NCBI GenBank assembly: GCA_964250805.1
Contig: CAXUHG010000004.1
Location: 25,730-89,729 of the forward strand
DNA: 64,000 nucleotides
Direction of reading: 5' to 3'
DNA from: an uncultured Ktedonobacteraceae bacterium
GTDB lineage: Bacteria; Chloroflexota; Ktedonobacteria; Ktedonobacterales; Ktedonobacteraceae
Shown: positions 1-64,000 of the stretch, one piece after another
How positions within the stretch are numbered: position 1 is the stretch's first letter
Layout: every line of letters starts with the position of its first letter
Translations under genes and position numbers: made by a program
Notes under the pieces: model-generated
Seen by the model: the letters and a program-made list of their open reading frames with translations, nothing else
What the model was told of the DNA's origin: nothing
The model's database searches: none

Positions 1-361
1 CAAGTCTTTTACACTCAATAATGAAATAACGCGCACTCCTTTTTGGATTGATTTCTGTATGATCGATAAAGCCCCAAGCAAAATCTGGAATTTTGTCTTC
101 TCGTTGTGTTCGTATTTCATCATCAGGACTGGGAGCATTCTTTGCTTCTGCTGTAGGAGGATATTCAAACCCTCCTCCTAATTCTCGTAGTTTCCTGTTC
201 GCTTCAAGTAAACAAAAAAATAATTCCCTATTTAAGAATACTTCGGACTTATCTAAGTTAGCATTCTTTTGAAGAATTAATAAAGCTTCTAAAAAGACCT
301 CTAAAACTCTTTGCTCATGCTTTTTCCAGATATTTAACCGCGATAATCGTGGTTGTTTCAT
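1..361 (-). CDS. PD-(D/E)xK nuclease-like protein; N-terminal 120 codons only, because the gene runs off the left edge
   Basis: My own translation from the ATG at 361-359: MKQPRLSRLNIWKKHEQ...EDKIPDFAWGFIDH...RYFIIECKRL. The PD ... ExK arrangement is typical of the restriction-endonuclease fold. The ATG overlaps the TGA of the upstream methylase (ATGA). The DNA is AT-rich like its neighbour. Confidence 0.5.
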   Translation of the reverse strand, partial: MKQPRLSRLNIWKKHEQRVLEVFLEALLILQKNANLDKSEVFLNRELFFCLLEANRKLRELGGGFEYPPTAEAKNAPSPDDEIRTQREDKIPDFAWGFIDHTEINPKRSARYFIIECKRL

Positions 362-3300
362 TTACTCGCCTCATACACATGCTCGTTTGGTAAATACATT
401 GCTTGTAACATAGTAGCTTCCGCATCTTCACGAGCTGCACTACGTGTCCATAATCTTTGCTCATTACGTTTTACAATGAGAATATCAGTATCAGTCACCG
501 CTCGCACCATTGAGTCAGTATAAATAGTCTTACTCACCGGTCGCAGAAGTACCTCACTACATTGTTTTAAAACGTTTTGCCATTCATTTTCCTCATCCAC
601 ATTTGGAATGTTGGATAAAGGATAGCCTTTCTCTTGAGTTGTAAATACAACTGCTATCATTGGTGCGTTATTTGAGTAAATAATATGCCAGCGAAACTCT
701 CCGTCGTCTTCAAGTTCACGATTCCACACTTGAAGAAATGTATAAATGTACGCTTCTAACCCATTTTGTAAGTTTCTATCCATAGGCAGATCATCAATAA
801 CACCTAACGAGCTTGTACATTTATACTCTACAGCTTTAACTGCGTCACTTTTTATATGATTATAAAAGTAGTCAAGTCCAAACTTACACATGTCTCGAAT
901 CAAATCGCGCTCAGCATCTAACAAACCGTAAAGGTCAAAGATAGCTTCGTCTAACTCTTGTTCTAGTGATGATAAACTCACAAATTCAACCTGCTCCGTT
1001 AGACTCTCAAAGTTTAGGGAAAGAGGTTTCCATTGTTGGAGTTTATTTACCGCAACCTCGATTCTTTTTCGTAGCTCTAAGTTATTGGTAAATTTTATTG
1101 GTAGTTTGATAACCTCTTCGAGATGAATTTCATGATGCCATGTTCCCCAAGAGCTTGCAGTCATAAAAAAGTAATATCTAGCTAGTGATGACCATAAAAT
1201 ACCTATAAGTACTTTACGTTCCCACTCTTCTGTATCAACCAGTCTGATTCCGTGTATTGAATTTCGGAAACAGTAGTTAGCATAATCAAGTCGAGCTTCT
1301 ATTTGTCCATCTACCCCTTCTGCCTGAGTTATTCCCCGCTTAACTAGCAAACGCCAATCACTATAAATATTTCTATCACCGCGACGGTGAACATATTCAG
1401 GAACATCTTTTAGTACATCGTCACTGATAAGTCCATATCTGTGAAAAAATTGGATAGGTAGTTCTTTATACCCTTTCAACCAAGTACTTGGATAATTAGC
1501 CGCTCTCTGACGAAAGCCTTGAAAACCACGTCCAGGAGTAGGCCATTCACGAGTTTGGGCAATTTGCTTCAAACTTTCGTTAAAGTTAAGGGTATTAATT
1601 AATGCAGCATCTCTATGACCACCCCACCAGTAGACTTTCCAAAGAGTTTCATTGTACTTGATATCATTTTGTTTTACCTGTCTAAGATCAGAGTAGCTTA
1701 AAATAATAGTCTGAACTTTGTCTATAAGCTCAGTCTTTTTGATAGACCAGTAATAAATTTTATGTGAGGGGTTAGGTAAGCCTACTTCATATTGAACAAA
1801 AGCAAATGGAGCATCAGCATTAAAAAATACATGACGAACGTGAACAAAATTTACAACAGTCTTAATAGTGCATTCTTCTAACCAGCGGTGCCGAAACTTT
1901 TGACTTTTCTCTTGATGTTTGAAGAAAATACCTGTTGATACTAATAAACCACATACACCCCCTTGTTTAAGTAGGCTCAATGTTCGAGCAATAAATGCTT
2001 GTGAAAGTTCTTTGTCTCCGATAGACCAACCAAATACTTCACACCATCTTTGAGCTTGCTCTTGAGCTTCCCTCATTTCCCTTGTTGTACCTTCTTCAAA
2101 TCCCCACGGAGGGTTCCCAACTATGATATCAAAGGAATGAGTATCCAAAGGCAACATTGTAGATGATTCTAACAATCTTTTAGTTTGAACACGTCCTTTA
2201 AATCTTGAAGATGTTGTTAATATCCCCTCAAGTCCCTCGTACTCTATATCCATTAAGGAAAACGTGTTATTATTAAATAAAATTTGATAATTATTTACCT
2301 CTTGAGGATAGTCTTCTTTATAAATTAAATTTGGAAGTTGTTTGTTTGCCATAATATCTGGAGGCTCTAAATAATTTAAAAGAGCTAAATAAAGGCTAAA
2401 AGCTGCAACTTGAGCTGCCTCTTTATTTATCTCTATCCCCACTATTTGAGTACGAAGAATTTGCTTTAATTCATCAGAGGAAAGCGGTTTTTGTTGTTTT
2501 TGAGTTTTGTAACGTACAATCCGACGAAATGACTCTACAAGAAAAATTCCAGAACCACACGCTGGATCAAGAATTCTAGGATTCGATATAAGCCTTTCTT
2601 CCGTTAGAACTTGTGAAACTATAAAATCAACTAGAACGTTAGGTGTATATTGTGTACCCTTATCATCTTCATTATTACCATGATAAAACTCCTCGTAAAT
2701 ACTACTTATAAGCTCCATTGGAATGATTTTGAAATCATAGGCCCAAAAAAACAGCGAAGGTTGTAGCAAGTTTACATCACCAAGTAAAAAACCACGAATT
2801 AAGTCAAGATGATCTTGATTGACTACCACTTCCTCTATCTCATCTTGCGGAAACATATCTCCATTAAAATCATGAGCAAGCTTTTTAAAAAGTGCATAAG
2901 TGAAATCTTTGCTATGTAAGACACGATCATATCGTCGCTTTTCCAAATTTAGTGTTAAATCTGGCTTTTCTGGTTTCTGTGAAAGTATTTTCTGCCAATT
3001 AGGATTGTTTTCAGCAACTTTTTCAAAATAAGCAGGAGTCAAAATATCCCGGTCTTCAAGGTAACGAATAAATATAGAACGTCCAATAAGAGCATGAGCA
3101 TGTCTAGTATATTCTTGATTGAGACCAGATTTCATTAATGATTGACGAACAAATTTCAAATCTGAAATAAGTCTTCTATCAGCTCGTTCCGCAATATCCC
3201 CAAAGCGGTTGTCTGCAAAAAGACGCCCAGACTCTATCTGTTCCCGATGATAGTCACGCAATTCAGTTGCTACGTCCACTGCACGCCTTACAACCTCAAG

Positions 3301-3702
3301 AGGTTCAATTTTCTGCCAATCTTTGACATTCTTTGCAGGAGAACTATTCAAACTATAAACACGTAGTTCACCGGGAAGAGCCATAAAAAGGCATTGAGGA
3401 CGAGACATACACCATATTCGTCTAAATGTATCAAGTTGCTCTTCCAGGCTTGGCACATCCTGAAACTCATAAAAAACAACTACAGGGTCATTATTGACAA
3501 AAAATATTGACTTTACACCAACTTTTTCAGCAAGAACAAGCCAATCACCTTTTCCCAACCAATCATCATAATTAGTTGTAGAGTTGACACTTTTAGCAGC
3601 ACCTACTAAGGTACCATCCTGAAATCCAAGACTTCGGTAAGCCTCAGTTAAAAATGCATGAGCTGATTCAGGTTGTTCGTCTAACTGACTAACATTACTC
3701 AT
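358..3702 (-). CDS. Large gamma-class N6-adenine DNA methyltransferase (1114 aa; type IIG / PglX-like size and layout)
   Basis: ORF track. SAM motif I ILDPACGSGIFLV lies upstream of catalytic motif IV IVGNPPWGF. There are ~380-aa N-terminal and ~550-aa C-terminal extensions. Composition is AT-rich. Confidence 0.8.
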   Translation of the reverse strand: MSNVSQLDEQPESAHAFLTEAYRSLGFQDGTLVGAAKSVNSTTNYDDWLGKGDWLVLAEKVGVKSIFFVNNDPVVVFYEFQDVPSLEEQLDTFRRIWCMSRPQCLFMALPGELRVYSLNSSPAKNVKDWQKIEPLEVVRRAVDVATELRDYHREQIESGRLFADNRFGDIAERADRRLISDLKFVRQSLMKSGLNQEYTRHAHALIGRSIFIRYLEDRDILTPAYFEKVAENNPNWQKILSQKPEKPDLTLNLEKRRYDRVLHSKDFTYALFKKLAHDFNGDMFPQDEIEEVVVNQDHLDLIRGFLLGDVNLLQPSLFFWAYDFKIIPMELISSIYEEFYHGNNEDDKGTQYTPNVLVDFIVSQVLTEERLISNPRILDPACGSGIFLVESFRRIVRYKTQKQQKPLSSDELKQILRTQIVGIEINKEAAQVAAFSLYLALLNYLEPPDIMANKQLPNLIYKEDYPQEVNNYQILFNNNTFSLMDIEYEGLEGILTTSSRFKGRVQTKRLLESSTMLPLDTHSFDIIVGNPPWGFEEGTTREMREAQEQAQRWCEVFGWSIGDKELSQAFIARTLSLLKQGGVCGLLVSTGIFFKHQEKSQKFRHRWLEECTIKTVVNFVHVRHVFFNADAPFAFVQYEVGLPNPSHKIYYWSIKKTELIDKVQTIILSYSDLRQVKQNDIKYNETLWKVYWWGGHRDAALINTLNFNESLKQIAQTREWPTPGRGFQGFRQRAANYPSTWLKGYKELPIQFFHRYGLISDDVLKDVPEYVHRRGDRNIYSDWRLLVKRGITQAEGVDGQIEARLDYANYCFRNSIHGIRLVDTEEWERKVLIGILWSSLARYYFFMTASSWGTWHHEIHLEEVIKLPIKFTNNLELRKRIEVAVNKLQQWKPLSLNFESLTEQVEFVSLSSLEQELDEAIFDLYGLLDAERDLIRDMCKFGLDYFYNHIKSDAVKAVEYKCTSSLGVIDDLPMDRNLQNGLEAYIYTFLQVWNRELEDDGEFRWHIIYSNNAPMIAVVFTTQEKGYPLSNIPNVDEENEWQNVLKQCSEVLLRPVSKTIYTDSMVRAVTDTDILIVKRNEQRLWTRSAAREDAEATMLQAMYLPNEHVYEASK

Positions 3703-4087
3703 TTTATCTCTACACTTCCATTAACCATCAACAAATTACAGCAAGTGGAAGATTTACATAATATATTGTTCAAAATTCCTATTTTTTCATCTTAGCACAT
3801 TTGTACTTACTTGACAATGTGAACAAGGTAATCTCTTGTATAAAGATGCCGTAAGCGATAAAAAAGCCTCAGATTATGCTCTAAATAATATAATTTGCCT
3901 AAAAAAGTCTACTAAAGTAGCTTTTTGCTACTTTAGTAGACCAAAAGCAATCAAAAGTTAATATCGTTGACTGTTTAGAAGTGCTTTATACAACAAGCTA
4001 ACTATTCCTCCCAATATCCTGTTCCAAACACCTCACCACCAGCACCACTATCAATTCGTAGCGGCGAATGTTGCTCATGAGACTTTT

Positions 4088-4252
4088 TCAATTGCCCTCT
4101 ATTGTAAGCGAAGCGTAGTGGTCGGTCATCTTTAACGAACTATGCCCTAGTTGACGCCGCACATCCAAAGGGCTACGACCATTAGCTAGCTGAGACCACC
4201 TACAATTGTGAGGAGATACGCGTTTACCTGCTATCTCAGTACGTTTCTTTAG
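4088..4252 (-). pseudogene. C-terminal remnant of a tyrosine recombinase/integrase
   Basis: My own translation: LKKRTEIAGKRVSPHNCRWSQLANGRSPLDVRRQLGHSSLKMTDHYASLTIEGN*. It shows the box II pattern HxxR ... LGHSS..MT..Y (catalytic Tyr). In-frame TAA/TAG stops lie immediately upstream, so only ~54 codons survive. Confidence 0.55.
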
Positions 4253-4339
4253 CTATTAAGTAACAAGTAGAGAATGCAAAAACAGCTACAAAACTGCTTA
4301 AAACGATGGTATAATTAGTAAAAAGTTTGTAGAGAGTAT

Positions 4340-4546
4340 ATGCCACCGAAGATTAGACAACTCAAGGCTGCACTCAGGAAGGCTGGGTTTTCACAAATAC
4401 GAACAAGAGGTAGCCACACAACTTGGTCACATCCGTCATTACCACACATCCCTGTAACACTTTCAGGAAATGATGGAAAAGACGCTAAACCTTACCAGAT
4501 TAAAGATGTGCAGAATGCCTTAAAACAACTGGGAGAAGACACATGA
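4340..4546 (+). CDS. hicA: HicA-family mRNA interferase toxin
   Basis: 68 aa with the ...AGFSQIRTRGSHTTWSHP... signature of HicA/YcfA. Its stop overlaps the start of the next gene (ATGA at 4543-4546). Confidence 0.85.
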   Translation: MPPKIRQLKAALRKAGFSQIRTRGSHTTWSHPSLPHIPVTLSGNDGKDAKPYQIKDVQNALKQLGEDT

Positions 4547-4749
4547 CTCCACTACACTACTCTGTGAACATCCAATGGAGCGACGAAAACCAAGCATTTC
4601 TCGTAGATGTTCCTGAACTACCAGGATGTCATACACACGGAGATACCTACGAAGAAGCGATCAAGAATGCTGTTGAAGTGATCGAACTGTGGATTGAAAC
4701 AGCAAAGGATTTAGGCTGGCCTATTCCCGCTCCTAAAGTTACAGTTTAG
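4543..4749 (+). CDS. hicB: HicB-family antitoxin (UPF0150 fold, short form)
   Basis: 68 aa. The segment ...FLVDVPELPGCHTHGDTYEEAIKNAVEVIELWIE... is typical of HicB N-domains. It is coupled to hicA. Confidence 0.8.
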   Translation: MTPLHYSVNIQWSDENQAFLVDVPELPGCHTHGDTYEEAIKNAVEVIELWIETAKDLGWPIPAPKVTV

Positions 4750-4765
4750 TAAGAGGAGAAAATAA

Positions 4766-4996
4766 ATGTATCGCTTTCTTGTCATTATTGAGCAAGGAGA
4801 GAATAGCTACGCCGCGTATTCTCCCGATCTTCCTGGTTGTGTGGCTGTTGGCATAACACGGGAAGAGGTGGAAAAGAATATGCGTGAGGCAATTGAGATG
4901 CATATTCAGGGAATGATTGAGGACAATGAGCCAATTCCTGTATCCCACAAAGAAGCTGAGTATGTAGATATATCTGCACCAACATCCGCTGCATAG
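4766..4996 (+). CDS. hicB: Second HicB-like antitoxin paralog
   Basis: 76 aa. MYRFLVIIEQGENSYAAYSPDLPGCVAVGITREEVEKNMREAIEMHIQG has the same LPGC ... EEA ... REAI pattern. An SD (AGGAG) sits 6 nt upstream. Confidence 0.75.
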   Translation: MYRFLVIIEQGENSYAAYSPDLPGCVAVGITREEVEKNMREAIEMHIQGMIEDNEPIPVSHKEAEYVDISAPTSAA

Positions 4997-5031
4997 AACA
5001 ATATCTACAAGATTTTTTGTTCGTATACTCT

Positions 5032-5292
5032 TCACTCAATAGCAAAGCCGCCTTCTTTGATTTCTCCTAATATAAATTGCTGCTTTGCTTCTTCAGACAC
5101 TTGGCTAAAACCCCCATGTACGTGGGGTTGAGCCAACAAAGCATCCCAATCCTGCTCCTCTTCCTCAGTCCAATCACTCCCGATTTCTTGTCGAGCGATG
5201 GAGCAAGAATTTTCTCCATGAGTTTCTTGTATATTAGAAAGCGGAATACCTTGTACTGGTTGGCCTTCTTGATTGACTTCGCTCATACACAT
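5032..5292 (-). CDS. Hypothetical acidic small protein
   Basis: An 86-aa ORF convergent with hicB2. I recognise no motif. It lies inside the AT-rich islet. Confidence 0.3.
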   Translation of the reverse strand: MCMSEVNQEGQPVQGIPLSNIQETHGENSCSIARQEIGSDWTEEEEQDWDALLAQPHVHGGFSQVSEEAKQQFILGEIKEGGFAIE

Positions 5293-5740
5293 CTCTCTCG
5301 ACTAAATCTTGCCATACTCAACTGTAAACTACATTGGTGAAAATAGCTGTTATCTTATTGAGACACACCTAGAAATGATAGCAGCATAGAAAATACCCTA
5401 GTCTTATGAGCCAACGTCTCAACCAAGGTATTTTCTATCGTAAACTCAGTCCGCTTAACCGATGTCTGTTCTAATGCCACCAATTGCTCATCATAATTAG
5501 ACAAGTTTTCTCCTCCATTCACACTACAAGGATTATCATCTATACGTTATCATACCAGAACTTTACTTGTTTTACAAGGAAGCAGTCAAAAGAAACAAAA
5601 CAAAGGCAGTAGGCTTGGACAACCAAAAAAGGAAATCAGTAGGTCTACCTCCTGTTTCTTTGGAGATTTAGCTACTGATTTCCTCGGCAATATATATTGA
5701 TTAAAGTGTCTTGTAGAGCTATTTGAGCAGATGTGGGAAG

Positions 5741-5814
5741 TGGGCGATTAGGGATTCGAACCCCAGACCTACTGCGTGTAAAGCAGCCGCTCTAACCAAC
5801 TGAGCTAATCGCCC
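5741..5814 (-). tRNA. tRNA-Val (anticodon TAC)
   Basis: I folded the reverse complement by hand: GGGCGAT-TA-GCTC-AGTTGGTTA-GAGC-G-GCTGC-TTTACAC-GCAGT-AGGTC-TGGGG-TTCGAAT-CCCTA-ATCGCCC-A. It is a full 74-nt cloverleaf with no encoded CCA. Confidence 0.9.
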
Positions 5815-5843
5815 TTGCTTGAAGGGGAGATGTCGTGAAAAAG

Positions 5844-5923
5844 TGTCCTCGACTGGACTCGAACCAGCACGCCTCTCGGCACAGGCCCTCAACCTGCCGC
5901 GTATACCATTCCGCCACGAGGAC
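5844..5923 (-). tRNA. tRNA-Leu (anticodon GAG), long variable arm
   Basis: Hand fold: GTCCTCG-TG-GCG-GAATGGTATA-CGC-G-GCAGG-TTGAGGG-CCTGT-GCCGAGAGGCGT-GCTGG-TTCGAGT-CCAGT-CGAGGAC-A, 80 nt. Confidence 0.9.
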
Positions 5924-6185
5924 TCGTTGGCTGTCACGAATGACAGTGGCAATATTACACCTTTCCTTGCGCTTTGTCAACTGGTTTGGACGCCTCTTTG
6001 CAATGACTTTCACTCGGATACTGGTATTAGCACACATTTGACTTGACAGAATGCTTGAGACTTGTGTACGCTATAAGTCCCAGACTTCGTAGGAATAGCC
6101 GGTAGCGCGAATTCTGTAGCCGTAGAGAAAGAAACTTCAGTTCAGCTAAACACACGTTTCCAAGAGGTTCTCGAAAGGTGCTTGC

Positions 6186-7310
6186 ATGAAACCACGTTTT
6201 ACGCTCGGAGTCGAAGAAGAATTTCAGATGGTGGATAAACACACTGGTCAGCTTGCCTCTCACATTCATACGATCCTGGAAAAAGGCACACCTATTCTCG
6301 GAGAGAGCATCAAGGCGGAGATGCTGCAATCGACCGTTGAACTCGTTACCGATGTGTGCCCAACAATGCATGATGCACGACGCGAGGTACAGCGACTACG
6401 TAATGCGCTCGCGCGGATGGTCGATGAGGAAGGTCTGGCACTCATTAGCGCGGGCACTCATCCCAATGCCCGTTGGCAGGATCAGCAGCGAACTCATAAT
6501 GATCGCTATCTCTTGCTGGAAGAGGAATATCAAGATGTGGGTCGCTCAATCTTGATATTTGGTCTGCATGTACACGTTGGTATAGAAGAGCGTTCGATCA
6601 CCATTCCACTCATGAATCAGGTACGGACATGGCTTCCGCACCTGCTTGCAATCTCGTCGAACTCGCCGTTCTGGGCGGATCGCTATTCAGGTACAAAATC
6701 GTATCGTGCGGTGGTGTGGAAACGCTTTCCACGCTCTGGCATTCCTGATACGTTCACCTCCATGAACGACTTTGACAACTATGTCGAACACCTGATACGC
6801 ACTGGTTGCATCGACAATGGCAAGCGCATCTGGTGGGATGTACGTCCACACGCCTTCTTCAATACTCTCGAGTTTCGCATCTGCGATATGCCTGCCACCA
6901 TTGAGGATACGATGGGAATCGTGGCTCTCTGTCAGGCACTCGTAGCAAAACTGCACTGGCTCTACACGCACAACATGGCGACGCATGTGTTGCCACGTCA
7001 CTTTCTTGAGGAGAACAAGTGGCGTGCCATGCGCTACGGACTCGACGCCGAGGTAGTTGACTTCGTACAGGAACGCCGCCTGAGTATGCGCGAATCTATC
7101 GAAGAACTGCTTGACTTTGTGGAAGACGTAATCGACGACCTCGGCAGCCGTCGAGAGATCAACTATCTCCGTGACCTGCTAGAAGACCCACGCGGCACCG
7201 GAGCTGACCGCCAAATCGCCGTATATAACCAAACGAACGATACACAAGCCGTAACAAACTTCTTGATGCAACAAACAATGCAAGGTATGACACTGCACAC
7301 TACACGCTAA
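6186..7310 (+). CDS. ybdK: Carboxylate-amine ligase, YbdK / glutamate-cysteine ligase family 2
   Basis: 374 aa. The N-terminus MKPRFTLGVEEEFQMVD and the overall length are characteristic of the GCS2/YbdK family. Confidence 0.85.
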   Translation: MKPRFTLGVEEEFQMVDKHTGQLASHIHTILEKGTPILGESIKAEMLQSTVELVTDVCPTMHDARREVQRLRNALARMVDEEGLALISAGTHPNARWQDQQRTHNDRYLLLEEEYQDVGRSILIFGLHVHVGIEERSITIPLMNQVRTWLPHLLAISSNSPFWADRYSGTKSYRAVVWKRFPRSGIPDTFTSMNDFDNYVEHLIRTGCIDNGKRIWWDVRPHAFFNTLEFRICDMPATIEDTMGIVALCQALVAKLHWLYTHNMATHVLPRHFLEENKWRAMRYGLDAEVVDFVQERRLSMRESIEELLDFVEDVIDDLGSRREINYLRDLLEDPRGTGADRQIAVYNQTNDTQAVTNFLMQQTMQGMTLHTTR

Positions 7311-7357
7311 TAAATTTTCAGAGCGATGGCGGATGCCATCGCTCTGAAAATTTATTA
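7308..7357. terminator. Perfect 23-bp inverted repeat with a 4-nt loop; putative bidirectional terminator
   Basis: TAATAAATTTTCAGAGCGATGGC-ggat-GCCATCGCTCTGAAAATTTATTA. The arms contain the stop codons of both convergent genes (7308-7310 and 7355-7357). Confidence 0.6.
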
Positions 7358-7846
7358 GCTGCCGTATTGCATCTTCCATTGCATCTGTGATTGTTGCAGA
7401 CCAATCAGTTCTTGCTCTAGCTGAATAATTTGTTGCTGCAACTGCTGCTTCTGCTGTTGTGGGCCAAGCAAACGCATATCCTCAAACCACTTATAACCAT
7501 GCTTTAGAATGCCTTCTGGCACGAAGGCCGCGGTCTGGTTGTATTGTGCGCGTGTCGCCGACATCTTCGTATTGACCTCTTTGAGATACAGCTTCATCTG
7601 CTTGATTTGAAGTTTCAGTTGCTTGATCTGGTCTTTATAAGGGTCTTGTGTCCTGGTACTTCGCGTGTATCCTCTACTCCTCGGAGTACGAGGAGCCGGA
7701 GCTTGTTCCTCTTGTTGATCATATATCGGATAGGGATCAATCGGGGGTCTTTGCATCACAGCCCCAGGAGCTTGTAGCGCACTGCCACAATTTTGACAAA
7801 AGCGTGCGCCATCTTGATTGTGCGCTCCGCAATTAGCGCAATACAT
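7355..7846 (-). CDS. Zinc-ribbon protein with a Q-rich coiled-coil tail
   Basis: N-terminus MYCANCGAHNQDGARFCQNCGSAL (CxxC-x12-CxxC), a low-complexity linker, then a heptad-like Q/K/L-rich C-terminus. Confidence 0.6.
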   Translation of the reverse strand: MYCANCGAHNQDGARFCQNCGSALQAPGAVMQRPPIDPYPIYDQQEEQAPAPRTPRSRGYTRSTRTQDPYKDQIKQLKLQIKQMKLYLKEVNTKMSATRAQYNQTAAFVPEGILKHGYKWFEDMRLLGPQQQKQQLQQQIIQLEQELIGLQQSQMQWKMQYGS

Positions 7847-7904
7847 AGATAAAATCCTCCTCTACAAACATGCTCTTTCCTATAATACGAACGAGAGGGT
7901 CAAT

Positions 7905-7950
7905 ATCGTCAATCTGCATATGTCCTTGCTGCCATATGCAGATTGACGAT
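7905..7950. terminator. Perfect 18-bp inverted repeat with a 10-nt loop, immediately 3' of the 7954-9024 gene
   Basis: ATCGTCAATCTGCATATG-tccttgctgc-CATATGCAGATTGACGAT. Confidence 0.55.
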
Positions 7951-7953
7951 GAA

Positions 7954-9024
7954 TTATAACTCGCGTTTGGCGTTGACATCGTAGCCAATCTCAGTCATAT
8001 CCGACCAGAGGTAGCTGTCTCCCAGCAATTTTAGCAGCACCCAGGGGCGTTTGGCGTCGTAGAGCAACTTTTGCTCTTTCGTAAAGGTGCTGAGAAACTC
8101 TTCGCCAACCACGTTTTTGTCCAGGCGGTCAACGACGCGCTGAATCTTCGCGGGTGTTAGATCTTTCAGGTACGGTTTCTTCGCAATGGTAGTGAGCATT
8201 GCCATCTTCAAACGATTCTTTTTGCAGTCATTGACAAACTGATCGTAACCATCAACCGCAACCCGTATATGAGTGAGTTGCTTGGAAATAGTAGTCACAG
8301 CAACCGCGACTGATTTCTCAAGCTCCTCCAAGAAGCGAAAAATGGAGTGAAAATTGTCCTTCTTGAGAAGAAAGAGGTCGTCGCCTCGGCTGATGCAATC
8401 GACGTTATTGTCAAAAATCAGCGTCGGCTCACTCACCAGATCGTATTCGTTCTCGCCGCGCCAGATAGCACCGAAGAAACGCGACTGGCTTAAAAGTTGC
8501 TTACGATTGTAGAAGCGGTAAAAGTAGACCGTATCCTGTGGATTGGTGAGCGGCTTGACTATAATCACGTAAAAGCGCAAACCATTGCTGAAGGCGGTAT
8601 CGTCCTTTCCAAACGAGAGTTTATCTTGATATGATGAAAGCGGCTGTATTTGTTTCTTGATGAACGCATAACTTTCATCCGAAGTATCAATATGCTCAAC
8701 CTCGAAGTCCTCTAGCTTGCTGTCTCCTTGATATGGATATATCGCGCGACCACCGCCCAGCCATGTTTTGCCATAACTGGTCAGAAAGTTTTGTATCTTC
8801 TCACGGAATTTTGCTTCAAGATTCTTGGAAAGGTCGAGGCGACGATATTCGAGTGCCTCTTCGTCGTGGGGCATAGCGGAGGCAAGGCAGACACTAACCT
8901 CGCTTACCTCTTTCACGATTTTGCCGTCCCGTATCTCTAGTTCGAGCGAAAAGAGGTTTTCAAAGGTCGTGCTATAGGGAGCAGTCATAAGGTTGTTAGC
9001 TCCTTCATCATACGTTGTAGACAT
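7954..9024 (-). CDS. Soluble 356-aa protein, KwaB-like (DUF4868-like) candidate
   Basis: It starts 3 nt after the stop of the upstream 4-TM gene. The middle and C-terminal segments ...LIFDNNVDCISRGDDLFLLKKDNFHSIFRF... and ...LLKLLGDSYLW... resemble my memory of DUF4868 proteins. No search was run. Confidence 0.5.
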   Translation of the reverse strand: MSTTYDEGANNLMTAPYSTTFENLFSLELEIRDGKIVKEVSEVSVCLASAMPHDEEALEYRRLDLSKNLEAKFREKIQNFLTSYGKTWLGGGRAIYPYQGDSKLEDFEVEHIDTSDESYAFIKKQIQPLSSYQDKLSFGKDDTAFSNGLRFYVIIVKPLTNPQDTVYFYRFYNRKQLLSQSRFFGAIWRGENEYDLVSEPTLIFDNNVDCISRGDDLFLLKKDNFHSIFRFLEELEKSVAVAVTTISKQLTHIRVAVDGYDQFVNDCKKNRLKMAMLTTIAKKPYLKDLTPAKIQRVVDRLDKNVVGEEFLSTFTKEQKLLYDAKRPWVLLKLLGDSYLWSDMTEIGYDVNAKREL

Positions 9025-9027
9025 TAC

Positions 9028-9540
9028 TTACTTCACCTGTAAAAATGTGGTGTCGCCGATATGTGCTACCTCTATGTGGCTGCGTAAGGCAACGCGTCGG
9101 CGCGTGAGCAGGTAGAACGAGGCATCATTATGTTCTATTGTAATTTCATAGAGATGATAGCCGAAAACATTGAGCATTGGATTGATATAGATCATATTGG
9201 AATTGACGTAAATAATCAACAAGACGGCAAAAAATACTAGCACCGCCCATACCTGCGAACTCGCCAAATCAAAGGTTACGAAAGGGAGCAGATAGCTCGT
9301 AACGTAGCTGAGAACATCACCATCATGTCGATCTAGCGAGGCGATAGACTCGTGTGATACCTGGCGACGCGGCACGATCAATAGAAAGTAGAGTATCAGA
9401 ATGATGACACCTGATATACCAACCAGCAGTATCAGCACGGCCCAAAGGAGATGTTTTTCCCATAAAAGGATGCAGAAAATCAACGCAAGCGGAAAGTAGG
9501 AGCTAATGAAGAGCAGACAACGTACAAAAAAACTAGGCAT
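9028..9540 (-). CDS. Small polytopic membrane protein (about 4 TM helices plus a soluble C-terminal tail), KwaA-like candidate
   Basis: 170 aa. Hydrophobic stretches are FFVRCLLFISSYFPLALIFCILLW, LLWAVLILLVGISGVIILILYFLLIV, VLSYVTSYLLPFVTF and VWAVLVFFAVLLIIYV. It is the first gene of the pair. Confidence 0.5.
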   Translation of the reverse strand: MPSFFVRCLLFISSYFPLALIFCILLWEKHLLWAVLILLVGISGVIILILYFLLIVPRRQVSHESIASLDRHDGDVLSYVTSYLLPFVTFDLASSQVWAVLVFFAVLLIIYVNSNMIYINPMLNVFGYHLYEITIEHNDASFYLLTRRRVALRSHIEVAHIGDTTFLQVK

Positions 9541-9627
9541 AGTGAAGAGAGTCCTTTCCGCACGGCATAAGAGATGTCTCTATACTATCCTTATTCCTTT
9601 TAGAAAGCAACAAAGTGGTAAATATGC

Positions 9628-9700
9628 ACAATCAAGTTTGATATATAGCAATTGCTGGCGGCTCTGCCGCCAGCAATTGCTATATATCAAACTTGATTGT
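9628..9700. terminator. Perfect 34-bp inverted repeat with a 5-nt loop
   Basis: ACAATCAAGTTTGATATATAGCAATTGCTGGCGG-ctctg-CCGCCAGCAATTGCTATATATCAAACTTGATTGT. The right arm contains the last codons and the stop (9680-9682) of the regulator gene. Confidence 0.6.
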
Positions 9701-10840
9701 ATTTTGTCTTTCATGCCCGTCGCGTCCCAATTTCTCAAACTCACTTTCCATTTCACTGAGAACGCGTTGCTCCGCCTCTGGTCGGCTGACCATATGCCTA
9801 CGTGCATATGTAATGATACGATTGATGTAGGTACGTCCTATTTCCTCACGTTGCCACTTCACCGGTGGCATTGGTCGTAGGTGTAGAAAGGAGCCAGGAT
9901 AAAAGTTTTCATTGCGTAGACCAAGTGCCATCAATTGTGCAAGTTCGTCCATAGTCTGGCTTGCCATAGCGTCCTCGAAAAAGGTGGATTGTGTGCTAGA
10001 TCCAAGCAGCACACCAGAGAGACGACCCGCGTACATCACAGGGAACGCGACAGCACTGCGCTCAAACTCGTCAATATCGACCTGTGAACGCTCTTCATCA
10101 AGGTTATTCCAGGTTTGGGGGCGTTGTAGCGTTGCCGCCGTGCCAGCAAGCGTAGTACTGCCGAGATATGCGCGACTCTCAAGACTGAAAGGCCAAGGAT
10201 CACTCCCACGCATTGCTACTTCGCGTAACGAATGAATGCCGTCCTCACGCGCAGGCATCAGGCTTGCATAGGTAATAGCAAAGCCGCGTCGGTCCGGGTC
10301 CAAATGTAAGAGGGCATACTCGAAAATAGCTTGTGTCACCTGCCAGTAACGCGAATCGTCTTCAGGCGTAGTTGCTACAATATCAAGCACACGCCGATAA
10401 ATGTCTTTCTTTACCTCACCTACACGTAAAGATGGTGGATCGAGGACACCAGGAAATGTTTGATGAATTGCCTGAGTCAGATCGCTTCGATGCTCTTCCA
10501 GTACTTCAGGAATGCGCTTGAGATGCATCACACGCGGTTCAGAGCTTCCATTCATCCAGCGATACACAGTAATTTCTGCGACATCCATTGCCTGCGCCAC
10601 TCGTGTAATCTCTGTACGCTCTTGACGAAGAATGGAACGCAGCAAGCTACTGAAAGGTGTGAGCTTTTCTTCCATCGGATTATACTCCAGACGTTCGTCA
10701 TCCAAGCTCACATTGGATGATGAAAGAGACGGAGTAGGTAACTCCTCAAAAAATTTCTTTTTCGAGCCGAGGGGACGCCCCCGCTTTCTTGGCTGCTTAG
10801 GTACATCCTTGTCCATAGTAACCGAACACTTTCCTTCCAT
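9680..10840 (-). CDS. HTH DNA-binding regulator with a C-terminal GAF-like sensor domain
   Basis: A basic N-terminus (KQPRKRGRPLGSKKK), an HTH segment ITRVAQAMDVAEITVYRWMNG, and a C-terminus ...AFPVMYAGRLSGVLLGSS...LAQLMALGLRNENFY typical of GAF domain ends. Confidence 0.55.
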   Translation of the reverse strand: MEGKCSVTMDKDVPKQPRKRGRPLGSKKKFFEELPTPSLSSSNVSLDDERLEYNPMEEKLTPFSSLLRSILRQERTEITRVAQAMDVAEITVYRWMNGSSEPRVMHLKRIPEVLEEHRSDLTQAIHQTFPGVLDPPSLRVGEVKKDIYRRVLDIVATTPEDDSRYWQVTQAIFEYALLHLDPDRRGFAITYASLMPAREDGIHSLREVAMRGSDPWPFSLESRAYLGSTTLAGTAATLQRPQTWNNLDEERSQVDIDEFERSAVAFPVMYAGRLSGVLLGSSTQSTFFEDAMASQTMDELAQLMALGLRNENFYPGSFLHLRPMPPVKWQREEIGRTYINRIITYARRHMVSRPEAEQRVLSEMESEFEKLGRDGHERQNTIKFDI

Positions 10841-11123
10841 TGTAATTTACAATTCTCACACCTCTGCTCACTATCTACTCAACATAGTATAACACATTAA
10901 ATACTCTTTTTTGAAGCAAATTTATAAAAACCGCGTAAAAAATATTCGCGATACAAATATTTTCTTTTTAATACATACTTCCATTTCTTGTGCATGACAT
11001 TGTTATCTTTTAGTACTACAATGTTGTATCAGTGCTAAATTTAAGGTAATATTCATATGTGCCGAAGAGTACATTACCTGCTTTTCGCAACTACAAGGGA
11101 TATGATAGGGATGAAAAAAAGTT

Positions 11124-12080
11124 ATGGCAGTAAATGATGTGGTGCATGGAAATGAGTGTGGCCTTCCACTGAATGCTATTGAATGGTTAGAGACTCACCA
11201 TCAAAGTAAAGCTTACGAACGCGATCAAATGATTCGCGATCTTGCAATTAAAAAAGGCTGTTTTGTTGTCGATGCTGGTTGTGGTCCCGGTTTATGGACT
11301 CCCTTGCTTGCAAAAGCAATTGGGCCACACGGCTATATTGTGGGTGTCGATATTTCAGCGGAGGCTTTAGTGACCGCCCAAAGCCGTAGTGCCAACGGCT
11401 GGTATCGTCGCCAGGTAGAATATAAACGCGCTCTCCTCGAAGAACTGCCAGTTCCTGCAGGAAGAGCCGATTTCATTTTTAGTGCAAATGTCAGTCAGTA
11501 CCTTCCTGATCCTGTAACGACGTTTGCCGCAATGGGTCCCTATCTGGCACAGGGCGGGCGGCTCGCCATCAAAGATATCGACTTCGGTACAATGCGCTTT
11601 CACTCTCTTGATGCAGGACTCCAGGCGCGTGTGTTACAGGCACGAGAAAACTGGGAGTGCCAGCGCGTTGATAAAGGCTACACCTTTGAAGATAGCTGGG
11701 TCGGCTCAAAGCTTGCTGGCTACCTTCGTCAGGCGGGCTACGAGGATGTGCGCGAGACAGCATATCCAATCCACCGCACCGCCCCACTACCAGCAAATTT
11801 CCGCTTTTACCTGCAAGGCATTGCTGAGTGGTTTGTCAGCGAAGATGCCCCTTTGCTTTCAGACAACGATGTACGAGACTGGCTACGCAGCTTCCGCGAC
11901 GGCTCAGAGTGCGCTCTTGATAAAGTAGACTTTCAAAGCGAAGAGATCGAGTATATGGTGACAGGCACCTGGAATAAACCAGCTCCCAAACCAGTCCACT
12001 ACGTAGATATGTATATCGAGACTGCCGAAAGCGAAATAGGGGCAAACGAACAGCCATTACTATTACATGCCATTAACTAA
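11124..12080 (+). CDS. Class I SAM-dependent methyltransferase
   Basis: Motif I VVDAGCGPGLWT and post-I VGVDIS; 318 aa. Confidence 0.75.
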   Translation: MAVNDVVHGNECGLPLNAIEWLETHHQSKAYERDQMIRDLAIKKGCFVVDAGCGPGLWTPLLAKAIGPHGYIVGVDISAEALVTAQSRSANGWYRRQVEYKRALLEELPVPAGRADFIFSANVSQYLPDPVTTFAAMGPYLAQGGRLAIKDIDFGTMRFHSLDAGLQARVLQARENWECQRVDKGYTFEDSWVGSKLAGYLRQAGYEDVRETAYPIHRTAPLPANFRFYLQGIAEWFVSEDAPLLSDNDVRDWLRSFRDGSECALDKVDFQSEEIEYMVTGTWNKPAPKPVHYVDMYIETAESEIGANEQPLLLHAIN

Positions 12081-12095
12081 TTTTTTCACAAAAGG

Positions 12096-12130
12096 GAAGA
12101 GCGGGAACTTAGTGCGGCTTCCTGCTCTTC
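12096..12130. terminator. 12-bp stem (one G.T pair) with an 11-nt loop, between convergent genes
   Basis: GAAGAGCGGGAA-cttagtgcggc-TTCCTGCTCTTC. Confidence 0.45.
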
Positions 12131-12145
12131 TATCCTCTGCATAAA

Positions 12146-12376
12146 TCAGTGCGTATTATTCAATTGGTCCGCGATCATTGCAATCGCGGCATCTCCTACA
12201 ATTGCCTGTAACTGTGTATGAATCTGCCCCATATTTTCCATGCGAGCAGTGATAAAGTCATGTCTTGCGTTGCCATAGGCAAGCCCCGACATCCCACGTT
12301 GCGCCGCTTCGTATTCCGAACTAATCTGTGATAATAGCCTTGCGACCTCGCTTCGTTGCTCATTTGCTCCAAGCAT
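12146..12376 (-). CDS. Hypothetical 76-aa helical protein
   Basis: A clean ORF with host-like codon usage. I recognise no motif. Confidence 0.4.
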   Translation of the reverse strand: MLGANEQRSEVARLLSQISSEYEAAQRGMSGLAYGNARHDFITARMENMGQIHTQLQAIVGDAAIAMIADQLNNTH

Positions 12377-12760
12377 GGTCTCTTTTCCTTCCTATACTAC
12401 TTACTATACATAATCGTCAATATGTGTGCTTGCTGCCATATTCTTGTAGATACAATGTGTATCTTTTGTTTAGCAACATGTACAACACACGTTCATAGTA
12501 TGCACGAAAAGATATCTTCTTGTCTAGTGATTTGATGACCAGTTTTACACAATATCACTTTTTTTCACACAACGTTCACACTGTTACAACAATGTTATAC
12601 AAACATTCAAACAAAGTAATGTGTCTATACAAGCCCAACGAGACGTTTCTTTACAATAAGAAGCACTGCTACCCGAAAAATCAAAAGTGCAGGACAACAG
12701 ACAAAAATATGTGGTACTTTTAGGGTACGAAATATTGTTGTACAGACCTGAGAGGAGTTC

Positions 12761-13510
12761 TTGAGGATGAATATTGCGTCGGTAGCACTCGAATTATATA
12801 CGGTACGCGACGAGACGGCACGAGATTTCGCAGGTACGCTACGCAAAGTTGCGGATATAGGCTATCCGGGCGTCGAGTTTGCTGGCTATGGCAATCTCGG
12901 TGCAAAAGAGATGAAGGCATTACTTACCGAGACAGGATTACGTGCTTTTGCAACGCATGTTCGTTTAGATGCTATTGAGCAGAATTTGGCGCAGGAAATC
13001 GCGTATTGCAAGGAAATTGAGTGTCCATTGCTGATACTGCCGTCACTGCCGCGTGAGATGCACACAGCCGAGAGTTTTCGTCAACTTGCTCTCCGCCTGA
13101 ACACATTTGGGCAACAGTGTCGAGAGCAAGGTATCACCTTTGGCTACCACAATCACGACTTCGAGTTCGCGCAGCATGATGGCGAGACACTCATGAGTAT
13201 TCTGCTTTCTTCCACCGATTCATCGCTGGTCAAACTCGAACTTGATGTTTACTGGGCTGCCTATGCTGGCGTCGATCCCATAGCCCTCTTACGTCAAAAC
13301 ACTGGTCGCATTCCCATTATTCACCTCAAAGATATGACGCCTGAACACACCTTTACCGAAGTTGGAGCAGGTACGCTACCAATAAGTGAGATTATTCAGG
13401 CGGCACGTGACAGCGGAACACAGGTATTCGCGGTCGAGAACGATGCGCCCACTATTCCATCGTTGGAGAGCGCGAAACGCTCGCTAGAGAATTTACGAAA
13501 TATGGCATAA
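12761..13510 (+). CDS. Sugar phosphate isomerase/epimerase (xylose-isomerase-like TIM barrel)
   Basis: 249 aa. The pattern ...GYPGVEFAG..., ...GYHNHDFEF..., ...ELDVYW..., ...IHLKD... is typical of this fold family. An SD GAGAGGAG lies upstream. Confidence 0.75.
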   Translation: MRMNIASVALELYTVRDETARDFAGTLRKVADIGYPGVEFAGYGNLGAKEMKALLTETGLRAFATHVRLDAIEQNLAQEIAYCKEIECPLLILPSLPREMHTAESFRQLALRLNTFGQQCREQGITFGYHNHDFEFAQHDGETLMSILLSSTDSSLVKLELDVYWAAYAGVDPIALLRQNTGRIPIIHLKDMTPEHTFTEVGAGTLPISEIIQAARDSGTQVFAVENDAPTIPSLESAKRSLENLRNMA

Positions 13511-13566
13511 TTTCTCTTTGTGTTATTCCAGCAAGGCTAGTCTTGCTGGAATAACACAAAGAGAAA
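13511..13566. terminator. Perfect 25-bp inverted repeat with a 6-nt loop
   Basis: TTTCTCTTTGTGTTATTCCAGCAAG-gctagt-CTTGCTGGAATAACACAAAGAGAAA, starting 1 nt after the stop of the isomerase gene. Confidence 0.6.
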
Positions 13567-13664
13567 CAATCTCCTCTTCTGCCATGCTGTGTATAGTTCC
13601 TTTTTGTGTTATTATATGTCACACACACTTTTTGAATATCATAGGTACTCAGGAGCAGACAGGT

Positions 13665-14837
13665 ATGGACCTACACGTTGAGCAGACAGAACCGTCCCAA
13701 CATGCTGAGCTAGATGGAGAGAGACAGGGCAAGGCACGCGAATACGCGCGTATGCGTCGTCGCCTCTCGTTCGTCAACATTGGCATCTCGGTGCTTGCGG
13801 TTCTTGTCATCTTCTTGATTGGCTTCGATGTATGGCTACGGAATGTCCTGGCATCCCTACACTGGCAACCGCTTACAGGTTGGTTTCCCCTCATTATCGC
13901 CTGCTATCTCCTGGTATTCACCGTTGGCTACACGCTTGTCACGTCTCCGCTCTCGTATTATGGCTTCGTATTGTCACACCGCTATGGTCTCTCAACAATG
14001 TCACTACGCGGTTGGCTTGTCGATCAATTAAAGGGTTTTGCGCTTGGCCTCGTGTTCGAGATTATCGTCGTTGAACTCATCTATTTTCTGTTAGCCACAC
14101 AGCCGCAGCTATGGTGGCTCTGGGTTGCGCTCATTCTGCTATTCTTCTCTGTCGTGATGGCAAACCTTGCCCCTGTGCTGCTGTTGCCACTTTTCTACAA
14201 ATTCAGTCCTCTGCCTGATGGTGAGTTGAAGCAGCGGCTTCTAGCCTTAGCAGACCGCGCTAATACACGGGTGCAGGGTGTCTTCACCATGCATATGAGC
14301 AGCAAGACTACGGCGGCAAATGCGGCTCTCATGGGACTTGGCAATACACGACGTATCGTGCTAGGGGACACCATGCTGGATCGCTACACGCCCGACGAAA
14401 TCGAGGTGGTGCTGGCACACGAACTGGGACATCAGGTACATTCCGATATCTGGAAACTGATTATCAGCCAGTCGCTTTTGACGCTTATAGGACTCTACTT
14501 GTTCAATCTGTGCCTATCCTGGGCAACCACACACCTTGACCGCTATTCCGGCCTCTCCGACCCCGCTACACTCCCGTTATTGCTTGTCCTCACGGGTATT
14601 TTCGGCTTTCTTATCGCGCCACTCACCAATGGCTATAGTCGGGCCGTTGAGTATCAAGCCGACGAATATGCTCTGCAAGCAACGCATAAGGTTGAGTCAT
14701 TCAAAAGTGCGATGACACGGCTTGCCAATCAGAATCTTGCCGAGGTCGAGCCATCGCCTCTCGTCGAGTTCCTGTTCTACGATCATCCCTCCATCGGGAA
14801 ACGCTTGGTACACGCCGAACAATTTGCGAACAAATAA
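13665..14837 (+). CDS. M48-family (Ste24/HtpX-like) zinc metallopeptidase, polytopic membrane protein
   Basis: HEXXH motif LAHELGHQVH and several TM helices. I moved the start to the ATG at 13665 (SD AGGAG at 13651-13655) because the track start at 13518 lies inside the preceding hairpin. Confidence 0.8.
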   Translation: MDLHVEQTEPSQHAELDGERQGKAREYARMRRRLSFVNIGISVLAVLVIFLIGFDVWLRNVLASLHWQPLTGWFPLIIACYLLVFTVGYTLVTSPLSYYGFVLSHRYGLSTMSLRGWLVDQLKGFALGLVFEIIVVELIYFLLATQPQLWWLWVALILLFFSVVMANLAPVLLLPLFYKFSPLPDGELKQRLLALADRANTRVQGVFTMHMSSKTTAANAALMGLGNTRRIVLGDTMLDRYTPDEIEVVLAHELGHQVHSDIWKLIISQSLLTLIGLYLFNLCLSWATTHLDRYSGLSDPATLPLLLVLTGIFGFLIAPLTNGYSRAVEYQADEYALQATHKVESFKSAMTRLANQNLAEVEPSPLVEFLFYDHPSIGKRLVHAEQFANK

Positions 14838-14842
14838 ACAAC

Positions 14843-14875
14843 AGTGCAGGGAGACCGCAAGGGTCTCCCTGCACT
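14843..14875. terminator. GC-rich 14-bp hairpin between convergent genes
   Basis: AGTGCAGGGAGACC-gcaag-GGTCTCCCTGCACT. Confidence 0.6.
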
Positions 14876-14880
14876 TTCTC

Positions 14881-15960
14881 TTATTTCGCTTCAAGTGCCT
14901 GCTTAAAGGCCGCGAGTTGTGTACCTACCTCGTCGATGCTGCCGCCTGGCATGCCCATCAGCGGCTCATCGACGCCGCCCTCCGCCCATGTATCCAGTTT
15001 CGCAACAACCTCTTGTGGCGTGCCAATAATGGAGGTAGCGTCGAGCATACGTGGACTCACGGCGGCTACCGCGCTCTTCAAGCCCTTCTTATTAGCCTCG
15101 ATTACCGCCTGCACATCCTCGCCAAAGCCTTGCCGCGTCAACATGTCGGCGTAGTACACGCCCATACGCGCGATATAGTAGGCAAGTGGCTGAGCAGCAT
15201 TCATCATCGCCGTCTTGCGCGTCTCCTCGTCCGCATTTTCGGGTAGCAGAACGCTCGTGATGTATGGAGCAATCGCAGCACTGTGCGCGGGTCGTCTTGC
15301 CTTGAGCGAACCGGCGTCGAGTTGAGCGCGAAGTTCGCCCCAGCGATTGCCGGGCCAGTACACTGGCAGAATACCATCAGCTATCTCGCCTGATTGCTCG
15401 ACGTTTTTAGGACCCATCGCGGCAATGTAAATTGGCAAATCAGGACGCAAGGGTTTGAAGCGAAGCGTGAAGCCGCGCTCAAGATGGAAGAATTCGCCGT
15501 TGTAGACTAGCTTTTCGCCGCGCAGAATCATCCTGATGATCTCAACATACTCGCGTGTTCGCTTGACTGGCTTCTCGAACTTGACGCCATGCCAATGCTC
15601 TATCACATTCGCCCCCGATGGTCCGAGGCCGAGCAGAATGCGTCCACCAGAGCGCTCATCGAGCGTCGCAACGGTGCTAGCAATAAGGGCGGGAGTACGT
15701 GAGTAAATATTGGCGATGCCCGCTCCAATCTTGATATGCTGAGTCTCGCGCACTAAATCGCTCATCGACGTAAAAAGCTCGTAGCCCCACGACTCACCAA
15801 GCCATACTGAATCAAAGCCCAGTTGGTCGGCGAGTTTCACCTTCTCGATAACTGCGTTCCACTCGCCGGGAAAATTCGGCGAGTCCGCCACAAAGCCTAT
15901 ACGACTACGATACGCCTTCGTTGCGTTTGCACCAGCCACAGTGTCAGTGTTTGTCGTCAT
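14881..15960 (-). CDS. Luciferase-like monooxygenase (LLM) class oxidoreductase, probably F420-dependent
   Basis: 359 aa. The segments ...AEQLGFDSVWLGESWGYE..., ...LGLGPSG... and the general LLM layout. Confidence 0.75.
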   Translation of the reverse strand: MTTNTDTVAGANATKAYRSRIGFVADSPNFPGEWNAVIEKVKLADQLGFDSVWLGESWGYELFTSMSDLVRETQHIKIGAGIANIYSRTPALIASTVATLDERSGGRILLGLGPSGANVIEHWHGVKFEKPVKRTREYVEIIRMILRGEKLVYNGEFFHLERGFTLRFKPLRPDLPIYIAAMGPKNVEQSGEIADGILPVYWPGNRWGELRAQLDAGSLKARRPAHSAAIAPYITSVLLPENADEETRKTAMMNAAQPLAYYIARMGVYYADMLTRQGFGEDVQAVIEANKKGLKSAVAAVSPRMLDATSIIGTPQEVVAKLDTWAEGGVDEPLMGMPGGSIDEVGTQLAAFKQALEAK

Positions 15961-15996
15961 GCGCTGATCCGTCCTTCCGTTCGTTGCACAGTAAAA

Positions 15997-16998
15997 TTAC
16001 GCTTGGCTCTTCTTATCCCATCCACGCAAAGCATAATATCCTTCCAGTTCGTTTTGAACTGAACTGATAGCTATGATAAGTTTGTCTATAACAGCCACAT
16101 TTTGAATCTTAGCACCTTGCTCCTGAGCTAAGGGAGCCAAGTCGGGAAAACGTCTCTCCGTCAGTATGTAAAGAATATGACGTGCTGCTTCTAAACGTCC
16201 CTGCTCTATTCCTTGCTCTATTCCTTGCTCTATTCCCTGTCCTATTCCTTCCTCCCTTCCTTCTCGTAGTATCTCTTGATAGATCGGCGTGTCTCTAAAT
16301 ATGTCATGCATTTCTCGAAACCTCCTGATAAGCCATTCATGGTCTACTGCGCTCTTTTTTTGTAGGACAAACGAAGCCAAAGTATAACCAATTGTCTCCA
16401 ATTCAGTTACCTGTGTTTCGGCCTCTCTCTGTTCTTTCAATTTTGCAAACATACGATTTATAACTTCGCGGCTAGCTCCTCCTTGCGTCAATGGCAAAAG
16501 CGGAAGCAAAGTTACAGAGTCTATATTCAAAATATCGTCAGGCGTCAGTTGCCCTATCTCGATGCTTTCAAAGCGAAACTCGTGAATTAGTTCTCCATCA
16601 GGAAACGTTATGCGAAACGGTGATTGTGGTACAGTTCCATCTTTCAAAAGATAAATTACACATGAGAAAACCGGTAGCTTATGAGCATTCCTTGCTAATA
16701 CATTATACAGCAAAAGTCGCTCTGACATATCCTTATCATTGTATGTCTGAAACTCGATATGGAGCAACATACGTTGTCCGCTTACCATTACCTGTAGCAG
16801 TATGTCAACCTCTCGCTGCAAACTTTCTAGTTCAGAAGGTTGTTCGCTAAGATAAGTTGCATTCGGAATGAGCCATTGTACAAACTCATTTGGATTGACA
16901 TGGATGAGCCGCTTTAGAGTCGAGTCCCACGATTTCGTTTTTGCCACAATATACTTACCCCCTAAGTTCTTGTTCAGTGAGTGTAACATGGAAGCCAT
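15997..16998 (-). CDS. Rpn/YhgA-like PD-(D/E)xK recombination-promoting nuclease family protein
   Basis: The core is ...REVDILLQV...MLLHIEFQTYNDKDMSERLLLY..., and the C-terminal region resembles DUF4351. It contains a (GIEQ) tandem repeat encoded at about 16195-16255. Confidence 0.65.
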   Translation of the reverse strand: MASMLHSLNKNLGGKYIVAKTKSWDSTLKRLIHVNPNEFVQWLIPNATYLSEQPSELESLQREVDILLQVMVSGQRMLLHIEFQTYNDKDMSERLLLYNVLARNAHKLPVFSCVIYLLKDGTVPQSPFRITFPDGELIHEFRFESIEIGQLTPDDILNIDSVTLLPLLPLTQGGASREVINRMFAKLKEQREAETQVTELETIGYTLASFVLQKKSAVDHEWLIRRFREMHDIFRDTPIYQEILREGREEGIGQGIEQGIEQGIEQGRLEAARHILYILTERRFPDLAPLAQEQGAKIQNVAVIDKLIIAISSVQNELEGYYALRGWDKKSQA

Positions 16999-17071
16999 CT
17001 ATTGTCGAGCTATTAAGCAAGCATATTTCTTGCCTCTCTCTACCCACAAACAGGGTCAAATATGCTAGGAT

Positions 17072-18403
17072 ATGCTTATGAAGATAAGACAACTGAGCCT
17101 TACGCTCTTGCTGTGCATGACGCTCCTGAGTGCGTGCGCAATTGGCAATACACCACAACCGAACACACAAAAGACGCCCACATCTACCGTATGTAATGTG
17201 ACTGAAGCAGTACACATCGCCAGCACTAGCACGTTGCCTGCTGCTACGGGAAATTGGCCTACATTTCATGGCGATATCAACCGCGATGGTGCGGCACCGA
17301 CGAACGGAAACAGAAATACGCTTCATCTGGCGTGGACGTTTTGTACGGGTGGGGCTGTCTTCTCTTCGCCTATTGTACAAGATGGTGTAGCGTATATCGC
17401 TTCGACCAGTACGACGCTTACCGCGATAGATATTGCGAGCGCGAGAATGCTGTGGCAAATTCAGGCAGGAGACGCTTTTTATGGCACACCAGCTCTCCTG
17501 AATGGCGTACTCTATGTAGGCTCACTTGATGGAACTATCTACGCCGTCAACACGAAGGATGGCTTTGTACGCTGGCACACACAAATTGACACGCTAGGGG
17601 CGAAGATATGGTCTTCGCCGGCAATCGCAAATGGACTACTTGTCATTGGAGCTGCCTCGACTTTGAGCGAAAATCCGAAGCGAGCGGGTCAGGTTCTGGC
17701 CTTTGATACGACAACAGGGAAGATGCGCTGGCGTGCCTATATAGAGCAAGGCGGCAAAGCAGGTGGAGGCGTTTGGAGTTCGCCCGCGATTGACGTAGCA
17801 AGCAAAACGGTTTATGTAGGAACGGGCGATCCCGATGATGGTGTCGAGGCTCTGAACTTGCAGACGGGTCGCGTTCTCTGGCACTGGCGTTCTGTGGTTC
17901 AGGATATTGGCGATACCGATGTCGGTGCTGGACCCTTGCTCTATCACAATGACAAGAAACAACTTCGCGTCGTAGTTGGTGGCAAGAACGGCAACGTCTA
18001 TAACCTTGATGGCAAAACAGGAAAACTGCTCTGGCACACGATGATAGGCCAGCATGTCTTTAGTTCGCCCAGCTACACGAACGGCGTACTCTACACGATT
18101 GGTCTCACGGGACACTCAGCAACGGTATCTGTACTCGACGCACAGACAGGTAAAGCTCGCTGGCATTACGACATACCCACAATCATCTACGCCTCACCAG
18201 CGGTCTCCGGGCAAGCACTCTACGTTGCAACAGGCGATGCCTTTGTAGCAGGGGACGGAGGCATAATCGTGCTAAACACCACGAATGGGCAACAGATACA
18301 ATCTATCAATGTGCATAGTGCTATGACCTCATCGCCAGCCGTTCTCTCCACATGGCTGCTGGTTGGGGCACGCGATGGCAACTTGTACGCATACATTCGC
18401 TAG
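17072..18403 (+). CDS. Secreted/lipoprotein PQQ-like beta-propeller repeat protein
   Basis: Signal peptide plus lipobox LLSACA, followed by repeated ...G.vY.g..dG.l.A.d..tG...W... blades. Confidence 0.7.
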   Translation: MLMKIRQLSLTLLLCMTLLSACAIGNTPQPNTQKTPTSTVCNVTEAVHIASTSTLPAATGNWPTFHGDINRDGAAPTNGNRNTLHLAWTFCTGGAVFSSPIVQDGVAYIASTSTTLTAIDIASARMLWQIQAGDAFYGTPALLNGVLYVGSLDGTIYAVNTKDGFVRWHTQIDTLGAKIWSSPAIANGLLVIGAASTLSENPKRAGQVLAFDTTTGKMRWRAYIEQGGKAGGGVWSSPAIDVASKTVYVGTGDPDDGVEALNLQTGRVLWHWRSVVQDIGDTDVGAGPLLYHNDKKQLRVVVGGKNGNVYNLDGKTGKLLWHTMIGQHVFSSPSYTNGVLYTIGLTGHSATVSVLDAQTGKARWHYDIPTIIYASPAVSGQALYVATGDAFVAGDGGIIVLNTTNGQQIQSINVHSAMTSSPAVLSTWLLVGARDGNLYAYIR

Positions 18404-18542
18404 AGCTTTCAGCTTTTCTAAGAGCACAGAAGAGCCAGCACTCCGATAAAACGCAACTTTTCATGTCTGTTACGCGTGTATTAAGAGAACAATATAAGAA
18501 TTTCTATAGGTTCTATAAAAATCATAAAAAGGAAGCGTACCT

Positions 18543-19406
18543 ATGTCAACGACAGAACAATCAACGGTGATCGGCGTCTTCCGAGACCGTGCGATAGCAG
18601 ATGCCGCCATCCGTGAACTACATCAAGCAGGCTTCAGAGATGACCAGATACATCTCATGGGACACAGCGGGGGCGGCAATGCGTTAGAAGGTCTCAAGAA
18701 TCTCTTCTCTTCAAAACACACTACAACGACGACTGACACTGCCGACGAACTGACGCAGGCGGGCATCGGACAGGATAATATCGCCTATTATCAGCAGGAA
18801 ATTGAAGCAGGAAACTTCATCGTCGCAGTTCAATCCTATGGGCAGCAGAGGCAGGCAAGAGATATTCTCTATCAACATGGTGCCTACGATGCTTCAACAG
18901 ATGAGAGTCGCATTGGCGGCGGTGGACGCGTCATTCCTGTGCGTGAAGAGCGGCTACACGTAGACAAACAGGTTGTGCAGACAGGTGAGGTGGTTATTCG
19001 CAAGCGCGTCATCACCGAGAACAAAACTTTCACCATTCCTGTTACGCGCGAAGAGGTGACTATTGAACGTCTTCCCGCACGCAACGCTGCTGTGTCCACG
19101 TCTAACACACAGACGCCTAGCAATGACACATTACTTGACCGTAGAACTGATCTTGATCAAACCGATGCCCCTGTTACCGACGGTCGAGAGATGCTCAACC
19201 ACGATGGCACAATTCGCATTCTTGTGCGCGAGGAACAGGTGACATTCAACAAACAACCTGTCGTTATCGAAGAGATTCTTGTACGCAAACAGCAGGTACA
19301 GGAAAACAGAGAGATATCCGACACGCTGAAACGCGAAGAGGTACATATCGAACACAGCGGAAACATCATCATACACGATGACGGAGCAGATACAAAAGCG
19401 CAATAA
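18543..19406 (+). CDS. YsnF/AvaK (DUF2382) stress-response domain protein
   Basis: Two copies of the ...PVREERLHVDKQVVQTGEVVIRKRV... / ...REEQVTFNKQPVVIEEILVRK... pattern typical of DUF2382. Confidence 0.75.
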   Translation: MSTTEQSTVIGVFRDRAIADAAIRELHQAGFRDDQIHLMGHSGGGNALEGLKNLFSSKHTTTTTDTADELTQAGIGQDNIAYYQQEIEAGNFIVAVQSYGQQRQARDILYQHGAYDASTDESRIGGGGRVIPVREERLHVDKQVVQTGEVVIRKRVITENKTFTIPVTREEVTIERLPARNAAVSTSNTQTPSNDTLLDRRTDLDQTDAPVTDGREMLNHDGTIRILVREEQVTFNKQPVVIEEILVRKQQVQENREISDTLKREEVHIEHSGNIIIHDDGADTKAQ

Positions 19407-19473
19407 ATCTGTACATGCTAAAAGTTCTTGTGACAAATGTCACAAGAACTTTTAGCATGTACAGATTTATTGC
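19400..19473. terminator. Perfect 35-bp inverted repeat with a 4-nt loop
   Basis: GCAATAAATCTGTACATGCTAAAAGTTCTTGTGAC-aaat-GTCACAAGAACTTTTAGCATGTACAGATTTATTGC. It contains both convergent stop codons (19404-19406 and 19467-19469). Confidence 0.6.
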
Positions 19474-20498
19474 ACCAGTGAGACGCGTATCACAGCGGCT
19501 GTAATGTTGTCTGTGCCACCATTCTCGTTTGCACGCGCGATCAAGCGTTGCACACTCTCTTCTGGCTCGTACTGCTCGACGATTGCGCGTATCTCGTCCT
19601 CATTCACCAGTCCATGCAAGCCATCGGTGCATAGCACGAGAATATCCTTGTCTTGCACTTGCTCAGCACCAACATAAACCTCTATGTCGCGTGTCTCACC
19701 AAGACAGCGTACAATCACATTCCCTTTACCTTGAGCCTCGGCCTCTTCTCGCGTCATCGCACCAGTACGCACTTGTTCCGCTACCCACGAATGGTCTTCC
19801 GCAAGCTGTCGCATCTGTCCAGCTCGAAGTAAGTAGACGAAGCTATCACCAGCATTGGCGATATAAACGGTGTTATCTTTGAGTACAGCAGCAACGCAGG
19901 TTGTACCCATGTGCATGTCATGATCGAAAATGGCTCTATTTGCTTGTTCGACGGATGCACGCAATGCAGCAGCAATATCATTCCGAGCATCCTGATAATA
20001 AGTGTCACGTACCGTATTCACCGCGAGTTCGCTTGCAACCTCGCCTTTAGTATGACCACCCATACCATCGGCTACGACGAACAATGCTCCTTTTTGCGCC
20101 ATCACCTGTGCATCTGTCGGCACAACGGAGACGACGTTATCTTCGTTGTTCGCGCGTTTCAGCCCGATATCGGTACGAGCAGCGGTGTCCAGTGTTAGTA
20201 AACTCATGAATCGATACTCCTTTTCTTGCAAACCGAACAAACGTCTCAACAGACCAATGCTTGCCCTGACCTGTTCAGAGCAAACGCTAACAACAAAATC
20301 GGGCAGGACGAGCCTCCATAATCGTACAAGTCCTACTACGCCCTCTTGCCACACAGTATCGCGGTAGTAATCGCGAAATGTTTGCAGCATCTCGCGTCCA
20401 TACATGCGACGAAACGTAGGTGGATACAGCCATAAGAGAGCACGATACAACATTTCGGAGCGCGGAACTCGTCGCGGTTGTACAGGTTGTATACTCAT
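19467..20498 (-). CDS. PP2C-family Ser/Thr phosphatase with an N-terminal extension of the type found downstream of PadR genes
   Basis: PP2C motifs are ...ARTDIGLKRANNEDN..., ...VADGMGGH... and ...LCTDGL... . The first ~90 aa (LYRALLWLYPPTFRRMYGREML...) resemble the N-termini of proteins encoded downstream of PadR regulators. The ATG overlaps the padR stop (ATGA). Confidence 0.75.
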   Translation of the reverse strand: MSIQPVQPRRVPRSEMLYRALLWLYPPTFRRMYGREMLQTFRDYYRDTVWQEGVVGLVRLWRLVLPDFVVSVCSEQVRASIGLLRRLFGLQEKEYRFMSLLTLDTAARTDIGLKRANNEDNVVSVVPTDAQVMAQKGALFVVADGMGGHTKGEVASELAVNTVRDTYYQDARNDIAAALRASVEQANRAIFDHDMHMGTTCVAAVLKDNTVYIANAGDSFVYLLRAGQMRQLAEDHSWVAEQVRTGAMTREEAEAQGKGNVIVRCLGETRDIEVYVGAEQVQDKDILVLCTDGLHGLVNEDEIRAIVEQYEPEESVQRLIARANENGGTDNITAAVIRVSLVQ

Positions 20499-20875
20499 GC
20501 GATACCCCCTGTCGTATCCAATCCTGGCAAGAGATGCTTGCTATGCGCTACGCGTAACAACTGTTCCAGACGCCGAGCCTCAGCCTGTGCCACCCTTTGC
20601 CCGAAATCTGTGAGACGATAGTAACGCCGACGCTCATCGTCTAGTTCAGGATCGGGTCGCGCTCCCGACTCGACAATCAAGCCATCGTTCAACATGCGCT
20701 TAATCGAGCCGTACAACGTCCCAGGACCCATTCGCAACTCGCCATTCGTGTGTAGCGCAACCTCTTGCATAATGCTGTAGCCATGCCGCTCAGTTCCAAC
20801 GAGAGCTAATAGGATATGGAAGACTGCTGGCGTGAGTGGAAGCAGTGATTCGGGTTCACGTTCAGTATTTTTCAT
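20495..20875 (-). CDS. PadR-family transcriptional regulator
   Basis: Winged-helix segments ...LLALVGTERHGYSIMQEV... and ...GTLYGSIKRMLNDGLI... . I set the start at the ATG at 20875 (SD GGAGG 6 nt upstream) instead of the track start at 20908. Confidence 0.8.
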   Translation of the reverse strand: MKNTEREPESLLPLTPAVFHILLALVGTERHGYSIMQEVALHTNGELRMGPGTLYGSIKRMLNDGLIVESGARPDPELDDERRRYYRLTDFGQRVAQAEARRLEQLLRVAHSKHLLPGLDTTGGIA

Positions 20876-20890
20876 TGTGCCTCCTCGCAC

Positions 20891-20938
20891 AGGATAATAT
20901 ATCGCCAACGGATGTATCCGTTGGCAATATATTATCCT
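20891..20938. promoter_or_regulatory. 23-bp inverted repeat (one mismatch) in the divergent padR / molybdoenzyme promoter region; candidate operator
   Basis: AGGATAATATATCGCCAACGGAT-gt-ATCCGTTGGCAATATATTATCCT, lying 16 nt upstream of the padR start. Both flanking genes point away from it, so it is not a terminator position. Confidence 0.4.
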
Positions 20939-21045
20939 GAATCAGCTATTTTGTCAAGGGTAGAAATATCCGACAATTTTAGCTTAGCCAATCGTGGATA
21001 TGTCTGTTATGCTATATGTAATAGCAATTTGATATATGTATCGAG

Positions 21046-22722
21046 ATGAGAACTTTGGAAAAAATACTTTTTACACGCCGCCAACGCTTCTGGACTGGCT
21101 TTATTGCAGGGCTTGGCGCGGGCATCATAGCGACAGTGCTGATGTTGCTCTTGAGCGTCACCCTCAACGGGGTCTCGCTGCCGGAGGTCTTCGGCTCGGC
21201 TCTGACGCAATTGATGTCGCCAACAACCTTCAATACGTTGCATCAACTGATTGGTGGTGACGCCAAACATTACTTTTTTTACTGCATCATTGTAGGGCAA
21301 TGCCTTGTGTTCGCGCTTGCTGGCGGTCTCTGTACACTGTGGACAGGCTCGTTTCGAGCCGAGAAGACGGGCCAGGAGAAACTGCATTGGAGCGCGGGTC
21401 TGTTAGTTGCACTGGTACTTTTGTTATTCACGGGACTTCTCTTGTTGCCAGTTACTGGCTTTGGCCTTTTTGGTTTTCGTCTTGTCATTGGCCCACTCAA
21501 TACCACGCTTAGTCTTGCAATCGTTGGTGTTGTCTTTGGTGGCCTGTTTGTCTTGTTACAAAATCAATTAGTGGCGCGGCGTATACGACTCCTCAATGCG
21601 CCATTAGAGGTGCGTCAAAAGAGTGAGACGCGGCGCGAGCTTGTGTTACGCGGCATTCAAATTGTCGGACTCGGTGCGCTAGGTGTGTTCGCGTGGCGTT
21701 TTATTACAAGCGCAGGAGATATCACTACGGGCGGCGGTGGTGGAGCAACTAGTACATCCCTTGGTCTATTACAAGGATACAAGCCTAAGATCGTACCCGC
21801 ACCAGTGCCAAACTACGGGAATATCCAGCAGGTACCATTGCTCTCGAAAGAGATCACATCGAACGATCAGTACTATATCGTCTCGAAAAATCTCTTCTCT
21901 GATCCCTCGGTCAACGGGGACACATGGCACCTTTCGGTATCCGGTGAGATTGAACACAGCTTCTCGCTCAGTTATAAAGATCTACTGGCACTACCAACAA
22001 AACAGCAGTACGAGTCCATGATGTGCATTAGTAATGAGGTTGGTGGTCCCTACATGAGCAGTGCGCTCTGGGAGGGTATTCCGCTCGCGGATCTGCTCGC
22101 TCGTGGGGGCGCGATAAAACCAGGGGCGACAAAGGTTGTTCTCTACGCTGCCGATGACTACAGCGATAGCATTCACCTCTCTAAAGCACTGGAACCGACG
22201 ACATTGCTAGCTCTACGCATGAACGGGACCACCCTCCCACAGGGACACGGCTTTCCCTTACGTCTACTTGTCCCTGGTATCTATGGCATGAAGCATGTCA
22301 AATGGATTACGCGCATAGAGGTTGTCAATACAGACTTTCAAGGCTACTGGCAAGAGCGCGGATGGAGCGACCCCGCACCACTACGCATGACCTCACGCAT
22401 CGACACACCACTGACGGGTGCAACACTAACAGCTAACAAAACCACATATATAGCGGGTGTAGCTTTTTCTGGTAACAAGGGCATCAGCGAGGTTGATGTC
22501 AGTTTTGACAATGGCAAAACATGGAACAAAACTACGCTTAAACGTCCACTATCGGCTCTAACATGGGTGCTATGGGAACTCTCATGGCAACCACCAGTAG
22601 GCACGTATACGGCAATCGTGCGTGCCATCGACGCGCAAGGCAACGTGCAGGACCCCAATATCGCGCCACCTCTGCCCGACGGCTCGACTGGCTACCACAC
22701 CATCGAACTCACCGTGAAATAA
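21046..22722 (+). CDS. Membrane-anchored molybdopterin-dependent oxidoreductase (sulfite-oxidase family)
   Basis: An N-terminal domain of about 6 TM helices, then Moco-domain segments ...MMCISNEVGG... and ...GFPLRLLVPGIYGMKHVKWITRIEV..., plus a C-terminal Ig-like dimerisation-type region. Confidence 0.75.
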   Translation: MRTLEKILFTRRQRFWTGFIAGLGAGIIATVLMLLLSVTLNGVSLPEVFGSALTQLMSPTTFNTLHQLIGGDAKHYFFYCIIVGQCLVFALAGGLCTLWTGSFRAEKTGQEKLHWSAGLLVALVLLLFTGLLLLPVTGFGLFGFRLVIGPLNTTLSLAIVGVVFGGLFVLLQNQLVARRIRLLNAPLEVRQKSETRRELVLRGIQIVGLGALGVFAWRFITSAGDITTGGGGGATSTSLGLLQGYKPKIVPAPVPNYGNIQQVPLLSKEITSNDQYYIVSKNLFSDPSVNGDTWHLSVSGEIEHSFSLSYKDLLALPTKQQYESMMCISNEVGGPYMSSALWEGIPLADLLARGGAIKPGATKVVLYAADDYSDSIHLSKALEPTTLLALRMNGTTLPQGHGFPLRLLVPGIYGMKHVKWITRIEVVNTDFQGYWQERGWSDPAPLRMTSRIDTPLTGATLTANKTTYIAGVAFSGNKGISEVDVSFDNGKTWNKTTLKRPLSALTWVLWELSWQPPVGTYTAIVRAIDAQGNVQDPNIAPPLPDGSTGYHTIELTVK

Positions 22723-22724
22723 AT

Positions 22725-22794
22725 GGAAAGATAATTTTGCCCATTTCTTCATTCCGACACGTCAGAATGAAGAAATGGGCAAAATTATCTTTCC
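22725..22794. terminator. Perfect 30-bp inverted repeat with a 10-nt loop
   Basis: GGAAAGATAATTTTGCCCATTTCTTCATTC-cgacacgtca-GAATGAAGAAATGGGCAAAATTATCTTTCC, starting 3 nt after the stop codon. Confidence 0.6.
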
Positions 22795-23009
22795 AACAAC
22801 ATCCCCCAAAACGCACATATACATAGACGCATGCAACTATTTTAACCACAATTCGTTATTCATTGCGAAACGTCAAAAAGACATGGCACAACTTGTCCGC
22901 TTTTGGCCTTTTCATTGATTGTAGTATGTAGGGGGAACGACTCCTTAACAAAAACAGCGACAACACAGATATCGGTTGGCGCGGCAAACGTTATGGGGTC
23001 GGCGGTTAT

Positions 23010-23657
23010 ATGATCGCAGGTAAGGCTATTATGGTGATGGAAGTTCAGGGGGATGAGGTAACTCGTCTACGCGCGGGTGATCCTCAGGCATTTCGTGCGC
23101 TTATGGAACGATTACAATATCCGATTACAGGATATCTTCATCGTCTTGTCGGTGAGCGTGAAGTGGCACTGGACCTTGCACAGGACACATTTCTACAAGT
23201 CTATAAAGAAATTGGTAAGACATCCTCGCATCTTGAAATAGATGCCTGGATATACCGTATTGCAACAAATTTCGGGCTACGCTATCTCAACAGAAAGAAT
23301 TTGCGCCATTTCATCCCGTTCTCATTTGGCACCGACTATACAGAGAGTGAAGGACAGGATGTGAGTCATGAGGAGTCGCTCGTAGAGGCTTCATTCGAGG
23401 AGCGAACCGAGACAAGCATACTCGTTCAGGAAGCCTTCAAGCATCTCTCGCCCAAAGATGCCGCATGTGTGCAACTGCACTATGGGGACGGTTTTACATA
23501 CGAGCAGATTGGGCAGATCGTCAATATTTCGGCGGAGGCGGTACGCAAACGCGTTTCGCGCGGCGTTGAAAAGTTTCGCAAGGTCTATGCTCAGGAGAAT
23601 CCGCTGGTACGCTCTACTGCTAGCATCAGGCCAAGCAGTGCGTTAAATAAGCAGTGA
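23010..23657 (+). CDS. ECF-type sigma-70 family RNA polymerase sigma factor
   Basis: Region 2 is ...DLAQDTFLQVYKEI...WIYRIATNF... and region 4 is ...CVQLHYGDGFTYEQIGQIVNISAEAVRKRVSRG... . The start is uncertain (ATG alternatives at 23031 and 23037). Confidence 0.8.
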   Translation: MIAGKAIMVMEVQGDEVTRLRAGDPQAFRALMERLQYPITGYLHRLVGEREVALDLAQDTFLQVYKEIGKTSSHLEIDAWIYRIATNFGLRYLNRKNLRHFIPFSFGTDYTESEGQDVSHEESLVEASFEERTETSILVQEAFKHLSPKDAACVQLHYGDGFTYEQIGQIVNISAEAVRKRVSRGVEKFRKVYAQENPLVRSTASIRPSSALNKQ

Positions 23658-23769
23658 GATGGTGAGTGTATGTTATGAATATGTTACTTCAAATATCTTT
23701 TTTCTTACGTTCATCTTATAAAATGCTATTTTCAAAAAATGTTAGTCAGGGAGGACAAGAGAACAGCAT

Positions 23770-24519
23770 ATGAAACACCCAACTGACGACATACTACTCG
23801 CCTATGTTCGCAATCAGCAAGGTCAATGGCAAGCAGATACACGCGAACATCTTACAAGCTGCCTAATCTGTAGTAGGCGATGTGCCGAATTAAAACATAT
23901 AGGGCATACGATAGAAGACTGGACGCACGGCTATCAGAAAGACGCAGCATATGCGACGGTATCGAAACGTGTCTTGCGCAATCTGCATACTGCGCAATCT
24001 GCACGTACCAAAAGTTCCTTGCGCCCAAGAATCCATTTATCTGTGGTCATGGTTTTTGCGGCACTATGTCTCATAGTGCTTGTTGGCTTCACAGCTCAAC
24101 TTACAGGAAGTTTTGCCAGTCCCTTTAAGTGGAGTTCCTTGCCGTTGTTGCCTTCACATATGACTGTCAACACGCCACAACCACCAACAGCCACCCCTGC
24201 TATTACTACAGGGAGTGCAGGCAATGCCATTACGGCTACTATCAAAACCAATTGTACAACCGATGCAGATGTCAAGGAACACCACTTACATATCTGCGGT
24301 AGTAACTTTACTCCAGGCGGTTCTGTAGTCATCGCGTATACCCTTATCGACGGCAAAATCAAGAAACATGATGTACAAGTTGATGAAAATGGTGCATTCA
24401 TTGACATATTGAGAATAAATAGCTGTAACGACATACCTACCGCTATTGACGCGACGAATACGAAAGATAGTCGGCAGACCGTTCATTACGATAAGTATAT
24501 CGAATTTGGAAACTGCTAG
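23770..24519 (+). CDS. Anti-sigma factor (zf-HC2 N-terminus, single TM, extracytoplasmic domain)
   Basis: H-x3-C-x2-C motif (HLTSCLICSRRC), a TM helix VVMVFAALCLIVLVGF, and a position downstream of the ECF sigma gene. Confidence 0.65.
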   Translation: MKHPTDDILLAYVRNQQGQWQADTREHLTSCLICSRRCAELKHIGHTIEDWTHGYQKDAAYATVSKRVLRNLHTAQSARTKSSLRPRIHLSVVMVFAALCLIVLVGFTAQLTGSFASPFKWSSLPLLPSHMTVNTPQPPTATPAITTGSAGNAITATIKTNCTTDADVKEHHLHICGSNFTPGGSVVIAYTLIDGKIKKHDVQVDENGAFIDILRINSCNDIPTAIDATNTKDSRQTVHYDKYIEFGNC

Positions 24520-24590
24520 TCTTTGGAAACAACAAACACATGAAACGAAAGCTAGAACTTCGCAGCTCTCGTTCGGAAGGATAGAAGAAC

Positions 24591-24827
24591 ATGGTACGAC
24601 AGTGTGCATGGTGTCTGCGACTCATGAACAATGCAGGAGAGCATCTCTCACCAGCACCACTGCCCAAAATCTACGACGCGACACATGGAATATGTAGTGT
24701 ATGTGGAGTGCGGTGGATGGAGCAGGCAATGGGGACACAGGATACAGGCGAGTTTTTTTTCCAATTGCAAACACAGAACAATGCGTCACCTTCCCTTACA
24801 GAACAAAAAACGCCAGCAACGATATAA
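24591..24827 (+). CDS. Small 4-Cys (CxxC ... CxxC) protein, hypothetical
   Basis: 78 aa. The segment CAWCLRLM...ATHGICSVCG resembles a recurrent small zinc-binding motif (C.WC ... HGIC..C). Confidence 0.4.
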   Translation: MVRQCAWCLRLMNNAGEHLSPAPLPKIYDATHGICSVCGVRWMEQAMGTQDTGEFFFQLQTQNNASPSLTEQKTPATI

Positions 24828-24890
24828 GAACAAGAGAAAGAGCGACTCAAACGGTTTTGCCGTTTGAGTTGCTCTTTCTCTTGTTCTTAT
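24824..24890. terminator. 31-bp inverted repeat (one G.T pair) with a 5-nt loop
   Basis: ATAAGAACAAGAGAAAGAGCGACTCAAACGG-ttttg-CCGTTTGAGTTGCTCTTTCTCTTGTTCTTAT. The arms contain both convergent stops (24825-24827 and 24887-24889). Confidence 0.6.
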
Positions 24891-25753
24891 AGAAACTGTT
24901 GGATGAGGTTGTTCACTTCGTCGGGTTGCTCTTGCTGCACCCAGTGACCGCTATCGGCGATACGCCGTACCTGTATCTTTGGCACCCATTGCTCAAGGTT
25001 GTGGGTCAGGGCGATATCGAGGGCCACGTCTTGCTCACCCCATATCAAGAGCGTTGGAGCTTGAATAACCGTCTGCTTGCTACTCCTCGTCGAACCAAAG
25101 TTGCCCCTACGAAAGACCTCACGATAGTAGTTCAGAGCGGCGGTTAATGCCCCTGGCTTGCTCATTGTTGCTTGATAGAGTAGCAAAAGGTCGGGTGGAA
25201 ACTCCGCTTTCTGCACGGCACTCTGATAGATGGCGCGTCCTATCGCTTGTGCGTGGTTGGCACCGAGCAGAACTTCGGGCAACCAGGGAATTTGGAAGAA
25301 GAAAATATACCAGCTTTTCCTGAGTTGCTTGAAGGTACGAAGTTCGCGTTGCAACGCCCACGGATGCGGCGCGTTCAACACAATCAGGCGTTGCGTCATC
25401 TCTGGATACCTCATCGCAAAAGTCCATGCAAGGGCACCGCCCCAGTCGTGTCCAACGATAATCGCCTTCTCATATCCAAGCCCTTTAATCAAGCCTTCGA
25501 TATCACGTAACAGATTGGGCACGTCGTACCCTGTACGCGGCTTATCGGTCTCATTATAGCCGCGTAGGTCGGGCGCAACAACGGTATAGCCCTGCTCCGC
25601 CAGAAAGAGAATCTGGTGCCGCCACGAATACCAGAACTCAGGGAAGCCGTGTAGCATCACGACTAAGGGACCTTCACCTTGAATGACATAATGCATGCGT
25701 ATGCCATTGGTGATGATGTTACGATGCTGCCATGTCTCCGTTGTTGTTGCCAT
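24887..25753 (-). CDS. Alpha/beta hydrolase (epoxide-hydrolase / haloalkane-dehalogenase-like)
   Basis: HGFPEFWYSWRHQ oxyanion region and nucleophile elbow GHDWGG; 288 aa. Confidence 0.8.
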   Translation of the reverse strand: MATTTETWQHRNIITNGIRMHYVIQGEGPLVVMLHGFPEFWYSWRHQILFLAEQGYTVVAPDLRGYNETDKPRTGYDVPNLLRDIEGLIKGLGYEKAIIVGHDWGGALAWTFAMRYPEMTQRLIVLNAPHPWALQRELRTFKQLRKSWYIFFFQIPWLPEVLLGANHAQAIGRAIYQSAVQKAEFPPDLLLLYQATMSKPGALTAALNYYREVFRRGNFGSTRSSKQTVIQAPTLLIWGEQDVALDIALTHNLEQWVPKIQVRRIADSGHWVQQEQPDEVNNLIQQFL

Positions 25754-25767
25754 TACAAAAACTCCTC

Positions 25768-25827
25768 TTTTCCTAAAGAGAGATTGGGAACGGCACTCGT
25801 GCCGTTCCCAATCTCTCTTTAGGAAAA
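25768..25827. terminator. Perfect 29-bp inverted repeat with a 2-nt spacer, 3' of sdhB
   Basis: TTTTCCTAAAGAGAGATTGGGAACGGCAC-tc-GTGCCGTTCCCAATCTCTCTTTAGGAAAA. It abuts the sdhB stop at 25828-25830. Confidence 0.6.
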
Positions 25828-26535
25828 CTATCCGTTTACAGCATCATCATACACGATGGCGCGTTTCACCTGCTCGATGAGATCGGTGACGGGAATACCA
25901 CGCGGACATGCGTCGGCACAGTTGAAGATAGTACGGCAACGCCATACACCATCACGTTGTCCCAGAATGCCGAGACGCTCCTCGCCACCTTGATCGCGGC
26001 TATCGAAGATGAAGCGGTGCGCGTTGACAATCGAGGCTGGCCCAACCCAATCGGGATTGCCCCATACAGACGGACACGATCCGGTGCAGGCACCGCATAG
26101 GATACACTTGGTACCCTCGTCGAAGCGAGCGCGTTCCTCGGCACTTTGCAGTCGCTCCGTCCCCGGCTCGTTATCATATGTAATCAGATACGGCTTGATT
26201 GACTTGTACTTGTCGAAGAATGGATCCATGTCTACCACGAGGTCACGAATAACTGAGAAGCCCAGCATTGGCTCAATCGTCACCTTGTTGCCAACATCGC
26301 GCATCAACACCTTACAGGCGAGACGGTTGCGCCCATTGATACGCATGGCATCGGAGCCGCATACGCCGTGAGCGCATGAGCGACGGTAGGTTAACGTGCC
26401 GTCCATATTCCATTTGACGGTGTTCAGTGCATCCAACAAACGATCAATCGGGTCTGCCTCAACGCGATACTCCGCCCAATATGGCTTACTGTCCCGTTCG
26501 GGGTCATAGCGTTTGATACGCATCAGTACGTTCAT
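25828..26535 (-). CDS. sdhB: Succinate dehydrogenase / fumarate reductase iron-sulfur subunit
   Basis: Cys clusters are ...CAHGVCGSDAMRING..., ...CILCGACTGSCP... and ...CRTIFNCADACPRGI... . I set the start at the ATG at 26535 (SD GGAG upstream) rather than 26589, which would overlap sdhA. Confidence 0.9.
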   Translation of the reverse strand: MNVLMRIKRYDPERDSKPYWAEYRVEADPIDRLLDALNTVKWNMDGTLTYRRSCAHGVCGSDAMRINGRNRLACKVLMRDVGNKVTIEPMLGFSVIRDLVVDMDPFFDKYKSIKPYLITYDNEPGTERLQSAEERARFDEGTKCILCGACTGSCPSVWGNPDWVGPASIVNAHRFIFDSRDQGGEERLGILGQRDGVWRCRTIFNCADACPRGIPVTDLIEQVKRAIVYDDAVNG

Positions 26536-26551
26536 GTTAATATATTCTCCT

Positions 26552-28288
26552 CTAGTATTTGCGCTCTTTGGGCTTGAATATCGGGTCATCGACCAGAATC
26601 ACGTCTTTGTAGTCCAGGCGAACATCGTGTACAGTCTCACCCTTGTAGGCAAGCGTATGTTTGAGCCAGTTCACATCGTCGCGCTTCAGATAATCGAGAC
26701 GGAAATGTGCGCCGCGACTCTCGGTACGCGCCAACGCCCCATGCGTTGTGGCTTCGGCGCAATCGAGCAGGAAGCCAAGTTCAATTGTTTCGACGAGTTC
26801 TGTGTTGAAACGCTTGCCCTTATCCTGAATCTGCACCTTGCTGTACGCATCTTGTAGACCATCGAGTGTGTCCAGAGCATGACGTAGACCTCGGTCGGTG
26901 CGCTCAACCATCACTCTTTCGTCCATCTCGTTCTGCATCTCGCTACGAATGCGTGCGGCAGACTCACCGCCCGTCGAGCTATAGAGACGATCAACAAGTT
27001 CACGCGAGTAGGCTTCTGGGTCGGGCGGCAAAGGTGCGTGATCGTTCTCTTTAATGAACTGTGCCATGTGTTTGCCCGCGCGTCGCCCGAACACAATCAG
27101 GTCCACCAGCGAATTCGTGCCAAGTCGGTTCGCGCCATGCACCGAGACACATGCGACCTCACCTGCGGCGTAGAAGCCAGGTGAAACCGTCCACTGGGGA
27201 TCGAGAACAACGCGTGCATCGGTATCGGTTGGAATGCCACCCATCGCGTAGTGTGCTGTGGGTTGAATCGGCACTGGTTCCGTGATTGGCTCGACGCCGA
27301 GATAGTTACGCGCAAAATCGGTGATATCTGGCAACTTCTCAGCAATTTTTTGTGCGCCGAGGTGTCGCACGTCGAGGAAGACGTAATCTTTGCCATCAAC
27401 GCCGTTGCCGTCTTTGATCTCTTGCACGATACTGCGCGATACAATGTCGCGTGGTGCGAGGTCCTTCAGTGTCGGCATGTAGCGTTCCATGAAGTACTCA
27501 CCCTTGCCATTGAGCAGCTTTCCGCCTTCGCCACGCGCCGCCTCACTTAGCAGGACGCCCACTTTATAGATGCCCGTCGGGTGGAATTGATACATCTCCA
27601 TATCCTGCAGAGGAATACCACGTCGATACGCGACCGACATACCATCGCCCATACACGCGAAGGCGTTACTGGTGACGCGCCATGCACGTCCATAACCACC
27701 CGTTGCAAACAAAACTGCTTTGGCATGGAAGGTGTGTATCTCGCCTGTACGAATCTCTAGCGCAACTACGCCACACGCCTGCCCATCGTTCATTAACAGG
27801 TCGAGCATGAGATATTCGTTAAAGAAGCGTACCTGATTCTTGATTGCGCTCTGATACATCGTCTGAAGAATCATGTGGCCTGTACGGTCGGCAGCGTAGC
27901 AGGAACGGCGCACTGGTCCCTCACCGTAGTTACGCGTGTGCCCACCGAAACGGCGCTGGTCGATGCGACCATCAGCGGTACGGTTGAAGGGCAAACCGCG
28001 ATGCTCAAGCTCGTATACAGCGTCGATAGCCTCGCGTGCGAGAATTTCCGCCGCTGGCTGGTCTACCAGATAGTCGCCGCCCTTCACAGTATCGTACATG
28101 TGCCACTGCCAGTGGTCTTCTTCCTGATTGCCAAGTGCAGCGGCAACACCGCCCTGTGCAGCTCCAGTATGTGAGCGCGTGGGGTAGACCTTTGTCAGAA
28201 CCGCAACGCTGGCGTTGGGTAGCTGCATCGCTGCCATCAAACCAGCACCGCCGGAGCCAACGATAATCACATCAAACTTATGGTACAT
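26552..28288 (-). CDS. sdhA: Succinate dehydrogenase flavoprotein subunit
   Basis: FAD motif FDVIIVGSGGAGL, ...RSHTGAAQGG..., ...HPTG..., and the C-terminus RGAHFRLDY. The start is at the ATG at 28288. Confidence 0.92.
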   Translation of the reverse strand: MYHKFDVIIVGSGGAGLMAAMQLPNASVAVLTKVYPTRSHTGAAQGGVAAALGNQEEDHWQWHMYDTVKGGDYLVDQPAAEILAREAIDAVYELEHRGLPFNRTADGRIDQRRFGGHTRNYGEGPVRRSCYAADRTGHMILQTMYQSAIKNQVRFFNEYLMLDLLMNDGQACGVVALEIRTGEIHTFHAKAVLFATGGYGRAWRVTSNAFACMGDGMSVAYRRGIPLQDMEMYQFHPTGIYKVGVLLSEAARGEGGKLLNGKGEYFMERYMPTLKDLAPRDIVSRSIVQEIKDGNGVDGKDYVFLDVRHLGAQKIAEKLPDITDFARNYLGVEPITEPVPIQPTAHYAMGGIPTDTDARVVLDPQWTVSPGFYAAGEVACVSVHGANRLGTNSLVDLIVFGRRAGKHMAQFIKENDHAPLPPDPEAYSRELVDRLYSSTGGESAARIRSEMQNEMDERVMVERTDRGLRHALDTLDGLQDAYSKVQIQDKGKRFNTELVETIELGFLLDCAEATTHGALARTESRGAHFRLDYLKRDDVNWLKHTLAYKGETVHDVRLDYKDVILVDDPIFKPKERKY

Positions 28289-28303
28289 AGTAAAATCCTT
28301 ACT

Positions 28304-28392
28304 AGGGCACCCGCAAGGGGATGCCCCTCCCATATGACATTACGTCATAGGCTTACTCGTGTATGGGAGGGGCATCCCCTTGCGGGTGCCCT
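28304..28392. repeat. Perfect 31-bp inverted repeat with a 27-nt spacer inside the sdh operon (sdhD/sdhA junction)
   Basis: AGGGCACCCGCAAGGGGATGCCCCTCCCATA ... TATGGGAGGGGCATCCCCTTGCGGGTGCCCT. Each arm also contains a local CCC-GCAA-GGG mini-hairpin. Confidence 0.7.
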
Positions 28393-28408
28393 GTTGCCCA
28401 TCTTGTGT

Positions 28409-28822
28409 TTACCTTGGAGTACATGCAGGGCCGAGTGCGCCAGTGTGCTGGAAGGTAATGAGTGTAATGGTACCTAACATAAAAAAGACAAGCAATAAGA
28501 CCGCCGAAGTGGACAGCAACGCAAGGCGCGGGCCGCGTGCGCGTACATAGTCGTCGATTACGACGCGCAACCCATTCATGCCGTGAGTGAGGCCAAGTGT
28601 GAGCAGGAGCCAGTCGAAGAGTCGCCACAGCGGATTATCGTAACGCATTGCCACAAACTGATAGGTTGTACAATGCACATCGTTGGTCACATGCATAATG
28701 AACAGGTGGATGATTACGAGAAAGATTAGTACCACGCCAGAAACACGGAAGTAGTACCAGGAAAAGGTCTCGAAGCCGCCGCTTGTCGGGCGTGGACCGC
28801 GACCGGTCGATACACGTAACAT
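28409..28822 (-). CDS. sdhD: Succinate dehydrogenase hydrophobic membrane anchor subunit
   Basis: 137 aa with about 3 TM helices, located between sdhC and sdhA. Confidence 0.7.
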   Translation of the reverse strand: MLRVSTGRGPRPTSGGFETFSWYYFRVSGVVLIFLVIIHLFIMHVTNDVHCTTYQFVAMRYDNPLWRLFDWLLLTLGLTHGMNGLRVVIDDYVRARGPRLALLSTSAVLLLVFFMLGTITLITFQHTGALGPACTPR

Positions 28823-28860
28823 AAATACAATCTCCTCTTATTACAATTTCAACGTTCTCA

Positions 28861-29250
28861 TCAATGTCCAGAAACGCTACTCGTAGGTACATGTGTAAAC
28901 CAGTAGAGGCCGGGGACAATCACAAAGTAGGACATTGGCAAGAACACAAGAATCGTGAGCGCGAGAACACCTATGAACATCGCACGCTGATAGCGTGCGC
29001 CCTTACGCCAGAAGTCAATGAACATGATACGTACACCGTTGAAGGCATGGAACAGCACCGCTCCAATCAATGCCAGCGAGAGCAAACGAACAATGAACTG
29101 ATCGAAAAACGCAATACCATCATCGTAGACCAGTGGCCCGAAGCCGAGCAACGACACATCGACGATATGGATAAATAAGAACAAGAGAATGCCGAGTCCT
29201 GTCACGCGGTGCAGTAGCCAGGACCACATGCCGGATTGACCTTTGTACAT
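28861..29250 (-). CDS. sdhC: Succinate dehydrogenase cytochrome b subunit
   Basis: MYKGQSGMWSWLLHRVTGLGILLFLFIHI..., 3 TM helices with the conserved His. The start is at the ATG at 29250 (SD GAGGA). Confidence 0.8.
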   Translation of the reverse strand: MYKGQSGMWSWLLHRVTGLGILLFLFIHIVDVSLLGFGPLVYDDGIAFFDQFIVRLLSLALIGAVLFHAFNGVRIMFIDFWRKGARYQRAMFIGVLALTILVFLPMSYFVIVPGLYWFTHVPTSSVSGH

Positions 29251-29395
29251 CTTTTCCTCAATTCTGGAGGTAGGAGAGAGATGGGGTAGAAGATGGGCAA
29301 GAAAATAGCACGGCACCCCATCGTGCCTTCCTAGCCAAGTTACTTGATATTGCATATTTATTATACGTCAAGGTGTACAGTGGCGCAAAGGGGGA

Positions 29396-29459
29396 ATGTA
29401 TTGACGAAAAATATTTACAGCGCGCGACAGCGAACTGTAAATATTTTTCGTCAATACAT
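29396..29459. promoter_or_regulatory. Perfect 25-bp inverted repeat with a 14-nt spacer in the divergent sdhC / lipoprotein intergenic region
   Basis: ATGTATTGACGAAAAATATTTACAG-cgcgcgacagcgaa-CTGTAAATATTTTTCGTCAATACAT. Neither flanking gene ends here. Confidence 0.4.
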
Positions 29460-29551
29460 AAAACGCTCAAAAACACTTGCCAAAAACACTTGAAATTTGC
29501 GCGAAAATAGTGTACACTTTATGAGTAATAAATTTTCCAGAGAAAATATCT

Positions 29552-29654
29552 CGACGCCAAAAGCGTCGTTTTAGAGTGGGTTGTGTTTCGCCCTTGCATA
29601 GGCAGACCGTCGAGGTATGTGCAAGGGTGTGTAGGCATAACCCACTCTTTTTTG
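29552..29654 (+). terminator. Two consecutive U-tract hairpins (canonical intrinsic-terminator shape) in the leader of the lipoprotein gene
   Basis: The first is CGACGC-caaaa-GCGTCG-TTTT (29552-29572). The second is AGAGTGGGTT ... AACCCACTCT-TTTTTT (29573-29654) with a nested stem CCCTTGCA/TGCAAGGG. A TTGAAA-17 nt-TACACT promoter-like pair lies at 29490-29518. Confidence 0.4.
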
Positions 29655-29731
29655 TTGTCTCTCATATATGCTATACTGCAAATAAAGAATTAGAACAAAT
29701 AACCCTTTGGTATCTCTATAAGGAGCCTTCC

Positions 29732-30928
29732 ATGATTCTCTCTCGTTTGAGGAATCCAATACTTGTACCTGCCCTTCTGCTTACTGCATTGCTATTGTTA
29801 GCAAGCTGTGGTGGTAGCAGTACACCTTCAGTACAGACAAAGCCAACACCGACCCCTTCACCAACGCCAACGTTAGGGCAAGGGCAACAGATATTGAACA
29901 CAATGGCGAACAAGCTGAATACGGCTAAGACGCTACATGGGATCTTCGATCTGACCATTTCAGGACAAACTGTGAGCGGAGATGCAAATACTGAGGTGTG
30001 GAATGCGACACCAAATAAAAACCGGACTGTTGTGCTACAATCCTCGATAACGCAACTGACAACGGGAACCGTCAATGTCACCGACGGTAAGCAGCAGTGG
30101 CAATACGACCCCGCGCAAAAAGTGGTCTATACTGGCCCAGTCGTTGCTACTACAGGGACGCCAACTGGTGGACAGGGCGGCGTGGGGAGTAGTGGTACAC
30201 AAGGCAACCAGAGCCTCTTTCTGCTCAACCTTGTGCAAAGCGTCTTTACGCAAAGCGATGGTACGCTGAAATCCTCAAATGCTACCGTCAATGGACACAG
30301 TGCCTACGATATCCACGTTGTGCCTTCAACGAGCGGTACTAGTACGGGAACGCCAGCAAGCTTTAGCTATACAGGCGAAGTCTACATCGACAAAACGACG
30401 CAACAACCCGTGCAGGTCAACCTGGACATTCAAGGCGTGGGCAACGTTGTACTGAACATACCTACACTCGAACTGAGTCAGTCCATTCCTGCCAGCACCT
30501 TTACCTTTGTCGTTCCGCAAGGCGTCAAGGTGCTACCATTCTCGCAACTTAGCGCAACGCCCAGTTCTGGTAGTGGCACGCTCACGCTCGTACAGGCGCA
30601 ACAACAGGCGGGCTACCATCTCCTGAGCATTCCAGCAAGCCAGAGCGAGTACACGCTCAACGGCGTCAACGCCCTCGGTGCCCCCGGCAACCAGATATAC
30701 ACCCTCAATTACATGAAGGGTAATACCACTATCACGATTGCCGAGGGTAAACCACTCGCTAATCTTCCTGGCTCCGGTCAGTCAATCAGCATTCGTGGCA
30801 CCACCGCGACTGTTTCGACTACTGCTGGTAACACCACGCTGGTCTGGACAGAAAAGGGCGTTGGTATTCGTATTACGTCAAGTCTGAGCAGTGATCAGGT
30901 TGAGAGCATTGCGAAGAGTCTAGCGTAA
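29732..30928 (+). CDS. Lipoprotein with a LolA-like fold region and a C-terminal DUF4367-like domain
   Basis: The start is at the ATG at 29732 (SD AAGGAG at 29720-29725). Signal plus lipobox LLLASCGG, a TP-rich linker, and the C-terminus ...IRGTTATVSTTAGNTTLVWTEKGVGIRITSSLSSDQVESIAKSL. Confidence 0.6.
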   Translation: MILSRLRNPILVPALLLTALLLLASCGGSSTPSVQTKPTPTPSPTPTLGQGQQILNTMANKLNTAKTLHGIFDLTISGQTVSGDANTEVWNATPNKNRTVVLQSSITQLTTGTVNVTDGKQQWQYDPAQKVVYTGPVVATTGTPTGGQGGVGSSGTQGNQSLFLLNLVQSVFTQSDGTLKSSNATVNGHSAYDIHVVPSTSGTSTGTPASFSYTGEVYIDKTTQQPVQVNLDIQGVGNVVLNIPTLELSQSIPASTFTFVVPQGVKVLPFSQLSATPSSGSGTLTLVQAQQQAGYHLLSIPASQSEYTLNGVNALGAPGNQIYTLNYMKGNTTITIAEGKPLANLPGSGQSISIRGTTATVSTTAGNTTLVWTEKGVGIRITSSLSSDQVESIAKSLA

Positions 30929-31008
30929 CGCATTAGGAAAGAAAACATGAATGGAGATAGCAAGCGTGCTTGCTATCTCCATTCATGTTTTCTTTCCTAA
31001 TGCGTTAC
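30925..31008. terminator. Perfect 41-bp inverted repeat with a 2-nt spacer, the longest in the window
   Basis: GTAACGCATTAGGAAAGAAAACATGAATGGAGATAGCAAGC-gt-reverse complement. The left arm contains the TAA of the lipoprotein gene. The right arm encodes the last codons (V-T-H-stop) of gcvPB. Confidence 0.6.
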
Positions 31009-32484
31009 TTCTTGCCCCTCAATCCATCTCAAATTGGGTTTACGAGCGGCTAATGCTTGGTCAAGTCGCCCAACGACAGTGGTGTGTGGTGCTGTGCGGA
31101 CGATTTCGGGGTTTGTACGCGTCTCCTCGGCGATCTGGTGCATGACGCTGACGAAGTTATCGAGCGTTTCGCGTGTCTCCGTCTCGGTTGGCTCGATCAT
31201 TAGAGCCTCGTGGACGATCAACGGGAAGTACACCGTTGGCGCATACATGCCGAAGTCGAGTAAGCGTTTGGCGATGTCGAGGGCGGTCACGTTGTGTTCG
31301 TCCTTCTGTCGCTGTGCCGTCACCACAAATTCATGCTGACATGTCTGAGGATAGGCCACATCGTAGTCTGCCGCTAACTCATGTTTAAGATAGTTGGCGT
31401 TGAGAATGGCACTCTCGGAGACATGCTTGAGACCGTCGGGACCATTGCTACGCATGTAGGTGTAGGCACGTACCAGAACACCAAAGTTGCCCAGGTTAGC
31501 ACGCACCTTACCAATGGATTGTGGACCCATATCTTGCCAGAAGTACGTTCCATCCTCATTTTTTGCGGGCATTGGTCCTGGCAAGAATGGTACGAGATGA
31601 GCATTTACACCAATCGGACCCGCACCAGGACCACCACCACCATGTGGCGTACTACACGTCTTGTGCAGGTTGAAATGTACAACGTCGAAGCCCATGTCGC
31701 CCGGACGCGTGATGCCAAGTACAGCATTAGCGTTCGCACCATCGTAGTACAACTGTCCTCCAACCTCGTGTACCATTTGCGCGATCTCGGCGATGTTGGC
31801 ATCGAACAGGCCGAGCGTGTTAGGATTGGTCATCATAATCGCGGCTATATTCGCACCATTTGACTCTAGCAACATCTTTAGATGCTCCATGTCGATGCCG
31901 CCCGTTTGCGCGTCGCTCTTGACCTCAACTGCCTTATAGTCGGCAAGGGTTGCGCTCGCGGGATTGGTACCATGCGCGTTATCGGGAATTAAGACAAGGT
32001 TACGGTGCCCCTCACCCTTACTTTGATGATGAGCTTTGATGAGCATAAGACCTGTCAATTCGCCATGCGCTCCTGCCGATGGTTGCAGCGTTACACGCGT
32101 CATACCCGATATTTCCGCCAGATATTGCTCTAACTCGTACATGAGTTGAATTGCACCCTGCACTGTGCTTTCAGGTTGCAAGGGATGAATATGCGCGAAA
32201 CCAGGGAGAGCTGCCATATCCTCATTCAACTTGGGATTGTACTTCATCGTGCAGGAGCCAAGCGGGTAGAAGCCTGTATCAACGCTGAAATTGCGCTGTG
32301 ACAGGTGCGTATAATGGCGCACCACCTCGATTTCGCTTACCTCTGGCAACGGCGCGGGTGTCTCACGTAACAGACTAGAGGGAATCATTTCGTCTAGCGA
32401 CTCTGTAGGGACATCCATTGCTGGTAGTGTCGCGGCACGGCGTCCCGTTGCCCCTTTTTCAAAAATCAAGCTCTCTACGCTCAT
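30997..32484 (-). CDS. gcvPB: Glycine dehydrogenase (aminomethyl-transferring) subunit 2
   Basis: 495 aa with the PLP region ...[17 protein letters not shown]... . Its start overlaps the gcvPA stop (ATGA). Confidence 0.92.
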
Positions 32485-33866
32485 ACGTGTACCCTCTCAA
32501 CTTCCTTAGGTGTAGACACAGCAACCTCTTGTAGCACAGCGACCAGCGCGTCGATATCTTCTCTTGTGCGCGTCTCTGTGACACAGAACAACATATAGTT
32601 CTCCATATTGTCATAATCTGCACTCAACGAATAACCGCCGATGATACCAGCTTGCTCGAAATGTTGTTGTAGTTGGATTGCGCTAACAGGTAGCTTCACC
32701 ACAAATTCGTCATAAAATGGACTCGTGAAGGCGGCTTCAAATCCTGGTAGAGCGGTAATCTGGCGGAATGCGTAGTGTGCTTTTTGCAGACATAGCTCGC
32801 CTAACTCGCGGAAGCCCTGCTTGCCGAGGGCAGCCATATAGATGGTCGCGCCCACAGCCAACAACGATTGATTGGTGCAGATATTCGAGGTAGCGCGTTC
32901 GCGGCGAATGTGTTGCTCGCGCGTCTGCAACGTTAGCACATAGCCCGTCTGTTTCTTCTCGCCCTCTTCGACGGTCTGCCCCACGAGTCGCCCAGGCAAT
33001 AAGCGCATAAATTTCTGTTTTGCCGCCATAAAGCCGAGGGCAGGGGCACCATAGCTCATCGTATTGCCAAAGCTCATTAGTTCGCCAACGGCGATATCGG
33101 CACCATATTCGCCTGGTGCCGCAAGAATGCCAAGCGAAGCAGGTTCAGTGATGGTTGTCACGAACAATGCCTTGCCTTTGTGCGCGATACGTTCGATAGC
33201 GCGAACATCCTCAACACAACCAAAGAAGTTCGGTTGCTGCACAATCACGGCGGCAGTCGTTGCACTTACAGCCGCATCGAGAGCAGCGATTGGTGTCACG
33301 CCGTTTTGTGTCGGCACCTCTTTAATCTGGAAACCACGCGCGAAGGCATACGTATGTAGTACACGGCGGTACTGCGGATCAACGCCCTCCGAAATCACAA
33401 CCTCGCCGCGTCCACCAGGACCAAGTGCCATCAAGACCGCCTCGACTAGTGCCGTCGAGCCATCATAGAGCGAGGCATTGGCGATGTCGAGACCAGTGAT
33501 TTGACACACCATCGTCTGAAATTCGTAGATCGCTTGCAACATGCCCTGACTGACCTCCGCTTGATAGGGAGTGTAGGAGGTTACAAACTCTGAGCGACGT
33601 TGCAGGTGTGGCACCACGCTCGGAATAGCATGATCGTAGGTACCTGCGCCAAGAAACGAGATAGTTGTATCAATATCTTTATTTTTCGCCGCCATTCGTG
33701 TGAGCAAGCGTTTAAGGTCAGGTTCCGCCATTGCCTGTGGTAGATCGAGTGGACGCTCCAGCCGCACATGCTCTGGCACCGTCGTCAGCAGGTCTTCCAT
33801 GCTAGAGAGGCCGAGCCGCTCTAGCATAGCCTGCTGCTCTTCGGACGTATTCGGTACATAATGCAT
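32481..33866 (-). CDS. gcvPA: Glycine dehydrogenase (aminomethyl-transferring) subunit 1
   Basis: [19 protein letters not shown]..., ...[12 protein letters not shown]... . The start is at the ATG at 33866 (SD GGGGAG 8 nt upstream) rather than the track start at 33941. Confidence 0.9.
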
Positions 33867-34095
33867 AAAAAATGCTCCCCTTCGAGAATCGTTGTCTAGC
33901 CAAGCCCCTATTTCGTCAGATAACGTTTTACGAATGAACAAGGGGAGTCGCTACGACAATATAAAGACACATAGTTCTGGCAGCTATGTACAGGAGAACT
34001 ATGTTACTTATCTTGAATGTAGACATTTTCATTATATCCCATCGGAAGGGCAAACATCCAAGAATGCATGGTGTATTGGGAATGGACAAACTCTG

Positions 34096-34166
34096 GTAGG
34101 GACCGATTTATCACGTCCTTGTTCGGGAATTGATTGCTCACAAGGACGTGATAAATTGGTCTCTAC
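34096..34166. repeat. REPIN-like element, short form (family 1 variant)
   Basis: GTAGGGACCGATTTATCACGTCCTTG-19 nt-CAAGGACGTGATAAATTGGTCTCTAC, with two mismatches between the arms. Confidence 0.8.
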
Positions 34167-34247
34167 AGGCATGTTGCCGCCACATTCGGTGCTACAATAT
34201 CTATAATAAACATTTTCATTATAGAGCGGAAGGACAAATTCCAGGTT

Positions 34248-34982
34248 ATGACACATCTTTACCTTATTCGTCATGGAGAGGCAACCACGCAGATGGGGAA
34301 GTCACTACATGATTACGGCTTAACCCCCATTGGCGTGCGACAGGCGGAGAGACTGCGCAACCGTTTAGCGGCAACAGGCGAAATCGCGCCGGACGTATTT
34401 ATCGCCAGTACGCTACCACGAGCGCGTCAGACGGCACAGATTATCGCACCCGCATTTCGAGAGATGCCAATTATCTTCGACGACGAGGTACAAGAACTAC
34501 ATCCAGGCGAAGCAGAGAATATGACAGTAGATGAGTTCCGTAAGAAATTTGGCGGCTACAATCTGGACCAAAATCCCTTTCATCCCGTTTCGCCCGGAGG
34601 CGAAACGTGGGGTCAGTTCATTTTACGTGCAGGCTCGGCACTGCATCGTATCATTACCGAGCACGATGGCAAAAACATTGTCGTAGTGTGTCATGGCGGT
34701 ATAATCGACGCCTCGTTTATCTACTTCCTCAACATGGATACATTGCGTCTACCTGAAGTACGTTTTGACACGCGCAACGCCTCCATCACCTATTGGAGCA
34801 AGACAGCACCCTTTGAGAACAGGAAACCACGCTGGCGACTCGTGCGCTACAACGACGATATGCATGTGCGTGGCCTCGAAGAAAACTTCGATATTCCGTG
34901 GCAAGAGATGCCTCTACCACCCTATCAGAAATGGTTCGAGGCAGGACGACCACAATCCTCACAATCTCCCGCCGAGAAATAA
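34248..34982 (+). CDS. Histidine phosphatase (phosphoglycerate-mutase-like) family protein
   Basis: The RHGE motif in MTHLYLIRHGEAT and a later ...VVCHGGII... segment. Confidence 0.8.
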   Translation: MTHLYLIRHGEATTQMGKSLHDYGLTPIGVRQAERLRNRLAATGEIAPDVFIASTLPRARQTAQIIAPAFREMPIIFDDEVQELHPGEAENMTVDEFRKKFGGYNLDQNPFHPVSPGGETWGQFILRAGSALHRIITEHDGKNIVVVCHGGIIDASFIYFLNMDTLRLPEVRFDTRNASITYWSKTAPFENRKPRWRLVRYNDDMHVRGLEENFDIPWQEMPLPPYQKWFEAGRPQSSQSPAEK

Positions 34983-34985
34983 ATA

Positions 34986-35030
34986 AGAGGTGCAATAAAA
35001 TTGGGCGATGCCCAGTTTTATTGCACCTCT
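34986..35030. terminator. 20-bp inverted repeat (one G.T pair) with a 5-nt loop
   Basis: AGAGGTGCAATAAAATTGGG-cgatg-CCCAGTTTTATTGCACCTCT. The right arm contains the stop of the WD40 gene (35018-35020). Confidence 0.55.
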
Positions 35031-35890
35031 TGAATATTCACCTGCTTATTGCTTGCGGACACAATATAGTCATTGTTGGGAGACCATGCGACGACACGTA
35101 TCCATGCATTTTGCTCCGCATATGTCTTAACATGCTTCCCCGTAAGCGCATTCCATATCTGCACAGTTGTATCATCGCTACCAGAAACGATGCATGCGCT
35201 ATCAGGCGACCACGCAAGTGTCTTGACTGCCGCTTGATGCCCTGTATAAATGCAGAGAGTAGCCCCGTTCTGAGCATTCCATATGGAAACCGTACTCTCT
35301 TGACCAGCCGAGGCGATGTATTGACCATTTGGAGACGATTGAGTTGCATACACAGGGCCAGTATGACCGCGATACGTTTGAGCTATCGTACCATTGAACG
35401 CATCCCAAAGTTGTACGGCACCATCAAAACTCCCTGATGCGATTATTGAGTTATGTGGCAACCAGGAAACCGCAAAGATGCGATATTGGTCAGTATACGT
35501 ATAGATATGCGCTCCACTTAGAGCTTCCCAGACCTGTACTGTACTATCGCCAAAGTCGCCACCCGATGCGATAAAGCGGCTATCAGGCGACCACGCGATA
35601 TTACGCACGAAACGTACATGTTCGCTATAGATATATTGAGTTGCGCCAGTTTTTGCGTTCCAAACATGCACTCTACCATCGGTATCACCCGACGCGACAG
35701 ATGTGCCATCGGGCGACCATGCGACCGAGAGAATGTAGTTATTGTGAGCAGTGTAGACAAGAGAGGTTACGCAAGTATGGGCGTCCCACACCTGCACTGT
35801 TTTATCGCGTCCAGCGGAGGCGACGAAATGACCATCGGGCGATATTGATAGCGCAAACACATTGTCGTTATGACCTGTGTAGTGCTGCAT
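35018..35890 (-). CDS. WD40-repeat beta-propeller protein (about 7 blades)
   Basis: Repeated ...H...V..VAWSPDG..IASG..D.TVQ(V/I)W(D/N)... units. The start is at the ATG at 35890, 2 nt after the mogA stop. Confidence 0.85.
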   Translation of the reverse strand: MQHYTGHNDNVFALSISPDGHFVASAGRDKTVQVWDAHTCVTSLVYTAHNNYILSVAWSPDGTSVASGDTDGRVHVWNAKTGATQYIYSEHVRFVRNIAWSPDSRFIASGGDFGDSTVQVWEALSGAHIYTYTDQYRIFAVSWLPHNSIIASGSFDGAVQLWDAFNGTIAQTYRGHTGPVYATQSSPNGQYIASAGQESTVSIWNAQNGATLCIYTGHQAAVKTLAWSPDSACIVSGSDDTTVQIWNALTGKHVKTYAEQNAWIRVVAWSPNNDYIVSASNKQVNIQEVQ

Positions 35891-35892
35891 AA

Positions 35893-36378
35893 TTAGTGTT
35901 CTCGTGGTCCCTCGGTTAGCAGATTGACAGCATGAGGCAATACAGGCAGGATGTATTCGAGGCATTCTTTGACAGCTTTTGGACTACCGGGGAGATTGAT
36001 AATCAGAGTACGCCTACGTACACCAGCGACGCCACGTGATAACATTGCCATCGGCGTGTATTGTAAGCTGATTGAGCGCATCGCCTCCGCAATACCAGGA
36101 GCCTCGCGCTCGATAACCATAAGCGTCGCCTCTGGTGTGACATCGCGCGGTGCGAGTCCTGTACCGCCTGTGGTTAGGATAAGATTGAGGTGTTGCACGT
36201 CGCTCCATTCGCGCAAGACTGCCGTGATTGCGTCTGTCTCGTCAGGTACCACTGTTGCCGCACCTATAGTTGCTTCGGGAAGTTGTAGCGCGAGTGTACG
36301 GATATTTTCGCCGCTGGTATCTTGCCGCTCGCCTCTGGCTGCTCCATCGCTGATTGTCAGAATGCCAACCGTAATCAT
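35893..36378 (-). CDS. mogA: Molybdenum cofactor biosynthesis protein MogA/MoaB family (molybdopterin adenylyltransferase)
   Basis: 161 aa: ILTISDGAARGERQDTSG ..., LILTTGGTGLAPRDVTPEAT ..., INLPGSPKA. Confidence 0.85.
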   Translation of the reverse strand: MITVGILTISDGAARGERQDTSGENIRTLALQLPEATIGAATVVPDETDAITAVLREWSDVQHLNLILTTGGTGLAPRDVTPEATLMVIEREAPGIAEAMRSISLQYTPMAMLSRGVAGVRRRTLIINLPGSPKAVKECLEYILPVLPHAVNLLTEGPREH

Positions 36379-36408
36379 ATATTCCTCAGCCTTGATCCGA
36401 TATCTTTT

Positions 36409-36542
36409 CGTAGGGACCAGATTTATCGCGTCCGTTGCTCAATTTATTGAGCGAAATCTTTGTGAACCCTCTCCCCAAGCCGTGTTAAACGTGATCTCGC
36501 GTGATAAATCACGCAACGGACGCGATAAATCTGGTCCCTACG
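36409..36542. repeat. REPIN-like element, long form (family 1 archetype)
   Basis: 26-bp perfect terminal inverted repeats CGTAGGGACCAGATTTATCGCGTCCG / CGGACGCGATAAATCTGGTCCCTACG. They flank an 82-bp interior with sub-palindromes GCTCAATTTATTGAGC and GCGTGATAAATCACGC. Confidence 0.9.
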
Positions 36543-36564
36543 AATTGAGATAGATAGAAGCATA

Positions 36565-37206
36565 TTATGCGGGTGGAGTGAGTTCGCGCATAAGTGCCCC
36601 GATCTGACGCCGTGAACCAAACACCCAGACTGTATATTCATCGGGCAAGTCCTCAACCTCGACGCCACAGTTCATCTCGGACGCAAGCTTGCGCACGATA
36701 TCAAGAAATTGTCCGCGCTCTGGCACACTACGACTTTGCGTACTCAGCGCGAGTCGTCCGAGTCGTTCGTCGGGACTCAGAACCGCGTTTATGACCGCAT
36801 TAAGTTGCTCCATGCCAAAAATGACCTGCAATGGCGGCAAATCCTTTGCCTGTACCACCACCGAAGCCTTTTTTCCACCCACACCCTCGCTATATTCCTC
36901 CTGCTCTTGCGTCAGGTCTACATAGACCGAACGCAACTGTTCGAGAACCAGCATACGCGCCTCTTCAGGTGCATCCGAGCGCGGGTGTACATAGGCCAGC
37001 AAATTATGCTCTGGATCAGAATAGATAAATGGATTTGAGGTCGCGGCACGGCGCCCACAATTGGGACAGGTAGCGACGTTGAGCATACCGGACAGAATGG
37101 TATAGCGCAATTGTGGGTCTTGCGCGGTATTGACATATTCGTAAGTGACTGCTGGAAAAGTTGTCCCACAGGGACAGGTAAATGTATGTGTATGTGAACG
37201 TGACAT
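36565..37206 (-). CDS. CpXC-domain protein
   Basis: An N-terminal CPCG ... CPNCG pair (FTCPCGTTF...VATCPNCGRRA), matching my recollection of the CpXC family; 213 aa. Confidence 0.55.
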   Translation of the reverse strand: MSRSHTHTFTCPCGTTFPAVTYEYVNTAQDPQLRYTILSGMLNVATCPNCGRRAATSNPFIYSDPEHNLLAYVHPRSDAPEEARMLVLEQLRSVYVDLTQEQEEYSEGVGGKKASVVVQAKDLPPLQVIFGMEQLNAVINAVLSPDERLGRLALSTQSRSVPERGQFLDIVRKLASEMNCGVEVEDLPDEYTVWVFGSRRQIGALMRELTPPA

Positions 37207-37296
37207 GATGACTATTTCTATGGTGCTTTCTGTAAAGAATTATGCTGCTTGCTATAATGAAAGTATATCATATAGAAACAGGAATGGCACACGAAA

Positions 37297-38565
37297 TCAT
37301 CTTCTTCGCCCCTTACTCTGTGATTTCGTGGAGAAGAGAAATTTGCCGCCCTGTCGCTCGATGAAGGCTTTGAAGTGCCCGTAGAATTCGTCGCGGTCCT
37401 GCATTGTAATCACGGAAACGGCGTCCGCTGTTTCGATAGCATAGGGATAGCCACCACCAGCGATGACCTCGGCGCGTACTGCATCCATCACCGATTCGAG
37501 TACACCATCGTCGATCATCCAGCGTGGGAATTCGAGGCGTGCGGGAGAATGCTTCGAGGTTGTTTGCAGGTAGCAAAATGCGACACTCTCTCTATACGGA
37601 CCATAACTTTGCAGAATGTCGCCACGCGCACATAGCATGGCGGGTGTGCGGTCTCCCCATTGCAATTTTCCATTCCAGAGAAGCGCATCGTGAATTTTCT
37701 TGGTGTCGCGTAGCACTGATTGAGGCTTTGTTTCGTCGAGGCGCCGTAGCATCGTGATGATGTCGCGTGCATAGCTAGTGTCGATGTAGCCAATCAGCGG
37801 AATACGTAGCCGCTCCGAGGTTTCGAGCAGGGAGACTGCCGCGTTGACGTATTGCTCGCGGTACTGATTGGGCATGGTCAAGGCGAACGAGACGACCAGC
37901 GAGCCATCGAAGAAGACAACCGGACTGTGCGCGGGGTCATCTGGTTTACGCACGCTGGCAAAGTATTCCATCTGGCTACACAACGTCTCGACCTCTAACA
38001 GATGGCGGCGCATAGTCACCATCATATCAGAGTAGGGATAGCCATCCTGATCGTCCTTCGCCGCCCCCTGCTTTCCCTCGTCGGCTATGTCTTCTGGTGC
38101 CAACACCTCCATGCGTACATCCTTCGTATACGGTCGCCCTGGTTGATGTGGATTCGCAAACAGACCAACTTGTACCAGCGCGACGGGAATTGAGGCATCG
38201 CGCCACGGCATAAGCTGGCTACCATCGACGGCAAGCGTCATCACACCCTCAATACATTCCGCCCATTGGCGCGTTTGCTCATGATTGAGAAACTCGCGTC
38301 CAAAGGGAAAGATGGGGCCGGAATACTGCTGCTGCTCCGCATTCACTAACCAGCGATCAAACTCGATGCTTGGTCTGGCACCTGCTGTTAGTGTGCCTTC
38401 TGGCGGCAAGGCTGCTTCGAGTTGCTCACTGGACATATAGTCCTGATACAGCGTTTCGAGGGCATGCTGATACAACTTGAGTTGGTCGCTAAACGTGCCG
38501 TCGTAGAGCGCGAACTGGTTGCGTTTGGCGTTGAGTGCCGCCTGAAGTTTTCCTTTATGAAGCAT
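37297..38565 (-). CDS. nurA: NurA-like nuclease (422 aa)
   Basis: The start is at the ATG at 38565, which overlaps the last 11 nt of the upstream ATPase gene. The LAVDGSQLMP (catalytic Asp region) and IPLIGYIDTSYARD segments resemble NurA domain motifs. The longer track ORF (to 38712) is rejected. Confidence 0.6.
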   Translation of the reverse strand: MLHKGKLQAALNAKRNQFALYDGTFSDQLKLYQHALETLYQDYMSSEQLEAALPPEGTLTAGARPSIEFDRWLVNAEQQQYSGPIFPFGREFLNHEQTRQWAECIEGVMTLAVDGSQLMPWRDASIPVALVQVGLFANPHQPGRPYTKDVRMEVLAPEDIADEGKQGAAKDDQDGYPYSDMMVTMRRHLLEVETLCSQMEYFASVRKPDDPAHSPVVFFDGSLVVSFALTMPNQYREQYVNAAVSLLETSERLRIPLIGYIDTSYARDIITMLRRLDETKPQSVLRDTKKIHDALLWNGKLQWGDRTPAMLCARGDILQSYGPYRESVAFCYLQTTSKHSPARLEFPRWMIDDGVLESVMDAVRAEVIAGGGYPYAIETADAVSVITMQDRDEFYGHFKAFIERQGGKFLFSTKSQSKGRRR

Positions 38566-41500
38566 AGTGAAGTAGCCGTTCCTGCTGCGCCTCTTCGTCG
38601 CTGACAATGCGTGTCTCGCCATGCTCTTTCGAGAGGCGTACAATACTATCCAACCCTTGCTCGAAGGTGTCGTCGTGACTGATGACCAGCAATTGATCGA
38701 AGCCGCGCACACGCCGTATCTGTTCCGCGAGGTTCATGCGCCGTAGCTCGTCCATATTCTGCGTCGGCTCGTCGAAGAAGGCGAGATTGAGCGTCGAGAG
38801 CTTCTTGAGCAGGGCAAGGCGAATCGAGAGTGCCGCGCTCATCTGCTCACCACCGCTCAACTGTGCGAACGTGCGGTTGGTACTTTGACGACGTAGCACA
38901 ATTTCATAATCGTTCTGCCACGAAAGTTGAGCAGTGCGGTCACCCATAATCTCGCCAAAGATACGATTGGCCTCGGCAGAGATGTCGGCGAGCATCGCCT
39001 TCAAGACAAATGGTGCCGCCTCCTTGATATAGCCTCGGAACTGTATCATCATCGCGTTCAGGTCTTCGAGCGTCTGCTGCTCCTGTTGTGCCACCTTCAA
39101 TTCTTCTAGCAACGCTTCGGCCTGAGTAATCTGTCCCACAAGCCTTTCCATATCGCGCTGGTTACGATCAATCTCACCTTTTAAGGCGGCAAGATTATTT
39201 TTCAGACGCTCGACCTCTTCATGAACCGCACTCAACTCGCGCTCATTGAAGGCAGCATCGGCATCGTGAAAGGCTTGCGACGCCACTTGTAGTTGCTCTA
39301 CCGCCTGTGACGCTTTTCGCAACTGCTGTTGATAGGCACGTTCGCGTTCTGGTAGCTGGCGAGCCACATCCTCGTTTTTAAGGTAGTTCTTGTAGCCGCT
39401 TTCACTGCTCAAACGCCTTGCCTCTTGCTGAGTAATCAAGCTATCGAGTTCGCTATATGCAGCAAGTTGTGTGTCGAGTTGCGCTACCTGTTCCTGCATT
39501 TGCGTCAGGCGTTGCTCTTCGTCGTGCAACTTTTCTGTGTACAGGCTCTCTTGCTCGACAATGTGTTGTTGTGCCTTACTACGTGAACGTGGATCGTTTA
39601 GAGCTAGTAGCTCGGTCTCGGTCTGTTTGAGCAATACATCACTTCCCTTGAGTTCAGCGAGTTGTTGGCGTAGCTCGCTCAGGTCTACGTCGCCCTTCTC
39701 AATCTGTTCCTTATACGACTGCACCTGCTCGTAGAGACCAGGAAGTTCCCGTACCTGCTTATCGGCGTCTTTGCTCTCGTCATAACTTTTGCGTGTCGCG
39801 CTTATGGTGGCATCAAGCGTTTCAAGTGCAGTCAGTTCTTGTGTCAACTCCGTGATATCGGCCTCTAATCGGTCAATCTCGTTTCCAACGGGCTGCAAAT
39901 GTTCTTTATAGCTCTCACGTCTATCAACATGCATAGCAAGTTTGCCAAGCCACTCGACATACTTCTCTATCTGTTGCTCTCGTTGTACTACGGTCTGCTT
40001 CTGTTGTAGCACGCTATCAAGTTCGGCATGCTCAGTTGTCAGCAAAGTATCAAAGTATGACTCAAGGCTCACCATACCAAGTTGCTGAATGTTCAGGCAT
40101 CTCTGATGCAAGAGAGGGCATTGTCCACCAGCGGATTGCGCTCGTGACTTGACATAGCCTTCGATGTTGCCTTCGAGTTTGTTTTGACGAGCGGTCAACT
40201 CTTCGCGTTGCGCGACCAGCACAGGTTTCTCTTCGGCATCCTGGCGATGCTCCTCAATCTTCTCGATGTTGATCTCGACCTTGCGTAGTTTCTCGGCTAT
40301 CTCATCGCGGTCACGCTGTTTGCTGCTCAGGTCGTCGCGCTTCTGTTGCACCAGTTTCTGCTTATTCTTGCGCTCACTGCTCTGCACCTGCAATTGGGAA
40401 AGCGTCTCGCTCAACTCATGTACGCGCTCAGCCAACGGTTGTAGAGGCTTGATAAGAGCGATGCGCTGCTCTCGTTCGGCCTGCTGTTGTCTGTATCCGT
40501 CAATGGTGGCACGGAGGCGCGTACCCTCCTTCATGACCGTATTGTAACGCGTCACTCTGTCTCTGAGGTCGTCGCGTCTCCGTTCGAGTTCGCTCTGCTG
40601 CTCCACCAGCGTCACAAGTTCTTCGACACGCCGTCGGGCGACAGCAACTTCCTCTAAGCGTTGTTGTAAATTTCGTTGCTCGGCCTCACTTTTGGCCTTT
40701 CGGGTCTGCACCTGCCTTTGTTGGTCAAGGAGCTTGTTGCGTTGCTGCTCATCTCTGCGTAAATTAGCGAGTGCCTGTTCCGCCTGTTGATACTGCTGAA
40801 AATTTCCAAGGCTAGCGGTAACGATATCCTGCGCGGTTTGTGCCTCTTGCAACAGCTTCTCATCGCGCCCAAGCAGAAGTTGCGCGTTCGTGTGTTCCGT
40901 TTGGCTGGTATTAAAGACTTGTTTCAACTGCTCCAATTGATACTTTTGTACGTTGAGTGCTGCTAGCCGCTCTTCGTTATCTGAACGCTGCTGTAGCCAG
41001 AGATTTTCCTGTTGCTTCTGCCGTTCGTCGCGCTGGCGTGCGGTTTCGAGAGCAGTGCGCCAAGCGTCCAGTTCGCTCGTCCGAAAGGTGAGTTCGTTAA
41101 TTTTGATGTTCTGCGCCGCCACCTGCTCTTTATAGTAGTGCTGCACCTGTAGCAAATATTCGGCGGACGTTTTGTAGTCCTCGATTTGCAGCAGGGCGTC
41201 GAAGGTCTGTTTGCGTTTGCTGGGAGTCTCAAGAAAAATAGCGGTGAATGTTCCCTGTGGCACGCCAAGCGCGTCTTTGAAGAGCGACTCTAGGGGGCGT
41301 TCGCGGTCAATGCCAAAGAGGTCGTGCAGACGATCCTGCATATCTGCCCCCTGCTCAAGACGTTCGCTAGCCTCTTCATCGGTCATGAACCAGCGTGCGC
41401 CAGAGCCACAACGCCGCTCCACGATGTAGGGACGATCATCACTCCCAATCAGATGCACAACGATACGTCCGTACTTCTCGCCCTCGCGCACAAATTGATC

Positions 41501-41665
41501 CTGCTTATAAGGAAGGTGATTGAAGAGGGCATAGCCAATGGCCTCGACCAGCGTTGTCTTACCAGCACCGTTGGCTCCACTAATTGCAGTGGTGCCACGC
41601 CTGAAATCGACCTCGACCTTCTTGTAGCTCTTGATATTCTCTAACTCGACACGTGTAATGAGCAT
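38555..41665 (-). CDS. Rad50/SbcC-like SMC-type ATPase (1036 aa)
   Basis: Walker A GANGAGKTT, Q-loop GVPQG, about 700 aa of coiled coil, signature LSGGEQ, Walker B LAFFDEPTQNMD and H-loop LLVISHDD. The mid-coil has CPLLHQRC. The start is at the ATG at 41665. Confidence 0.85.
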   Translation of the reverse strand: MLITRVELENIKSYKKVEVDFRRGTTAISGANGAGKTTLVEAIGYALFNHLPYKQDQFVREGEKYGRIVVHLIGSDDRPYIVERRCGSGARWFMTDEEASERLEQGADMQDRLHDLFGIDRERPLESLFKDALGVPQGTFTAIFLETPSKRKQTFDALLQIEDYKTSAEYLLQVQHYYKEQVAAQNIKINELTFRTSELDAWRTALETARQRDERQKQQENLWLQQRSDNEERLAALNVQKYQLEQLKQVFNTSQTEHTNAQLLLGRDEKLLQEAQTAQDIVTASLGNFQQYQQAEQALANLRRDEQQRNKLLDQQRQVQTRKAKSEAEQRNLQQRLEEVAVARRRVEELVTLVEQQSELERRRDDLRDRVTRYNTVMKEGTRLRATIDGYRQQQAEREQRIALIKPLQPLAERVHELSETLSQLQVQSSERKNKQKLVQQKRDDLSSKQRDRDEIAEKLRKVEINIEKIEEHRQDAEEKPVLVAQREELTARQNKLEGNIEGYVKSRAQSAGGQCPLLHQRCLNIQQLGMVSLESYFDTLLTTEHAELDSVLQQKQTVVQREQQIEKYVEWLGKLAMHVDRRESYKEHLQPVGNEIDRLEADITELTQELTALETLDATISATRKSYDESKDADKQVRELPGLYEQVQSYKEQIEKGDVDLSELRQQLAELKGSDVLLKQTETELLALNDPRSRSKAQQHIVEQESLYTEKLHDEEQRLTQMQEQVAQLDTQLAAYSELDSLITQQEARRLSSESGYKNYLKNEDVARQLPERERAYQQQLRKASQAVEQLQVASQAFHDADAAFNERELSAVHEEVERLKNNLAALKGEIDRNQRDMERLVGQITQAEALLEELKVAQQEQQTLEDLNAMMIQFRGYIKEAAPFVLKAMLADISAEANRIFGEIMGDRTAQLSWQNDYEIVLRRQSTNRTFAQLSGGEQMSAALSIRLALLKKLSTLNLAFFDEPTQNMDELRRMNLAEQIRRVRGFDQLLVISHDDTFEQGLDSIVRLSKEHGETRIVSDEEAQQERLLHYAS

Positions 41666-41819
41666 AGGGATTCGCCTTCCCTCTCTACGACAGCATGGCG
41701 CACTACGACAGGGCTTCATGCAAAAATAAATATATTCTCCCAGTGCGCTATTCCAAAAGTGTGTATGAAAGATGGAAATACGCATGCTGATTATAACATG
41801 AATGGGGAAAATGGCAATG

Positions 41820-42404
41820 TTATAATGAAGTGTCTATTTCTTTCCGTACAAGATGTACAAAATTCGGAGCGTGTTGTGCAAGAGTATCTAGTACTTGCGT
41901 TAGGGTTCGCGCGGGGTTATGAAGTGCTTTTGCCTGCTTTATAACGGTTTGCATCATCATCTCAGGGTTAAGGTAAAATAAGTTGACGAGAAATTTGTCA
42001 ATTGTTTGTGCCTCAATCTTATACTTCACAAGAGACTCCGGCGGAAAATCTTTTATATTCTGAGTTACTATTACCTGTGCTTCAATTACTACTGCTGCTG
42101 CCAACACATGTCTATCTTTTTCATGATTAGTCATCGCTGGTATCAAAGATTGGTAATCAGTAACAGTTGCATAAGGAAAGCTTTGCCTCATCATGTCCAC
42201 AAGGTGTTGAGCTTTATCTATAGGCATACCTTTTTCAATATGATTACGCCGAACCTCTTCTAAAATGTCATCTGAAAACTGCACTCTGTATAAACCCGCA
42301 CGCGCCGCACGCAAAAGCGTATCACGTGGTGCTGCTGGGAAAAGAACACAAGCATCCAACACAGCCTTAAATGACGACATGTGTACATATGCCTCATCTT
42401 TCAA
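41820..42404 (-). CDS. PIN-domain toxin (VapC-like, long form)
   Basis: ...AVLDACVLFPAAPRDTLL... (first acidic residue), ...HEKDRHVLAAAV... . It sits downstream of an HTH antitoxin. The start is either TTG at 42404 or ATG at 42380. Composition is AT-rich. Confidence 0.7.
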   Translation of the reverse strand: MKDEAYVHMSSFKAVLDACVLFPAAPRDTLLRAARAGLYRVQFSDDILEEVRRNHIEKGMPIDKAQHLVDMMRQSFPYATVTDYQSLIPAMTNHEKDRHVLAAAVVIEAQVIVTQNIKDFPPESLVKYKIEAQTIDKFLVNLFYLNPEMMMQTVIKQAKALHNPARTLTQVLDTLAQHAPNFVHLVRKEIDTSL

Positions 42405-42419
42405 TTATTGTCACAGAAA

Positions 42420-42860
42420 TCACTCGTCATATAGACCCAACTCTTCACTCAAACGGGTAAGCTCATCAAGTTTTCGATCTTGCTCAGCCTCGTAACGCTT
42501 TTTATATTCCATAAGCGTGCCAAAACGAATACGTCTATGTGTCCCTACTACGTTAAAGGGGATTTTCCCCTCTTCAAGCAACTTGACGAAGTATGGTCGT
42601 GACACATTCAGTATATCCGCTGCTTCTTGAGTCGTCAATTCTTTGTTGATTGGCACGACACTAATAGCACGTCCACGCATCATGTGATAGATGATTTGGC
42701 GCAACACTTGAAAAACAGAGAGCGGTAACTCTATCTCTTCTCCGTCTGGTCCAATCAAGCGAGGACGACGCTTCTCTTGCTTCAACGCATCTTCGATTTT
42801 CTTGAGTGCAGGGCGCTCACTTTCACTAGCCGTGATTGGCTCTCGTTCTATTACCGACAT
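42420..42860 (-). CDS. Excisionase-family (MerR-like HTH_17) DNA-binding antitoxin
   Basis: ...LTTQEAADILNVSRPYFVKLLEEGKIPFNVVGTHRRIRF... ; 146 aa, located upstream of the PIN gene. Confidence 0.7.
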   Translation of the reverse strand: MSVIEREPITASESERPALKKIEDALKQEKRRPRLIGPDGEEIELPLSVFQVLRQIIYHMMRGRAISVVPINKELTTQEAADILNVSRPYFVKLLEEGKIPFNVVGTHRRIRFGTLMEYKKRYEAEQDRKLDELTRLSEELGLYDE

Positions 42861-43107
42861 GTGAAACTCCTCTTTGTCTTGTTACTCTAATGTTATGTAT
42901 GCTGTGTATATCTTGTATGCTATGTATATTATGAATAATACACGACAATCGAAATAAACGCAATATCCGAAATAAACGAAACAGGAATCGTCTGGATAAC
43001 GCACCATACCCAAAATCAGTAGAGTGCAACTATTGATACTTAGAACCGTTGAGAATAGTAAGTATTATGAATGCTACTGATTCACCAAACCTGATTCGAC
43101 GATTTTT

Positions 43108-43240
43108 CGTAGGGGCCACATTTATGGCGTCCACCGCTCAATTCATTGAGCGAAATCCTTGTGAACTCCTTCTACAAGACGTATCAGGCATAATCTCGCG
43201 CGATAAATCGCACACGGACGCGATAAATCTGGTCCCTACG
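43108..43240. repeat. REPIN-like element, long form, with a degenerate left arm
   Basis: The left arm is CGTAGGGGCCACATTTATGGCGTCCA (6 changes) and the right arm is perfect: CGGACGCGATAAATCTGGTCCCTACG. The interior is collinear with the 36409 copy. Confidence 0.85.
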
Positions 43241-43284
43241 AATGATTGGTGAACGATTACATAGAAATGATGGGAGAGGTATGA

Positions 43285-45429
43285 ATGGCTAAGGAGCCGG
43301 AAGCGAAAAGTCGTATTTGGAGAGAAAAACTGGTAGGGGTATTGCCTACCGTCGGTCAATTTGGAATACTCGTCGCTGTTGCAATTGCAATTCTTCGACT
43401 TACTCCCTTTACATCAGACATGTTGACGGCTTTCTGGACGGGCAGCGATCTACCACGGAGCCACTGGCCCACGGCGCTCTTAATTCAGCGTACCTTTGCG
43501 CAGGATTCCCGGTTGCCGCTCTGGAATCCCTATTATGCAGGAGGGCAACCACTCGCTGCTGACCCACTCGCTGCTCTCTTCTACCCACCAACACATCTGG
43601 TTCACTTTTTCTCGTTGCGCGACTACTATGTTATATTGATTACGAGCCATCTAGTATTTGCAGGGCTAGGTATGTTGCTGCTGGCACGTCGTGCATTGAG
43701 TTTGCCGCGTCTCCCTGCTCTGGTAGCGGCGATTGCGTTCATGGCAACACCCCGTTTGATTGGTCATCTTGGTGCTGGACATATTACGATTGTGCAAACA
43801 GTCGCGTGGTTTCCGTGGCTCGCTCTTGCATGTTGGGCAACGATACGAGAGCCGAGCCGCTGGGGTGTGGCACTTGGGATTTGCTTCGCAATGACGTTGC
43901 TGGCTGGACATCCACAGATTGCATACTATGGACTTTTGATGACTGCAGGATTGGCAGCATGGCTTCTCATACGACGTTGGTGGACGAGCGGATGGCGGTC
44001 AATGCTCAAATCTATCGCAGGTTTAGTGAGTGCTAGCGTAGTTGGTGTCCTGGTCGCTGCAGTCTTCCTGCTACCATTAGCCGAGTTTACAGCCTATTCG
44101 ACGCGCCAGACAGAGGTAAAGTCGCGTGACAGCTATCCGCTATTGGACTTTCTCAAACGGCTCTTTATTCAACCAGCACCGCAAGGTGTTCCTTGGGAAG
44201 TCATGCTCACACCTGGACTGGCGGTACTTGCTCTCGTTGCGATTGCATTCGTACTACGCTGGTACAAGACGTGGCCTCTACTGCTTGGTATCGTCCTTGT
44301 CGCTGGACTAGCAATGGGTGACTCTTCGTCACTCTACATTGTTGCCACACATATATTGCCCAGCTTCGACCGTTTTCGTAGCCCTGCCCGTATCTGGTTC
44401 GTGGCACTTGTCCCCATAGCTCTGCTTGCAGGGCTTGGCACCGATGCACTACGACAAATAGTACAGCGGAGATTTCAACGCGGCTCATTGACGTTTGGTC
44501 TGCTCGCCGTTCTTGTCGTCGCAGGTACGCTCATACCGATGGATTGGAGCTATACAAAAACAGGCAGTGTAACCGATGTAACCACGCCTTCTCAACTAGC
44601 ACGTACAGCATCGCAGTTAGCGGATAGTGGACGAATTTACGACGTGCAGGATGATAATATCTCTCAGGCAACTGCTGTGCTACTACAAACACGCCTTGCC
44701 AGTGGTTGGAATCCGCTTATGATTCAGTCCTACGTTGAGTATATTCATAGTGCTGGAGATTATGATATTGCTGGCTACCAGTTACATATTCCGAGCGCTG
44801 ATGGTCCTCAAGTTCAACCCAAGGCAAAGCTACTCGGCTGGATGAACGTGAGCGTTGTGATTTCGCGGCGACCGATGACCGACCCGCATCTTGCATTTAT
44901 GGAGAAAGTAGATAACGTATACATCTATAAGAACACACTCGACGCTGGTTCCGCGTATCTCGTTAGTCCCGCCTCGAATGGCTCGGTTCCTTCGCTCGAC
45001 GCTATGCAAAAACTTAACATTCCCGTACATACCGTAACGCAGACGCCAGAGCAAGAGACATACACCTTCACGAGCAACACACAGGCGTATCTCGTACTCG
45101 CCGAACCCACATTCCCTGGCTGGATTGCTAGATTGGATGGCAATATTGTATCGCCCCAAATCGTTGCGAAAGTGTTGCCAGCAATCAAAGTCGGCCCCGG
45201 TACTCACACATTGAGTTACAGTTACGCGCCATCATCTGTCCGTATCGGTGCTGTACTTTCAGGAATTGGTCTGCTTGCACTGCTCGCATGGCTCGTGGTC
45301 ATAGCGTTTTGGAAGCCACGTAGACGCCAGACAATCACGGAGGAAGATGGAGAGGAAGGTGTTGAGGAACCCGTAGGGGCTATTATTCATAACGCCCTCG
45401 TACCCATTAACCATGTATACAGAGATTGA
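43285..45429 (+). CDS. Large polytopic membrane protein, YfhO/GT-C-like putative glycosyltransferase
   Basis: 714 aa with more than 10 TM helices. The segment ...LPLWNPYYAGGQPLAADPLAALFYPP... resembles YfhO-type proteins. It ends in a C-terminal beta-rich domain and a final TM helix. Confidence 0.45.
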   Translation: MAKEPEAKSRIWREKLVGVLPTVGQFGILVAVAIAILRLTPFTSDMLTAFWTGSDLPRSHWPTALLIQRTFAQDSRLPLWNPYYAGGQPLAADPLAALFYPPTHLVHFFSLRDYYVILITSHLVFAGLGMLLLARRALSLPRLPALVAAIAFMATPRLIGHLGAGHITIVQTVAWFPWLALACWATIREPSRWGVALGICFAMTLLAGHPQIAYYGLLMTAGLAAWLLIRRWWTSGWRSMLKSIAGLVSASVVGVLVAAVFLLPLAEFTAYSTRQTEVKSRDSYPLLDFLKRLFIQPAPQGVPWEVMLTPGLAVLALVAIAFVLRWYKTWPLLLGIVLVAGLAMGDSSSLYIVATHILPSFDRFRSPARIWFVALVPIALLAGLGTDALRQIVQRRFQRGSLTFGLLAVLVVAGTLIPMDWSYTKTGSVTDVTTPSQLARTASQLADSGRIYDVQDDNISQATAVLLQTRLASGWNPLMIQSYVEYIHSAGDYDIAGYQLHIPSADGPQVQPKAKLLGWMNVSVVISRRPMTDPHLAFMEKVDNVYIYKNTLDAGSAYLVSPASNGSVPSLDAMQKLNIPVHTVTQTPEQETYTFTSNTQAYLVLAEPTFPGWIARLDGNIVSPQIVAKVLPAIKVGPGTHTLSYSYAPSSVRIGAVLSGIGLLALLAWLVVIAFWKPRRRQTITEEDGEEGVEEPVGAIIHNALVPINHVYRD

Positions 45430-45525
45430 GAGCGGCAACAATAAAGACAAAACGTTGTAAATGAGGAAAAGGGCGTAATAAATTATAGCCCCTACAGGTT
45501 CCTTATCAATTATGTAAGCAATATA

Positions 45526-46128
45526 TTACGCGAAAAACTGCTGTACCTGCACGGGAAAATTCGGTACGACTCGTGATGGTAGAGTTTGTTCACCGCTAAA
45601 AACCCCAGATGAGCGATATACTCCGTCCTCTAAGAGCAGCACTTCTATTGTATGCGCCTTTGGCTCGGCAATCCAATACTCTTGTACGCCTGCTTGAGAA
45701 TAGGCTACGTATTTTCGATGCCTGTCATGAATGGCTGTGCTGGGAGAAGAAATCTCTATAGCGAGGTCAGGGGCACCAATCACACGCGCTTCTGTGATTT
45801 TTCCCAGGTTATCGTTAAGAAGCACAAACACGTCAGGTTGGACGACAACGTTATATGCCACTTCAACATCTCTCGGTCCCATATACACATGCCCTAAGCC
45901 AGCCAAGCGTACATGTACAGTCAGGTAATAGAAAAACCAGCCAGTAGCATCCTGATGGGGGCCTGTAGGTGCAGGAGCCATGTTGTAAAGCACTCCATTT
46001 ACAATTTCATATCTCTTCCCATCATCAGGAAGTGCTGCATAATCGTCATAGGTCCAATGACCTTGCTTTGGGCCTATAACCCAATCAGCAGGAGTGACTA
46101 TATCATCTTGGCTGTGTGTTGTTGCCAT
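45526..46128 (-). CDS. Uma2-family (DUF820) PD-(D/E)xK endonuclease-like protein
   Basis: ...YEIVNGVLYNMAPAPTGPHQ..., ...VQPDVFV..., ...APDLAIEISSPST... . The start is at the ATG at 46128. Confidence 0.75.
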   Translation of the reverse strand: MATTHSQDDIVTPADWVIGPKQGHWTYDDYAALPDDGKRYEIVNGVLYNMAPAPTGPHQDATGWFFYYLTVHVRLAGLGHVYMGPRDVEVAYNVVVQPDVFVLLNDNLGKITEARVIGAPDLAIEISSPSTAIHDRHRKYVAYSQAGVQEYWIAEPKAHTIEVLLLEDGVYRSSGVFSGEQTLPSRVVPNFPVQVQQFFA

Positions 46129-46367
46129 TATAGCAATCCTGCCTTTCGTGTAGTTCTCTATCAGAAGGGATAGTGGTTTTCTGCACATAGTATATCATGC
46201 TCTGGAATGAGAAAACACTTATGCATTGTTATATATAATGAAGGGGAGCCAATCAGGAATGGCTGGTCGCTTTAGTACACAATTGGCTCTGGTAGCGTCC
46301 TCTATTTACGTGCTAAGCTTTACATCAACAAGCATAACAATTTTTTGTATACGTACCCATATACATT

Positions 46368-46499
46368 CGTAGGGACCAGATTTATCGCGTCCGTTACGTG
46401 ATTTATCACATGAGATCATTTTGATACATCCTATATATACATAGTAAGGATTTCGCGCAATGAATTGCGCCTACGGACGCGATAAATCTGGTCCCTACG
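46368..46499. repeat. REPIN-like element, long form, with its interior inverted relative to the other copies
   Basis: It has the same perfect 26-bp termini. The interior modules (CGTGATTTATCACA ... GCGCAATGAATTGCGC) appear in reverse-complement order. Confidence 0.9.
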
Positions 46500-46540
46500 A
46501 AACGAAACATGTTAGATGCTACAGCAGGAGAGAAGAACTT

Positions 46541-47428
46541 ATGTTAAAACAGACTGGAACAGTACAGGTGAAGCGCAATTTCCCGGAGATGCTCAAGGGC
46601 GGGGTTATTTGCGACGTTGTGAATGCGGACGAGGCGCGTATCGCGGAAGATGCGGGTGCTTCGGCGGTGATGGCATTGGAACGTGTGCCTGCCGATATTC
46701 GCGCACAAGGTGGCGTGGCTCGTATGAGCGACCCTGATATGATTATCAAGATTAAAGAGGCTGTGACGATTCCCGTAATGGCGAAGTGCCGCATTGGTCA
46801 CTTTGTCGAGGCCGAGATTTTGCAAGCCATCGGTATAGACTGCATCGACGAGTCCGAGGTGCTGTCGCCAGCCGACGAAAGTTTCCATGTTGACAAGCAT
46901 AAATTCTCAGTACCGTTCGTCTGTGGTGCGCGTGACCTCGGCGAAGCTCTACGTCGTATCGGTGAGGGTGCCGCGATGATGCGTACAAAAGGCGAGGCTG
47001 GTACAGGAAACGTGATCGAGGCCGTGCGCCACATGCGTACCATCATGGACGGTATTCGTCGCCTGCAATACCTGCCCGAAGAGGAATTGATGACCGAGGC
47101 CAAGAATCTTGGCGCACCGTATGAAATCGTCAAAGAGGTTGCACGTACAGGCAAATTGCCCGTCGTCAACTTCTCCGCTGGCGGTATCGCTACACCTGCA
47201 GATGCAGCACTTATGATGCGGCTCGGTGCTGAGGGCGTCTTCGTTGGCTCCGGTATCTTCAAATCCGGTGATCCGCTCAAACGCGCCAAAGCGATTGTTC
47301 GCGCCACCACGCACTATCAGGACCCAGAGATCATCGCCGAAGTCTCACGCAATATTGGCGAACCGATGGTTGGTATCAACATTAGCCAACTTCCCGAAAA
47401 CGAACGCATGGCGAAACGTGGCTGGTAA
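46541..47428 (+). CDS. pdxS: Pyridoxal 5'-phosphate synthase lyase subunit
   Basis: ...[24 protein letters not shown]..., ...[11 protein letters not shown]... . The start is at the ATG at 46541 (SD AGGAG). The track start at 46460 lies inside the repeat element. Confidence 0.92.
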
Positions 47429-47435
47429 AAATTAG

Positions 47436-47483
47436 GATGTTATTGCTTGTTGTGGCACATATGCTGCAACAAGCAATAACATC
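47436..47483. terminator. 17-bp perfect inverted repeat (extendable with mismatches) 3' of pdxS
   Basis: GATGTTATTGCTTGTTG-14 nt-CAACAAGCAATAACATC. Confidence 0.5.
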
Positions 47484-47516
47484 TGAATCACAGAAACATA
47501 AAAATAGGGTAGTAAA

Positions 47517-48152
47517 ATGTCCAACCCAACACTACGTATCGGCGTATTAGCATTACAGGGTGATTTCGAGGCGCACATTCAAGCACTGAAAATGGCGGCC
47601 TCGATGTTGGGTATCGAAGTGATTGGAATTCCTGTTCGATTACCTAAACATCTTGACGAAATTGATGGTATAATATTACCAGGTGGTGAGAGTACAACCA
47701 TCGGCAAATTGATGGTTGAATATGGCTTAGATGGTATACTAAAACAAAAGATTCAAGATGGCGTTCCCTTCTGGGGAACATGTGCGGGCTTAATTTTATT
47801 AGCGAAAGAGACGGATAACGCGCTTGCTGGTCAGCCATTACTGGCTTCACTCGACATTCGCGTTCGCCGCAATGCATTTGGTAGTCAGCGAGAGAGTTTT
47901 GAGACAGACCTTTCGGTGCCTGCATTAGGAGAAGCTCCATTCCATGCCTTCTTCATCCGAGGGCCAGCCGTAGAAACGGTGGGACCAGAGGTGGAAGTGC
48001 TGGCGAAGCTCGACGACGGAACCATCGTCGCCGTCCGTGAAGGAACTCTGCTAGGGACCGCGTTTCACCCGGAGGTTGCGATAGCCGAAGGCCAGAGAGA
48101 CCCACGTTTTCATCATTACTTTCTCCGTATAGTACAGAGCGTCGCCTCGTAG
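47517..48152 (+). CDS. pdxT: Pyridoxal 5'-phosphate synthase glutaminase subunit
   Basis: ...IGVLALQGDFEAH..., the GTCAG nucleophile region, ...FHPE... ; 211 aa. Confidence 0.9.
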   Translation: MSNPTLRIGVLALQGDFEAHIQALKMAASMLGIEVIGIPVRLPKHLDEIDGIILPGGESTTIGKLMVEYGLDGILKQKIQDGVPFWGTCAGLILLAKETDNALAGQPLLASLDIRVRRNAFGSQRESFETDLSVPALGEAPFHAFFIRGPAVETVGPEVEVLAKLDDGTIVAVREGTLLGTAFHPEVAIAEGQRDPRFHHYFLRIVQSVAS

Positions 48153-48247
48153 GGGTCTGATTTATCACACCCAATACATCGTACTCATGATGTAAGGTCT
48201 GATTGATTCTACCCACGATGCCTGTAGGGGTCTGATTTATCACACCC
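48148..48247 (+). repeat. Family-2 GTAG repeats: two good direct copies plus one degenerate copy
   Basis: CGTAGGGGTCTGATTTATCACACCC at 48148-48172 overlaps the pdxT TAG stop. TGTAAGGTCTGATTGATTCTACCC at 48191-48214 is the degenerate copy. TGTAGGGGTCTGATTTATCACACCC lies at 48223-48247. Confidence 0.8.
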
Positions 48248-48264
48248 GCGACGCAGGAGCAACG

Positions 48265-49311
48265 ATGATACGACCGGTCCTGTTTGTGGATTTACCGGGC
48301 ATCATCTACGCCATTGACCGCCGCGCTCGCAGCAGGCAACACGAGTTTGCGAACTTCGTCTGCTGGCTAGAGCCGGTGGAGGACGCCATCACTCCGTCAC
48401 CGCTTATAAGAAACATTCTTCCAATCACACCATCTTCGCGCACATGGATTTGTGAAGACCACTGGCGCTTGTTAGGCTTCGCACAGATGCGGGAGCGACC
48501 ATCACGTACCGCCTGGGATATGTCCTATCTGGCCTCTATCGTACAACGCAGTCCCGCCGCATCCAGCGAGGAGGATGTGCTGATCGCTCTGCTCGAATAC
48601 ATGGCAGAGATGGCGGCGACACACGGTATTCTACGTATTTTTGCAAAAGTTGAGGACGAAGTGCCAGAGCTTGGCCTGTTCCAACGCTCTGGCTTTCAAC
48701 GCTACGCCCGCGAACTCACCTATGTCTATCAACAAGGTGCATTAAGCGGACTCGACGAGCCTCCACTATCATCGCTGCGCCGCTGGAATCGCCACTACGC
48801 GTGGGGATTGCACCAGTTGTACCGCTCGGTCACTCCGCAACGGGTGCAGATGGCGGAACTGCTGGAGAGCAGCGAGGAATATGCGAAACTCCACGTTGGC
48901 ACGCAACAGCTCTTCTCTAACCGGAACGAGAATTACGTCTGTGATGTCGGCGTGCGTTTAGGAGCCTGGTTGCGGCTCTGTCGAGGTCAAGGCTCGACTC
49001 CGCACCGACTCTTTATACAGGTGCATCCTGAACATGTTGACCTTGCGGAACCGCTTTTGCGTTTCGGCATGCGACGGCTTCAGGAAAACGACATACGCCC
49101 GATCTATTGTATGGTAAGGGAGTATGATTCTTCTGTTATCACCGCCCTACGCAATAGCGGATTTGAGCAGACCTTGACCAAAGACCTGCTCGTGCGACAC
49201 ATGGCCTTACTCGCCATGCGTCAAAGCACCGTCCCCCTGCTAGAGCAACGTGCGGTCTATGGCTTGAAAGGTCTGGGGACGGTCAATTCACGCCAAAAAA
49301 CTATGAGGTGA
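48265..49311 (+). CDS. Hypothetical protein, possibly a tandem GNAT-like acetyltransferase fold
   Basis: ...[27 protein letters not shown]... and ...[19 protein letters not shown]... look like GNAT beta4-alpha3 ends. The evidence is weak. Confidence 0.35.
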
Positions 49312-49321
49312 ACAACTGCCT

Positions 49322-51256
49322 ATGCAACATGTGATCACTGACGATCTGAACGCTCTGCTGGCTGCCCTTCCGCCGAGCATTCGCGAGGCGGTCTATCGGC
49401 TCGAAAACCGAAGCGAACTGCTGGAGATCGTAATGGACCTCGGACGTATTGCCGAGGGCCGCTTCCCAGATGGGGAGGTGATCCTTAGCTCTGAGCCTGT
49501 GACCTCGGCTGACCTCGAATATGTGGTTGAGCACATCGGTGAGTTTGGCGACGATAACCGTGCAGGTATCGAACGCACACTGCACCGCATTAGCGCATTA
49601 CGCAACCGCAAAGGCAAAGTAGTCGGCTTGACCTGTCGTATTGGGCGTGCGGTCCTTGGCAGTATCGCCCTGATTCGCGACATCGTTGAGCAGGGTCAAT
49701 CAATTTTAATACTTGGTCGCCCAGGTGTGGGTAAAACCACTCTGTTGCGTGAAATAGCTCGCGTCCTCGCGGACGAAGCCAATAAACGTGTTGTTGTCGT
49801 CGATACCTCGAACGAGATTGCGGGCGATGGTGATATCCCCCACTCCGGCATAGGGCGTGCGCGTCGTATGCAGGTGGCTCGCACCGTCGAGCAGCACGCA
49901 GTCATGATCGAGGCTGTGCAGAACCATATGCCACAGGTCATCGTGATCGACGAGATCGGCACCGAATTGGAGGCACTTGCAGCCCGTACTATCGCGGAAC
50001 GTGGCGTACAGTTAGTCGCAACCGCGCACGGTAACTCGCTGGGCAACCTGCTGGTCAATCCGACGCTCTCCGACCTCATCGGTGGCATCCAGACCGTGAC
50101 GCTCGGTGACGAAGAGGCGCGTCGTCGTCACACACAGAAGACGATCAACGAGCGCAAATCCGCCCCGACCTTCGATGTGGTGGTGGAGCAGCAAAGCTGG
50201 GACGAGGCGGTCGTCCACCGCGACGTTGCCGATACTATTGACAACATGCTGCGTGGTCAAGCCACCGTCGCCGAAGAGCGCACACGCAACGAGGAGACGG
50301 GTGAGGTTAGCGTGCGCCGTATCACCACTGGCGGCATGGATGTGCCCTCATGGGGTAGCGGCGGACTGGGTGGACCTGATCAGGGCTTCACACCACGCAC
50401 CTTCGAGCGACCAGAACGCCCTGAACGCTCGAACCGTAATGGCGGACGAGGCGGCAACTGGAACCAATATCGTTCGAGTGGAAGTTCACAGGATGTGCGT
50501 TCAAACGATGCAGCTATAACACGCGGCGAACGCTTTCGTGGACGAGGAGCAGAGTCTCAGCAATTTCAGCCACAGATGAGAACGCTGGCTCCAACCGGTA
50601 CGGCACCATCGGAGGTGAAGCAAATTGGTAGCACCGCCCTTATCACGACGGAACGCCCCTTCCTCGAAGAGGGCATCTACCAGCCTATCGAAGCCGAGAT
50701 GCCGGTTCCGCTGATGAAGTCGATGCGCGTCTACCCGTTTGGTGTAAACCGCGACCGACTGGCTGATGCGGCGCGAACATTGCGCGTTCCCGTTGTTATC
50801 ACAGCGAACGAACGCGAGGCCGATGCGATCATCAGCATTAAAAACTACTACAAACGTCAACCAGAGCGTTTGCAGCAAGCTGAGCAGGATCGCAAGATGA
50901 TTATCATCCTGAAAAACAACACGGTCACACAGATGCAGCATGCGCTGGCTCGCCTCTTCGACATCCCGCTCACCACAACAGAGAGTGATGGCGAAGGCGA
51001 CGAGTCAGACGAAGGAGGGTCTCCAAACGACTTGTCTAATCAAGAGTTTGATGACCCAACGAAGAAGGCTATGCTAGAGACGGAGGACGCCATTCATCAA
51101 GTCTTGAACAAGGGCTTGACAACGGCTGAACTCGCCCCTGCCAACGCCTACATTCGCCGCTTGCAGCATCAAATGGCGACGCGCTACAACCTGATTTCAA
51201 GGAGTCGAGGCAAGGAACCACAAAGAAGAGTGAAGATATTCCGCTCGCGGGATTAA
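49322..51256 (+). CDS. SpoIIIAA/Ycf45-like AAA ATPase with a C-terminal R3H nucleic-acid-binding domain
   Basis: Walker [17 protein letters not shown], ...[18 protein letters not shown]..., Walker B VIVIDEIG, a disordered G/R-rich linker, and the C-terminus ...[30 protein letters not shown]. Confidence 0.75.
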
Positions 51257-51326
51257 CAAGTGTCAAAGACATAAAAAACTGGCAGACCGTATGGTCTGCC
51301 AGTTTTTTATGTCTTTGACACTTGTT
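51255..51326. terminator. Perfect 34-bp inverted repeat with a 4-nt loop
   Basis: AACAAGTGTCAAAGACATAAAAAACTGGCAGACC-gtat-reverse complement. The left arm overlaps the TAA stop at 51254-51256. Confidence 0.6.
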
Positions 51327-51415
51327 CATGTCCCTTTTTATACTTCCCTGTGTTCTTATCTATATCATCATGCATGATGCAAACCTGATAACATGTTGAG
51401 ATAGGACGAACATAC

Positions 51416-52004
51416 ATGAAAGACATCTCAGCTCTGCCGACAGCAGGAGGCAAGAATCCCCTAGCAGCAAATGACGACGAAGCAAGATGGATAGCAGCAG
51501 CTCAAGCCTCTCCGAACGCCTTTGAGCCGTTGTACCTGCGCTATCGAGGTCGTGTCTATCACTACTTACGAACGCGCCTGAATAATGATGAGGACGCTGC
51601 CGACGCAACGCAGCAGGTCTTTCTGCAAGCGTTGAAGGCACTGCCGAAATATAAGCAGCGTGGCATACCCTTCGCGGTATGGCTATTTCGTATCGCGCAC
51701 CATTTGGCGGATCAATCTCTCCAGTCGCAGTGCCAGTACAGTATCGTGGCAGGCACTACCGGAGCATCCAGCCAGCGAGCAGAATGTAGAGGCGAATGTA
51801 CTTCAGCAGGAGACGCTAGCCCATCTTCAACGCTTGCTTACAACACTAGACCCATATAAACGCGAATTGCTATCGCTTCGCTTCGCCGCTGGACTTACCG
51901 TCCCACAGATTGCCGCCGTACTTGGCAAAAATCCAGAGGCCGTCAAAAAGCAACTTAGCCGCCTGCTGCAATCTTTCAAGGAGCAATATCATGACGAACG
52001 ATAA
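51416..52004 (+). pseudogene. ECF sigma factor interrupted by a 1-nt frameshift
   Basis: Region 2 (...ATQQVFLQALKAL...WLFRIAHHLA) is in the frame of 51416. Region 4 (...LLSLRFAAGLTVPQIAAVLGKNPEAVKKQLSRL) is in the frame of 51660. The frames join if one G of GCGG at 51707-51710 is skipped. Confidence 0.6.
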
Positions 52005-53217
52005 AGCACAAAACTACTCAGATATATTCGATGAGCAGCGCGAGCCGGAACTGGCACGTCATGTGCGTACCCTGGAAACGCTCTACACATCGCATGAGTT
52101 ACCCGCGCAACTCACCTGGACACGGTTACAACTACAGGCGAGACAGGTTGACACAAAAGCCGCTACTACACCGCAATGGCGACAGCCCGTCCAGCGAGCC
52201 TCGGTACGCTTCAGTCTTGCCGCGCTTGCACTGGTAGTTGTACTGCTCTTCAGTGGTTTCGCATTTGCATTCAGCGGCGGTGATATCAATGCATTGCTAC
52301 AAAAAATCCTGTTAGCAGGTAATGGTGGGCAACAGGTTTTCCAGAAACAACAATTTGTCCATATTGGAAAAACAAAAACCATTGAAGGTTTCACTTTGAC
52401 CGTTGAAGACGCCTATGCCGATGCCAACGAGATTATTGTGAGCTATTCTATTACGTCGGCTAATGTAGAGGCGTTAGGTAAGGGAGGGCATTGGGCATTT
52501 AATGATGTTTTGCTCGCAACAAAGGACGATGCCAATATACCCGAATTGCTAAGTAGAGGGACAGAACCCGATTGGGCATATTCAAAAAACAATCAGAACA
52601 AAATCGCTACAGGTTTGAATGTTGTGTACTTTGACGGTAGCACGATACAGGGCAATCCTAAGAGCATCAACCTCCACACAACTGTTACCTATGGTTGCGG
52701 AAGTGAAGGAGGAGGACCAAGTTCAGAGACAATCAATGGAACAACGATTGCATTGACGCCAACGCCAGGGAGCGATTGTTCGGCGAAGGCAACAGAAGTA
52801 TCGAACAAATTGAACTGGGCCTTTGATTTCTCGCTTCCGTTCCACGCAGGTCGAGTCGTCAACGTACATCAATCAGTTACATCAGGCGGGAGAACAATTA
52901 CGTTAGAGCGCATTGTTATCACACAATCAGAAACACGCTTGTACATAGATGGCTTCGCGTACAGCAACGACCGTGACGAGTTACATTCGTTACAGTACAA
53001 TCTCTTACTTGGCAACAAGAATTACAATGAGGTTCAATTCGGGGGACAAGGTACAGGTCATCCATTTGTGTGGTTGGAGGAATCGCTTACTCAACAGAAT
53101 GGAGATGCAACTTTTACCATCGTCTCATATACTACGCCAGCTAATGCAACACCTGTACCATATGGACCCTTGTCCGTCAAAGGTGGTCCGTGGGTTTTCC
53201 ACTTTGTAATACCGTAA
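51991..53217 (+). CDS. Anti-sigma-factor-like membrane protein (single TM, DUF4179-like ectodomain)
   Basis: The start is at the ATG at 51991 (SD AAGGAG) and overlaps the sigma gene end by 14 nt. The TM helix is FSLAALALVVVLLFSGFAFAF. Confidence 0.55.
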   Translation: MTNDKAQNYSDIFDEQREPELARHVRTLETLYTSHELPAQLTWTRLQLQARQVDTKAATTPQWRQPVQRASVRFSLAALALVVVLLFSGFAFAFSGGDINALLQKILLAGNGGQQVFQKQQFVHIGKTKTIEGFTLTVEDAYADANEIIVSYSITSANVEALGKGGHWAFNDVLLATKDDANIPELLSRGTEPDWAYSKNNQNKIATGLNVVYFDGSTIQGNPKSINLHTTVTYGCGSEGGGPSSETINGTTIALTPTPGSDCSAKATEVSNKLNWAFDFSLPFHAGRVVNVHQSVTSGGRTITLERIVITQSETRLYIDGFAYSNDRDELHSLQYNLLLGNKNYNEVQFGGQGTGHPFVWLEESLTQQNGDATFTIVSYTTPANATPVPYGPLSVKGGPWVFHFVIP

Positions 53218-53296
53218 GCGCATATTCTACGAGAAAATGACTTCTTCAAGCGTTCTTTTTTATTGGGAGAAGATTACGTTTGAAGGAGTTATTTTC

Positions 53297-54433
53297 ATGA
53301 AAGTACTTCCACGTATGCGGTGGAAACTGTTCGCTCTCGCTACGATTGTTGTCCTTCTAGTAGGCATGCTGTTCGCCTTCACCCAACAGCCTATCCATTC
53401 GGCACAGGCCACCTACGCGCACCGTGCCACAACCGCAGCAAGCACTCCCTACAAAGTCCTGTTCGACAATGCCCACGCGGAAACGGCGGGCAATGCCGAT
53501 TGGGTAATCAGTTCCAGCCAGCCCAATCCACTCAAGGAAAATCCTAATCCGCAGGTGGAGACCGACTGGACGGGTGGCATTAGTTCGTGGGGTGTGGCAC
53601 TGCAAAAAACTGGTCGCTATAGCCTAATGACCAACACCAGCACCATCACCTATGGCAACACCAGCAATCCGCTTGACCTGAGCAATTTTAACGCGTTCAT
53701 TCTCCCAGAACCGAACACGCTCTTCACATCAAGCGAAAAGACCGCGATACTCACGTTTGTCCACAACGGCGGCGGCCTGTTCATGGTTGCCGATCACAAT
53801 GGTAGCGACCGTAACAATGACGGTTACGACTCGCTGCATATCTTCAACGATCTGATGAACAACGGTGGCGTCGGCAACGATCCCTTCGGCATTCAATTTG
53901 ATGTTGCGGATATCGCGCACGATTATCCTGGCGTTGATACACCCAATTCCGACCCAATTTTACGGGGACCATTTGGAACGGGTACCACCAGTTTGATCGA
54001 TGCGGGCACTACCGAGACCATCAGCCCAACCGACAATCCCAACGTTGTAGGCGTCGTCTATACCACCGGCTCCTCTAACACTGGTACAACGGGCGTCTTC
54101 ATCTCGCGTAGCACCTATGGCTCTGGTCGCGTCGTTGCGACTGGCGATAGCTCCGCTATCGACGATGGTACCTGTGAGTCTGGTAACAAGTGCTACAACG
54201 GCTGGGGCGACTCAGGCGCACAAAATGGTGTGCTGTATCCCAATGCAACCGAGTGGCTTGCAAGCGGTGGCACAACAAGTCCAACGCCAACCGTCACCGC
54301 GACAACGACTACCACTGCGACGGTAACGGCTACCGCGACGACTGCACCCTCGCCCACAGCGACGGATGTACCACCTACTCCAACGCCAACGGACACTCCA
54401 ACTCCCACCTGTGATTGGTGGTGGTGTTTCTAA
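53297..54433 (+). CDS. Secreted protein with a T/P-rich linker and a C-terminal CDWWWCF tail
   Basis: The start is at the ATG at 53297 (SD GAAGGAG). Signal/TM LFALATIVVLLVGMLFAF, a globular domain, then TSPTPTVTATTTTTATVTATATTAPSPTATDVPPTPTPTDTPTPT-CDWWWCF. Confidence 0.6.
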   Translation: MKVLPRMRWKLFALATIVVLLVGMLFAFTQQPIHSAQATYAHRATTAASTPYKVLFDNAHAETAGNADWVISSSQPNPLKENPNPQVETDWTGGISSWGVALQKTGRYSLMTNTSTITYGNTSNPLDLSNFNAFILPEPNTLFTSSEKTAILTFVHNGGGLFMVADHNGSDRNNDGYDSLHIFNDLMNNGGVGNDPFGIQFDVADIAHDYPGVDTPNSDPILRGPFGTGTTSLIDAGTTETISPTDNPNVVGVVYTTGSSNTGTTGVFISRSTYGSGRVVATGDSSAIDDGTCESGNKCYNGWGDSGAQNGVLYPNATEWLASGGTTSPTPTVTATTTTTATVTATATTAPSPTATDVPPTPTPTDTPTPTCDWWWCF

Positions 54434-54442
54434 TTTGTAGAA

Positions 54443-54506
54443 AGTCATTCTGCAAACATTCCCCCCGCTGTTCGTGAACAGCGGGGGGAATGTTTGCAGA
54501 ATGACT
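54443..54506. terminator. Perfect 31-bp inverted repeat with a 2-nt spacer
   Basis: AGTCATTCTGCAAACATTCCCCCCGCTGTTC-gt-GAACAGCGGGGGGAATGTTTGCAGAATGACT. Confidence 0.6.
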
Positions 54507-54585
54507 CCTATCTCCACATTGCATGCTTGCTCAACCATGATATACTATGACGAAGAAAGAGCTTCTTAGTATTTGAGGGCATACA

Positions 54586-56403
54586 ATGCAAGAAACTGCG
54601 CCATATCTGGAATTTGACAAGCGGCTCACAAAGGTTGTGATTGCCCTTTGCACATCTTTACGCTTCCAGCAGGGTGCATTATATACGCATGAGCAGGAAG
54701 ACACCTTCTTTGTTCGTACCACCGCTGGTTTTTCGCCCCAACAGGAGAAATATCTTCAGCTCCATCCGCTGCCAACGCATATAATCACCTCGGTCCAACT
54801 CGATGCAGTACATAAGCATAATTTCTACATTCTGCCTCCTACCTCGTATGTATGGCAACAGCCCACATTTGCCGAGGGATTTTCGCAAGAGGGCAATGCG
54901 CGAGATGCAATTCTTGTTCCGTTGACGAGTGCCAAGCAGACGCCACTGGGCATGCTTCTTCTCTGTCGCCCTTATAGCGAATTGGAGCTAACCGACGAGG
55001 CATTGTTGTTCCTCGAAGTGTTCGCGGAGCAGGCGGCAATGGTCATCGAAGAGGAGCGGCTACATAAAGAGGCGCAACAGAACAACGAAGAGCGGAGCGC
55101 GTTGATAGAAATTAGCCGCGCCCTCTTCGCTCCCAACGCATTACGTGACCTGCAGAACGTATACCAGACTATTTATGAGCAAGTGTGCAAATTGATGCCC
55201 GTTGACGCTTTTTTTATTTCACGCTACAACTATCAAGATTCAACCATGACAATGGACTTCCTCATCGACGAAGGCGTCCCATACCCACCTTTTCCCTATG
55301 CTTCGATTCCCTTGTGGATTGACAAGCTTCTCTCCAAAGAAATGCGTACCTACGTCTTTGGGACGGCTGAAGAATACGATGCGTTCGCCAATCAAAACCG
55401 TCGTACTCCCGAACAGAAGAGAAGAGATGTATTCGGCAACAATCGCCCTTCACAATCGCTGCTGTTTGTGCCTATCTTCTACGACAATGAGCTGATTGGT
55501 GTCCTTTCTGCGCAAAGTTACCAGCGTCACGTCTATACACAACGACATTTAACGTTGCTCGAAGAGATTGGTATACAGGCTGGCATAGCCTTGAGCAACG
55601 CGCTTCTCTATGCGAAGCTAGGCGAGGCACTACAGGAGGCGCAGAAATCCGAACACCTCACAAACAACTTTCTCATGGTTGCCTCGCATGAGCTACGGAC
55701 TCCGCTAACCTCTGTGCAGGGCTACCTTGAATTGCTTACCACGTATGCAAAAACGCTTGATAACGAGACGAAACAGCATTTTGTAGACCTTGCAAGCCAC
55801 GCCTGTGAAGAACTAGTGTTGCTCCTCGGCAATGTCATGGACACTAGTCGTATTGATTATGAGCGTATGCACCTTCAAATCGAGCGTGTTTCTGTGCGTC
55901 ATGCTTTCCGACACATTGCGGAAATTCTTGAACCGGCGTTTTCGATGGAGAAACGTGCGCTACAGATGGACATTGACGAGCACTTGTATGTTCAGGCCGA
56001 CGACCTGCGTCTACGACAGATTCTGCTCAATCTGGTGGGAAATGCGCTCAAGTATGCTCCATTCTCGAACGTGGCAATCACAGCAACAAGTACAGAACGC
56101 ATCGTTGTCGAACAGCGTTTACGCCCAGCGCAATTAGTACTTCCAGTAACATCAACCGCGTCGCACTTCGTTCTACTAGGCGTGCGCGATTGGGGAACGG
56201 GCATTGCGCAAGAGAACATGAGTCGCCTCTTTACTAAATTTGGGCGTCTGGAAAGTGCCATAAACAGCATGCAACGCGGCGCGGGGCTTGGTCTATATCT
56301 CTGCCGACAACTGGCGGAGGCAATGCATGGACAAATATGGGTCGAGAGTTCGGGTATTGCGGGAGAGGGTACAACATTTTTCTTGGCACTACCATTGGGA
56401 TAA
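54586..56403 (+). CDS. GAF-domain sensor histidine kinase
   Basis: Two GAF-like regions, H-box MVASHELRTPLTSV, N-box LLNLVGNALKY, and G-boxes RDWGTGI and GAGLGLYLC. Confidence 0.85.
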   Translation: MQETAPYLEFDKRLTKVVIALCTSLRFQQGALYTHEQEDTFFVRTTAGFSPQQEKYLQLHPLPTHIITSVQLDAVHKHNFYILPPTSYVWQQPTFAEGFSQEGNARDAILVPLTSAKQTPLGMLLLCRPYSELELTDEALLFLEVFAEQAAMVIEEERLHKEAQQNNEERSALIEISRALFAPNALRDLQNVYQTIYEQVCKLMPVDAFFISRYNYQDSTMTMDFLIDEGVPYPPFPYASIPLWIDKLLSKEMRTYVFGTAEEYDAFANQNRRTPEQKRRDVFGNNRPSQSLLFVPIFYDNELIGVLSAQSYQRHVYTQRHLTLLEEIGIQAGIALSNALLYAKLGEALQEAQKSEHLTNNFLMVASHELRTPLTSVQGYLELLTTYAKTLDNETKQHFVDLASHACEELVLLLGNVMDTSRIDYERMHLQIERVSVRHAFRHIAEILEPAFSMEKRALQMDIDEHLYVQADDLRLRQILLNLVGNALKYAPFSNVAITATSTERIVVEQRLRPAQLVLPVTSTASHFVLLGVRDWGTGIAQENMSRLFTKFGRLESAINSMQRGAGLGLYLCRQLAEAMHGQIWVESSGIAGEGTTFFLALPLG

Positions 56404-56503
56404 ATTTTTACATTTTCCGTAATCTTTATTGACAATTGACGATAAGACAAGTACAATGGAGAGAGAAGAGATAAGAGTCATCTTGTAAATAGGAGGCATC
56501 TTC

Positions 56504-56830
56504 ATGGCCGTCATTCATACTGATCTTTATCGTCATGAAAACCTCGTCCGAAAATCGATCCAAATCCCCTCGACACAACATAAAGAGTTAAAGGCTCTAG
56601 CGGTTGAACTAGAATCATCGTTAGGAGATATCGTGGAGACAATTATGGAACTTATGCGGCAAGATAATTATCAGCAGCTCAAATCAGCAATTACTACGAA
56701 ACGTGAACAAGCTCTCTCATCCCTCAATTCCACGCTCGACGAAGCCTACGCCTATCTTAGCACAATCCCCGACACACTCGAAGAAGCCCAATACTTTTTT
56801 CATGCTGGTAACGAAGGTATGGTCGCGTAA
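56504..56830 (+). CDS. Putative ribbon-helix-helix antitoxin partner of MazF
   Basis: KSIQIPSTQHKELKALAVELESSLGDIVETIMELM has a strand-helix-helix pattern. The gene is located directly upstream of mazF. Confidence 0.5.
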   Translation: MAVIHTDLYRHENLVRKSIQIPSTQHKELKALAVELESSLGDIVETIMELMRQDNYQQLKSAITTKREQALSSLNSTLDEAYAYLSTIPDTLEEAQYFFHAGNEGMVA

Positions 56831-56844
56831 GGTATGAGGGTTGA

Positions 56845-57249
56845 ATGAGTAGTGAGGCCAGGCAGACACAGCCCAGCCATAGACAACATGAGGCACCAGC
56901 TAGCCCACGTCGCGGAGAGATCTGGGACGTGAACTGGTCCCCTGGTCGAGGTGCAGAGCAACAAGGCACTCGACCCGCTTTAATTATCCAGAATGATCGA
57001 GGGAACGCTTCACCTGCGTATCCCCTGACCATCGTCGCCTCTATGAGCCGTACCGAGCGCGAACTTCCCCTGCATGTGCGCATTGCTCCTACTGAGGAGA
57101 ACGGCTTGACCGACCGCACCGATGTCAAGTGTGAACAGGTCATGACTATTGAAAAGTCGCGTCTGCTACGTCGGCGTGGCTCCATCACTTCCGATGAACT
57201 CGCCAAAGTTGATACTGCCCTCAAACTCAGCCTCGATCTCCTCTCGTAG
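56845..57249 (+). CDS. mazF: PemK/MazF-family endoribonuclease toxin
   Basis: ...PRRGEIWDVNWSPGRGAEQQGTRPALIIQND..., ...EQVMTIEKSRL... Confidence 0.85.
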   Translation: MSSEARQTQPSHRQHEAPASPRRGEIWDVNWSPGRGAEQQGTRPALIIQNDRGNASPAYPLTIVASMSRTERELPLHVRIAPTEENGLTDRTDVKCEQVMTIEKSRLLRRRGSITSDELAKVDTALKLSLDLLS

Positions 57250-57275
57250 TACATAATCTTGATGTGGCAGTTTTT

Positions 57276-57410
57276 CGTAGGGACCAGATTTATCGCGTCC
57301 GCTGTTCAATTTATTGAGCGAGATCGTGATGAACCCTGTCTATAAGCTGTATCAAACACGATCTCGCGTGATAAATCACGCTCTCGGACGCGATAAATCT
57401 GGTCCCTACG
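57276..57410. repeat. REPIN-like element, long form
   Basis: Perfect 26-bp termini. The interior carries an 11-bp nested stem GCGAGATCGTG/CACGATCTCGC plus the TCAATTTATTGA and CGTGATAAATCACG sub-palindromes. Confidence 0.9.
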
Positions 57411-57429
57411 AAAATAGGTTGACTATGTA

Positions 57430-57453
57430 GTAGGAGTCTGATTTATCACACCC
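57430..57453 (+). repeat. Solo family-2 GTAG repeat
   Basis: GTAGGAGTCTGATTTATCACACCC, lying 20 nt downstream of the family-1 element. Confidence 0.7.
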
Positions 57454-57600
57454 TCCGTTCCCCCACGTATGTAGCGAACTAACCATTTGGTAAGTACATT
57501 TTTTGCTCCATGTATAATGAAACATAGATAGGATTTTACATATTTGTGGTAGAGATGGCAGGTGCTATCTCTATAGAAGGTAGTGGGGAGGGGTTTCCTC

Positions 57601-58404
57601 ATGGAGGAAAAACAAGAAACATGGTCTACCAGCATAAGCGTTGCTGAACAACCATATCCACGTGTTAGTGTCGTCATACCCGCACGCAATGAAGCCAAAA
57701 ATCTGAGTCATGTCCTACCATATATTCCATCAATCGTTCATGAGGTCGTGCTTGTAGATGGACAATCGGCTGACGATACAATAGAAGTTGCGCGACAACT
57801 ACTTCCAAATATTCGTGTTGTACATCAAACAGGCAAGGGCAAGGGCGATGCTTTACGAGCGGGGTTTGCAGCCTGTACGGGCGATATCGTTGTGATGCTC
57901 GATGCCGATGGGTCCGCGGACCCTACAGAGATACCGCGCTTCGTCGAGGCTCTCGTAGCGGGCAACGACTTCGCAAAGGGTTCACGCTTCATTCGTGGTG
58001 GTGGCAGCACAGATATTACGCTGCTGCGTCAGGCTGGTAACTATCTGCTCGGCATGCTGGTCAACGTATTATTCGCAACACGCTTCAGTGACCTCTGCTA
58101 CGGCTATAACGCCTTCTGGAAACGCTGTCTCGACGAAATCAACATCGACTGCGATGGCTTCGAGATAGAAACGTTGCTGAACCTGCGGATGCATAAAGCG
58201 AATTTCAAAATCGTCGAGGTGCCCAGTTTCGAGTACTCGCGCGTGTATGGTGAGAGCAACCTACGCACCTTCCGCGATGGCTGGCGTGTCCTTAAAACAA
58301 TTCTCAAAGAGCGTCGCGCATCGCTTCCTACGATACCGCCCCTTATAGAAAGCGATGAAGCTGTTCTGGTTTACACGAGTGTGAAGAAGAGGACGGTACG
58401 CTAA
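57601..58404 (+). CDS. Family 2 glycosyltransferase (dolichyl/polyprenyl-phosphate sugar synthase-like)
   Basis: VSVVIPARNEAKNL, VVMLDADGS, the ...GSRF... pattern. ATG at 57601 is preferred over the track start at 57583. Confidence 0.8.
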   Translation: MEEKQETWSTSISVAEQPYPRVSVVIPARNEAKNLSHVLPYIPSIVHEVVLVDGQSADDTIEVARQLLPNIRVVHQTGKGKGDALRAGFAACTGDIVVMLDADGSADPTEIPRFVEALVAGNDFAKGSRFIRGGGSTDITLLRQAGNYLLGMLVNVLFATRFSDLCYGYNAFWKRCLDEINIDCDGFEIETLLNLRMHKANFKIVEVPSFEYSRVYGESNLRTFRDGWRVLKTILKERRASLPTIPPLIESDEAVLVYTSVKKRTVR

Positions 58405-58405
58405 C

Positions 58406-59230
58406 ATGGAACCGATGGAAAAGAAGATACCGATTCTCATGTATCATAGTATTTCATGCAGCACAAACCCAAGCTTCGCGCAATTTACCGTTTCGCCTAC
58501 ACGCTTTGCGGAACAAATGGCATACTTGCATGAGTACGGCTACACTCCCGTTACTATAACACAATGGGTAGATGCGCTGGCAAGAAAAGCGATGCAGCCA
58601 CTTCCAGAGAAACTCGTCGTCCTGACGTTCGACGATGGCATGGCTGATTTTTACACAGACGCTTTACCCATCTTGACACGTTATGGATTTGGCGCAACGC
58701 TCTACATAGCGACATCTTTTGTCGGAGGTACATGCGGTTGGCTTCAGCGTGAGGGAGAAGCAACGCGCCCCATGCTCACATGGCGACAGATTGCAGAGAT
58801 ACAGGCATCGGGCATCGAATGTGGGAGTCACACGCACACGCACCCGCAACTCGACGTACTTCCATCGACAAAGGCACGGAACGAGATCGTCACCTGTAAG
58901 CGTGTACTGGAAGATACTCTTGGTCAACAGGTACAGAGTTTTGCATATCCCTATGGATACTACACACAGGCAACACAAAGACTTGTACAGGCTGCTGGTT
59001 ATACATCGGCTTGTGCGGTCAAACATAGCATGAATGCCGAAACCACGAATCTCTTCGCATTGACGCGACTTATGGTTAAAGCAACGACAAGCATCTCCAA
59101 TTTTGAGGCTCTTCTTACAGGAAAGAACTCATACAGTATGACACTCTTTACAACATATGCACGTATACGCACTCCCGTATGGCAATTGGTGCGACGCGGC
59201 TCTTCACTTGCAACGGGGAACAGAGGATAA
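58406..59230 (+). CDS. Polysaccharide deacetylase (NodB-like) family protein
   Basis: ...VVLTFDDGMADFY... and ...GSHTHTHP... metal/catalytic motifs. Confidence 0.8.
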   Translation: MEPMEKKIPILMYHSISCSTNPSFAQFTVSPTRFAEQMAYLHEYGYTPVTITQWVDALARKAMQPLPEKLVVLTFDDGMADFYTDALPILTRYGFGATLYIATSFVGGTCGWLQREGEATRPMLTWRQIAEIQASGIECGSHTHTHPQLDVLPSTKARNEIVTCKRVLEDTLGQQVQSFAYPYGYYTQATQRLVQAAGYTSACAVKHSMNAETTNLFALTRLMVKATTSISNFEALLTGKNSYSMTLFTTYARIRTPVWQLVRRGSSLATGNRG

Positions 59231-59297
59231 TTGAAGAGAGAACCAATGGGCGAATTGGGGTATATAGGCGTTCAGGTATAGTGGCAGGAGGAAGATA

Positions 59298-60251
59298 GTG
59301 GCGGTTCAGATAGCAGTAAATATTTCGGTTGTTATTTGTGCTTATACGGAGGCACGTTGGAGTAATCTTGTACAGGCGGTACAATCCATTCAGCAACAAC
59401 ATATGTCGCCGCGCGAAATCATCGTCGTCATCGACCACAATTCGGCATTATTTGAACGTGCTTGCGCTAACATCGAAGGCATCACCGTCATAGAGAACAC
59501 GGGTCCCAAAGGGATATCGGGGGCGCGTAGCACGGGCGTTGCAAAGGCAAAGGGGGCATTGATCGCCTGTCTCGACGATGATGCCATCGCCGATGCCGAC
59601 TGGCTAGAAAAACTTGGTGATTGTTGTACAGACCCGATGGTCATGGGAGCAGGAAGTAGTGTACAGCCACACTGGGAAAAGCAACGCCCACAATGGTTTC
59701 CTACAGAATTCTACTGGGTACTTGGCTGTTCCTATCAACCAACATTTGCTCAACCCGTAGAGGTACGCAACCTCTGGGCTGGCTGTATGTGTGTGCGCCG
59801 CGAAGTATTCGAGACCGTAGGAGCGTTCAGAAGCGACATTGGGCATGTCGGTAAACAGGTACTTGGAGGTGAGGAGACGGAACTGTGCATTCGTGCCAAG
59901 CAACACTGGCCCGATAAAAAGTTTCTCTACGAGTCACGCGTAAACATCCACCACTACATACCCACGCATCGCGCGACCTGGAAGTACTTCCTCTCGCGTT
60001 GCTATGCCGAAGGCTTCTCAAAGGCCATCATCTCTCGCTACGTCGGTGTACAAGATAGTCTCTCAACCGAGAGTTTATACACATTCACTATGCTACCGTT
60101 GGGAGTCATACGTGGCGTAGCAGATTGCTTGCTACGCCGCGATAGTACAGGTATACAACGAGCAGGTGCGATTGTTGCTGGCTTCACGACAACTGCCGTA
60201 GGCTATATTATGGGTACATTCTCTCGAACTCCTCAAGCACAAAACACTTAA
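59298..60251 (+). CDS. Family 2 glycosyltransferase
   Basis: GTG start with SD GGAGGAAG. ISVVICAYTEARW, the DDD motif in ACLDDDAIAD, and C-terminal amphipathic/TM helices. Confidence 0.8.
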   Translation: MAVQIAVNISVVICAYTEARWSNLVQAVQSIQQQHMSPREIIVVIDHNSALFERACANIEGITVIENTGPKGISGARSTGVAKAKGALIACLDDDAIADADWLEKLGDCCTDPMVMGAGSSVQPHWEKQRPQWFPTEFYWVLGCSYQPTFAQPVEVRNLWAGCMCVRREVFETVGAFRSDIGHVGKQVLGGEETELCIRAKQHWPDKKFLYESRVNIHHYIPTHRATWKYFLSRCYAEGFSKAIISRYVGVQDSLSTESLYTFTMLPLGVIRGVADCLLRRDSTGIQRAGAIVAGFTTTAVGYIMGTFSRTPQAQNT

Positions 60252-60323
60252 ATTTGTATTGCATGTTAAACTTTGATTTGTTACCTCTAGTAACAAATCA
60301 AAGTTGAACATGCAATACAAATT
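60251..60323. terminator. 34-bp inverted repeat (one mismatch) with a 5-nt loop
   Basis: AATTTGTATTGCATGTTAAACTTTGATTTGTTAC-ctcta-GTAACAAATCAAAGTTGAACATGCAATACAAATT. It begins at the last base of the stop codon. Confidence 0.6.
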
Positions 60324-60353
60324 TGTTGATATAGGAAGCGCAGTAACAGTATA

Positions 60354-61829
60354 GTGAATTCTCTTTTTCAGTGGCTAAAAACCAATAGCGTGATGCTCGT
60401 CAACGCTGGTTCATTGATTGGCACAACGGCGATAACATCGGGACTGGGATTTGTGTATTGGTGGATTGCAGCACGGCATTTTTCAACCGAGACAATAGGA
60501 ATCGCCTCTGCCTCTCTGTCGGCAATGATGCTACTGGGCAGTTTTTGCGTATTGGGACTGGGAACTCTGCTCATCACCGAGCTGCCACGACAACCAGGAC
60601 GGGAGGCATCGTTAATCAGTACAGCCCTGCTTGTAGTAGGAGGCATAGGTACTCTCATTGGCATTGCCTTCGCACTCACTAGTCCCTCCTTCATTGGAGG
60701 CTTCGGACCACTTCGTGCGAACGGCATGAACGTACTCATCTTTGGGTTAGGCGTCAGCCTTAATGGAGTTACGCTTGTACTGGACCAAGCTTTGATTGGC
60801 ATACTACGTGGGAGTCTACAACTGTGGCGCAACACGCTGTTCGCGCTGATCAAGTTGGTCACGCTCTTTTTTGTTGGTACGTGGCTATCGAGCAATCTTG
60901 GTGTCGCAATCTATGCAACGTGGGCTATTTCTAACATTCTTTCGATAGTAGTGCTAGTCATCCCGATTGTATTCAAAAAAGGTGCAACAATTCAGCAGTA
61001 TCTTCCACAATGGGGATTACTACGCAAACTAGGTGCGGCTGCAATTCAGCATCACCTGCTCAATCTCACACTTCAATTTCCGACGCAGGTGTTGCCAATC
61101 GTCGTTACCGCCTTACTCTCGGCCCAGATGAACGCTTGGTTCTATGTCTCGTGGATGCTGGTCAGCTTCGTATTTATCATTCCTGGGGCGTTAACCACCG
61201 TGCTACATGCGATGAACTCTGCGCAACCATCATCACTTGCGCATAAAGCGCGCGTCACGATAGGATTAGCGGTCCTCACAGGCGTTCTCACCAATATTGT
61301 CCTACAGTTTGGAGCTAAACAGGTGCTGAGTCTCTTCGGTGCCTCATACGCCGCCAATGCCGCATGGTGTCTACGCATACTCGCCCTCGCCGCCTTTCCG
61401 CTGATTATAAAAAATCACTATATCTCTATATGCCGTATTCAGGACCGCGTAGGGAGCGCAATTCTCAGCATCCTCCCCGGCGGTATTCTCGAAGTGCTTG
61501 CCGCCATATTAGGTGCTTACCTCGGTGGTCTATCGGGATTAAGTTTCGGCTGGGTGGCGGCTATTGCCGTCGAAGCGATATTCATGTTCCGCACAGTCTA
61601 CAGGGCAGTGTGGTCAAAAGAAACACTATCGGTGCAGGACGAATCCAGTTCACAGGAGATACAGGCTATCTGGCTAGTTGAGACGGTCTCGATGCCCAGT
61701 ATCGCACAAAGCTACCCTGGCGTAAGGATATTGCAACACGTCGAAAGCACCTCATCGTCGGGCATAAGCGCACTACATCCGCCCGACCCAATTCGGCTCA
61801 AACCACCGCGTCTAAAGAAGTACGCATGA
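60354..61829 (+). CDS. Polysaccharide/oligosaccharide flippase (Wzx/MOP-superfamily-like) membrane protein
   Basis: 491 aa with about 12-14 TM helices. It lies inside the GT cluster. Confidence 0.65.
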   Translation: MNSLFQWLKTNSVMLVNAGSLIGTTAITSGLGFVYWWIAARHFSTETIGIASASLSAMMLLGSFCVLGLGTLLITELPRQPGREASLISTALLVVGGIGTLIGIAFALTSPSFIGGFGPLRANGMNVLIFGLGVSLNGVTLVLDQALIGILRGSLQLWRNTLFALIKLVTLFFVGTWLSSNLGVAIYATWAISNILSIVVLVIPIVFKKGATIQQYLPQWGLLRKLGAAAIQHHLLNLTLQFPTQVLPIVVTALLSAQMNAWFYVSWMLVSFVFIIPGALTTVLHAMNSAQPSSLAHKARVTIGLAVLTGVLTNIVLQFGAKQVLSLFGASYAANAAWCLRILALAAFPLIIKNHYISICRIQDRVGSAILSILPGGILEVLAAILGAYLGGLSGLSFGWVAAIAVEAIFMFRTVYRAVWSKETLSVQDESSSQEIQAIWLVETVSMPSIAQSYPGVRILQHVESTSSSGISALHPPDPIRLKPPRLKKYA

Positions 61830-61831
61830 AG

Positions 61832-61901
61832 GTAGGGACCGATTTATCGCGTCCTGCTGGCGTCTCGATTGCCGACGAGGACGTGATAAATCGGTCCCTA
61901 C
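61832..61901. repeat. REPIN-like element, short form
   Basis: GTAGGGACCGATTTATCGCGTCC-24 nt-GGACGTGATAAATCGGTCCCTAC. It starts 3 nt after the flippase stop. Confidence 0.85.
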
Positions 61902-62013
61902 CAAAACCGTTATGAGGTACCAAAGTACCCTTTTTAGGAAAACACAAATTTTTTGCTATACTCACCTGGGGGATTCTTGAACCAATGTATGAAGATGGAA
62001 GGGGTAGATAGAA

Positions 62014-63180
62014 GTGATGGGAAACACAATACAGCCGCTGCGTGTACTCATGGTAACAGCACGCTATTTTCCATTTATGGGCGGCATCGAAACGCACGTC
62101 TACGAGGTCGGACGACGACTGGTACAACGTGGCGTCGATGTTACCATCGTCACCACAAGACCACGAGCAACTGCGACTCGCTCGGGGCTGCCAAGCGAAG
62201 AAATCATAGAAGGCATGCGTATTCTACGCGTCTCCTACTGGCCCGCAGAACATGACTACTATATCGCACCGGAAATACACACGCTTATCACGCGCGGCAA
62301 CTGGGACGTTGTGCATTGTCAGGGTAGTCATACTTTTGTGCCACCAATGGCAATGCTCGCCGCCAAACAAGCGGGTATTCCATATGTCGTCACCTTTCAC
62401 ACAGGCGGCAACTCCTCGCGCTTACGAACCGCCATCCGCGACATACAATGGACGCTTCAGCGCCCGCTTTATAGGGGTGCCGCAAAACTCATTGGCGTCT
62501 CACACTTCGAGGCCAACTACTTCCGTAGTCTGTTACGTCTCTCGCGTAAACGCTTCGTCGTCATACCAAATGGCGGAGCGACCTTTCCTGCGGTAACGCT
62601 CTCGCACTCGGATTCCAAGGACACACTCATCATTTCCCCTGGTCGCCTGGAACGCTACAAAGGACATCATAATCTCATCACCGCGCTGCCAGCAATTCGT
62701 GAGCAACGTCCAGATGCACGCCTGCTCATTCTCGGCACGGGTCCCTACGAGGACGCACTACGCAAATTGGCGCGGCGGACAAGCGTTAGCGATTATGTAG
62801 ATATTCGGTCGGTTCCTGCTACCGACCGTCGCGGCATGGCGGAGACTCTTTCGAGCGCAACAGTTGTGGCTCTATTAAGCGAGTATGAAGCACATCCAGT
62901 AGCTGTGATGGAGGCTCTCACGTTACGGCGTCCCGTTGTCGTCGCCGCTACGTCTGGCCTTCATGAAATCGCCCAGCAAGGTCTGGCGCGTGAAATTCCA
63001 TTGAAGAGTACGCCACGTGAGGTGGCAAACGCCATTCTGCACCAGATCGAGGAGCCACTTACTCTCCCATCTCATTTCACATTACCAACGTGGGACGAGT
63101 GTGCGGAACAGGTTGAAGCTGTCTATAGAGCATGCGTAAAAAGCTTGGAGAGGGAAAGGGAGGACGTATGCGTATCTTAA
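62014..63180 (+). CDS. Family 4 (GT-B, group 1) glycosyltransferase
   Basis: LRVLMVTARYFPFMGGIETHVYEVGRRL at the N-terminus and ...SEYEAHPVAVMEAL... (E-x7-E region) at the C-terminus. Confidence 0.8.
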   Translation: MMGNTIQPLRVLMVTARYFPFMGGIETHVYEVGRRLVQRGVDVTIVTTRPRATATRSGLPSEEIIEGMRILRVSYWPAEHDYYIAPEIHTLITRGNWDVVHCQGSHTFVPPMAMLAAKQAGIPYVVTFHTGGNSSRLRTAIRDIQWTLQRPLYRGAAKLIGVSHFEANYFRSLLRLSRKRFVVIPNGGATFPAVTLSHSDSKDTLIISPGRLERYKGHHNLITALPAIREQRPDARLLILGTGPYEDALRKLARRTSVSDYVDIRSVPATDRRGMAETLSSATVVALLSEYEAHPVAVMEALTLRRPVVVAATSGLHEIAQQGLAREIPLKSTPREVANAILHQIEEPLTLPSHFTLPTWDECAEQVEAVYRACVKSLEREREDVCVS

Positions 63181-64000
63181 TGCTAGCACAATTTTATCCA
63201 CCTACGATTGGCGGAGAGGAGCGTCATGTACGCAATCTTGCCATCGCGCTAGTGCAGCGCGGTCATAGCGTTTCTGTTGCCACGCTACAGCATGATAACA
63301 CGCCTGCATTTGAGCTTGACGAAGGAGTACACGTTCATCGCATTCGAGGCAGCGTACAGAGACTCAGTGTGCTGTTCAGCTATCAAGATAGACAATTCGC
63401 ACCTCCGTTCGCCGACCCCGAACTGTTACTAGCACTACGGCGCGTCATTCTGGAGGAACAGCCAGACATCATTCACGCCCATAATTGGATTATTCACTCA
63501 ATGCTGCCGCTCAAGACATGGAGCAAGGCCAAGTTAGTCGTCACGCTTCACGATTATAGTCTTGTCTGTGCGCAAAAGCGGCTCACCTATCGAGGCGAAC
63601 AGTGTACAGGTCCTTCACCCTTAAAGTGTTTAGAGTGTGCCAGTGAATTTTATGGCGCGACGAAAGGCGTTCCCACCGTGCTAACAAACTGGACAAGTAG
63701 CCAACTCGAAAATTCTTTGGTAGACATGTTTCTACCCGTTAGCTACTCTGTAGCACGCGGCACACGATTAACACATAGACGCGTTCCTCATCGTGTAATT
63801 CCAAATTTTGTTCCTGATAACATCAGCGAACAGAGGCGTGACGACTCCCAACTTCTGGAGCAACTGCCACGAGGCGATTTTATCCTTTTTGTCGGTGATG
63901 TCAAGCGCGATAAAGGCGTCGATGTTCTTCTACGGGCATACGCGGCAATGAAAAGCACGGTTCCACTCGTCATTATTGGTAGACCGTGTGATGATCTGGG
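63168..64000 (+). CDS. Family 4 glycosyltransferase, 5' part (runs off the right edge)
   Basis: My own translation from the ATG at 63168: MRILMLAQFYPPTIGGEERHVRNLAIALVQRGHSV..., with no stop codon through 64000. It overlaps the previous gene by 13 nt and contains a Cys-rich insert CAQKRLTYRGEQCTGPSPLKCLEC. Confidence 0.75.
   Translation, partial: MRILMLAQFYPPTIGGEERHVRNLAIALVQRGHSVSVATLQHDNTPAFELDEGVHVHRIRGSVQRLSVLFSYQDRQFAPPFADPELLLALRRVILEEQPDIIHAHNWIIHSMLPLKTWSKAKLVVTLHDYSLVCAQKRLTYRGEQCTGPSPLKCLECASEFYGATKGVPTVLTNWTSSQLENSLVDMFLPVSYSVARGTRLTHRRVPHRVIPNFVPDNISEQRRDDSQLLEQLPRGDFILFVGDVKRDKGVDVLLRAYAAMKSTVPLVIIGRPCDDL

What the first reader, a model, noticed from the sequence alone, without database searches (positions are those of the whole stretch)
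30925..31008. Gene ends are marked by unique, extremely long perfect palindromes that embed the flanking stop codons
Seen in sequence: I verified 16 inverted repeats at gene ends by hand. Their arm lengths in bp are 23 (7308), 18 (7905), 34 (9628), 12 (12096), 25 (13511), 14 (14843), 35 (19400), 30 (22725), 31 (24824), 29 (25768), 41 (30925), 20 (34986), 17 (47436), 34 (51255), 31 (54443) and 34 (60251). Loops are only 2-14 nt, and each repeat has at most one mismatch or G.T pair. Each sequence is unique rather than part of a dispersed family, and few have a flanking U-tract. At convergent junctions the arms contain the stop codons of both genes (7308, 19400, 24824, 30925). At 30925 the arms even contain the last three sense codons of gcvPB. 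One arm therefore looks like an inverted copy of a gene's 3' end. Established knowledge: intrinsic terminators normally have 5-12-bp stems plus a U-tract, and perfect palindromes longer than about 30 bp are usually unstable in bacteria. Inference: this lineage either uses unusually long U-tract-independent hairpins as bidirectional terminators or RNA-stability elements, or it has a mutational mechanism (template switching or snap-back synthesis at gene ends) that generates them. Either explanation deserves a systematic look.
Basis: partly seen in the sequence, partly recalled or inferred. Interest (0 to 1): 0.62.

Follow-up and report, generated by a model that had tools for sequence, protein, structure and literature searches.

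The report
Giant self-correcting palindromes at gene ends
This soil bacterium (Ktedonobacteraceae) ends hundreds of genes with one-of-a-kind, almost flawless 50-85-base DNA palindromes that look like two-way transcription stop signals, and comparison with a sister species indicates that the two halves stay identical because one is copied from the other in the DNA.

Summary
The 6.0-Mb Ktedonobacteraceae assembly has 770 palindromes (arm >=15 bp, loop <=15 nt, <=1 mismatch). Local shuffles give about 2.5. Of these, 685 are unique in sequence, and arm length peaks at 28-33 bp. They sit within a few nt of stop codons, occupy 33% of convergent junctions, and are absent from gene interiors. That is bidirectional intrinsic-terminator architecture. 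Four features indicate maintenance at the DNA level rather than as RNA stems:
- G.U pairs are no commoner than A.C mismatches, and only about 1.3% of pairs are non-Watson-Crick.
- 37% are symmetric through the apex (loop 0-2 nt).
- Against the closest species, 209 of 1130 aligned arm positions changed on both arms and 44 on one arm. Independent mutation predicts about 5% and 43%.
- 44 indels are mirrored, and no asymmetric bulge occurs in 547 palindromes.
Best reading: these are terminator or 3'-end hairpins, lengthened and kept perfect by arm-to-arm copying (template switching). Termination itself is untested because no RNA data exist.

The parts
30925..31008 (.). Focal palindrome between a DUF4367-domain gene (+, stop 30926-30928) and gcvPB (-, stop 30997-30999). 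Arms are 41 nt, the loop is 2 nt, and pairing is perfect. The right arm covers the last 3 gcvPB sense codons.
   Evidence: RNA fold gives -68.7 and -71.6 kcal/mol on the two strands, z about -14. G006 has a diverged 39-nt-arm palindrome at the same junction.
7306..7359 (.). Palindrome with 25-nt arms and a 4-nt loop at a convergent junction. Both stop codons lie inside the arms.
   Evidence: G006 has a 28-nt-arm, loop-0 palindrome here with a mirrored 7-nt insertion.
7905..7950 (.). Palindrome with 18-nt arms and a 10-nt loop, after a minus-strand gene.
   Evidence: In G006 the loop sequence has become stem through a 16-nt inverted copy, giving 32-nt arms and a 3-nt loop.
9628..9700 (.). Palindrome with 35-nt arms and a 3-nt loop, perfect, overlapping the stop of the gene at 9680-10840 (-).
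   Evidence: G006 has only an imperfect hairpin here, -24 kcal/mol.
12096..12130 (.). Short hairpin with 12-nt arms and an 11-nt loop, after the gene at 11124-12080 (+).
13511..13566 (.). Palindrome with 25-28-nt arms directly after the stop at 13510.
   Evidence: There is a mirrored 2-nt indel relative to G006.
14832..14886 (.). Hairpin at a convergent junction. Its core is a copy of a dispersed repeat (CAGGGAGACC-GCAAG-GGTCTCCCTG), so it is not a unique palindrome.
   Evidence: G006 has a unique 31-34-nt-arm palindrome at this junction.
19400..19473 (.). Palindrome with 36-nt arms and a 2-nt loop, perfect, at a convergent junction. Both stops lie inside the arms.
   Evidence: -58 kcal/mol. 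It shows 10 mirrored substitutions and 2 mirrored indels relative to G006.
22724..22795 (.). Palindrome with 35-nt arms (97%) just after the stop at 22722.
   Evidence: G006 contigs break here.
24823..24891 (.). Palindrome with 32-nt arms (97%) overlapping the stop of the gene at 24887-25753 (-).
25768..25827 (.). Palindrome with 29-nt arms and a 2-nt loop, perfect, between two minus-strand genes.
34978..35038 (.). Imperfect palindrome (29 nt at 86%; 22-nt core) at a convergent junction.
47431..47488 (.). Imperfect palindrome (27 nt at 85%; 17-nt core) after the stop at 47428.
   Evidence: G006 has a REPIN-type element here instead.
51252..51329 (.). Palindrome with 37-nt arms (97%) overlapping the stop at 51254-51256. 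Its core is a textbook terminator: CUGGCAGACC-GUAU-GGUCUGCCAG-UUUUUUAU.
   Evidence: -65.9 kcal/mol.
54443..54506 (.). Palindrome with 31-nt arms and a 2-nt loop, perfect, 10 nt after the stop at 54433.
   Evidence: It shows 7 mirrored substitutions and 1 mirrored indel relative to G006.
60250..60324 (.). Palindrome with 35-nt arms (97%) overlapping the stop at 60249-60251.
20890..20939 (.). Palindrome with 24-nt arms and a 2-nt loop. It lies at the start of the padR-like gene in a divergent spacer, not at a gene end. Same kind of object, different context.
29396..29459 (.). Palindrome with 30-nt arms (93%) in a divergent spacer. It is not conserved in G006.

Best explanation
The palindromes are Rho-independent, bidirectional-type transcription terminators or 3'-end hairpins. 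Each has an A-rich tract, a 10-18-bp GC-richer core stem, a very short apex and a U-rich tract. Their dyad symmetry has been extended outward to, and sometimes into, the stop codons. It is kept almost perfect by a DNA-level process that copies one arm from the other. The most likely process is intramolecular template switching during replication or repair ('quasipalindrome correction'). A mutation in one arm is quickly either erased or written onto the other arm. The sequence therefore drifts at close to the neutral rate while pairing stays perfect.

Shown: the placement, polarity, uniqueness and perfection of the palindromes; mirrored substitutions and indels between species; and conservation of position.

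Inferred: that RNA polymerase terminates there, and that the copying process is template switching rather than, for example, mismatch repair of extruded hairpins.
For: Function:
- The outer edge lies a median 2-6 nt from the stop. In tandem gene pairs the next gene starts a median 104 nt downstream.
- 33% of convergent junctions carry a palindrome, against 6.6% of divergent ones. It fills a median 92% of the convergent spacer.
- 3'-arm positions 1-12 are about 52% GC. Positions 13-31 are 45-55% T.
- 232 of 418 have a T-tract in the 3' arm, against 26 with an A-tract. G006 replicates this, 43 against 2.
- Genes without palindromes have no A-rich region after the stop.
- 51252 contains a textbook terminator core.
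- 46 of 58 orthologous junctions in G006 also carry a palindrome.

DNA-level copying:
- About 75% of 25-39-bp arms are perfect.
- Non-Watson-Crick pairs are about 1.3% of 18,209 pair positions.
- In tandem contexts, oriented to the mRNA, G.U-type mismatches number 34 and A.C-type 28.
- 202 of 547 have loops of 0-2 nt. The loop 0:2:4 counts are 99:67:65, against 6:19:75 (per cent) expected for an unconstrained tetraloop.
- Between G000 and G006, 209 of 1130 aligned pair columns are mirrored substitutions and 44 changed on one arm only. Independent hits at the 4-fold-site divergence of 0.319 predict 5.2% and 43%.
- There are 44 mirrored internal indels, and no asymmetric bulge in 547 palindromes.
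- At 7905 a loop was converted to stem by a 16-nt inverted copy.
- Arm distance is JC 0.24-0.29, against 0.415 at 4-fold sites and 5% difference at codon positions 1+2.
- Mismatch counts per palindrome fit a geometric distribution far better than a Poisson (chi-square 6.7 against 64.7). This is expected if one event resets a whole palindrome.

The mechanism is documented elsewhere: PMC8794818 (template switching creates and maintains hairpins) and PMC7202029 and PMC6357072 (quasipalindrome template-switch mutagenesis in E. coli).
Against: - No transcript 3'-end data exist for this organism or for cultured relatives.
- 44% of long palindromes lack a >=6 of 8 T-tract.
- In E. coli a terminator only a few nt from the stop is repressed by the terminating ribosome (PMC4824070). 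Here the core stem starts about 15-20 nt downstream.
- In the nearest strain found in public reads (X2 and X6 contigs, about 91% identical), one interior arm position differs without a mirrored change.
- Mirrored substitutions have a ts:tv ratio of about 1:1, against 2:1 at 4-fold sites. This may partly reflect alignment noise.
- Gene calls are my own crude ORF and codon-usage calls.
- No gene-content difference explains why some relatives lack the trait: xseA and rho are present in nearly all.
Confidence: 0.6

Rival explanations
1. The elements are ordinary RNA-level selection. The hairpins are terminators or stability elements kept paired only by purifying selection and classical compensatory point mutations, with no special DNA-level process.
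For: They lie at gene ends with U-tract polarity, and position is conserved between species. Structured RNAs in general show covariation.
Against: - G.U pairs are not tolerated any more than A.C pairs (34 against 28). They make up about 0.4% of pairs, although one wobble in a 30-bp, -60 kcal/mol stem should be nearly neutral.
- Symmetry runs through the apex, where RNA cannot pair.
- Mirrored substitutions are 18.5% of columns, against a maximum of about 5% from independent double hits, while arms evolve at 57-70% of the synonymous rate.
- There are 44 mirrored indels and no bulges.
- Stability is far beyond what termination needs.
Confidence: 0.1
2. The palindromes are non-functional mutational scars. 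Template switching creates palindromes everywhere, and they survive only in 3' spacers, where they do no harm.
For: Arm sequence evolves at a near-neutral rate. There is turnover or loss at some junctions. Two lie in divergent spacers in this window (20890 and 29396). The trait is patchy among relatives.
Against: - The strong polarity (A-rich 5' arm, T-rich 3' arm; 232 against 26) is not predicted by symmetry or by local composition.
- The core is GC-richer than the outer arm (52% against 32%).
- The elements abut the stop tightly.
- 46 of 58 junctions keep a palindrome across about 0.4 substitutions per synonymous site.
Confidence: 0.12
3. The elements are mainly RNA 3'-end protection or processing elements (blocks to 3' exonucleases, or RNase III substrates) rather than terminators, like the 3' inverted repeats of plastid mRNAs.
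For: The perfect helices are very long and stable, well above the roughly 20 bp that RNase III needs (my own knowledge). 44% lack a clear U-tract. Analogous long stem-loops lie between plastid genes of Galdieria (PMC4316638).
Against: The internal U-tract sits at canonical terminator spacing in the majority. This reading is not exclusive of the main explanation, and it does not explain the DNA-level signatures.
Confidence: 0.15
4. The palindromes are copies of mobile palindromic repeat families (REP/REPIN/MITE) or integron attC sites.
For: The same genome does contain GTAG-type REPINs and a CAGGGAGACC family (earlier finding e1-4009770).
Against: 685 of 770 are singletons by BLAST. No position in the arms has a base frequency above 0.55. 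They occur at convergent junctions next to housekeeping genes such as gcvPB.
Confidence: 0.02
5. The palindromes are assembly or sequencing artefacts of a metagenome-assembled genome.
For: 42 palindromes lie within 100 nt of a contig end, against 6.4 expected. A few G-run/C-run 'palindromes' at contig ends look artefactual.
Against: The same kind of palindrome is at the same junctions in independently assembled genomes and in isolate genomes: Dictyobacter aurantiacus, 26-nt arms at the gcvPB stop, and G006 and G011. The contig-end excess is what palindromes do to short-read assemblers, not the reverse.
Confidence: 0.01

Closest known systems
Bidirectional intrinsic (Rho-independent) terminators with A-tract, hairpin and U-tract (described for B. 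subtilis, E. faecalis, E. coli and others: PMC12207403; E. coli inverted-repeat map: PMC6060812)
   Same: They lie after stop codons, especially between convergent genes. They have a GC-richer core stem, a short loop, a U-rich tract 3' of the core and a complementary A-rich tract 5' of it.
   Different: - Arms are 25-41 bp. Typical stems are 7-9 bp in E. coli and B. subtilis, and 15 bp is called 'extraordinarily long' (PMC10325885). Median stem-nucleotide totals are 20-35 nt (PMC12207403). Many of these would exceed TransTermHP's 59-nt limit.
- Pairing is perfect through the A/U tracts and out to the stop codons.
- Loops of 0-2 nt are common.
- There is no G.U tolerance.
- The elements start 2-6 nt from the stop.
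Quasipalindrome correction and template-switch mutation (Ripley's model; Lovett laboratory, E. coli: PMC7202029, PMC6357072; evolutionary role in RNA hairpins: PMC8794818)
   Same: Differences between species are what one-step templated copying between arms produces: mirrored substitutions, mirrored indels and loop-to-stem conversion.
   Different: Here the process would act at hundreds of loci. It would do so at a rate high enough (roughly 100 times the per-site mutation rate, by inference) to keep 30-40-bp arms about 99% Watson-Crick across a whole genus. The enzymology is unknown, and ExoVII, which restrains this process in E. coli (my own knowledge), is present.
Intergenic stem-loops of the Galdieria sulphuraria plastid genome (PMC4316638) and 3' inverted repeats of plastid mRNAs
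   Same: Many long, sequence-unique stem-loops lie in intergenic regions at gene ends. 36 are reported, 20 of them with stems longer than 40 bp.
   Different: That case is an organelle genome with tens of elements, not hundreds. No U-tract architecture or concerted-evolution analysis is reported in that paper.
REP/BIME/REPIN elements
   Same: They are palindromic, intergenic and often sit after stop codons. They co-occur in this genome (36400-36551, 57272-57414).
   Different: REPs are multi-copy sequence families mobilised by RAYT transposases. These palindromes are single-copy.

Membership tests
Intrinsic (Rho-independent) terminator, bidirectional type | Stem-loop followed directly by a U-rich tract on the transcribed strand | tested here: met
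   232 of 418 long gene-end palindromes have >=6 of 8 T in the 3' arm, starting a median 14 nt from the loop, against 26 with an A-tract. 51252 is a canonical example. The feature is not met by about 44% at this threshold.
Intrinsic (Rho-independent) terminator, bidirectional type | Complementary A-tract upstream, so that the opposite strand also reads hairpin plus U-tract | tested here: met
   Perfect dyad symmetry makes the 5' arm A-rich wherever the 3' arm is T-rich.
Intrinsic (Rho-independent) terminator, bidirectional type | Located at the ends of transcription units, downstream of stop codons | tested here: met
   The palindrome starts a median 2-6 nt from the stop. 33% of convergent junctions carry one, and gene interiors are essentially empty.
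Intrinsic (Rho-independent) terminator, bidirectional type | Transcript 3' ends map in the U-tract; termination occurs without Rho | not testable with these tools
   No RNA runs exist for this organism or for Dictyobacter.
Intrinsic (Rho-independent) terminator, bidirectional type | Usual size: stem about 7-15 bp, loop 3-8 nt, with G.U pairs and bulges tolerated | tested here: not met
   The arm-length mode is 28-33 bp. 37% have loops of 0-2 nt. G.U is about as frequent as A.C. No bulges were found.
Quasipalindrome template-switch (arm-to-arm copying) products | Changes in one arm are matched by the complementary change in the other, including multi-base changes and indels, more often than independent mutation allows | tested here: met
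   209 mirrored against 44 one-arm substitutions in 1130 columns, where independent mutation predicts 5% and 43%. There are 44 mirrored indels and a 16-nt loop-to-stem inverted copy at 7905.
Quasipalindrome template-switch (arm-to-arm copying) products | Each event is a single replication-linked step (clustered changes arising at once) | tested here: inconclusive
   Mismatch counts are closer to geometric than to Poisson. The outer 6 bp of the 30925 arms differ from the X2/X6 strain by a cluster of 2 substitutions and 1 indel. No strain-level phylogeny was available.
Quasipalindrome template-switch (arm-to-arm copying) products | Dependence on replication and on 3' exonucleases or other host factors | not testable with these tools
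   xseA is present in 29 of 31 relatives, whether rich or poor in palindromes. This is not informative.
REP/REPIN/MITE repeat families | Many copies sharing one sequence | tested here: not met
   685 of 770 are singletons. The families that do exist were separated out.
Integron attC sites | Conserved core motifs at the ends, imperfect stems with extrahelical bases, same-orientation cassette arrays | tested here: not met
   No conserved position in the arms exceeds a frequency of 0.55. The stems are perfect and unbulged. Convergent contexts are frequent. An integrase was not searched for.

The most novel reading that the evidence does not exclude
In Ktedonobacteraceae, transcription terminators have become self-copying DNA palindromes. 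A lineage-specific, high-rate intramolecular copying process creates, lengthens and proofreads them at hundreds of loci. The process is template switching or an equivalent, roughly 100 times faster than point mutation per site. It occasionally overwrites stop codons and the last codons of neighbouring genes. The lineage would then be a natural genome-scale model for how hairpin-forming regulatory elements originate and stay perfect without classical compensatory evolution.
Probability: 0.5. Interest if true: 0.72.

Novelty: new variant of a known kind. Interest (0 to 1): 0.6.

Why it matters
- It gives a genome-wide natural example (hundreds of loci, a whole genus, plus cultured Dictyobacter) of a mutational process maintaining RNA/DNA hairpins. 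That directly tests the proposal that template switching, not stepwise compensation, builds and preserves stems (PMC8794818).
- These elements exceed the size limits of standard terminator predictors, so they would be missed in annotation of this lineage.
- They break short-read assemblies (42 palindromes within 100 nt of contig ends, against 6.4 expected). This is relevant to the quality of Chloroflexota metagenome-assembled genomes.
- They may serve as very strong, compact, bidirectional terminator parts.
- Arms that invade coding ends suggest a way in which non-coding structure can rewrite protein C-termini and stop codons.

Tried and rejected
- Rfam scan of the window: only two tRNAs, with no RNA family at the palindromes.
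- RNA-seq evidence: no run holds this organism (best share of words 0.10, DNA). For Dictyobacter there is only a soil metatranscriptome at 0.06.
- Laying public contigs on 30925 and 19400 gave relatives of about 88-92% identity whose contigs mostly stop at the palindrome centre. Only one useful strain comparison resulted.
- Gene-loss explanations: ExoVII large subunit (PF02601) and Rho (PF07497) are present in nearly all 31 relatives, whether palindrome-rich or palindrome-poor.
- Mobile-family explanation: rejected by clustering.
- Artefact explanation: rejected by independent assemblies and isolate genomes.
- 'Genic' palindromes: these turned out to lie at over-extended ORF starts or at stops.
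- The simple terminator scan found no more sites than shuffles, because it caps stems at 20 pairs and needs the T-run outside the stem. It did pick up the cores at 24834, 22737 and 14843.
- Literature searches found nothing on palindromes or terminators in Ktedonobacteria.
- My first 'orientation' analysis of tandem genes is uninformative about strand, because a perfect palindrome reads the same on both strands. What matters is the choice between A-first and T-first palindromes.
Full report
WHAT IS THERE

The window is contig C4:25730-89729 of a 6.03-Mb, 249-contig assembly with 49% G+C. Relatives of its gcvPB gene are all Ktedonobacteraceae or Ktedonobacterales (Chloroflexota), including cultured Dictyobacter species.

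The focal one, 30925-31008, has 41-nt arms, 100% complementarity and a 2-nt loop. It lies between a DUF4367-domain gene (+, stop 30926-30928) and gcvPB (-, stop 30997-30999). Its right arm also covers the last three gcvPB codons. As RNA it folds at -69 to -72 kcal/mol, z about -14.

GENOME-WIDE CHECK

My scan (arm >=15, loop <=15, <=1 mismatch) finds 770 palindromes. Two locally shuffled genomes gave 5 in total with arm >=15 and none with arm >=17.

- The arm-length distribution does not decay. It dips at 17-23 bp and peaks at 28-33 bp.
- All-against-all BLAST leaves 685 singletons. The few families are the GTAG-type REPINs and a CAGGGAGACC repeat already known in this genome (earlier finding e1-4009770).
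- With my own crude gene calls, 261 of 800 convergent, 347 of 3095 tandem and 51 of 768 divergent junctions carry one.
- Almost all of the 42 unique 'genic' cases sit at over-extended ORF starts or at stops.
- The outer edge lies a median 2-6 nt from the stop codon, and 26-41% overlap the stop or the last codons. In tandem pairs the next gene begins a median 104 nt further on.
- At convergent junctions the spacer is a median 66 nt, and the palindrome fills a median 92% of it.

TERMINATOR ANATOMY

- In the 3' arm, positions 1-12 from the loop are about 52% G+C. Positions 13-31 are 45-55% T, so the 5' arm is A-rich.
- 232 of 418 long unique gene-end palindromes have >=6 of 8 T in the 3' arm, starting a median 14 nt from the loop. 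Only 26 have the equivalent A-tract. G006 replicates this, 43 against 2.
- A perfect palindrome reads the same on both strands, so this is a choice between two possible kinds (A-first or T-first). It is not a strand effect.
- Local composition does not explain it. Genes without palindromes have A 0.30 and T 0.27 after the stop.
- 51252 contains a textbook core: CUGGCAGACC-GUAU-GGUCUGCCAG-UUUUUUAU.

This is the architecture of bidirectional intrinsic terminators (PMC12207403), but about three times longer. Typical stems are 7-9 bp, and 15 bp is called extraordinary (PMC10325885).

DNA-LEVEL SIGNATURES

1. About 75% of 25-39-bp arms are perfect. Non-Watson-Crick pairs are about 1.3% of 18,209 pair positions. 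In tandem contexts, oriented to the mRNA, G.U-type mismatches (34) are no commoner than A.C-type (28). A wobble in a -60 kcal/mol stem should be nearly neutral for RNA.
2. 202 of 547 have 'loops' of 0-2 nt. Within the even class, loops 0:2:4 number 99:67:65, against 6:19:75 (per cent) expected if a tetraloop were free sequence. RNA cannot pair there, so the symmetry is a property of the DNA.
3. No palindrome continues beyond an asymmetric bulge (0 of 547).

COMPARISON WITH THE CLOSEST SPECIES

G006 is in the same genus at about 86% nucleotide identity. 4-fold sites differ at 31.9% (JC 0.415), and codon positions 1+2 differ at 5.0%. About 985 kb of G006 was fetched.

- 58 orthologous junctions were found. 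46 carry a palindrome in both species, and 44 have alignable arms.
- Of 1130 aligned pair columns, 871 are identical. 209 changed on both arms and remain Watson-Crick in both species. 44 changed on one arm only.
- Independent mutation at the synonymous divergence predicts about 5% mirrored and about 43% one-arm changes.
- 44 internal indels are mirrored.

Individual cases:
- At 19400 there are 10 mirrored substitutions and 2 mirrored indels.
- At 7306 there is a mirrored 7-nt insertion.
- At 13511 there is a mirrored 2-nt indel.
- At 7905 the 10-nt loop of G000 is stem in G006, through a 16-nt inverted copy.

Arm distance (JC 0.24-0.29) is 57-70% of the synonymous distance. Evolution that is both fast and clean is what unbiased arm-to-arm conversion predicts. 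It is not what purifying selection with stepwise compensation predicts. Mismatch counts per palindrome are closer to geometric than to Poisson (chi-square 6.7 against 64.7). This is expected if one event resets a whole palindrome. By inference, the resetting rate is of the order of 100 times the per-site mutation rate.

At the gcvPB junction, many relatives have their own palindrome abutting the conserved V/A-T-H-stop end of gcvPB.

CAVEATS

- In contigs of a nearer strain (runs X2 and X6, about 91% identical), one interior position of the 30925 palindrome differs on one arm only. The outermost 6 bp are not palindromic there, through a cluster of 2 substitutions and 1 indel.
- Mirrored substitutions have ts:tv of about 1:1, against 2:1 at 4-fold sites. 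Part of this may be alignment noise or multi-base replacement.

SPREAD AMONG RELATIVES

- Almost all sampled genomes of the same genus have them: 106 in 800 kb of G006, with the same length mode, and 9 in 80 kb of G011. G012 has only one 17-bp example in 40 kb.
- Dictyobacter isolates have 9 in 30 kb.
- Other genera of the family are patchy: G013 has 0 in 80 kb, and G014 has 2 in 52 kb.
- The high-G+C lineages sampled (G021, G024, Thermogemmatispora) have none.
- xseA and rho are present in nearly all, so no simple gene loss explains the trait.

ARTEFACT?

No. The palindromes recur at the same junctions in independent assemblies and in isolate genomes. Instead, the palindromes damage assemblies:
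- 42 lie within 100 nt of a G000 contig end, against 6.4 expected.
- G006 breaks or has N-gaps at several of them.
- Logan contigs stop at the dyad centre.

LITERATURE

Searches found nothing on this in Ktedonobacteria. The relevant published work covers:
- the terminator architecture (PMC12207403, PMC6060812);
- the functional value of long stems, which resist processive antitermination (PMC10325885);
- ribosome occlusion of stop-proximal terminators (PMC4824070);
- template-switch maintenance of hairpins (PMC8794818, PMC7202029, PMC6357072);
- a plastid analogue in Galdieria (PMC4316638);
- a 118,019-genome survey of inverted repeats, which reports terminator-associated repeats with mainly 4-5-nt spacers and conserved arms, and does not mention Chloroflexota (PMC13155455).

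Earlier notes of this scan reached similar readings on other Ktedonobacteraceae windows (e1-4053173, e1-3867470). I treated them as leads, and I had run the tests above on this genome independently before seeing them.

VERDICT

The elements are best read as bidirectional terminator-type 3'-end hairpins. A DNA-level copying process has enlarged them and keeps them perfect. This is a new, extreme variant of known kinds. Termination activity and the enzymology are the open steps.

Noticed in passing
window 14832-14886 (G006 counterpart in L101/L115): At this convergent junction G000 carries a copy of the dispersed CAGGGAGACC-GCAAG-GGTCTCCCTG repeat, a family of about 28 members. G006 has a unique 31-34-bp-arm palindrome at the same junction. 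A repeat element seems to have replaced, or inserted into the centre of, a private palindrome.
   Followed up: partly
window 47431-47488 (G006 counterpart in L150): G006 has a 146-nt GTAG-type REPIN at the junction where G000 has a 17-27-bp palindrome. REPINs and private palindromes appear to compete for the same gene-end sites.
   Followed up: no
G000 contig ends genome-wide; G006 contigs C487, C531, C325, C274: Short-read contigs end at, or have N-gaps in, long palindromes. In G000, 42 lie within 100 nt of a contig end, against 6.4 expected. G006 breaks at 5 of 18 window palindromes. The true number of palindromes is therefore under-counted, and they limit assembly contiguity.
   Followed up: partly
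G000 contigs C121:~9226, C82:~10, C198:~6406, C2:~50859: There are 'palindromes' made of long G-runs facing C-runs (for example 21 G, CCGCC, 23 C), several of them at contig ends. They look like sequencing or assembly artefacts (poly-G), not biology.
   Followed up: no
window 20890-20939 and 29396-29459: Two long palindromes lie in divergent (promoter-side) spacers, not at gene ends. The first is at the start of a padR-like gene and could be an operator or the terminator of an unannotated transcript. The second is not conserved in G006.
   Followed up: partly
window 30922-30930, against contigs of runs X2 and X6: The outermost 6 bp of the 41-bp arms are the part that mirrors gcvPB's last codons and supplies the neighbour's TAA. 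In a strain about 91% identical they are absent, and the difference is a tight cluster of 2 substitutions and 1 deletion. This is consistent with one templated extension event.
   Followed up: partly
window 28304-28392: A 31-nt perfect inverted repeat with a 27-nt spacer lies inside the sdh operon. Each arm is itself a GC-rich mini-hairpin. It belongs to a different class from the gene-end palindromes, probably a repeat family.
   Followed up: no

Follow-up and report, generated by a model that had tools for sequence, protein, structure and literature searches.

Putative REPINs of Ktedonobacteria: GTAG-tagged hairpin doublets dispersed among genomes and flanking RAYT-like genes in relatives

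Introduction

What are the GTAG-ended inverted repeats that recur between the genes of a Ktedonobacteraceae genome, and what put them there? We addressed this question in a 64-kb stretch of DNA, the whole of which is called the window below. A first-pass annotation made from the sequence alone had listed six copies in the window, four in a long form (~133 bp) and two in a short form (~70 bp), and had read them as REPIN-type elements, that is, as inverted doublets of the REP sequences mobilised by RAYT (TnpA-REP) transposases. To our knowledge, REPIN-RAYT systems have been worked out almost wholly in Proteobacteria, and we know of no REPIN-RAYT partnership studied so far in the phylum of Ktedonobacteria.

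Results

Inventory of the elements

We identified seven exact matches to the 26-mer CGTAGGGACCAGATTTATCGCGTCCG on the two strands of the window, at 36409, 36517 (minus), 43215 (minus), 46368, 46474 (minus), 57276 and 57385 (minus), against an expected count of 0.00 from shuffles of the window. The eighth long-form arm, at 43109-43132, has three mismatches to the 26-mer, in agreement with the first-pass description of 26-bp terminal inverted repeats that are perfect in three copies and degenerate in the left arm of one. All six listed copies were found where they had been placed, and an additional doublet (45373) and three singlets bring the total of GTAG-tagged units to 17. These are confined to the 28 kb between 34 and 62 kb, and the first 34 kb of the window hold none. 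The elements are as follows:

34096..34166 (no strand assigned): short head-to-head REP doublet (REPIN) with 23-nt arms GTAGGGACCGATTTATCACGTCC and GTAGAGACCAATTTATCACGTCC and a 25-nt spacer, between divergent gcvP-like (32481..33941, minus) and His_Phos_1 (34248..34982, plus) genes
36409..36542 (plus): long compound doublet of 134 nt, between co-directional CpXC (36565..37206, minus) and moaB (35893..36378, minus) genes
43108..43240 (plus): long compound doublet with the variant left arm GTAGGGGCCACATTTATGGCGTCC, between divergent genes at 42420..42860 (minus) and 43285..45429 (plus)
45373..45495 (no strand assigned): doublet whose inverted arms belong to a sister REP variant, GTAGGGGCTATTATTCATAACGCCC ... 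GGGCGTAATAAATTATAGCCCCTAC, between convergent genes
46368..46499 (minus): long compound doublet, between divergent Uma2 (45526..46188, minus) and pdxS (true start at about 46544) genes
48149..48172 (plus): REP singlet of variant C, GTAGGGGTCTGATTTATCACACCC
48224..48247 (plus): second variant-C REP, a head-to-tail direct repeat of 48149, 75 nt downstream
57276..57410 (plus): long compound doublet whose inverted repeat reaches 30 nt (TTTTCGTAGGG...), with a mazF-like gene (56845..57249, plus) upstream and a glycosyltransferase gene (57583..58404, plus) downstream
57430..57453 (plus): REP singlet of variant C, GTAGGAGTCTGATTTATCACACCC, 20 nt past the long element 57276
61832..61901 (no strand assigned): short REP doublet, between genes at 60354..61829 (plus) and 62014..63180 (plus)

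Three of the eight loci (34096, 43108 and 46368) lie between divergent gene starts; 36409, 48149, 57276 and 61832 are co-directional sites, and 45373 is a convergent-end site. GTAG directly precedes the GGAC... stem in 12 of the 12 main-family arms of the window, and the three singlets (48149, 48224 and 57430) have the common form GTAGG(G/A)GTCTGATTTATCACACCC. The octamer GATTTATC, said to recur in the arms and the interior, occurs 17 times in the window, every time within these elements.

The four long copies align over their full length with a mean column identity of 86-88%. Copy 46368, which had been described as having identical termini and an inverted interior, is the same long element in the opposite orientation, and for this reason its termini appear identical and its interior inverted. 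Arms are 23 nt long in the short copies (ACC-GATTT) and 24 nt in the long form (ACCAGATTT). The palindromes proposed for the interior of the long form, GCTCAATTTATTGAGC and GCGTGATAAATCACGC together with a GAGATC/GATCTC pair, are present in it. In copy 36409 the order is outer REP, inner hairpin GCTCAATTTATTGAGC, GAAATC, a 34-nt centre, GATCTC, inner hairpin GCGTGATAAATCACGC and outer REP.

The earlier statement that all copies are strictly intergenic needs to be softened. The elements are strongly extragenic, but the doublet at 45373 overlaps the final 19 codons of the ORF at 43285..45429, and the singlet at 48149 supplies the stop codon of pdxT (47517..48152), which is the TAG within its GTAG. 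The doublet at 61832 begins 2-3 nt past the TGA stop of the plus-strand gene at 60354..61829. ORFs carrying the recurrent peptide RDKSGPYE, a translation of GGACGCGATAAATCTGGTCCCTACGAA, are mechanical artefacts, as had been proposed: one is 35951..36553 and the other is an over-extended 5' end of pdxS starting at 46460.

An Rfam scan of the window returned no match to the elements, and only two tRNAs reached the gathering score. A generic scanner for GTAG plus hairpin is unspecific because shuffles yield 2-14 matches, and it was used on the window only as a lead to the 45373 doublet. Neighbouring genes in the window include a Rad50/NurA pair, pdxS, pdxT, moaB, a gcvP-like gene, CpXC, PIN and MazF toxins and several glycosyltransferases. 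We also observed long, unique, near-perfect palindromes at gene 3' ends in the window, which are separate from the REPs.

Structure of the arms and spacers

Each outer arm reads GTAG, GGAC, C(N), GAT, TT, ATC, GC and GTCC, and thus consists of GTAG followed by an imperfect hairpin of ~20 nt in which GGAC/GTCC and GAT/ATC pair around a conserved mismatch. Across 31 arm variants, a set that, like the eight long forms considered below, is small and made up of mutually related sequences, so that covariation counts as supporting evidence rather than proof, the stem ....((((.((((..)))).)))) has eight pairs and is 91% paired, against at most 44% in slid-register controls. Double-change cells in the stem number 24, compared with 6.7 +/- 2.1 in shuffles, of which 0 of 500 were as good. 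Five stem pairs have changed on both sides; for example, GAT/ATC is replaced by CAT/ATG, CGT/ACG or GGT/ACC. GTAG is invariant or at least 90% conserved among the same variants, and the mid-stem C/C (and A/G) mismatch is conserved.

A model of four local hairpins accounts for six covarying pairs among the eight long forms, a score that 0 of 500 shuffles equalled, whereas a single foldback of the whole element shows no excess covariation (455-497 of 500 shuffles were as good). The two outer arms that have changed, the left arm at 43109 and the right arm of the long form L094 from another assembly, are compensated within their own arm and not in the partner arm. In the left arm of 43108, a G-to-C and a C-to-G change compensate each other and pair 11-18 is CG. 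These comparisons of aligned sequences support the view that the individual hairpins are the conserved entity, and that the long foldback is probably a by-product of the inverted arrangement.

We found at least 82 convergent (+,-) arm pairs, among which three length classes stand out: 69-71 nt (36 pairs), 107-122 nt (22) and 130-138 nt (14). The same outer arms enclose varied spacers, including a plain spacer of ~25 nt, a G+C-rich module, a GCTGCACGAGCGAAGCA module and the two-hairpin module of the window, in which GAGATC stands centre-ward of each of the inner hairpins GCNCAATKMATTGNGC and GCGTGATTTATCACGC. The build is therefore a mosaic, with at least three spacer modules sharing identical outer REPs. 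The inner hairpins are without GTAG and have the same ATTTAT tip as the outer REP; the interior of the long form can thus be described as a structured spacer to which two REP-like hairpins have been added.

Folding the elements as single-stranded DNA, which had been suggested as a check, gave stable structures of -30 to -48 kcal/mol for long forms and -26 to -30 kcal/mol for short forms, with z-scores of -6 to -13. Individual values (kcal/mol, z) were -25.7, -11.1 for 34096; -45.1, -12.5 for 36409; -47.8, -12.7 for 57276; and -29.7, -9.1 for 61832. Folding was equal on either strand.

Conservation is highest in the arms (97%), lower in the inner hairpins (86-89%) and lowest in the centre (58%) and the linkers (38-40%), and the same gradient is seen inside the window and across genomes. 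Because of this, the perfect termini point to constraint on the hairpins and not to recent copying. Copies from the window resemble one another no more closely than do copies from different species, and the centres of the former are ~58% identical.

Distribution among genomes

A pattern scan for GTAGGGACC(N)GATTTATCRCGTCC in one genome per prokaryotic species returned at least 101 matching stretches, every listed one from Ktedonobacteria, and the isolate Ktedonobacter sp. SOSP1-85 is among the listed carriers. Fuzzy matching within the listed stretches gave at least 251 REP units in 27 assemblies, all other than the genome of the window. The genes that flank these stretches have best identities to those of the window of 75-83%. 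Full-length long forms with 80-90% identity were found in L013, L038, L094 and L101, which belong to a single further assembly, CAXUGH01. Mechanical ORFs of at least 150 aa take up 81% of the bases but contain only 16% of the at least 251 units; the cases in the window that this ORF count places inside are artefactual ORFs.

The closest homologues of CpXC, the neighbour of the 36409 element, all come from Ktedonobacteraceae, with a best identity of 99%. One match only was obtained in 2.9 million viral contigs, and a phage origin was rejected on this ground. The repeat family is spread through Ktedonobacteria genomes and is dispersed rather than locally duplicated, so that the confinement to this region that the first-pass annotation had named as its counter-case does not hold.

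Associated transposase genes

In the 64-kb window there is no RAYT/Y1 gene, as had been noted: tblastn with two RAYTs found none. In related genomes or metagenome contigs, in keeping with the proposal that a Y1/RAYT gene flanked by these repeats should be sought, the linkage rests on five loci. Two are ORFs with HUH and Y..NP motifs among the at least 101 REP-bearing stretches listed; the other three are homologues with 56-61% identity, each bracketed by REPs of this family:

L002, 1076-1552 (minus): Y1 ORF with a complete doublet on either side
L048, 6142-6714 (plus): Y1 ORF with inverted single REPs on both sides
L185: RAYT with its own REP stem variant, GATGTATC
L189: RAYT with its own REP stem variant, AGCTTTAGC
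L190: RAYT with its own REP stem variant, CAATTGATTG

L190 has compound doublets with inner hairpins CTGCAATTCATTGCAG on both flanks, which is the architecture of the long form. In addition, assembly CAXUGH01 carries both long forms and the RAYT of L002. On reading the five loci, we saw no tnpB beside the Y1 gene.

The sole family match of the L002 and L048 proteins was to NCBIfam NF047646 (REP_Tyr_transpos, REP-associated tyrosine transposase; E 7.5e-17 and 6.6e-14). At 61.6 and 52 bits, against a cut-off of 80, these proteins are considered to be divergent relatives and not equivalogs. One of the two barely reached the cut-off of Pfam Y1_Tnp (23.4 vs 23), and the sequence match to E. coli TnpA-REP (PDB 4er8) was marginal (E 0.58). 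Database relatives number 438 at E <= 1e-20, several of them named RayT by their source (JGI), and all of 44 homologues have H81, H83 and Y149. The L002 protein as modelled with AlphaFold (pLDDT 85, pTM 0.80) matched 30 PDB entries in Foldseek at E <= 1e-3, of which 30 were Y1/HUH transposases. The best were the TnpA proteins of ISDra2 and IS608, and the matches include 4er8, which is TnpA-REP bound to a REP hairpin (E 4.9e-07).

We also found 569 relatives in a metagenome scan. Among the best 80 of the 569, a GTAG-hairpin lies inside the gene in 64 and within 300 nt in 43, and GTAG(G/A)G-hairpins are ~20 times denser in or beside the gene than in the distal flanks. By motif and predicted fold, the flanked genes in relatives are RAYT-like Y1/HUH proteins. 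A cognate RAYT in the organism of the window is inferred from these relatives, because the window itself is without one.

Insertion sites and turnover

We found no target-site duplication: direct repeats flanking 81 elements match a permuted control. Of 76 short-form arms, 61 have a T immediately in front of GTAG and 39 have a C one position further out; the flank before GTAG is thus C-T in the short form, and it is T-T-C in the long form.

Presence/absence polymorphism, a further check that had been proposed, was found in the spacer between CpXC and moaB, which is filled, empty or occupied by a different doublet across relatives. In the window this spacer measures 186 nt and includes the 134-nt element. 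The relatives are as follows:

L182: CpXC 91% identical; spacer of 22 nt, element absent
L183: CpXC 85% identical; spacer of 4 nt, element absent
L184: CpXC 95% identical; spacer of 142 nt with a different REP-bearing insert
L192: CpXC 99% identical and flanking genes 93% identical at the DNA level; doublet of 120 nt whose arms measure 23 nt

The nearest relatives are short contigs, of 2.3 kb (L192) and 4.2 kb (L184). The spacer of the L192 doublet is unrelated, and only the moaB-side arm and its flank are common to the element of the window. Judged from these alignments, one site may thus be re-occupied or rewritten.

Other sites gave a range of outcomes. The short doublet at 34096 is kept at the orthologous site in L184 (3114-3185), and in L008 the gene content beside this site is different. 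L183 seems to lack the 61832 doublet in the orthologous region, where, going by span lengths only, 3636 nt of the window align with 3587 nt and the sole L183 doublet match lies outside the aligned block. At the site of 57276, L024 has a run of N exactly at the position of the element. Synteny with L182 and L183 breaks beside elements, at 34166/34174 and near 57578. The presence, absence and replacement of elements at orthologous sites, together with the lack of target-site duplication, support mobility, as far as aligned genomes can indicate.

Discussion

Based on these analyses, the elements are very probably head-to-head REP doublets (REPINs), non-autonomous and Ktedonobacteria-wide, which are made and maintained by a RAYT (TnpA-REP) transposase of the Y1/HUH type. 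The REPIN-type reading of the first-pass annotation is thus upheld by GTAG-tagged compensated hairpins, by their arrangement as inverted doublets, by the lack of target-site duplication and by the linkage to RAYT genes in relatives. TnpA-REP is known to bind folded REP on one strand only, with GTAG being essential, and to cleave at CT located 5' or 3' of the REP; the mismatch in the E. coli stem is required (PMC8266576). If the systems of E. coli, Stenotrophomonas and Marinomonas are a guide, the RAYT of Ktedonobacteria would bind each arm folded as a hairpin on single-stranded DNA, use the 5' GTAG as a guide and cut beside it, between C-T and GTAG in the short form and between T-T-C and GTAG in the long form. 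It would then move or copy the doublet without duplicating the target site. We speculate that the inner hairpins either offer the RAYT further binding sites or are remnants of REP units. Effects on the host, if any, are likely to be secondary, and a candidate is the formation of a stable hairpin in transcripts between co-directional genes.

A more ambitious version of this reading takes the long form to be a distinct grade of REPIN with four hairpins, the inner ones serving for docking or regulation of the RAYT, under purifying selection hairpin by hairpin and in a long-lived, vertically inherited partnership within Ktedonobacteria. We regard this as unlikely, if somewhat better placed than the rival explanations below. 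If it were true, the finding of different doublets at one site in two genomes with 93% identity would represent in-situ exchange driven by the RAYT.

Three other explanations were weighed against the RAYT-dependent REPIN. Selection by the host of structural or regulatory elements that spread independently of a transposase, as terminators, attenuators, mRNA stabilisers or operators for a protein that reads GATAAATC, is improbable. It would fit the very stable folds (-26 to -48 kcal/mol, z -9 to -13), the strong conservation of the hairpin modules next to diverged centres and linkers, and the location of several copies between co-directional genes or just past stop codons, and E. coli REPs do have secondary structural and regulatory roles (PMC3733652, PMC8266576). 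However, the three of eight loci between divergent gene starts make no sense for a terminator, elements are found in either orientation and fold as well on one strand as on the other, and Rfam gave no match. Elements are gained, lost or exchanged at orthologous sites whose flanking genes remain 91-99% identical in protein, 3' ends in this DNA appear to be served by another device, the long unique palindromes, and the linkage to RAYT genes would be left unexplained. The class of intrinsic terminators was rejected on the divergent starts at three of eight loci and the lack of a fixed orientation, and the operator reading was rejected as well.

A classical MITE, in the sense of an internally deleted insertion sequence with terminal inverted repeats of 26-30 bp on which a DDE transposase acts in trans at double-stranded ends, is less probable still. 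Long near-perfect terminal inverted repeats, a size of 70-135 bp and many copies in both orientations are all what a MITE would show, but target-site duplication among the 81 elements is not beyond chance, and the ends bear a GTAG tag. The arms are compensated hairpins in which changes are made good in the same arm and not in the partner, and the sole recurrent bracketed gene encodes a Y1/HUH protein and not a DDE transposase. Local duplication or an assembly artefact limited to this region, which would suit the clustering of all window units within 28 kb (34-62 kb), has a negligible probability: 27 further assemblies carry the family, among them that of the isolate Ktedonobacter sp. SOSP1-85, and the copies have unrelated flanks and interiors that differ by 12-40%. 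The species-wide scan refutes local duplication.

With the RAYT-dependent REPIN as the preferred reading, these findings extend REPIN-RAYT systems to the large, repeat-rich genomes of Ktedonobacteria (Chloroflexota). They offer a natural data set in which many stem variants each go with a RAYT of their own, spacers are modular and turnover between close relatives is site-specific; this could help to explain how hairpins are read by a Y1 enzyme. Annotators should mask the elements, as they give rise to spurious ORFs (RDKSGPYE) and over-extended starts (pdxS). In addition, genuine genes can acquire a stop codon or a C-terminal tail from an element.

The family has features in common with several known systems. 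IS200/IS605 elements and their palindrome-associated derivatives likewise have a protein of the Y1/HUH fold; it recognises subterminal hairpins on single-stranded DNA, as proposed for the RAYT here, and does not duplicate the target. In contrast to their distinct left and right ends, the ends described here are symmetrical GTAG hairpins; the repeats also vastly outnumber the Y1 gene, and tnpB was unseen in the five loci read.

The REP/RAYT system of E. coli has reportedly been described by Ton-Hoang in 2012, Messing in 2012 and Corneloup in 2021. Like the elements of Ktedonobacteria, this REP/BIME and RAYT system (REPtron; PDB 4ER8) has a 5' GTAG followed by an imperfect palindrome with a conserved two-base mismatch, which is CA/GC in the Ktedonobacteria family and AA/GC in E. 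coli REP. Both have inverted doublets, a Y1/HUH gene bracketed by its own REPs and no target-site duplication, and the C-T before GTAG in the short form corresponds to the known CT cleavage site. They differ in phylum and sequence: the RAYT of Ktedonobacteria is ~17% identical to that of E. coli in structural alignment and scores under the equivalog cut-off of NCBIfam. Arm length is also smaller here (23-24 nt), and the long form adds two hairpins without GTAG and GAGATC boxes.

REPINs of Pseudomonas fluorescens and other Proteobacteria are said to be treated by Bertels and Rainey in 2011 and by RAREFAN. As in Ktedonobacteria, their unit is two inverted REPs and a spacer, with conserved ends and a variable middle. 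They are extragenic and fall into several size and sequence classes per genome, and their RAYT is flanked by REPs of the same family, each RAYT having its own REP variant. Unlike those REPINs, covariation in the present family favours four local hairpins over a foldback, and the copies in the window are old, with centres ~58% identical.

Among the papers searched, none brings together Ktedonobacter and "repetitive extragenic palindromic", nor Ktedonobacteria, palindromes and "intergenic". Di Nocera, De Gregorio and Rocco (2013) described a super-family of GTAG REPs that includes GTAG-23 of the Chloroflexi, in Thermomicrobium roseum, and head-to-head dimers with spacers of 20-100 bp whose ends are complementary or form stem-loops (PMC3733652). 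Their GTAG families resemble ours in having GTAG on the outside, several families per genome and occasional overlap with ORF ends, while Ktedonobacteria lie outside that survey. The same authors reported a structured spacer with two stem-loops in the CGTC-3 dimers of Agrobacterium, a CGTC family without a link to a transposase (PMC3733652). In Ktedonobacteria, by contrast, the two-stem-loop spacer belongs to a GTAG family and is found on the flanks of a RAYT (L190). The earlier view that the interior goes beyond classical REPINs holds only in part, since structured spacers were already known (PMC3733652) and the RAYT of L190 is flanked by the same design. Because both the GTAG REP super-family (PMC3733652) and the REPIN-RAYT arrangement, also reported by Quentin et al. 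in 2018 (PMC6006769), have been described before, the family is a new lineage of a well-known element type, and its compound spacer is a modest variation on that type.

REP units in their genomic setting

We found no GTAG REP unit in window positions 1-34000, as against 17 in the following 28 kb, and part of this first section may be recently acquired DNA. Its opening 1-4 kb is low in G+C (36-37%) and holds a large ORF; two tRNA genes and a G+C-rich inverted repeat are also found before 34 kb.

358..3702, minus strand: 1114-aa ORF within the low-G+C stretch
5741-5814, minus strand: tRNA gene
5844-5923, minus strand: tRNA gene
28304-28392: inverted repeat AGGGCACCCGCAAGGGGATGCCCCTCCCATA / TATGGGAGGGGCATCCCCTTGCGGGTGCCCT, 31-nt arms 27 nt apart

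The inverted repeat was found again, at 86% identity, in L091, a locus of another member of the Ktedonobacteria that carries the REP family, and it probably represents another small repeat family.

Two coding ends in the window are partly supplied by REP units. The stop codon of pdxT (47517..48152) is the TAG within the GTAG of the REP at 48149 (48149-48152), and the final 19 codons of a YfhO-like ORF (43285..45429) are encoded by the left REP of the 45373 doublet (45373-45429). We also observed small defence or addiction-type genes adjoining REP loci:

41820-42860: PIN-domain protein and its DNA-binding partner of the excisionase family
45526-46188: Uma2-family endonuclease
56504-57249: 108-aa ORF followed by a MazF/PemK toxin

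Synteny between the window and two relatives' loci orthologous to its CpXC-moaB region, L182 and L183, breaks directly beside REP elements, at 34166/34174 and at about 57578. In L183, the glycosyltransferase cluster beginning at window 57578 comes immediately after the moaB block. In L182, the genes of window 22795-24824 sit next to the block whose end is at window 34174. These breaks may reflect rearrangement at REP sites, or may simply show that REPs accumulate in spacers that are variable. Of two other REP-carrying loci of Ktedonobacteria, L058 (CAXUHF010000193.1) is a perfect foldback across the whole contig of 7584 nt, an assembly artefact in its MAG, and L024 has a run of N (2944-3044) exactly at the expected orthologue site of the window 57276 element.

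Long palindromes at gene ends

We identified 14 near-perfect palindromes in the window, each long and unique in sequence; their arms measure 20-41 nt, their loops 0-6 nt, and none has more than one mismatch.

Long palindromes in the window
7306-7359
7905-7950
9628-9700
13511-13566
19398-19475
20890-20939
22724-22795
24823-24891
25768-25827
30925-31008
34985-35031
51252-51329
54443-54506
60250-60324

GTAG is absent from all 14, and these palindromes are unrelated to the REPs. All but one (13/14) lie directly beside a stop codon or overlap it; several are flanked by convergent genes. Across 759 kb of sequence from other loci of Ktedonobacteria, palindromes of like kind have a density of about 4.6 per 64 kb; we found no literature on these long palindromes. 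The palindrome at 34985 differs in sequence from its orthologues in L182 and in L184, a further relative's locus, with most changes mirrored in the opposite arm, and each of the three copies is still a near-perfect palindrome. One possible reading is that the long palindromes are bidirectional terminator hairpins of unusual length, with symmetry held by concerted or compensatory change.

A hairpin within related Y1 genes

The Ktedonobacteraceae Y1 genes that we read (L002, L048, L185, L189 and L190) lack an in-gene GTAG palindrome. Among the best 80 of 569 metagenome relatives of the RAYT, a GTAG(G/A)G-hairpin-C(C/T)CTAC palindrome lies within the Y1 gene in 64, at codons ~80-100, directly past the HUH motif, and a hairpin is also found within 300 nt of the gene in 43 of these 80. 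Carriage of the GTAG hairpin inside the Y1 gene looks, from these sequences, like the rule across a large clade.

Follow-up and report, generated by a model that had tools for sequence, protein, structure and literature searches.

Two overlapping minus-strand genes lie at positions 37297 to 41665 of the window, which is the entire 64-kb stretch of DNA analysed here. The upstream gene (38555..41665; ATG at 41665, stop at 38555-38557) encodes a Rad50-like ATPase of 1036 aa, referred to here as Rad50L, and the downstream gene (37297..38565; ATG at 38565, stop at 37297) encodes a NurA-family nuclease of 422 aa. The 11 nt ATGCTTCATAA (38555..38565, minus strand) contain both the stop codon of Rad50L and the start codon of NurA, and translational coupling of the two genes through this overlap is likely, as judged from the junction sequence. 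The 154-nt spacer 5' of Rad50L contains a promoter-like site on the minus strand (TTGCCA-16-TGnTATAAT, 41790..41817) that a consensus scan scored at 11 of 12 matches, but it is a weak indication because the total number of such sites is no higher than the shuffled expectation. The GC content of the pair region is 50-55%, comparable to that of the remaining window.

Rad50L consists of an N-lobe, a coiled coil of about 700 aa with a central hook, and a C-lobe. Its ABC head is intact. All of the head motifs are read from the minus strand: Walker A, GANGAGKT (aa 30-37, 41555-41578); the Q-loop region, GVPQG (aa 134-138, 41252..41266); the ABC signature motif, LSGGEQ (aa 936-941, 38843..38860); Walker B with the D-loop, LAFFDEPTQNMD (aa 961-972, 38750..38785); and the H-loop, VISHDD (aa 994-999, 38669..38686). 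Profile searches matched the protein to Pfam SMC_N, AAA_23 and SbcC_Walker_B. Its top NCBIfam match is archaeal Rad50 (PRK03918, E=6.6e-49, under the equivalog cut-off), its match to SbcC (TIGR00618) is weak at 6e-14, and its top PDB sequence matches are the Rad50 heads of M. jannaschii and P. furiosus.

The apex of the coiled coil, at the exact midpoint of the protein, reads CPLLHQRC (aa 516-523, 40097..40120, minus strand), a CPx5C motif that replaces the CxxC zinc hook. In an alignment of 58 full-length Rad50L family members CPx5C is invariant, and none has CxxC at the apex. A single-sequence AF2 model of the apex is a helix–loop–helix with CPx5C in the loop, predicted with low confidence. 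The alignment indicates that this hook is a trait of the entire Chloroflexota Rad50L family. It is no mark of Mre11 loss, since the Rad50L of a Thermobaculum-type contig, which adjoins an Mre11 gene, also has it.

The downstream protein matches the NurA profile PF09376 at E=9e-34 (117.5 bits, cut-off 21). Foldseek comparison of its AF2 model (pLDDT 94.5, pTM 0.93) with the PDB places P. furiosus NurA (3TAZ/3TAI) first and the RNase-H-like folds of EndoV and PIWI next; TM scores against the solved NurA structures are only 0.34-0.37, and at the sequence level none of the solved NurA proteins was matched. The motif LAVDGSQ (aa 111-117, 38215..38235, minus strand) contains D114, the putative catalytic Asp, and S116, both invariant among 57 diverse homologues. 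Comparison of the homologues also identifies, on the same strand, an invariant E191 (37993-37995), a nearly invariant D220 in FFDGS (37900..37914), and the ETAD381 motif (37423-37434). The segment GYIDTSYARD occupies aa 259-268. The initial annotation had described an 11-nt overlap between a Rad50/SbcC-like gene and a NurA-type gene. The ORF list and junction sequence bear out the overlap, every motif quoted for the two proteins was located in the translations, and both family assignments hold, with the refinement that the best matches of the ATPase are archaeal Rad50 and not SbcC.

The adjacency, which had been noted from one genome, is recurrent. Rad50L lies directly upstream of NurA in 82 of 83 informative Ktedonobacterales loci, and a more distant stand-alone pair is present in L104. 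The two genes overlap in 51 of the 82 loci, 45 of them by the identical 11 nt and 6 by other lengths, and are separated by 0-50 nt in another 14. About 90 Ktedonobacterial loci have both ORFs intact, and the pair is flanked by housekeeping genes such as Lgt, CpXC and MoaB, as in Dictyobacter alpinus. The dN/dS ratios are 0.06-0.08 for Rad50L and 0.03-0.07 for NurA. The pair is thus vertically inherited and conserved in Ktedonobacteria, with both genes under strong purifying selection. These data contradict the idea that Rad50L is an SbcC remnant left by the loss of SbcD and placed by chance beside an unrelated nuclease. The weak SbcC similarity and a locus without SbcD would fit such decay, but the intact ORFs, the pair's dN/dS of 0.03-0.08, the archaeal Rad50 affinity and the recurrence of the NurA adjacency in distant lineages and in archaea make it extremely improbable.

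Neither Mre11/SbcD nor HerA is encoded in the window, as the initial annotation had stated. The GNH[DE] phosphoesterase motif occurs in none of its ORFs, and tblastn with cognate Mre11, DUF8166 and HerA queries gave no match in it. The sole other ORF with a Walker A motif (49322-51256) is an R3H/SpoIIIAA-type ATPase. Homologs of Mre11, DUF8166 and HerA are likewise missing within ±10 kb of the pair across the approximately 90 Ktedonobacterial loci. Among the best 120 matches of the HerA searches, none is labeled as Ktedonobacteria, but the lists are saturated by Caldilineae and Anaerolineae and carry no weight as a negative.

Orthologs of the pair are found inside a larger gene cluster. On a Thermobaculum terrenum-type contig the order is Mre11–Rad50L–NurA–DUF8166–HerA, with spacers of 1-21 nt. 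The alignment between the window Rad50L and that of this contig spans both proteins in full (30% identity, E ~1e-116), and the two NurA proteins are 38% identical (E ~1e-97). The Metallophos/Mre11 protein of the contig has archaeal Mre11 as its best match (3e-31), and its HerA has archaeal DSB-repair HerA (9e-61; anti-phage HerA models, 5e-29). Among the 72,556 plasmids of PLSDB, the window NurA and Rad50L match only the same four haloarchaeal megaplasmids, those of Natrinema zhouii (NZ_CP084885), halophilic archaeon DL31 (CP002989), Halobaculum marinum and Halorussus salilacus; the Thermobaculum HerA matches these four and, more weakly, one M. jannaschii entry. The annotation of two of these plasmids was read; both have the five genes in the order of the Thermobaculum-type cluster, and pairwise comparison shows each protein to be homologous to its counterpart there (26-41% identity). 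The proposal that NurA has replaced Mre11/SbcD as the nuclease arm is therefore not supported: the orthologous pair sits between Mre11 and DUF8166–HerA on the Thermobaculum-type contig and likewise on the haloarchaeal plasmids.

Parts of this cassette are distributed separately among the Chloroflexota. L098 has Rad50L–NurA–x–DUF8166–HerA, L104 has Rad50L–NurA alone, L103 has NurA–DUF8166, L102 and L107 have DUF8166–HerA, and L097, L099 and L015 have NurA alone; solo DUF8166–HerA pairs occur in Caldilineae. Because DUF8166–HerA and NurA–DUF8166 are found as separate pairs, scattering of the cassette is common in the phylum, and absence from the locus is consequently weak evidence for absence from the genome. 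The five-gene clusters and the sub-modules together suggest that the window pair represents the core of an archaeal-type end-resection cassette whose genes have become scattered. On balance we favor, with some reserve, the interpretation that it is a rad50–nurA operon passed on by vertical descent and forms the middle of an Mre11–Rad50–NurA–DUF8166–HerA cassette that is scattered in most Chloroflexota; it is not clearly a new machine with NurA in place of Mre11. By analogy with the characterised archaeal homologs, a Rad50L dimer would bind ATP through its ABC head, and the long coiled coil with its two-cysteine apex may serve to recognise DNA ends and keep them tethered. NurA, a metal-dependent nuclease with an RNase-H fold that is co-produced from the overlapping start, would degrade the 5' strand or nick at the ends. 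In the complete system Mre11 would open blocked ends, and a HerA hexamer with DUF8166 would feed DNA to NurA. In Ktedonobacterales the partner genes no longer lie at the locus; most likely, although this is an assumption, they are encoded elsewhere in the genome, as with the solo DUF8166–HerA pairs of Caldilineae.

A less probable, though still plausible, interpretation is that in Ktedonobacterales and L104 the pair is autonomous, with NurA as the only dedicated nuclease of Rad50L, independent of Mre11 and HerA. [quoted passage not shown] SMC/ABC ATPases pair with unrelated nucleases in Lamassu, Wadjet, PARIS and Gabija. The solitary state of the pair in these loci, the overlap, which suggests stoichiometric co-production, and the strong purifying selection on both genes are all consistent with autonomy. 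The closest complete clusters, however, have Mre11 at 4 nt upstream of their Rad50L ortholog and HerA downstream, scattering is common in the phylum, and the features of Rad50L, including the hook, are alike with or without an adjoining Mre11. Among the junctions, that of rad50 with nurA is kept most tightly, a pattern that would be compatible with a direct partnership of the two proteins as well.

The preferred reading, a scattered archaeal-type cassette, invites comparison with the herA–mre11–rad50–nurA operon of DSB end resection in thermophilic archaea (Constantinesco et al. 2004, as cited in PMC5448004; PMC3326311, PMC5715905). Both have rad50 immediately followed by nurA, the best profiles of Rad50L and of the cassette Mre11 and HerA are archaeal DSB-repair families, and the window nuclease shows both the Pfam domain and the fold of NurA. 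The window locus differs in holding only two of the four genes, in its CPx5C hook in place of CxxC, and in its host, which belongs to a mesophilic-type soil bacterium lineage. The full cassette differs in gene order and in its additional 200-aa DUF8166 protein, and all members score far under the NCBIfam equivalog cut-offs (e.g. 166 vs 700 bits). The haloarchaeal cassette (metallophosphoesterase–SMC ATPase–NurA–hypothetical–DUF87) is archaeal and plasmid-borne and, unlike the window locus, follows genes for an ATPase and a DEAD/DEAH helicase; its SMC protein has about 905 aa and carries the canonical CPTC hook. Bacterial NurA–HerA pairs are known from Deinococcus radiodurans and Thermus, and Oceanithermus profundus has all four functions clustered as nurA–hepA–sbcD–sbcC (PMC5448004). 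These systems share with the window a bacterial NurA of archaeal type, but the window ATPase is Rad50-like and not SbcC-like, and the window NurA is coupled to the gene of this ATPase and not to HerA, and has 422 aa with an N-terminal extension of about 110 aa as opposed to about 293 aa in Thermus. Bacterial SbcCD shares with Rad50L its ABC head motifs, a long coiled coil and a hook that begins with Cys-Pro; the window locus differs in having no SbcD and a weak SbcC score, and its second hook cysteine is at +7 rather than +3.

The surroundings of the pair were present as first described, but the accessory, anti-mobile-element context proposed from them finds little support. The CpXC gene (PF14353) begins 90 nt downstream and had been suggested as a third gene of the module; in relatives it keeps company with a MoaB-like gene at 59-8132 nt from NurA, and it is missing from the distant clusters. 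The PIN_3 and HTH_17 genes upstream of Rad50L, in a stretch of 41.7% GC, occur in none of the approximately 90 related loci. The palindromic repeats at 36381-36556 and 43080-43244 are copies of a dispersed MITE-like element, of which the window has four in all. All three are incidental neighbors, and the housekeeping synteny, ordinary GC and strong purifying selection argue against an accessory island.

A role in defence, in which the pair or the entire cassette would detect the ends of foreign DNA and destroy them, acting like Lamassu or Wadjet, is improbable. It draws on the adjoining PIN/HTH pair, on the haloarchaeal megaplasmids, where the cassette lies beside a DEAD/DEAH (Lhr-like) helicase and another ATPase, and on partial PADLOC matches of Rad50L to LmuB (4e-28) and mad3 (1e-27). 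Like Lamassu LmuB/LmuA, Wadjet, PARIS and Gabija, the window has an SMC/ABC ATPase adjoining a nuclease. The PADLOC matches are nevertheless generic similarity of SMC head and coiled coil, and the effector, NurA, matches no PADLOC model. LmuA/LmuC, JetABD and Toprim partners are lacking, and the pair occupies a chromosomal core locus that is syntenic across the order. Homologs of the pair were found in none of 50,697 phage records and on no bacterial plasmid among those searched, the PIN/HTH pair is unique to the source genome, and the cassette HerA fits the DSB-repair model better than the anti-phage models. The real defence genes of the window are an Eco57I-type RM enzyme and a KwaB-like gene, which lie 28-40 kb from the pair in AT-rich DNA.

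The two genes are on the minus strand. The most plausible start of the upstream gene, Rad50L (Rad50-like ABC ATPase), is the ATG at 41665 and its stop codon is at 38555-38557, giving a product of 1036 aa, and the NurA gene directly downstream extends from an ATG at 38565 to a stop at 37297 and encodes 422 aa. The junction reads ...CAC TAT GCT TCA TAA, with ATG CTT CAT AAA in the +1 frame, and this agrees with the 11-nt overlap described in the initial annotation. Overlapping stop and start codons suggest that synthesis of the two proteins is coupled. A promoter-like site upstream of Rad50L is only a weak match to the consensus.

All elements of a bipartite ABC ATPase head are found in Rad50L. 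They are the Walker A motif GANGAGKT (aa 30-37), the Q-loop GVPQG (aa 134-138), the signature LSGGEQ (aa 936-941), the Walker B motif and D-loop LAFFDEPTQNMD (aa 961-972), and the H-loop VISHDD (aa 994-999). Conservation within the protein is highest in the head regions, and the two head lobes are set apart by about 700 aa of poorly conserved sequence, a candidate coiled coil. Pfam matches are SMC_N, AAA_23 and SbcC_Walker_B. The best NCBIfam model is archaeal Rad50 (PRK03918, E = 6.6e-49) at 166.6 bits, below the equivalog cut-off of 700, and bacterial SbcC (TIGR00618, 6e-14) scores 50.9 bits, below its cut-off of 478.5. By these models Rad50L is far closer to archaeal Rad50 than to SbcC. The best solved structures are the Rad50 heads of M. 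jannaschii and P. furiosus (3e-24).

The downstream protein matches the Pfam NurA family (PF09376) over profile positions 3-254 of 254 with E = 9e-34 and 117.5 bits (cut-off 21), so the possibility raised at the outset that it would fail NurA models does not hold. Its LAVDGSQ (aa 111-117) and GYIDTSYARD (aa 259-268) segments are where they were expected, as is every other motif quoted in the initial annotation, and the profile searches bear out both of the family identities proposed there. D114 and E191 are the same in all of the diverse homologues compared, and D220 and D381 are almost invariant; these acidic residues are putatively catalytic, and the predicted catalytic motifs of the pair are intact. 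Searches of the PDB by sequence and by family profile with NurA gave no real match, and a fold comparison was therefore used instead. An AlphaFold2 model based on a 57-sequence alignment (pLDDT 94.5, pTM 0.93) has P. furiosus NurA (3TAZ and 3TAI, probability 1.00) as its best Foldseek matches in the PDB, and the related folds of EndoV and PIWI come next. The TM-scores to the solved NurA structures are just 0.34-0.37, and the window protein is therefore a divergent member of the family. The model indicates a genuine NurA with a predicted RNase-H-like fold.

Close homologues are found in Ktedonobacteraceae genomes and MAGs. The 93 Ktedonobacterales loci collected include at least 12 from genome contigs and the best 80 from a metagenome scan with a 20-sequence alignment; the latter are all at least 68% identical, which makes them fit for conservation statistics and not for phylogenetic breadth. 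Eighty-three loci, in which the sequence before NurA is 400 nt or longer, are informative, and in 82 of these Rad50L is directly upstream on the same strand, so that the adjacency is not confined to this genome. The overlap is the identical 11 nt in 45 of the 82 loci, six overlap differently, in 14 a spacer of up to 50 nt lies between the genes, and only three have insertions of more than 400 nt. The sole exception among the 83 (L021, 121-1731) has a 537-aa Ser/Thr-kinase-like ORF before NurA and no Rad50L. Both genes are intact at all loci collected, and comparison with close relatives gives dN/dS values of 0.03-0.08, a sign of purifying selection. The gene order in Dictyobacter alpinus is Lgt–Rad50L–NurA–CpXC–MoaB-like, with housekeeping flanks, and the GC content of the pair (50-55%) is similar to the window average. 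Rad50L–NurA is thus a core, vertically inherited locus and not a mobile island. The same conservation contradicts, and excludes, the reading of the locus as a decayed sbcCD. Of all links in a five-gene archaeal-type cassette, the rad50–nurA junction is the most stable in this large bacterial order, and it remains even without the other three cassette genes nearby.

That cassette was recognized on contigs that encode more distant NurA homologues (30-50% identity). A Thermobaculum-type contig (L101), whose HerA is identical to that of Thermobaculum terrenum ATCC BAA-798, has five genes in one direction with spacers of 1-21 nt: a Metallophos-domain phosphoesterase (435 aa), Rad50L (1021 aa), NurA (396 aa), a DUF8166 protein (201 aa), and DUF87/HerA (560 aa). 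The closest model for the phosphoesterase is archaeal Mre11 (3e-31), and the HerA scores best with the archaeal 'DSB repair helicase HerA' model (9e-61) and less well with anti-phage HerA models (5e-29). Aligned with their Thermobaculum counterparts, the window Rad50L has 30% identity over 1-1021 (E about 1e-116) and the window NurA has 38% identity from end to end (E about 1e-97). In this contig dnaA (11814-13184) directly follows the cassette, which is therefore next to a probable replication origin.

Other Chloroflexota contigs have fragments of the same order. L098 has Rad50L (cut by the contig end)–NurA–81 aa–DUF8166–HerA, and L103 has NurA–DUF8166. Rad50L and NurA are 9 nt apart in L104, without other cassette genes, and are separated by inserted TPR and membrane genes in L100. 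The DUF8166–HerA pair is found in Litorilinea and Caldilineaceae, and NurA alone in other Chloroflexota. Plasmid data add independent support: in a search of 72,556 plasmid records the only matches of the window NurA and Rad50L are the same four haloarchaeal megaplasmids; Thermobaculum HerA matches those four and, more weakly, one M. jannaschii record. The two haloarchaeal plasmids whose annotation was examined have the order metallophosphoesterase–SMC ATPase–NurA–hypothetical–DUF87, and all five proteins are pairwise homologous to their Thermobaculum counterparts, the DUF8166-like one at E about 1e-24. These cassettes, L105 (Natrinema zhouii plasmid NZ_CP084885, 179398-196570) and L106 (halophilic archaeon DL31 plasmid CP002989), are preceded by an 'ATP-binding protein' gene and a gene for a 748-aa DEAD/DEAH helicase with an Lhr-type winged helix, and the megaplasmid arrangement may be a seven-gene unit.

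The DUF8166 gene (about 200 aa; Pfam, precomputed annotation) is always between NurA and HerA or beside one of them, in both bacteria and haloarchaea. It is at 9394-9999 in L101, 4316-4912 in L098, 9262-9867 in L102, 11240-11833 in L103, 6859-7476 in L107, 9253-9918 in L105, and 9067-9768 in L106. Its product is probably a fifth subunit of the cassette.

The Thermobaculum contig, the Chloroflexota fragments and the plasmid matches together indicate that the window pair is, by sequence homology, the central two genes of this conserved five-gene, archaeal-type cassette; only these two middle genes are found together at the window locus. The classical herA–mre11–rad50–nurA operon of thermophilic archaea is related to this cassette, and among bacteria Oceanithermus profundus was noted earlier to have all four functions in one cluster (PMC5448004). 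No description of the Rad50L–NurA pair, or of a bacterial or haloarchaeal Mre11–Rad50–NurA–DUF8166–HerA cassette, was found in the searchable literature.

The initial annotation reported neither Mre11/SbcD nor HerA in the window, and this is confirmed. No window ORF has the GNH[DE] phosphoesterase motif, and tblastn of the window with the cognate Mre11, DUF8166 and HerA gave no match. Likewise, no Mre11/SbcD gene is present within ±10 kb in related loci, nor is HerA/DUF87 within ±10 kb in about 90 of them. The only other Walker-A ORF of the window, 49322-51256 (+), was considered as a HerA and rejected; it encodes a 644-aa R3H/SpoIIIAA-type ATPase with SpoIIIAA-like, PTPase-like and R3H domains, unrelated to the pair. 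Mre11 is directly upstream of the Rad50L orthologue in L101, L105 and L106, and HerA is encoded alongside NurA in the orthologous clusters L101, L098, L105 and L106. HerA queries, made with the L098 protein alone and with a nine-sequence profile, had their best 120 matches filled by Caldilineae, Anaerolineae and Thermobaculum, and these are therefore uninformative on a Ktedonobacterial HerA.

The apex of Rad50L is unusual. The motif CPLLHQRC (aa 516-523) is exactly halfway along the 1036 residues. In a single-sequence AlphaFold2 model of aa 440-600 (pLDDT 69.7, low confidence at the loop) two long helices surround a loop, and the motif falls in that loop. The pattern G-G-x-C-P-[LF]-[LN]-x-x-x-C-[LQ]-[NH]-I is at the midpoint of 58/58 full-length family members extracted, and none of the 58 has, at the apex, the CxxC that forms the central zinc hook of Rad50/SbcC. 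Haloarchaeal plasmid homologues differ in that they retain a canonical CPTC hook and have a weak Rad50_zn_hook Pfam match. The Thermobaculum Rad50L shares both the hook motif and the protein length with the window protein. Because this CPx5C apex is also present in the Thermobaculum protein, whose neighbour is Mre11, it is a trait of the Chloroflexota subfamily rather than a result of Mre11 loss. A review terms the CxxC hook of Rad50 'absolutely conserved' (PMC7752040), and the variant is therefore a modest curiosity by itself. An entire Rad50 subfamily has CPx5C in place of CxxC, and the requirements of hook geometry can be examined in this natural experiment.

Rad50 is not known to act without Mre11/SbcD, nor NurA without HerA. 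The proposal that NurA has replaced Mre11/SbcD as the nuclease arm, making the pair an autonomous machine, draws on the presence of the pair alone in two separate lineages and on the rad50–nurA junction being the most conserved one. In its specific form, Ktedonobacterales and independently the L104 lineage would have lost the cognate Mre11 and HerA, leaving a CPx5C Rad50 and NurA in direct cooperation as a self-contained two-protein machine that processes DNA ends. We regard autonomy in general as unlikely, though not extremely so, and this specific history as a little less likely still. If autonomy were true, this would be a Rad50 functioning without any Mre11-family phosphoesterase; should the partners lie at other sites of the genome, the locus would be nothing more than a known repair system with its operon split. 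The earlier observation of a paired Rad50L and NurA without local partners stands, and its interpretation is supported only in part, as the pair belongs to a cassette that includes Mre11 and HerA in relatives. The system is an archaeal-type Mre11–Rad50–NurA–HerA end-resection cassette, with a locus reduced to its rad50–nurA core and with an unusual hook. We consider it more likely than not, though above all by inference, that Mre11, HerA and DUF8166 are encoded elsewhere in Ktedonobacteria.

A mechanism can be proposed from the archaeal counterparts of these proteins (PMC3326311, PMC5715905, PMC7752040). The Rad50-like dimer would clamp and tether DNA ends in an ATP-driven manner, and NurA would act as a metal-dependent nuclease in 5'-strand resection or DNA nicking. 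With the full cassette, Mre11 would open the ends and HerA, with DUF8166, would drive DNA into NurA. These activities would give the pair a role in repair.

A defence role, the alternative suggested by the genomic surroundings, is unlikely for the bacterial locus. The haloarchaeal cassette is on plasmids, and for the complete cassette such a role is therefore still conceivable, but the bacterial locus has core synteny, homologues are absent from the phage and bacterial plasmid records searched, and NurA has no match among PADLOC models. Rad50L partially matches LmuB of Lamassu (4e-28), but the neighbouring gene has no PADLOC match and is not the LmuA-type effector expected beside LmuB.

The accessory context proposed for the pair is likewise not sustained, and the CpXC gene, the PIN/HTH pair and the repeats are incidental neighbours. 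CpXC (36565-37206) always accompanies the MoaB-like gene. Its distance from NurA varies from 59 to 8132 nt, 14 loci with sufficient downstream sequence lack it, and it is in no distant cluster; its suggested place as a third component was rejected on these grounds. The toxin–antitoxin-like PIN_3/HTH_17 pair (41820-42860, minus strand) is in a stretch of 41.7% GC and is in none of about 90 related loci. Rad50L is immediately adjacent to the YfhO-like membrane gene in L001, the closest relative, and the PIN_3/HTH_17 pair is a recent insertion between those two genes. As it is unique to this genome, it was rejected as part of the Rad50L–NurA system. The insertion is echoed in Caldilineaceae (L107, 7491-9981, and L108), where small toxin–antitoxin-like genes (DUF4160/DUF2442, DUF433/DUF5615) and a phosphodiesterase split DUF8166 from HerA. 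The repeats are four intergenic, palindromic copies of about 140-175 nt (36381-36556, 43080-43244, 46354-46505, and 57274-57412) with 29-nt termini TTCGTAGGGACCAGATTTATCGCGTCCGT, and seven arm matches were found where none was expected by chance. Their dispersal as a MITE-like element and the conserved synteny led to their rejection as transposon ends.

Other loci of the window have possible defence functions of their own. A 1114-aa fused restriction-modification enzyme with Eco57I, N6_Mtase and MmeI methylase domains is encoded at 358-3702 (minus strand). The first 4 kb of the window are AT-rich (35-37% GC), clearly below the rest in GC content, and the region of this gene is probably a horizontally acquired defence island. 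A 170-aa hydrophobic ORF (9028-9540, minus strand) and the gene for a KwaB-like protein (PF16162, 1e-11) directly downstream (7954-9024, minus strand) look like a Kiwa-type defence pair. A Uma2-family putative endonuclease, unrelated to Rad50L–NurA, is encoded at 45526-46188 on the minus strand.
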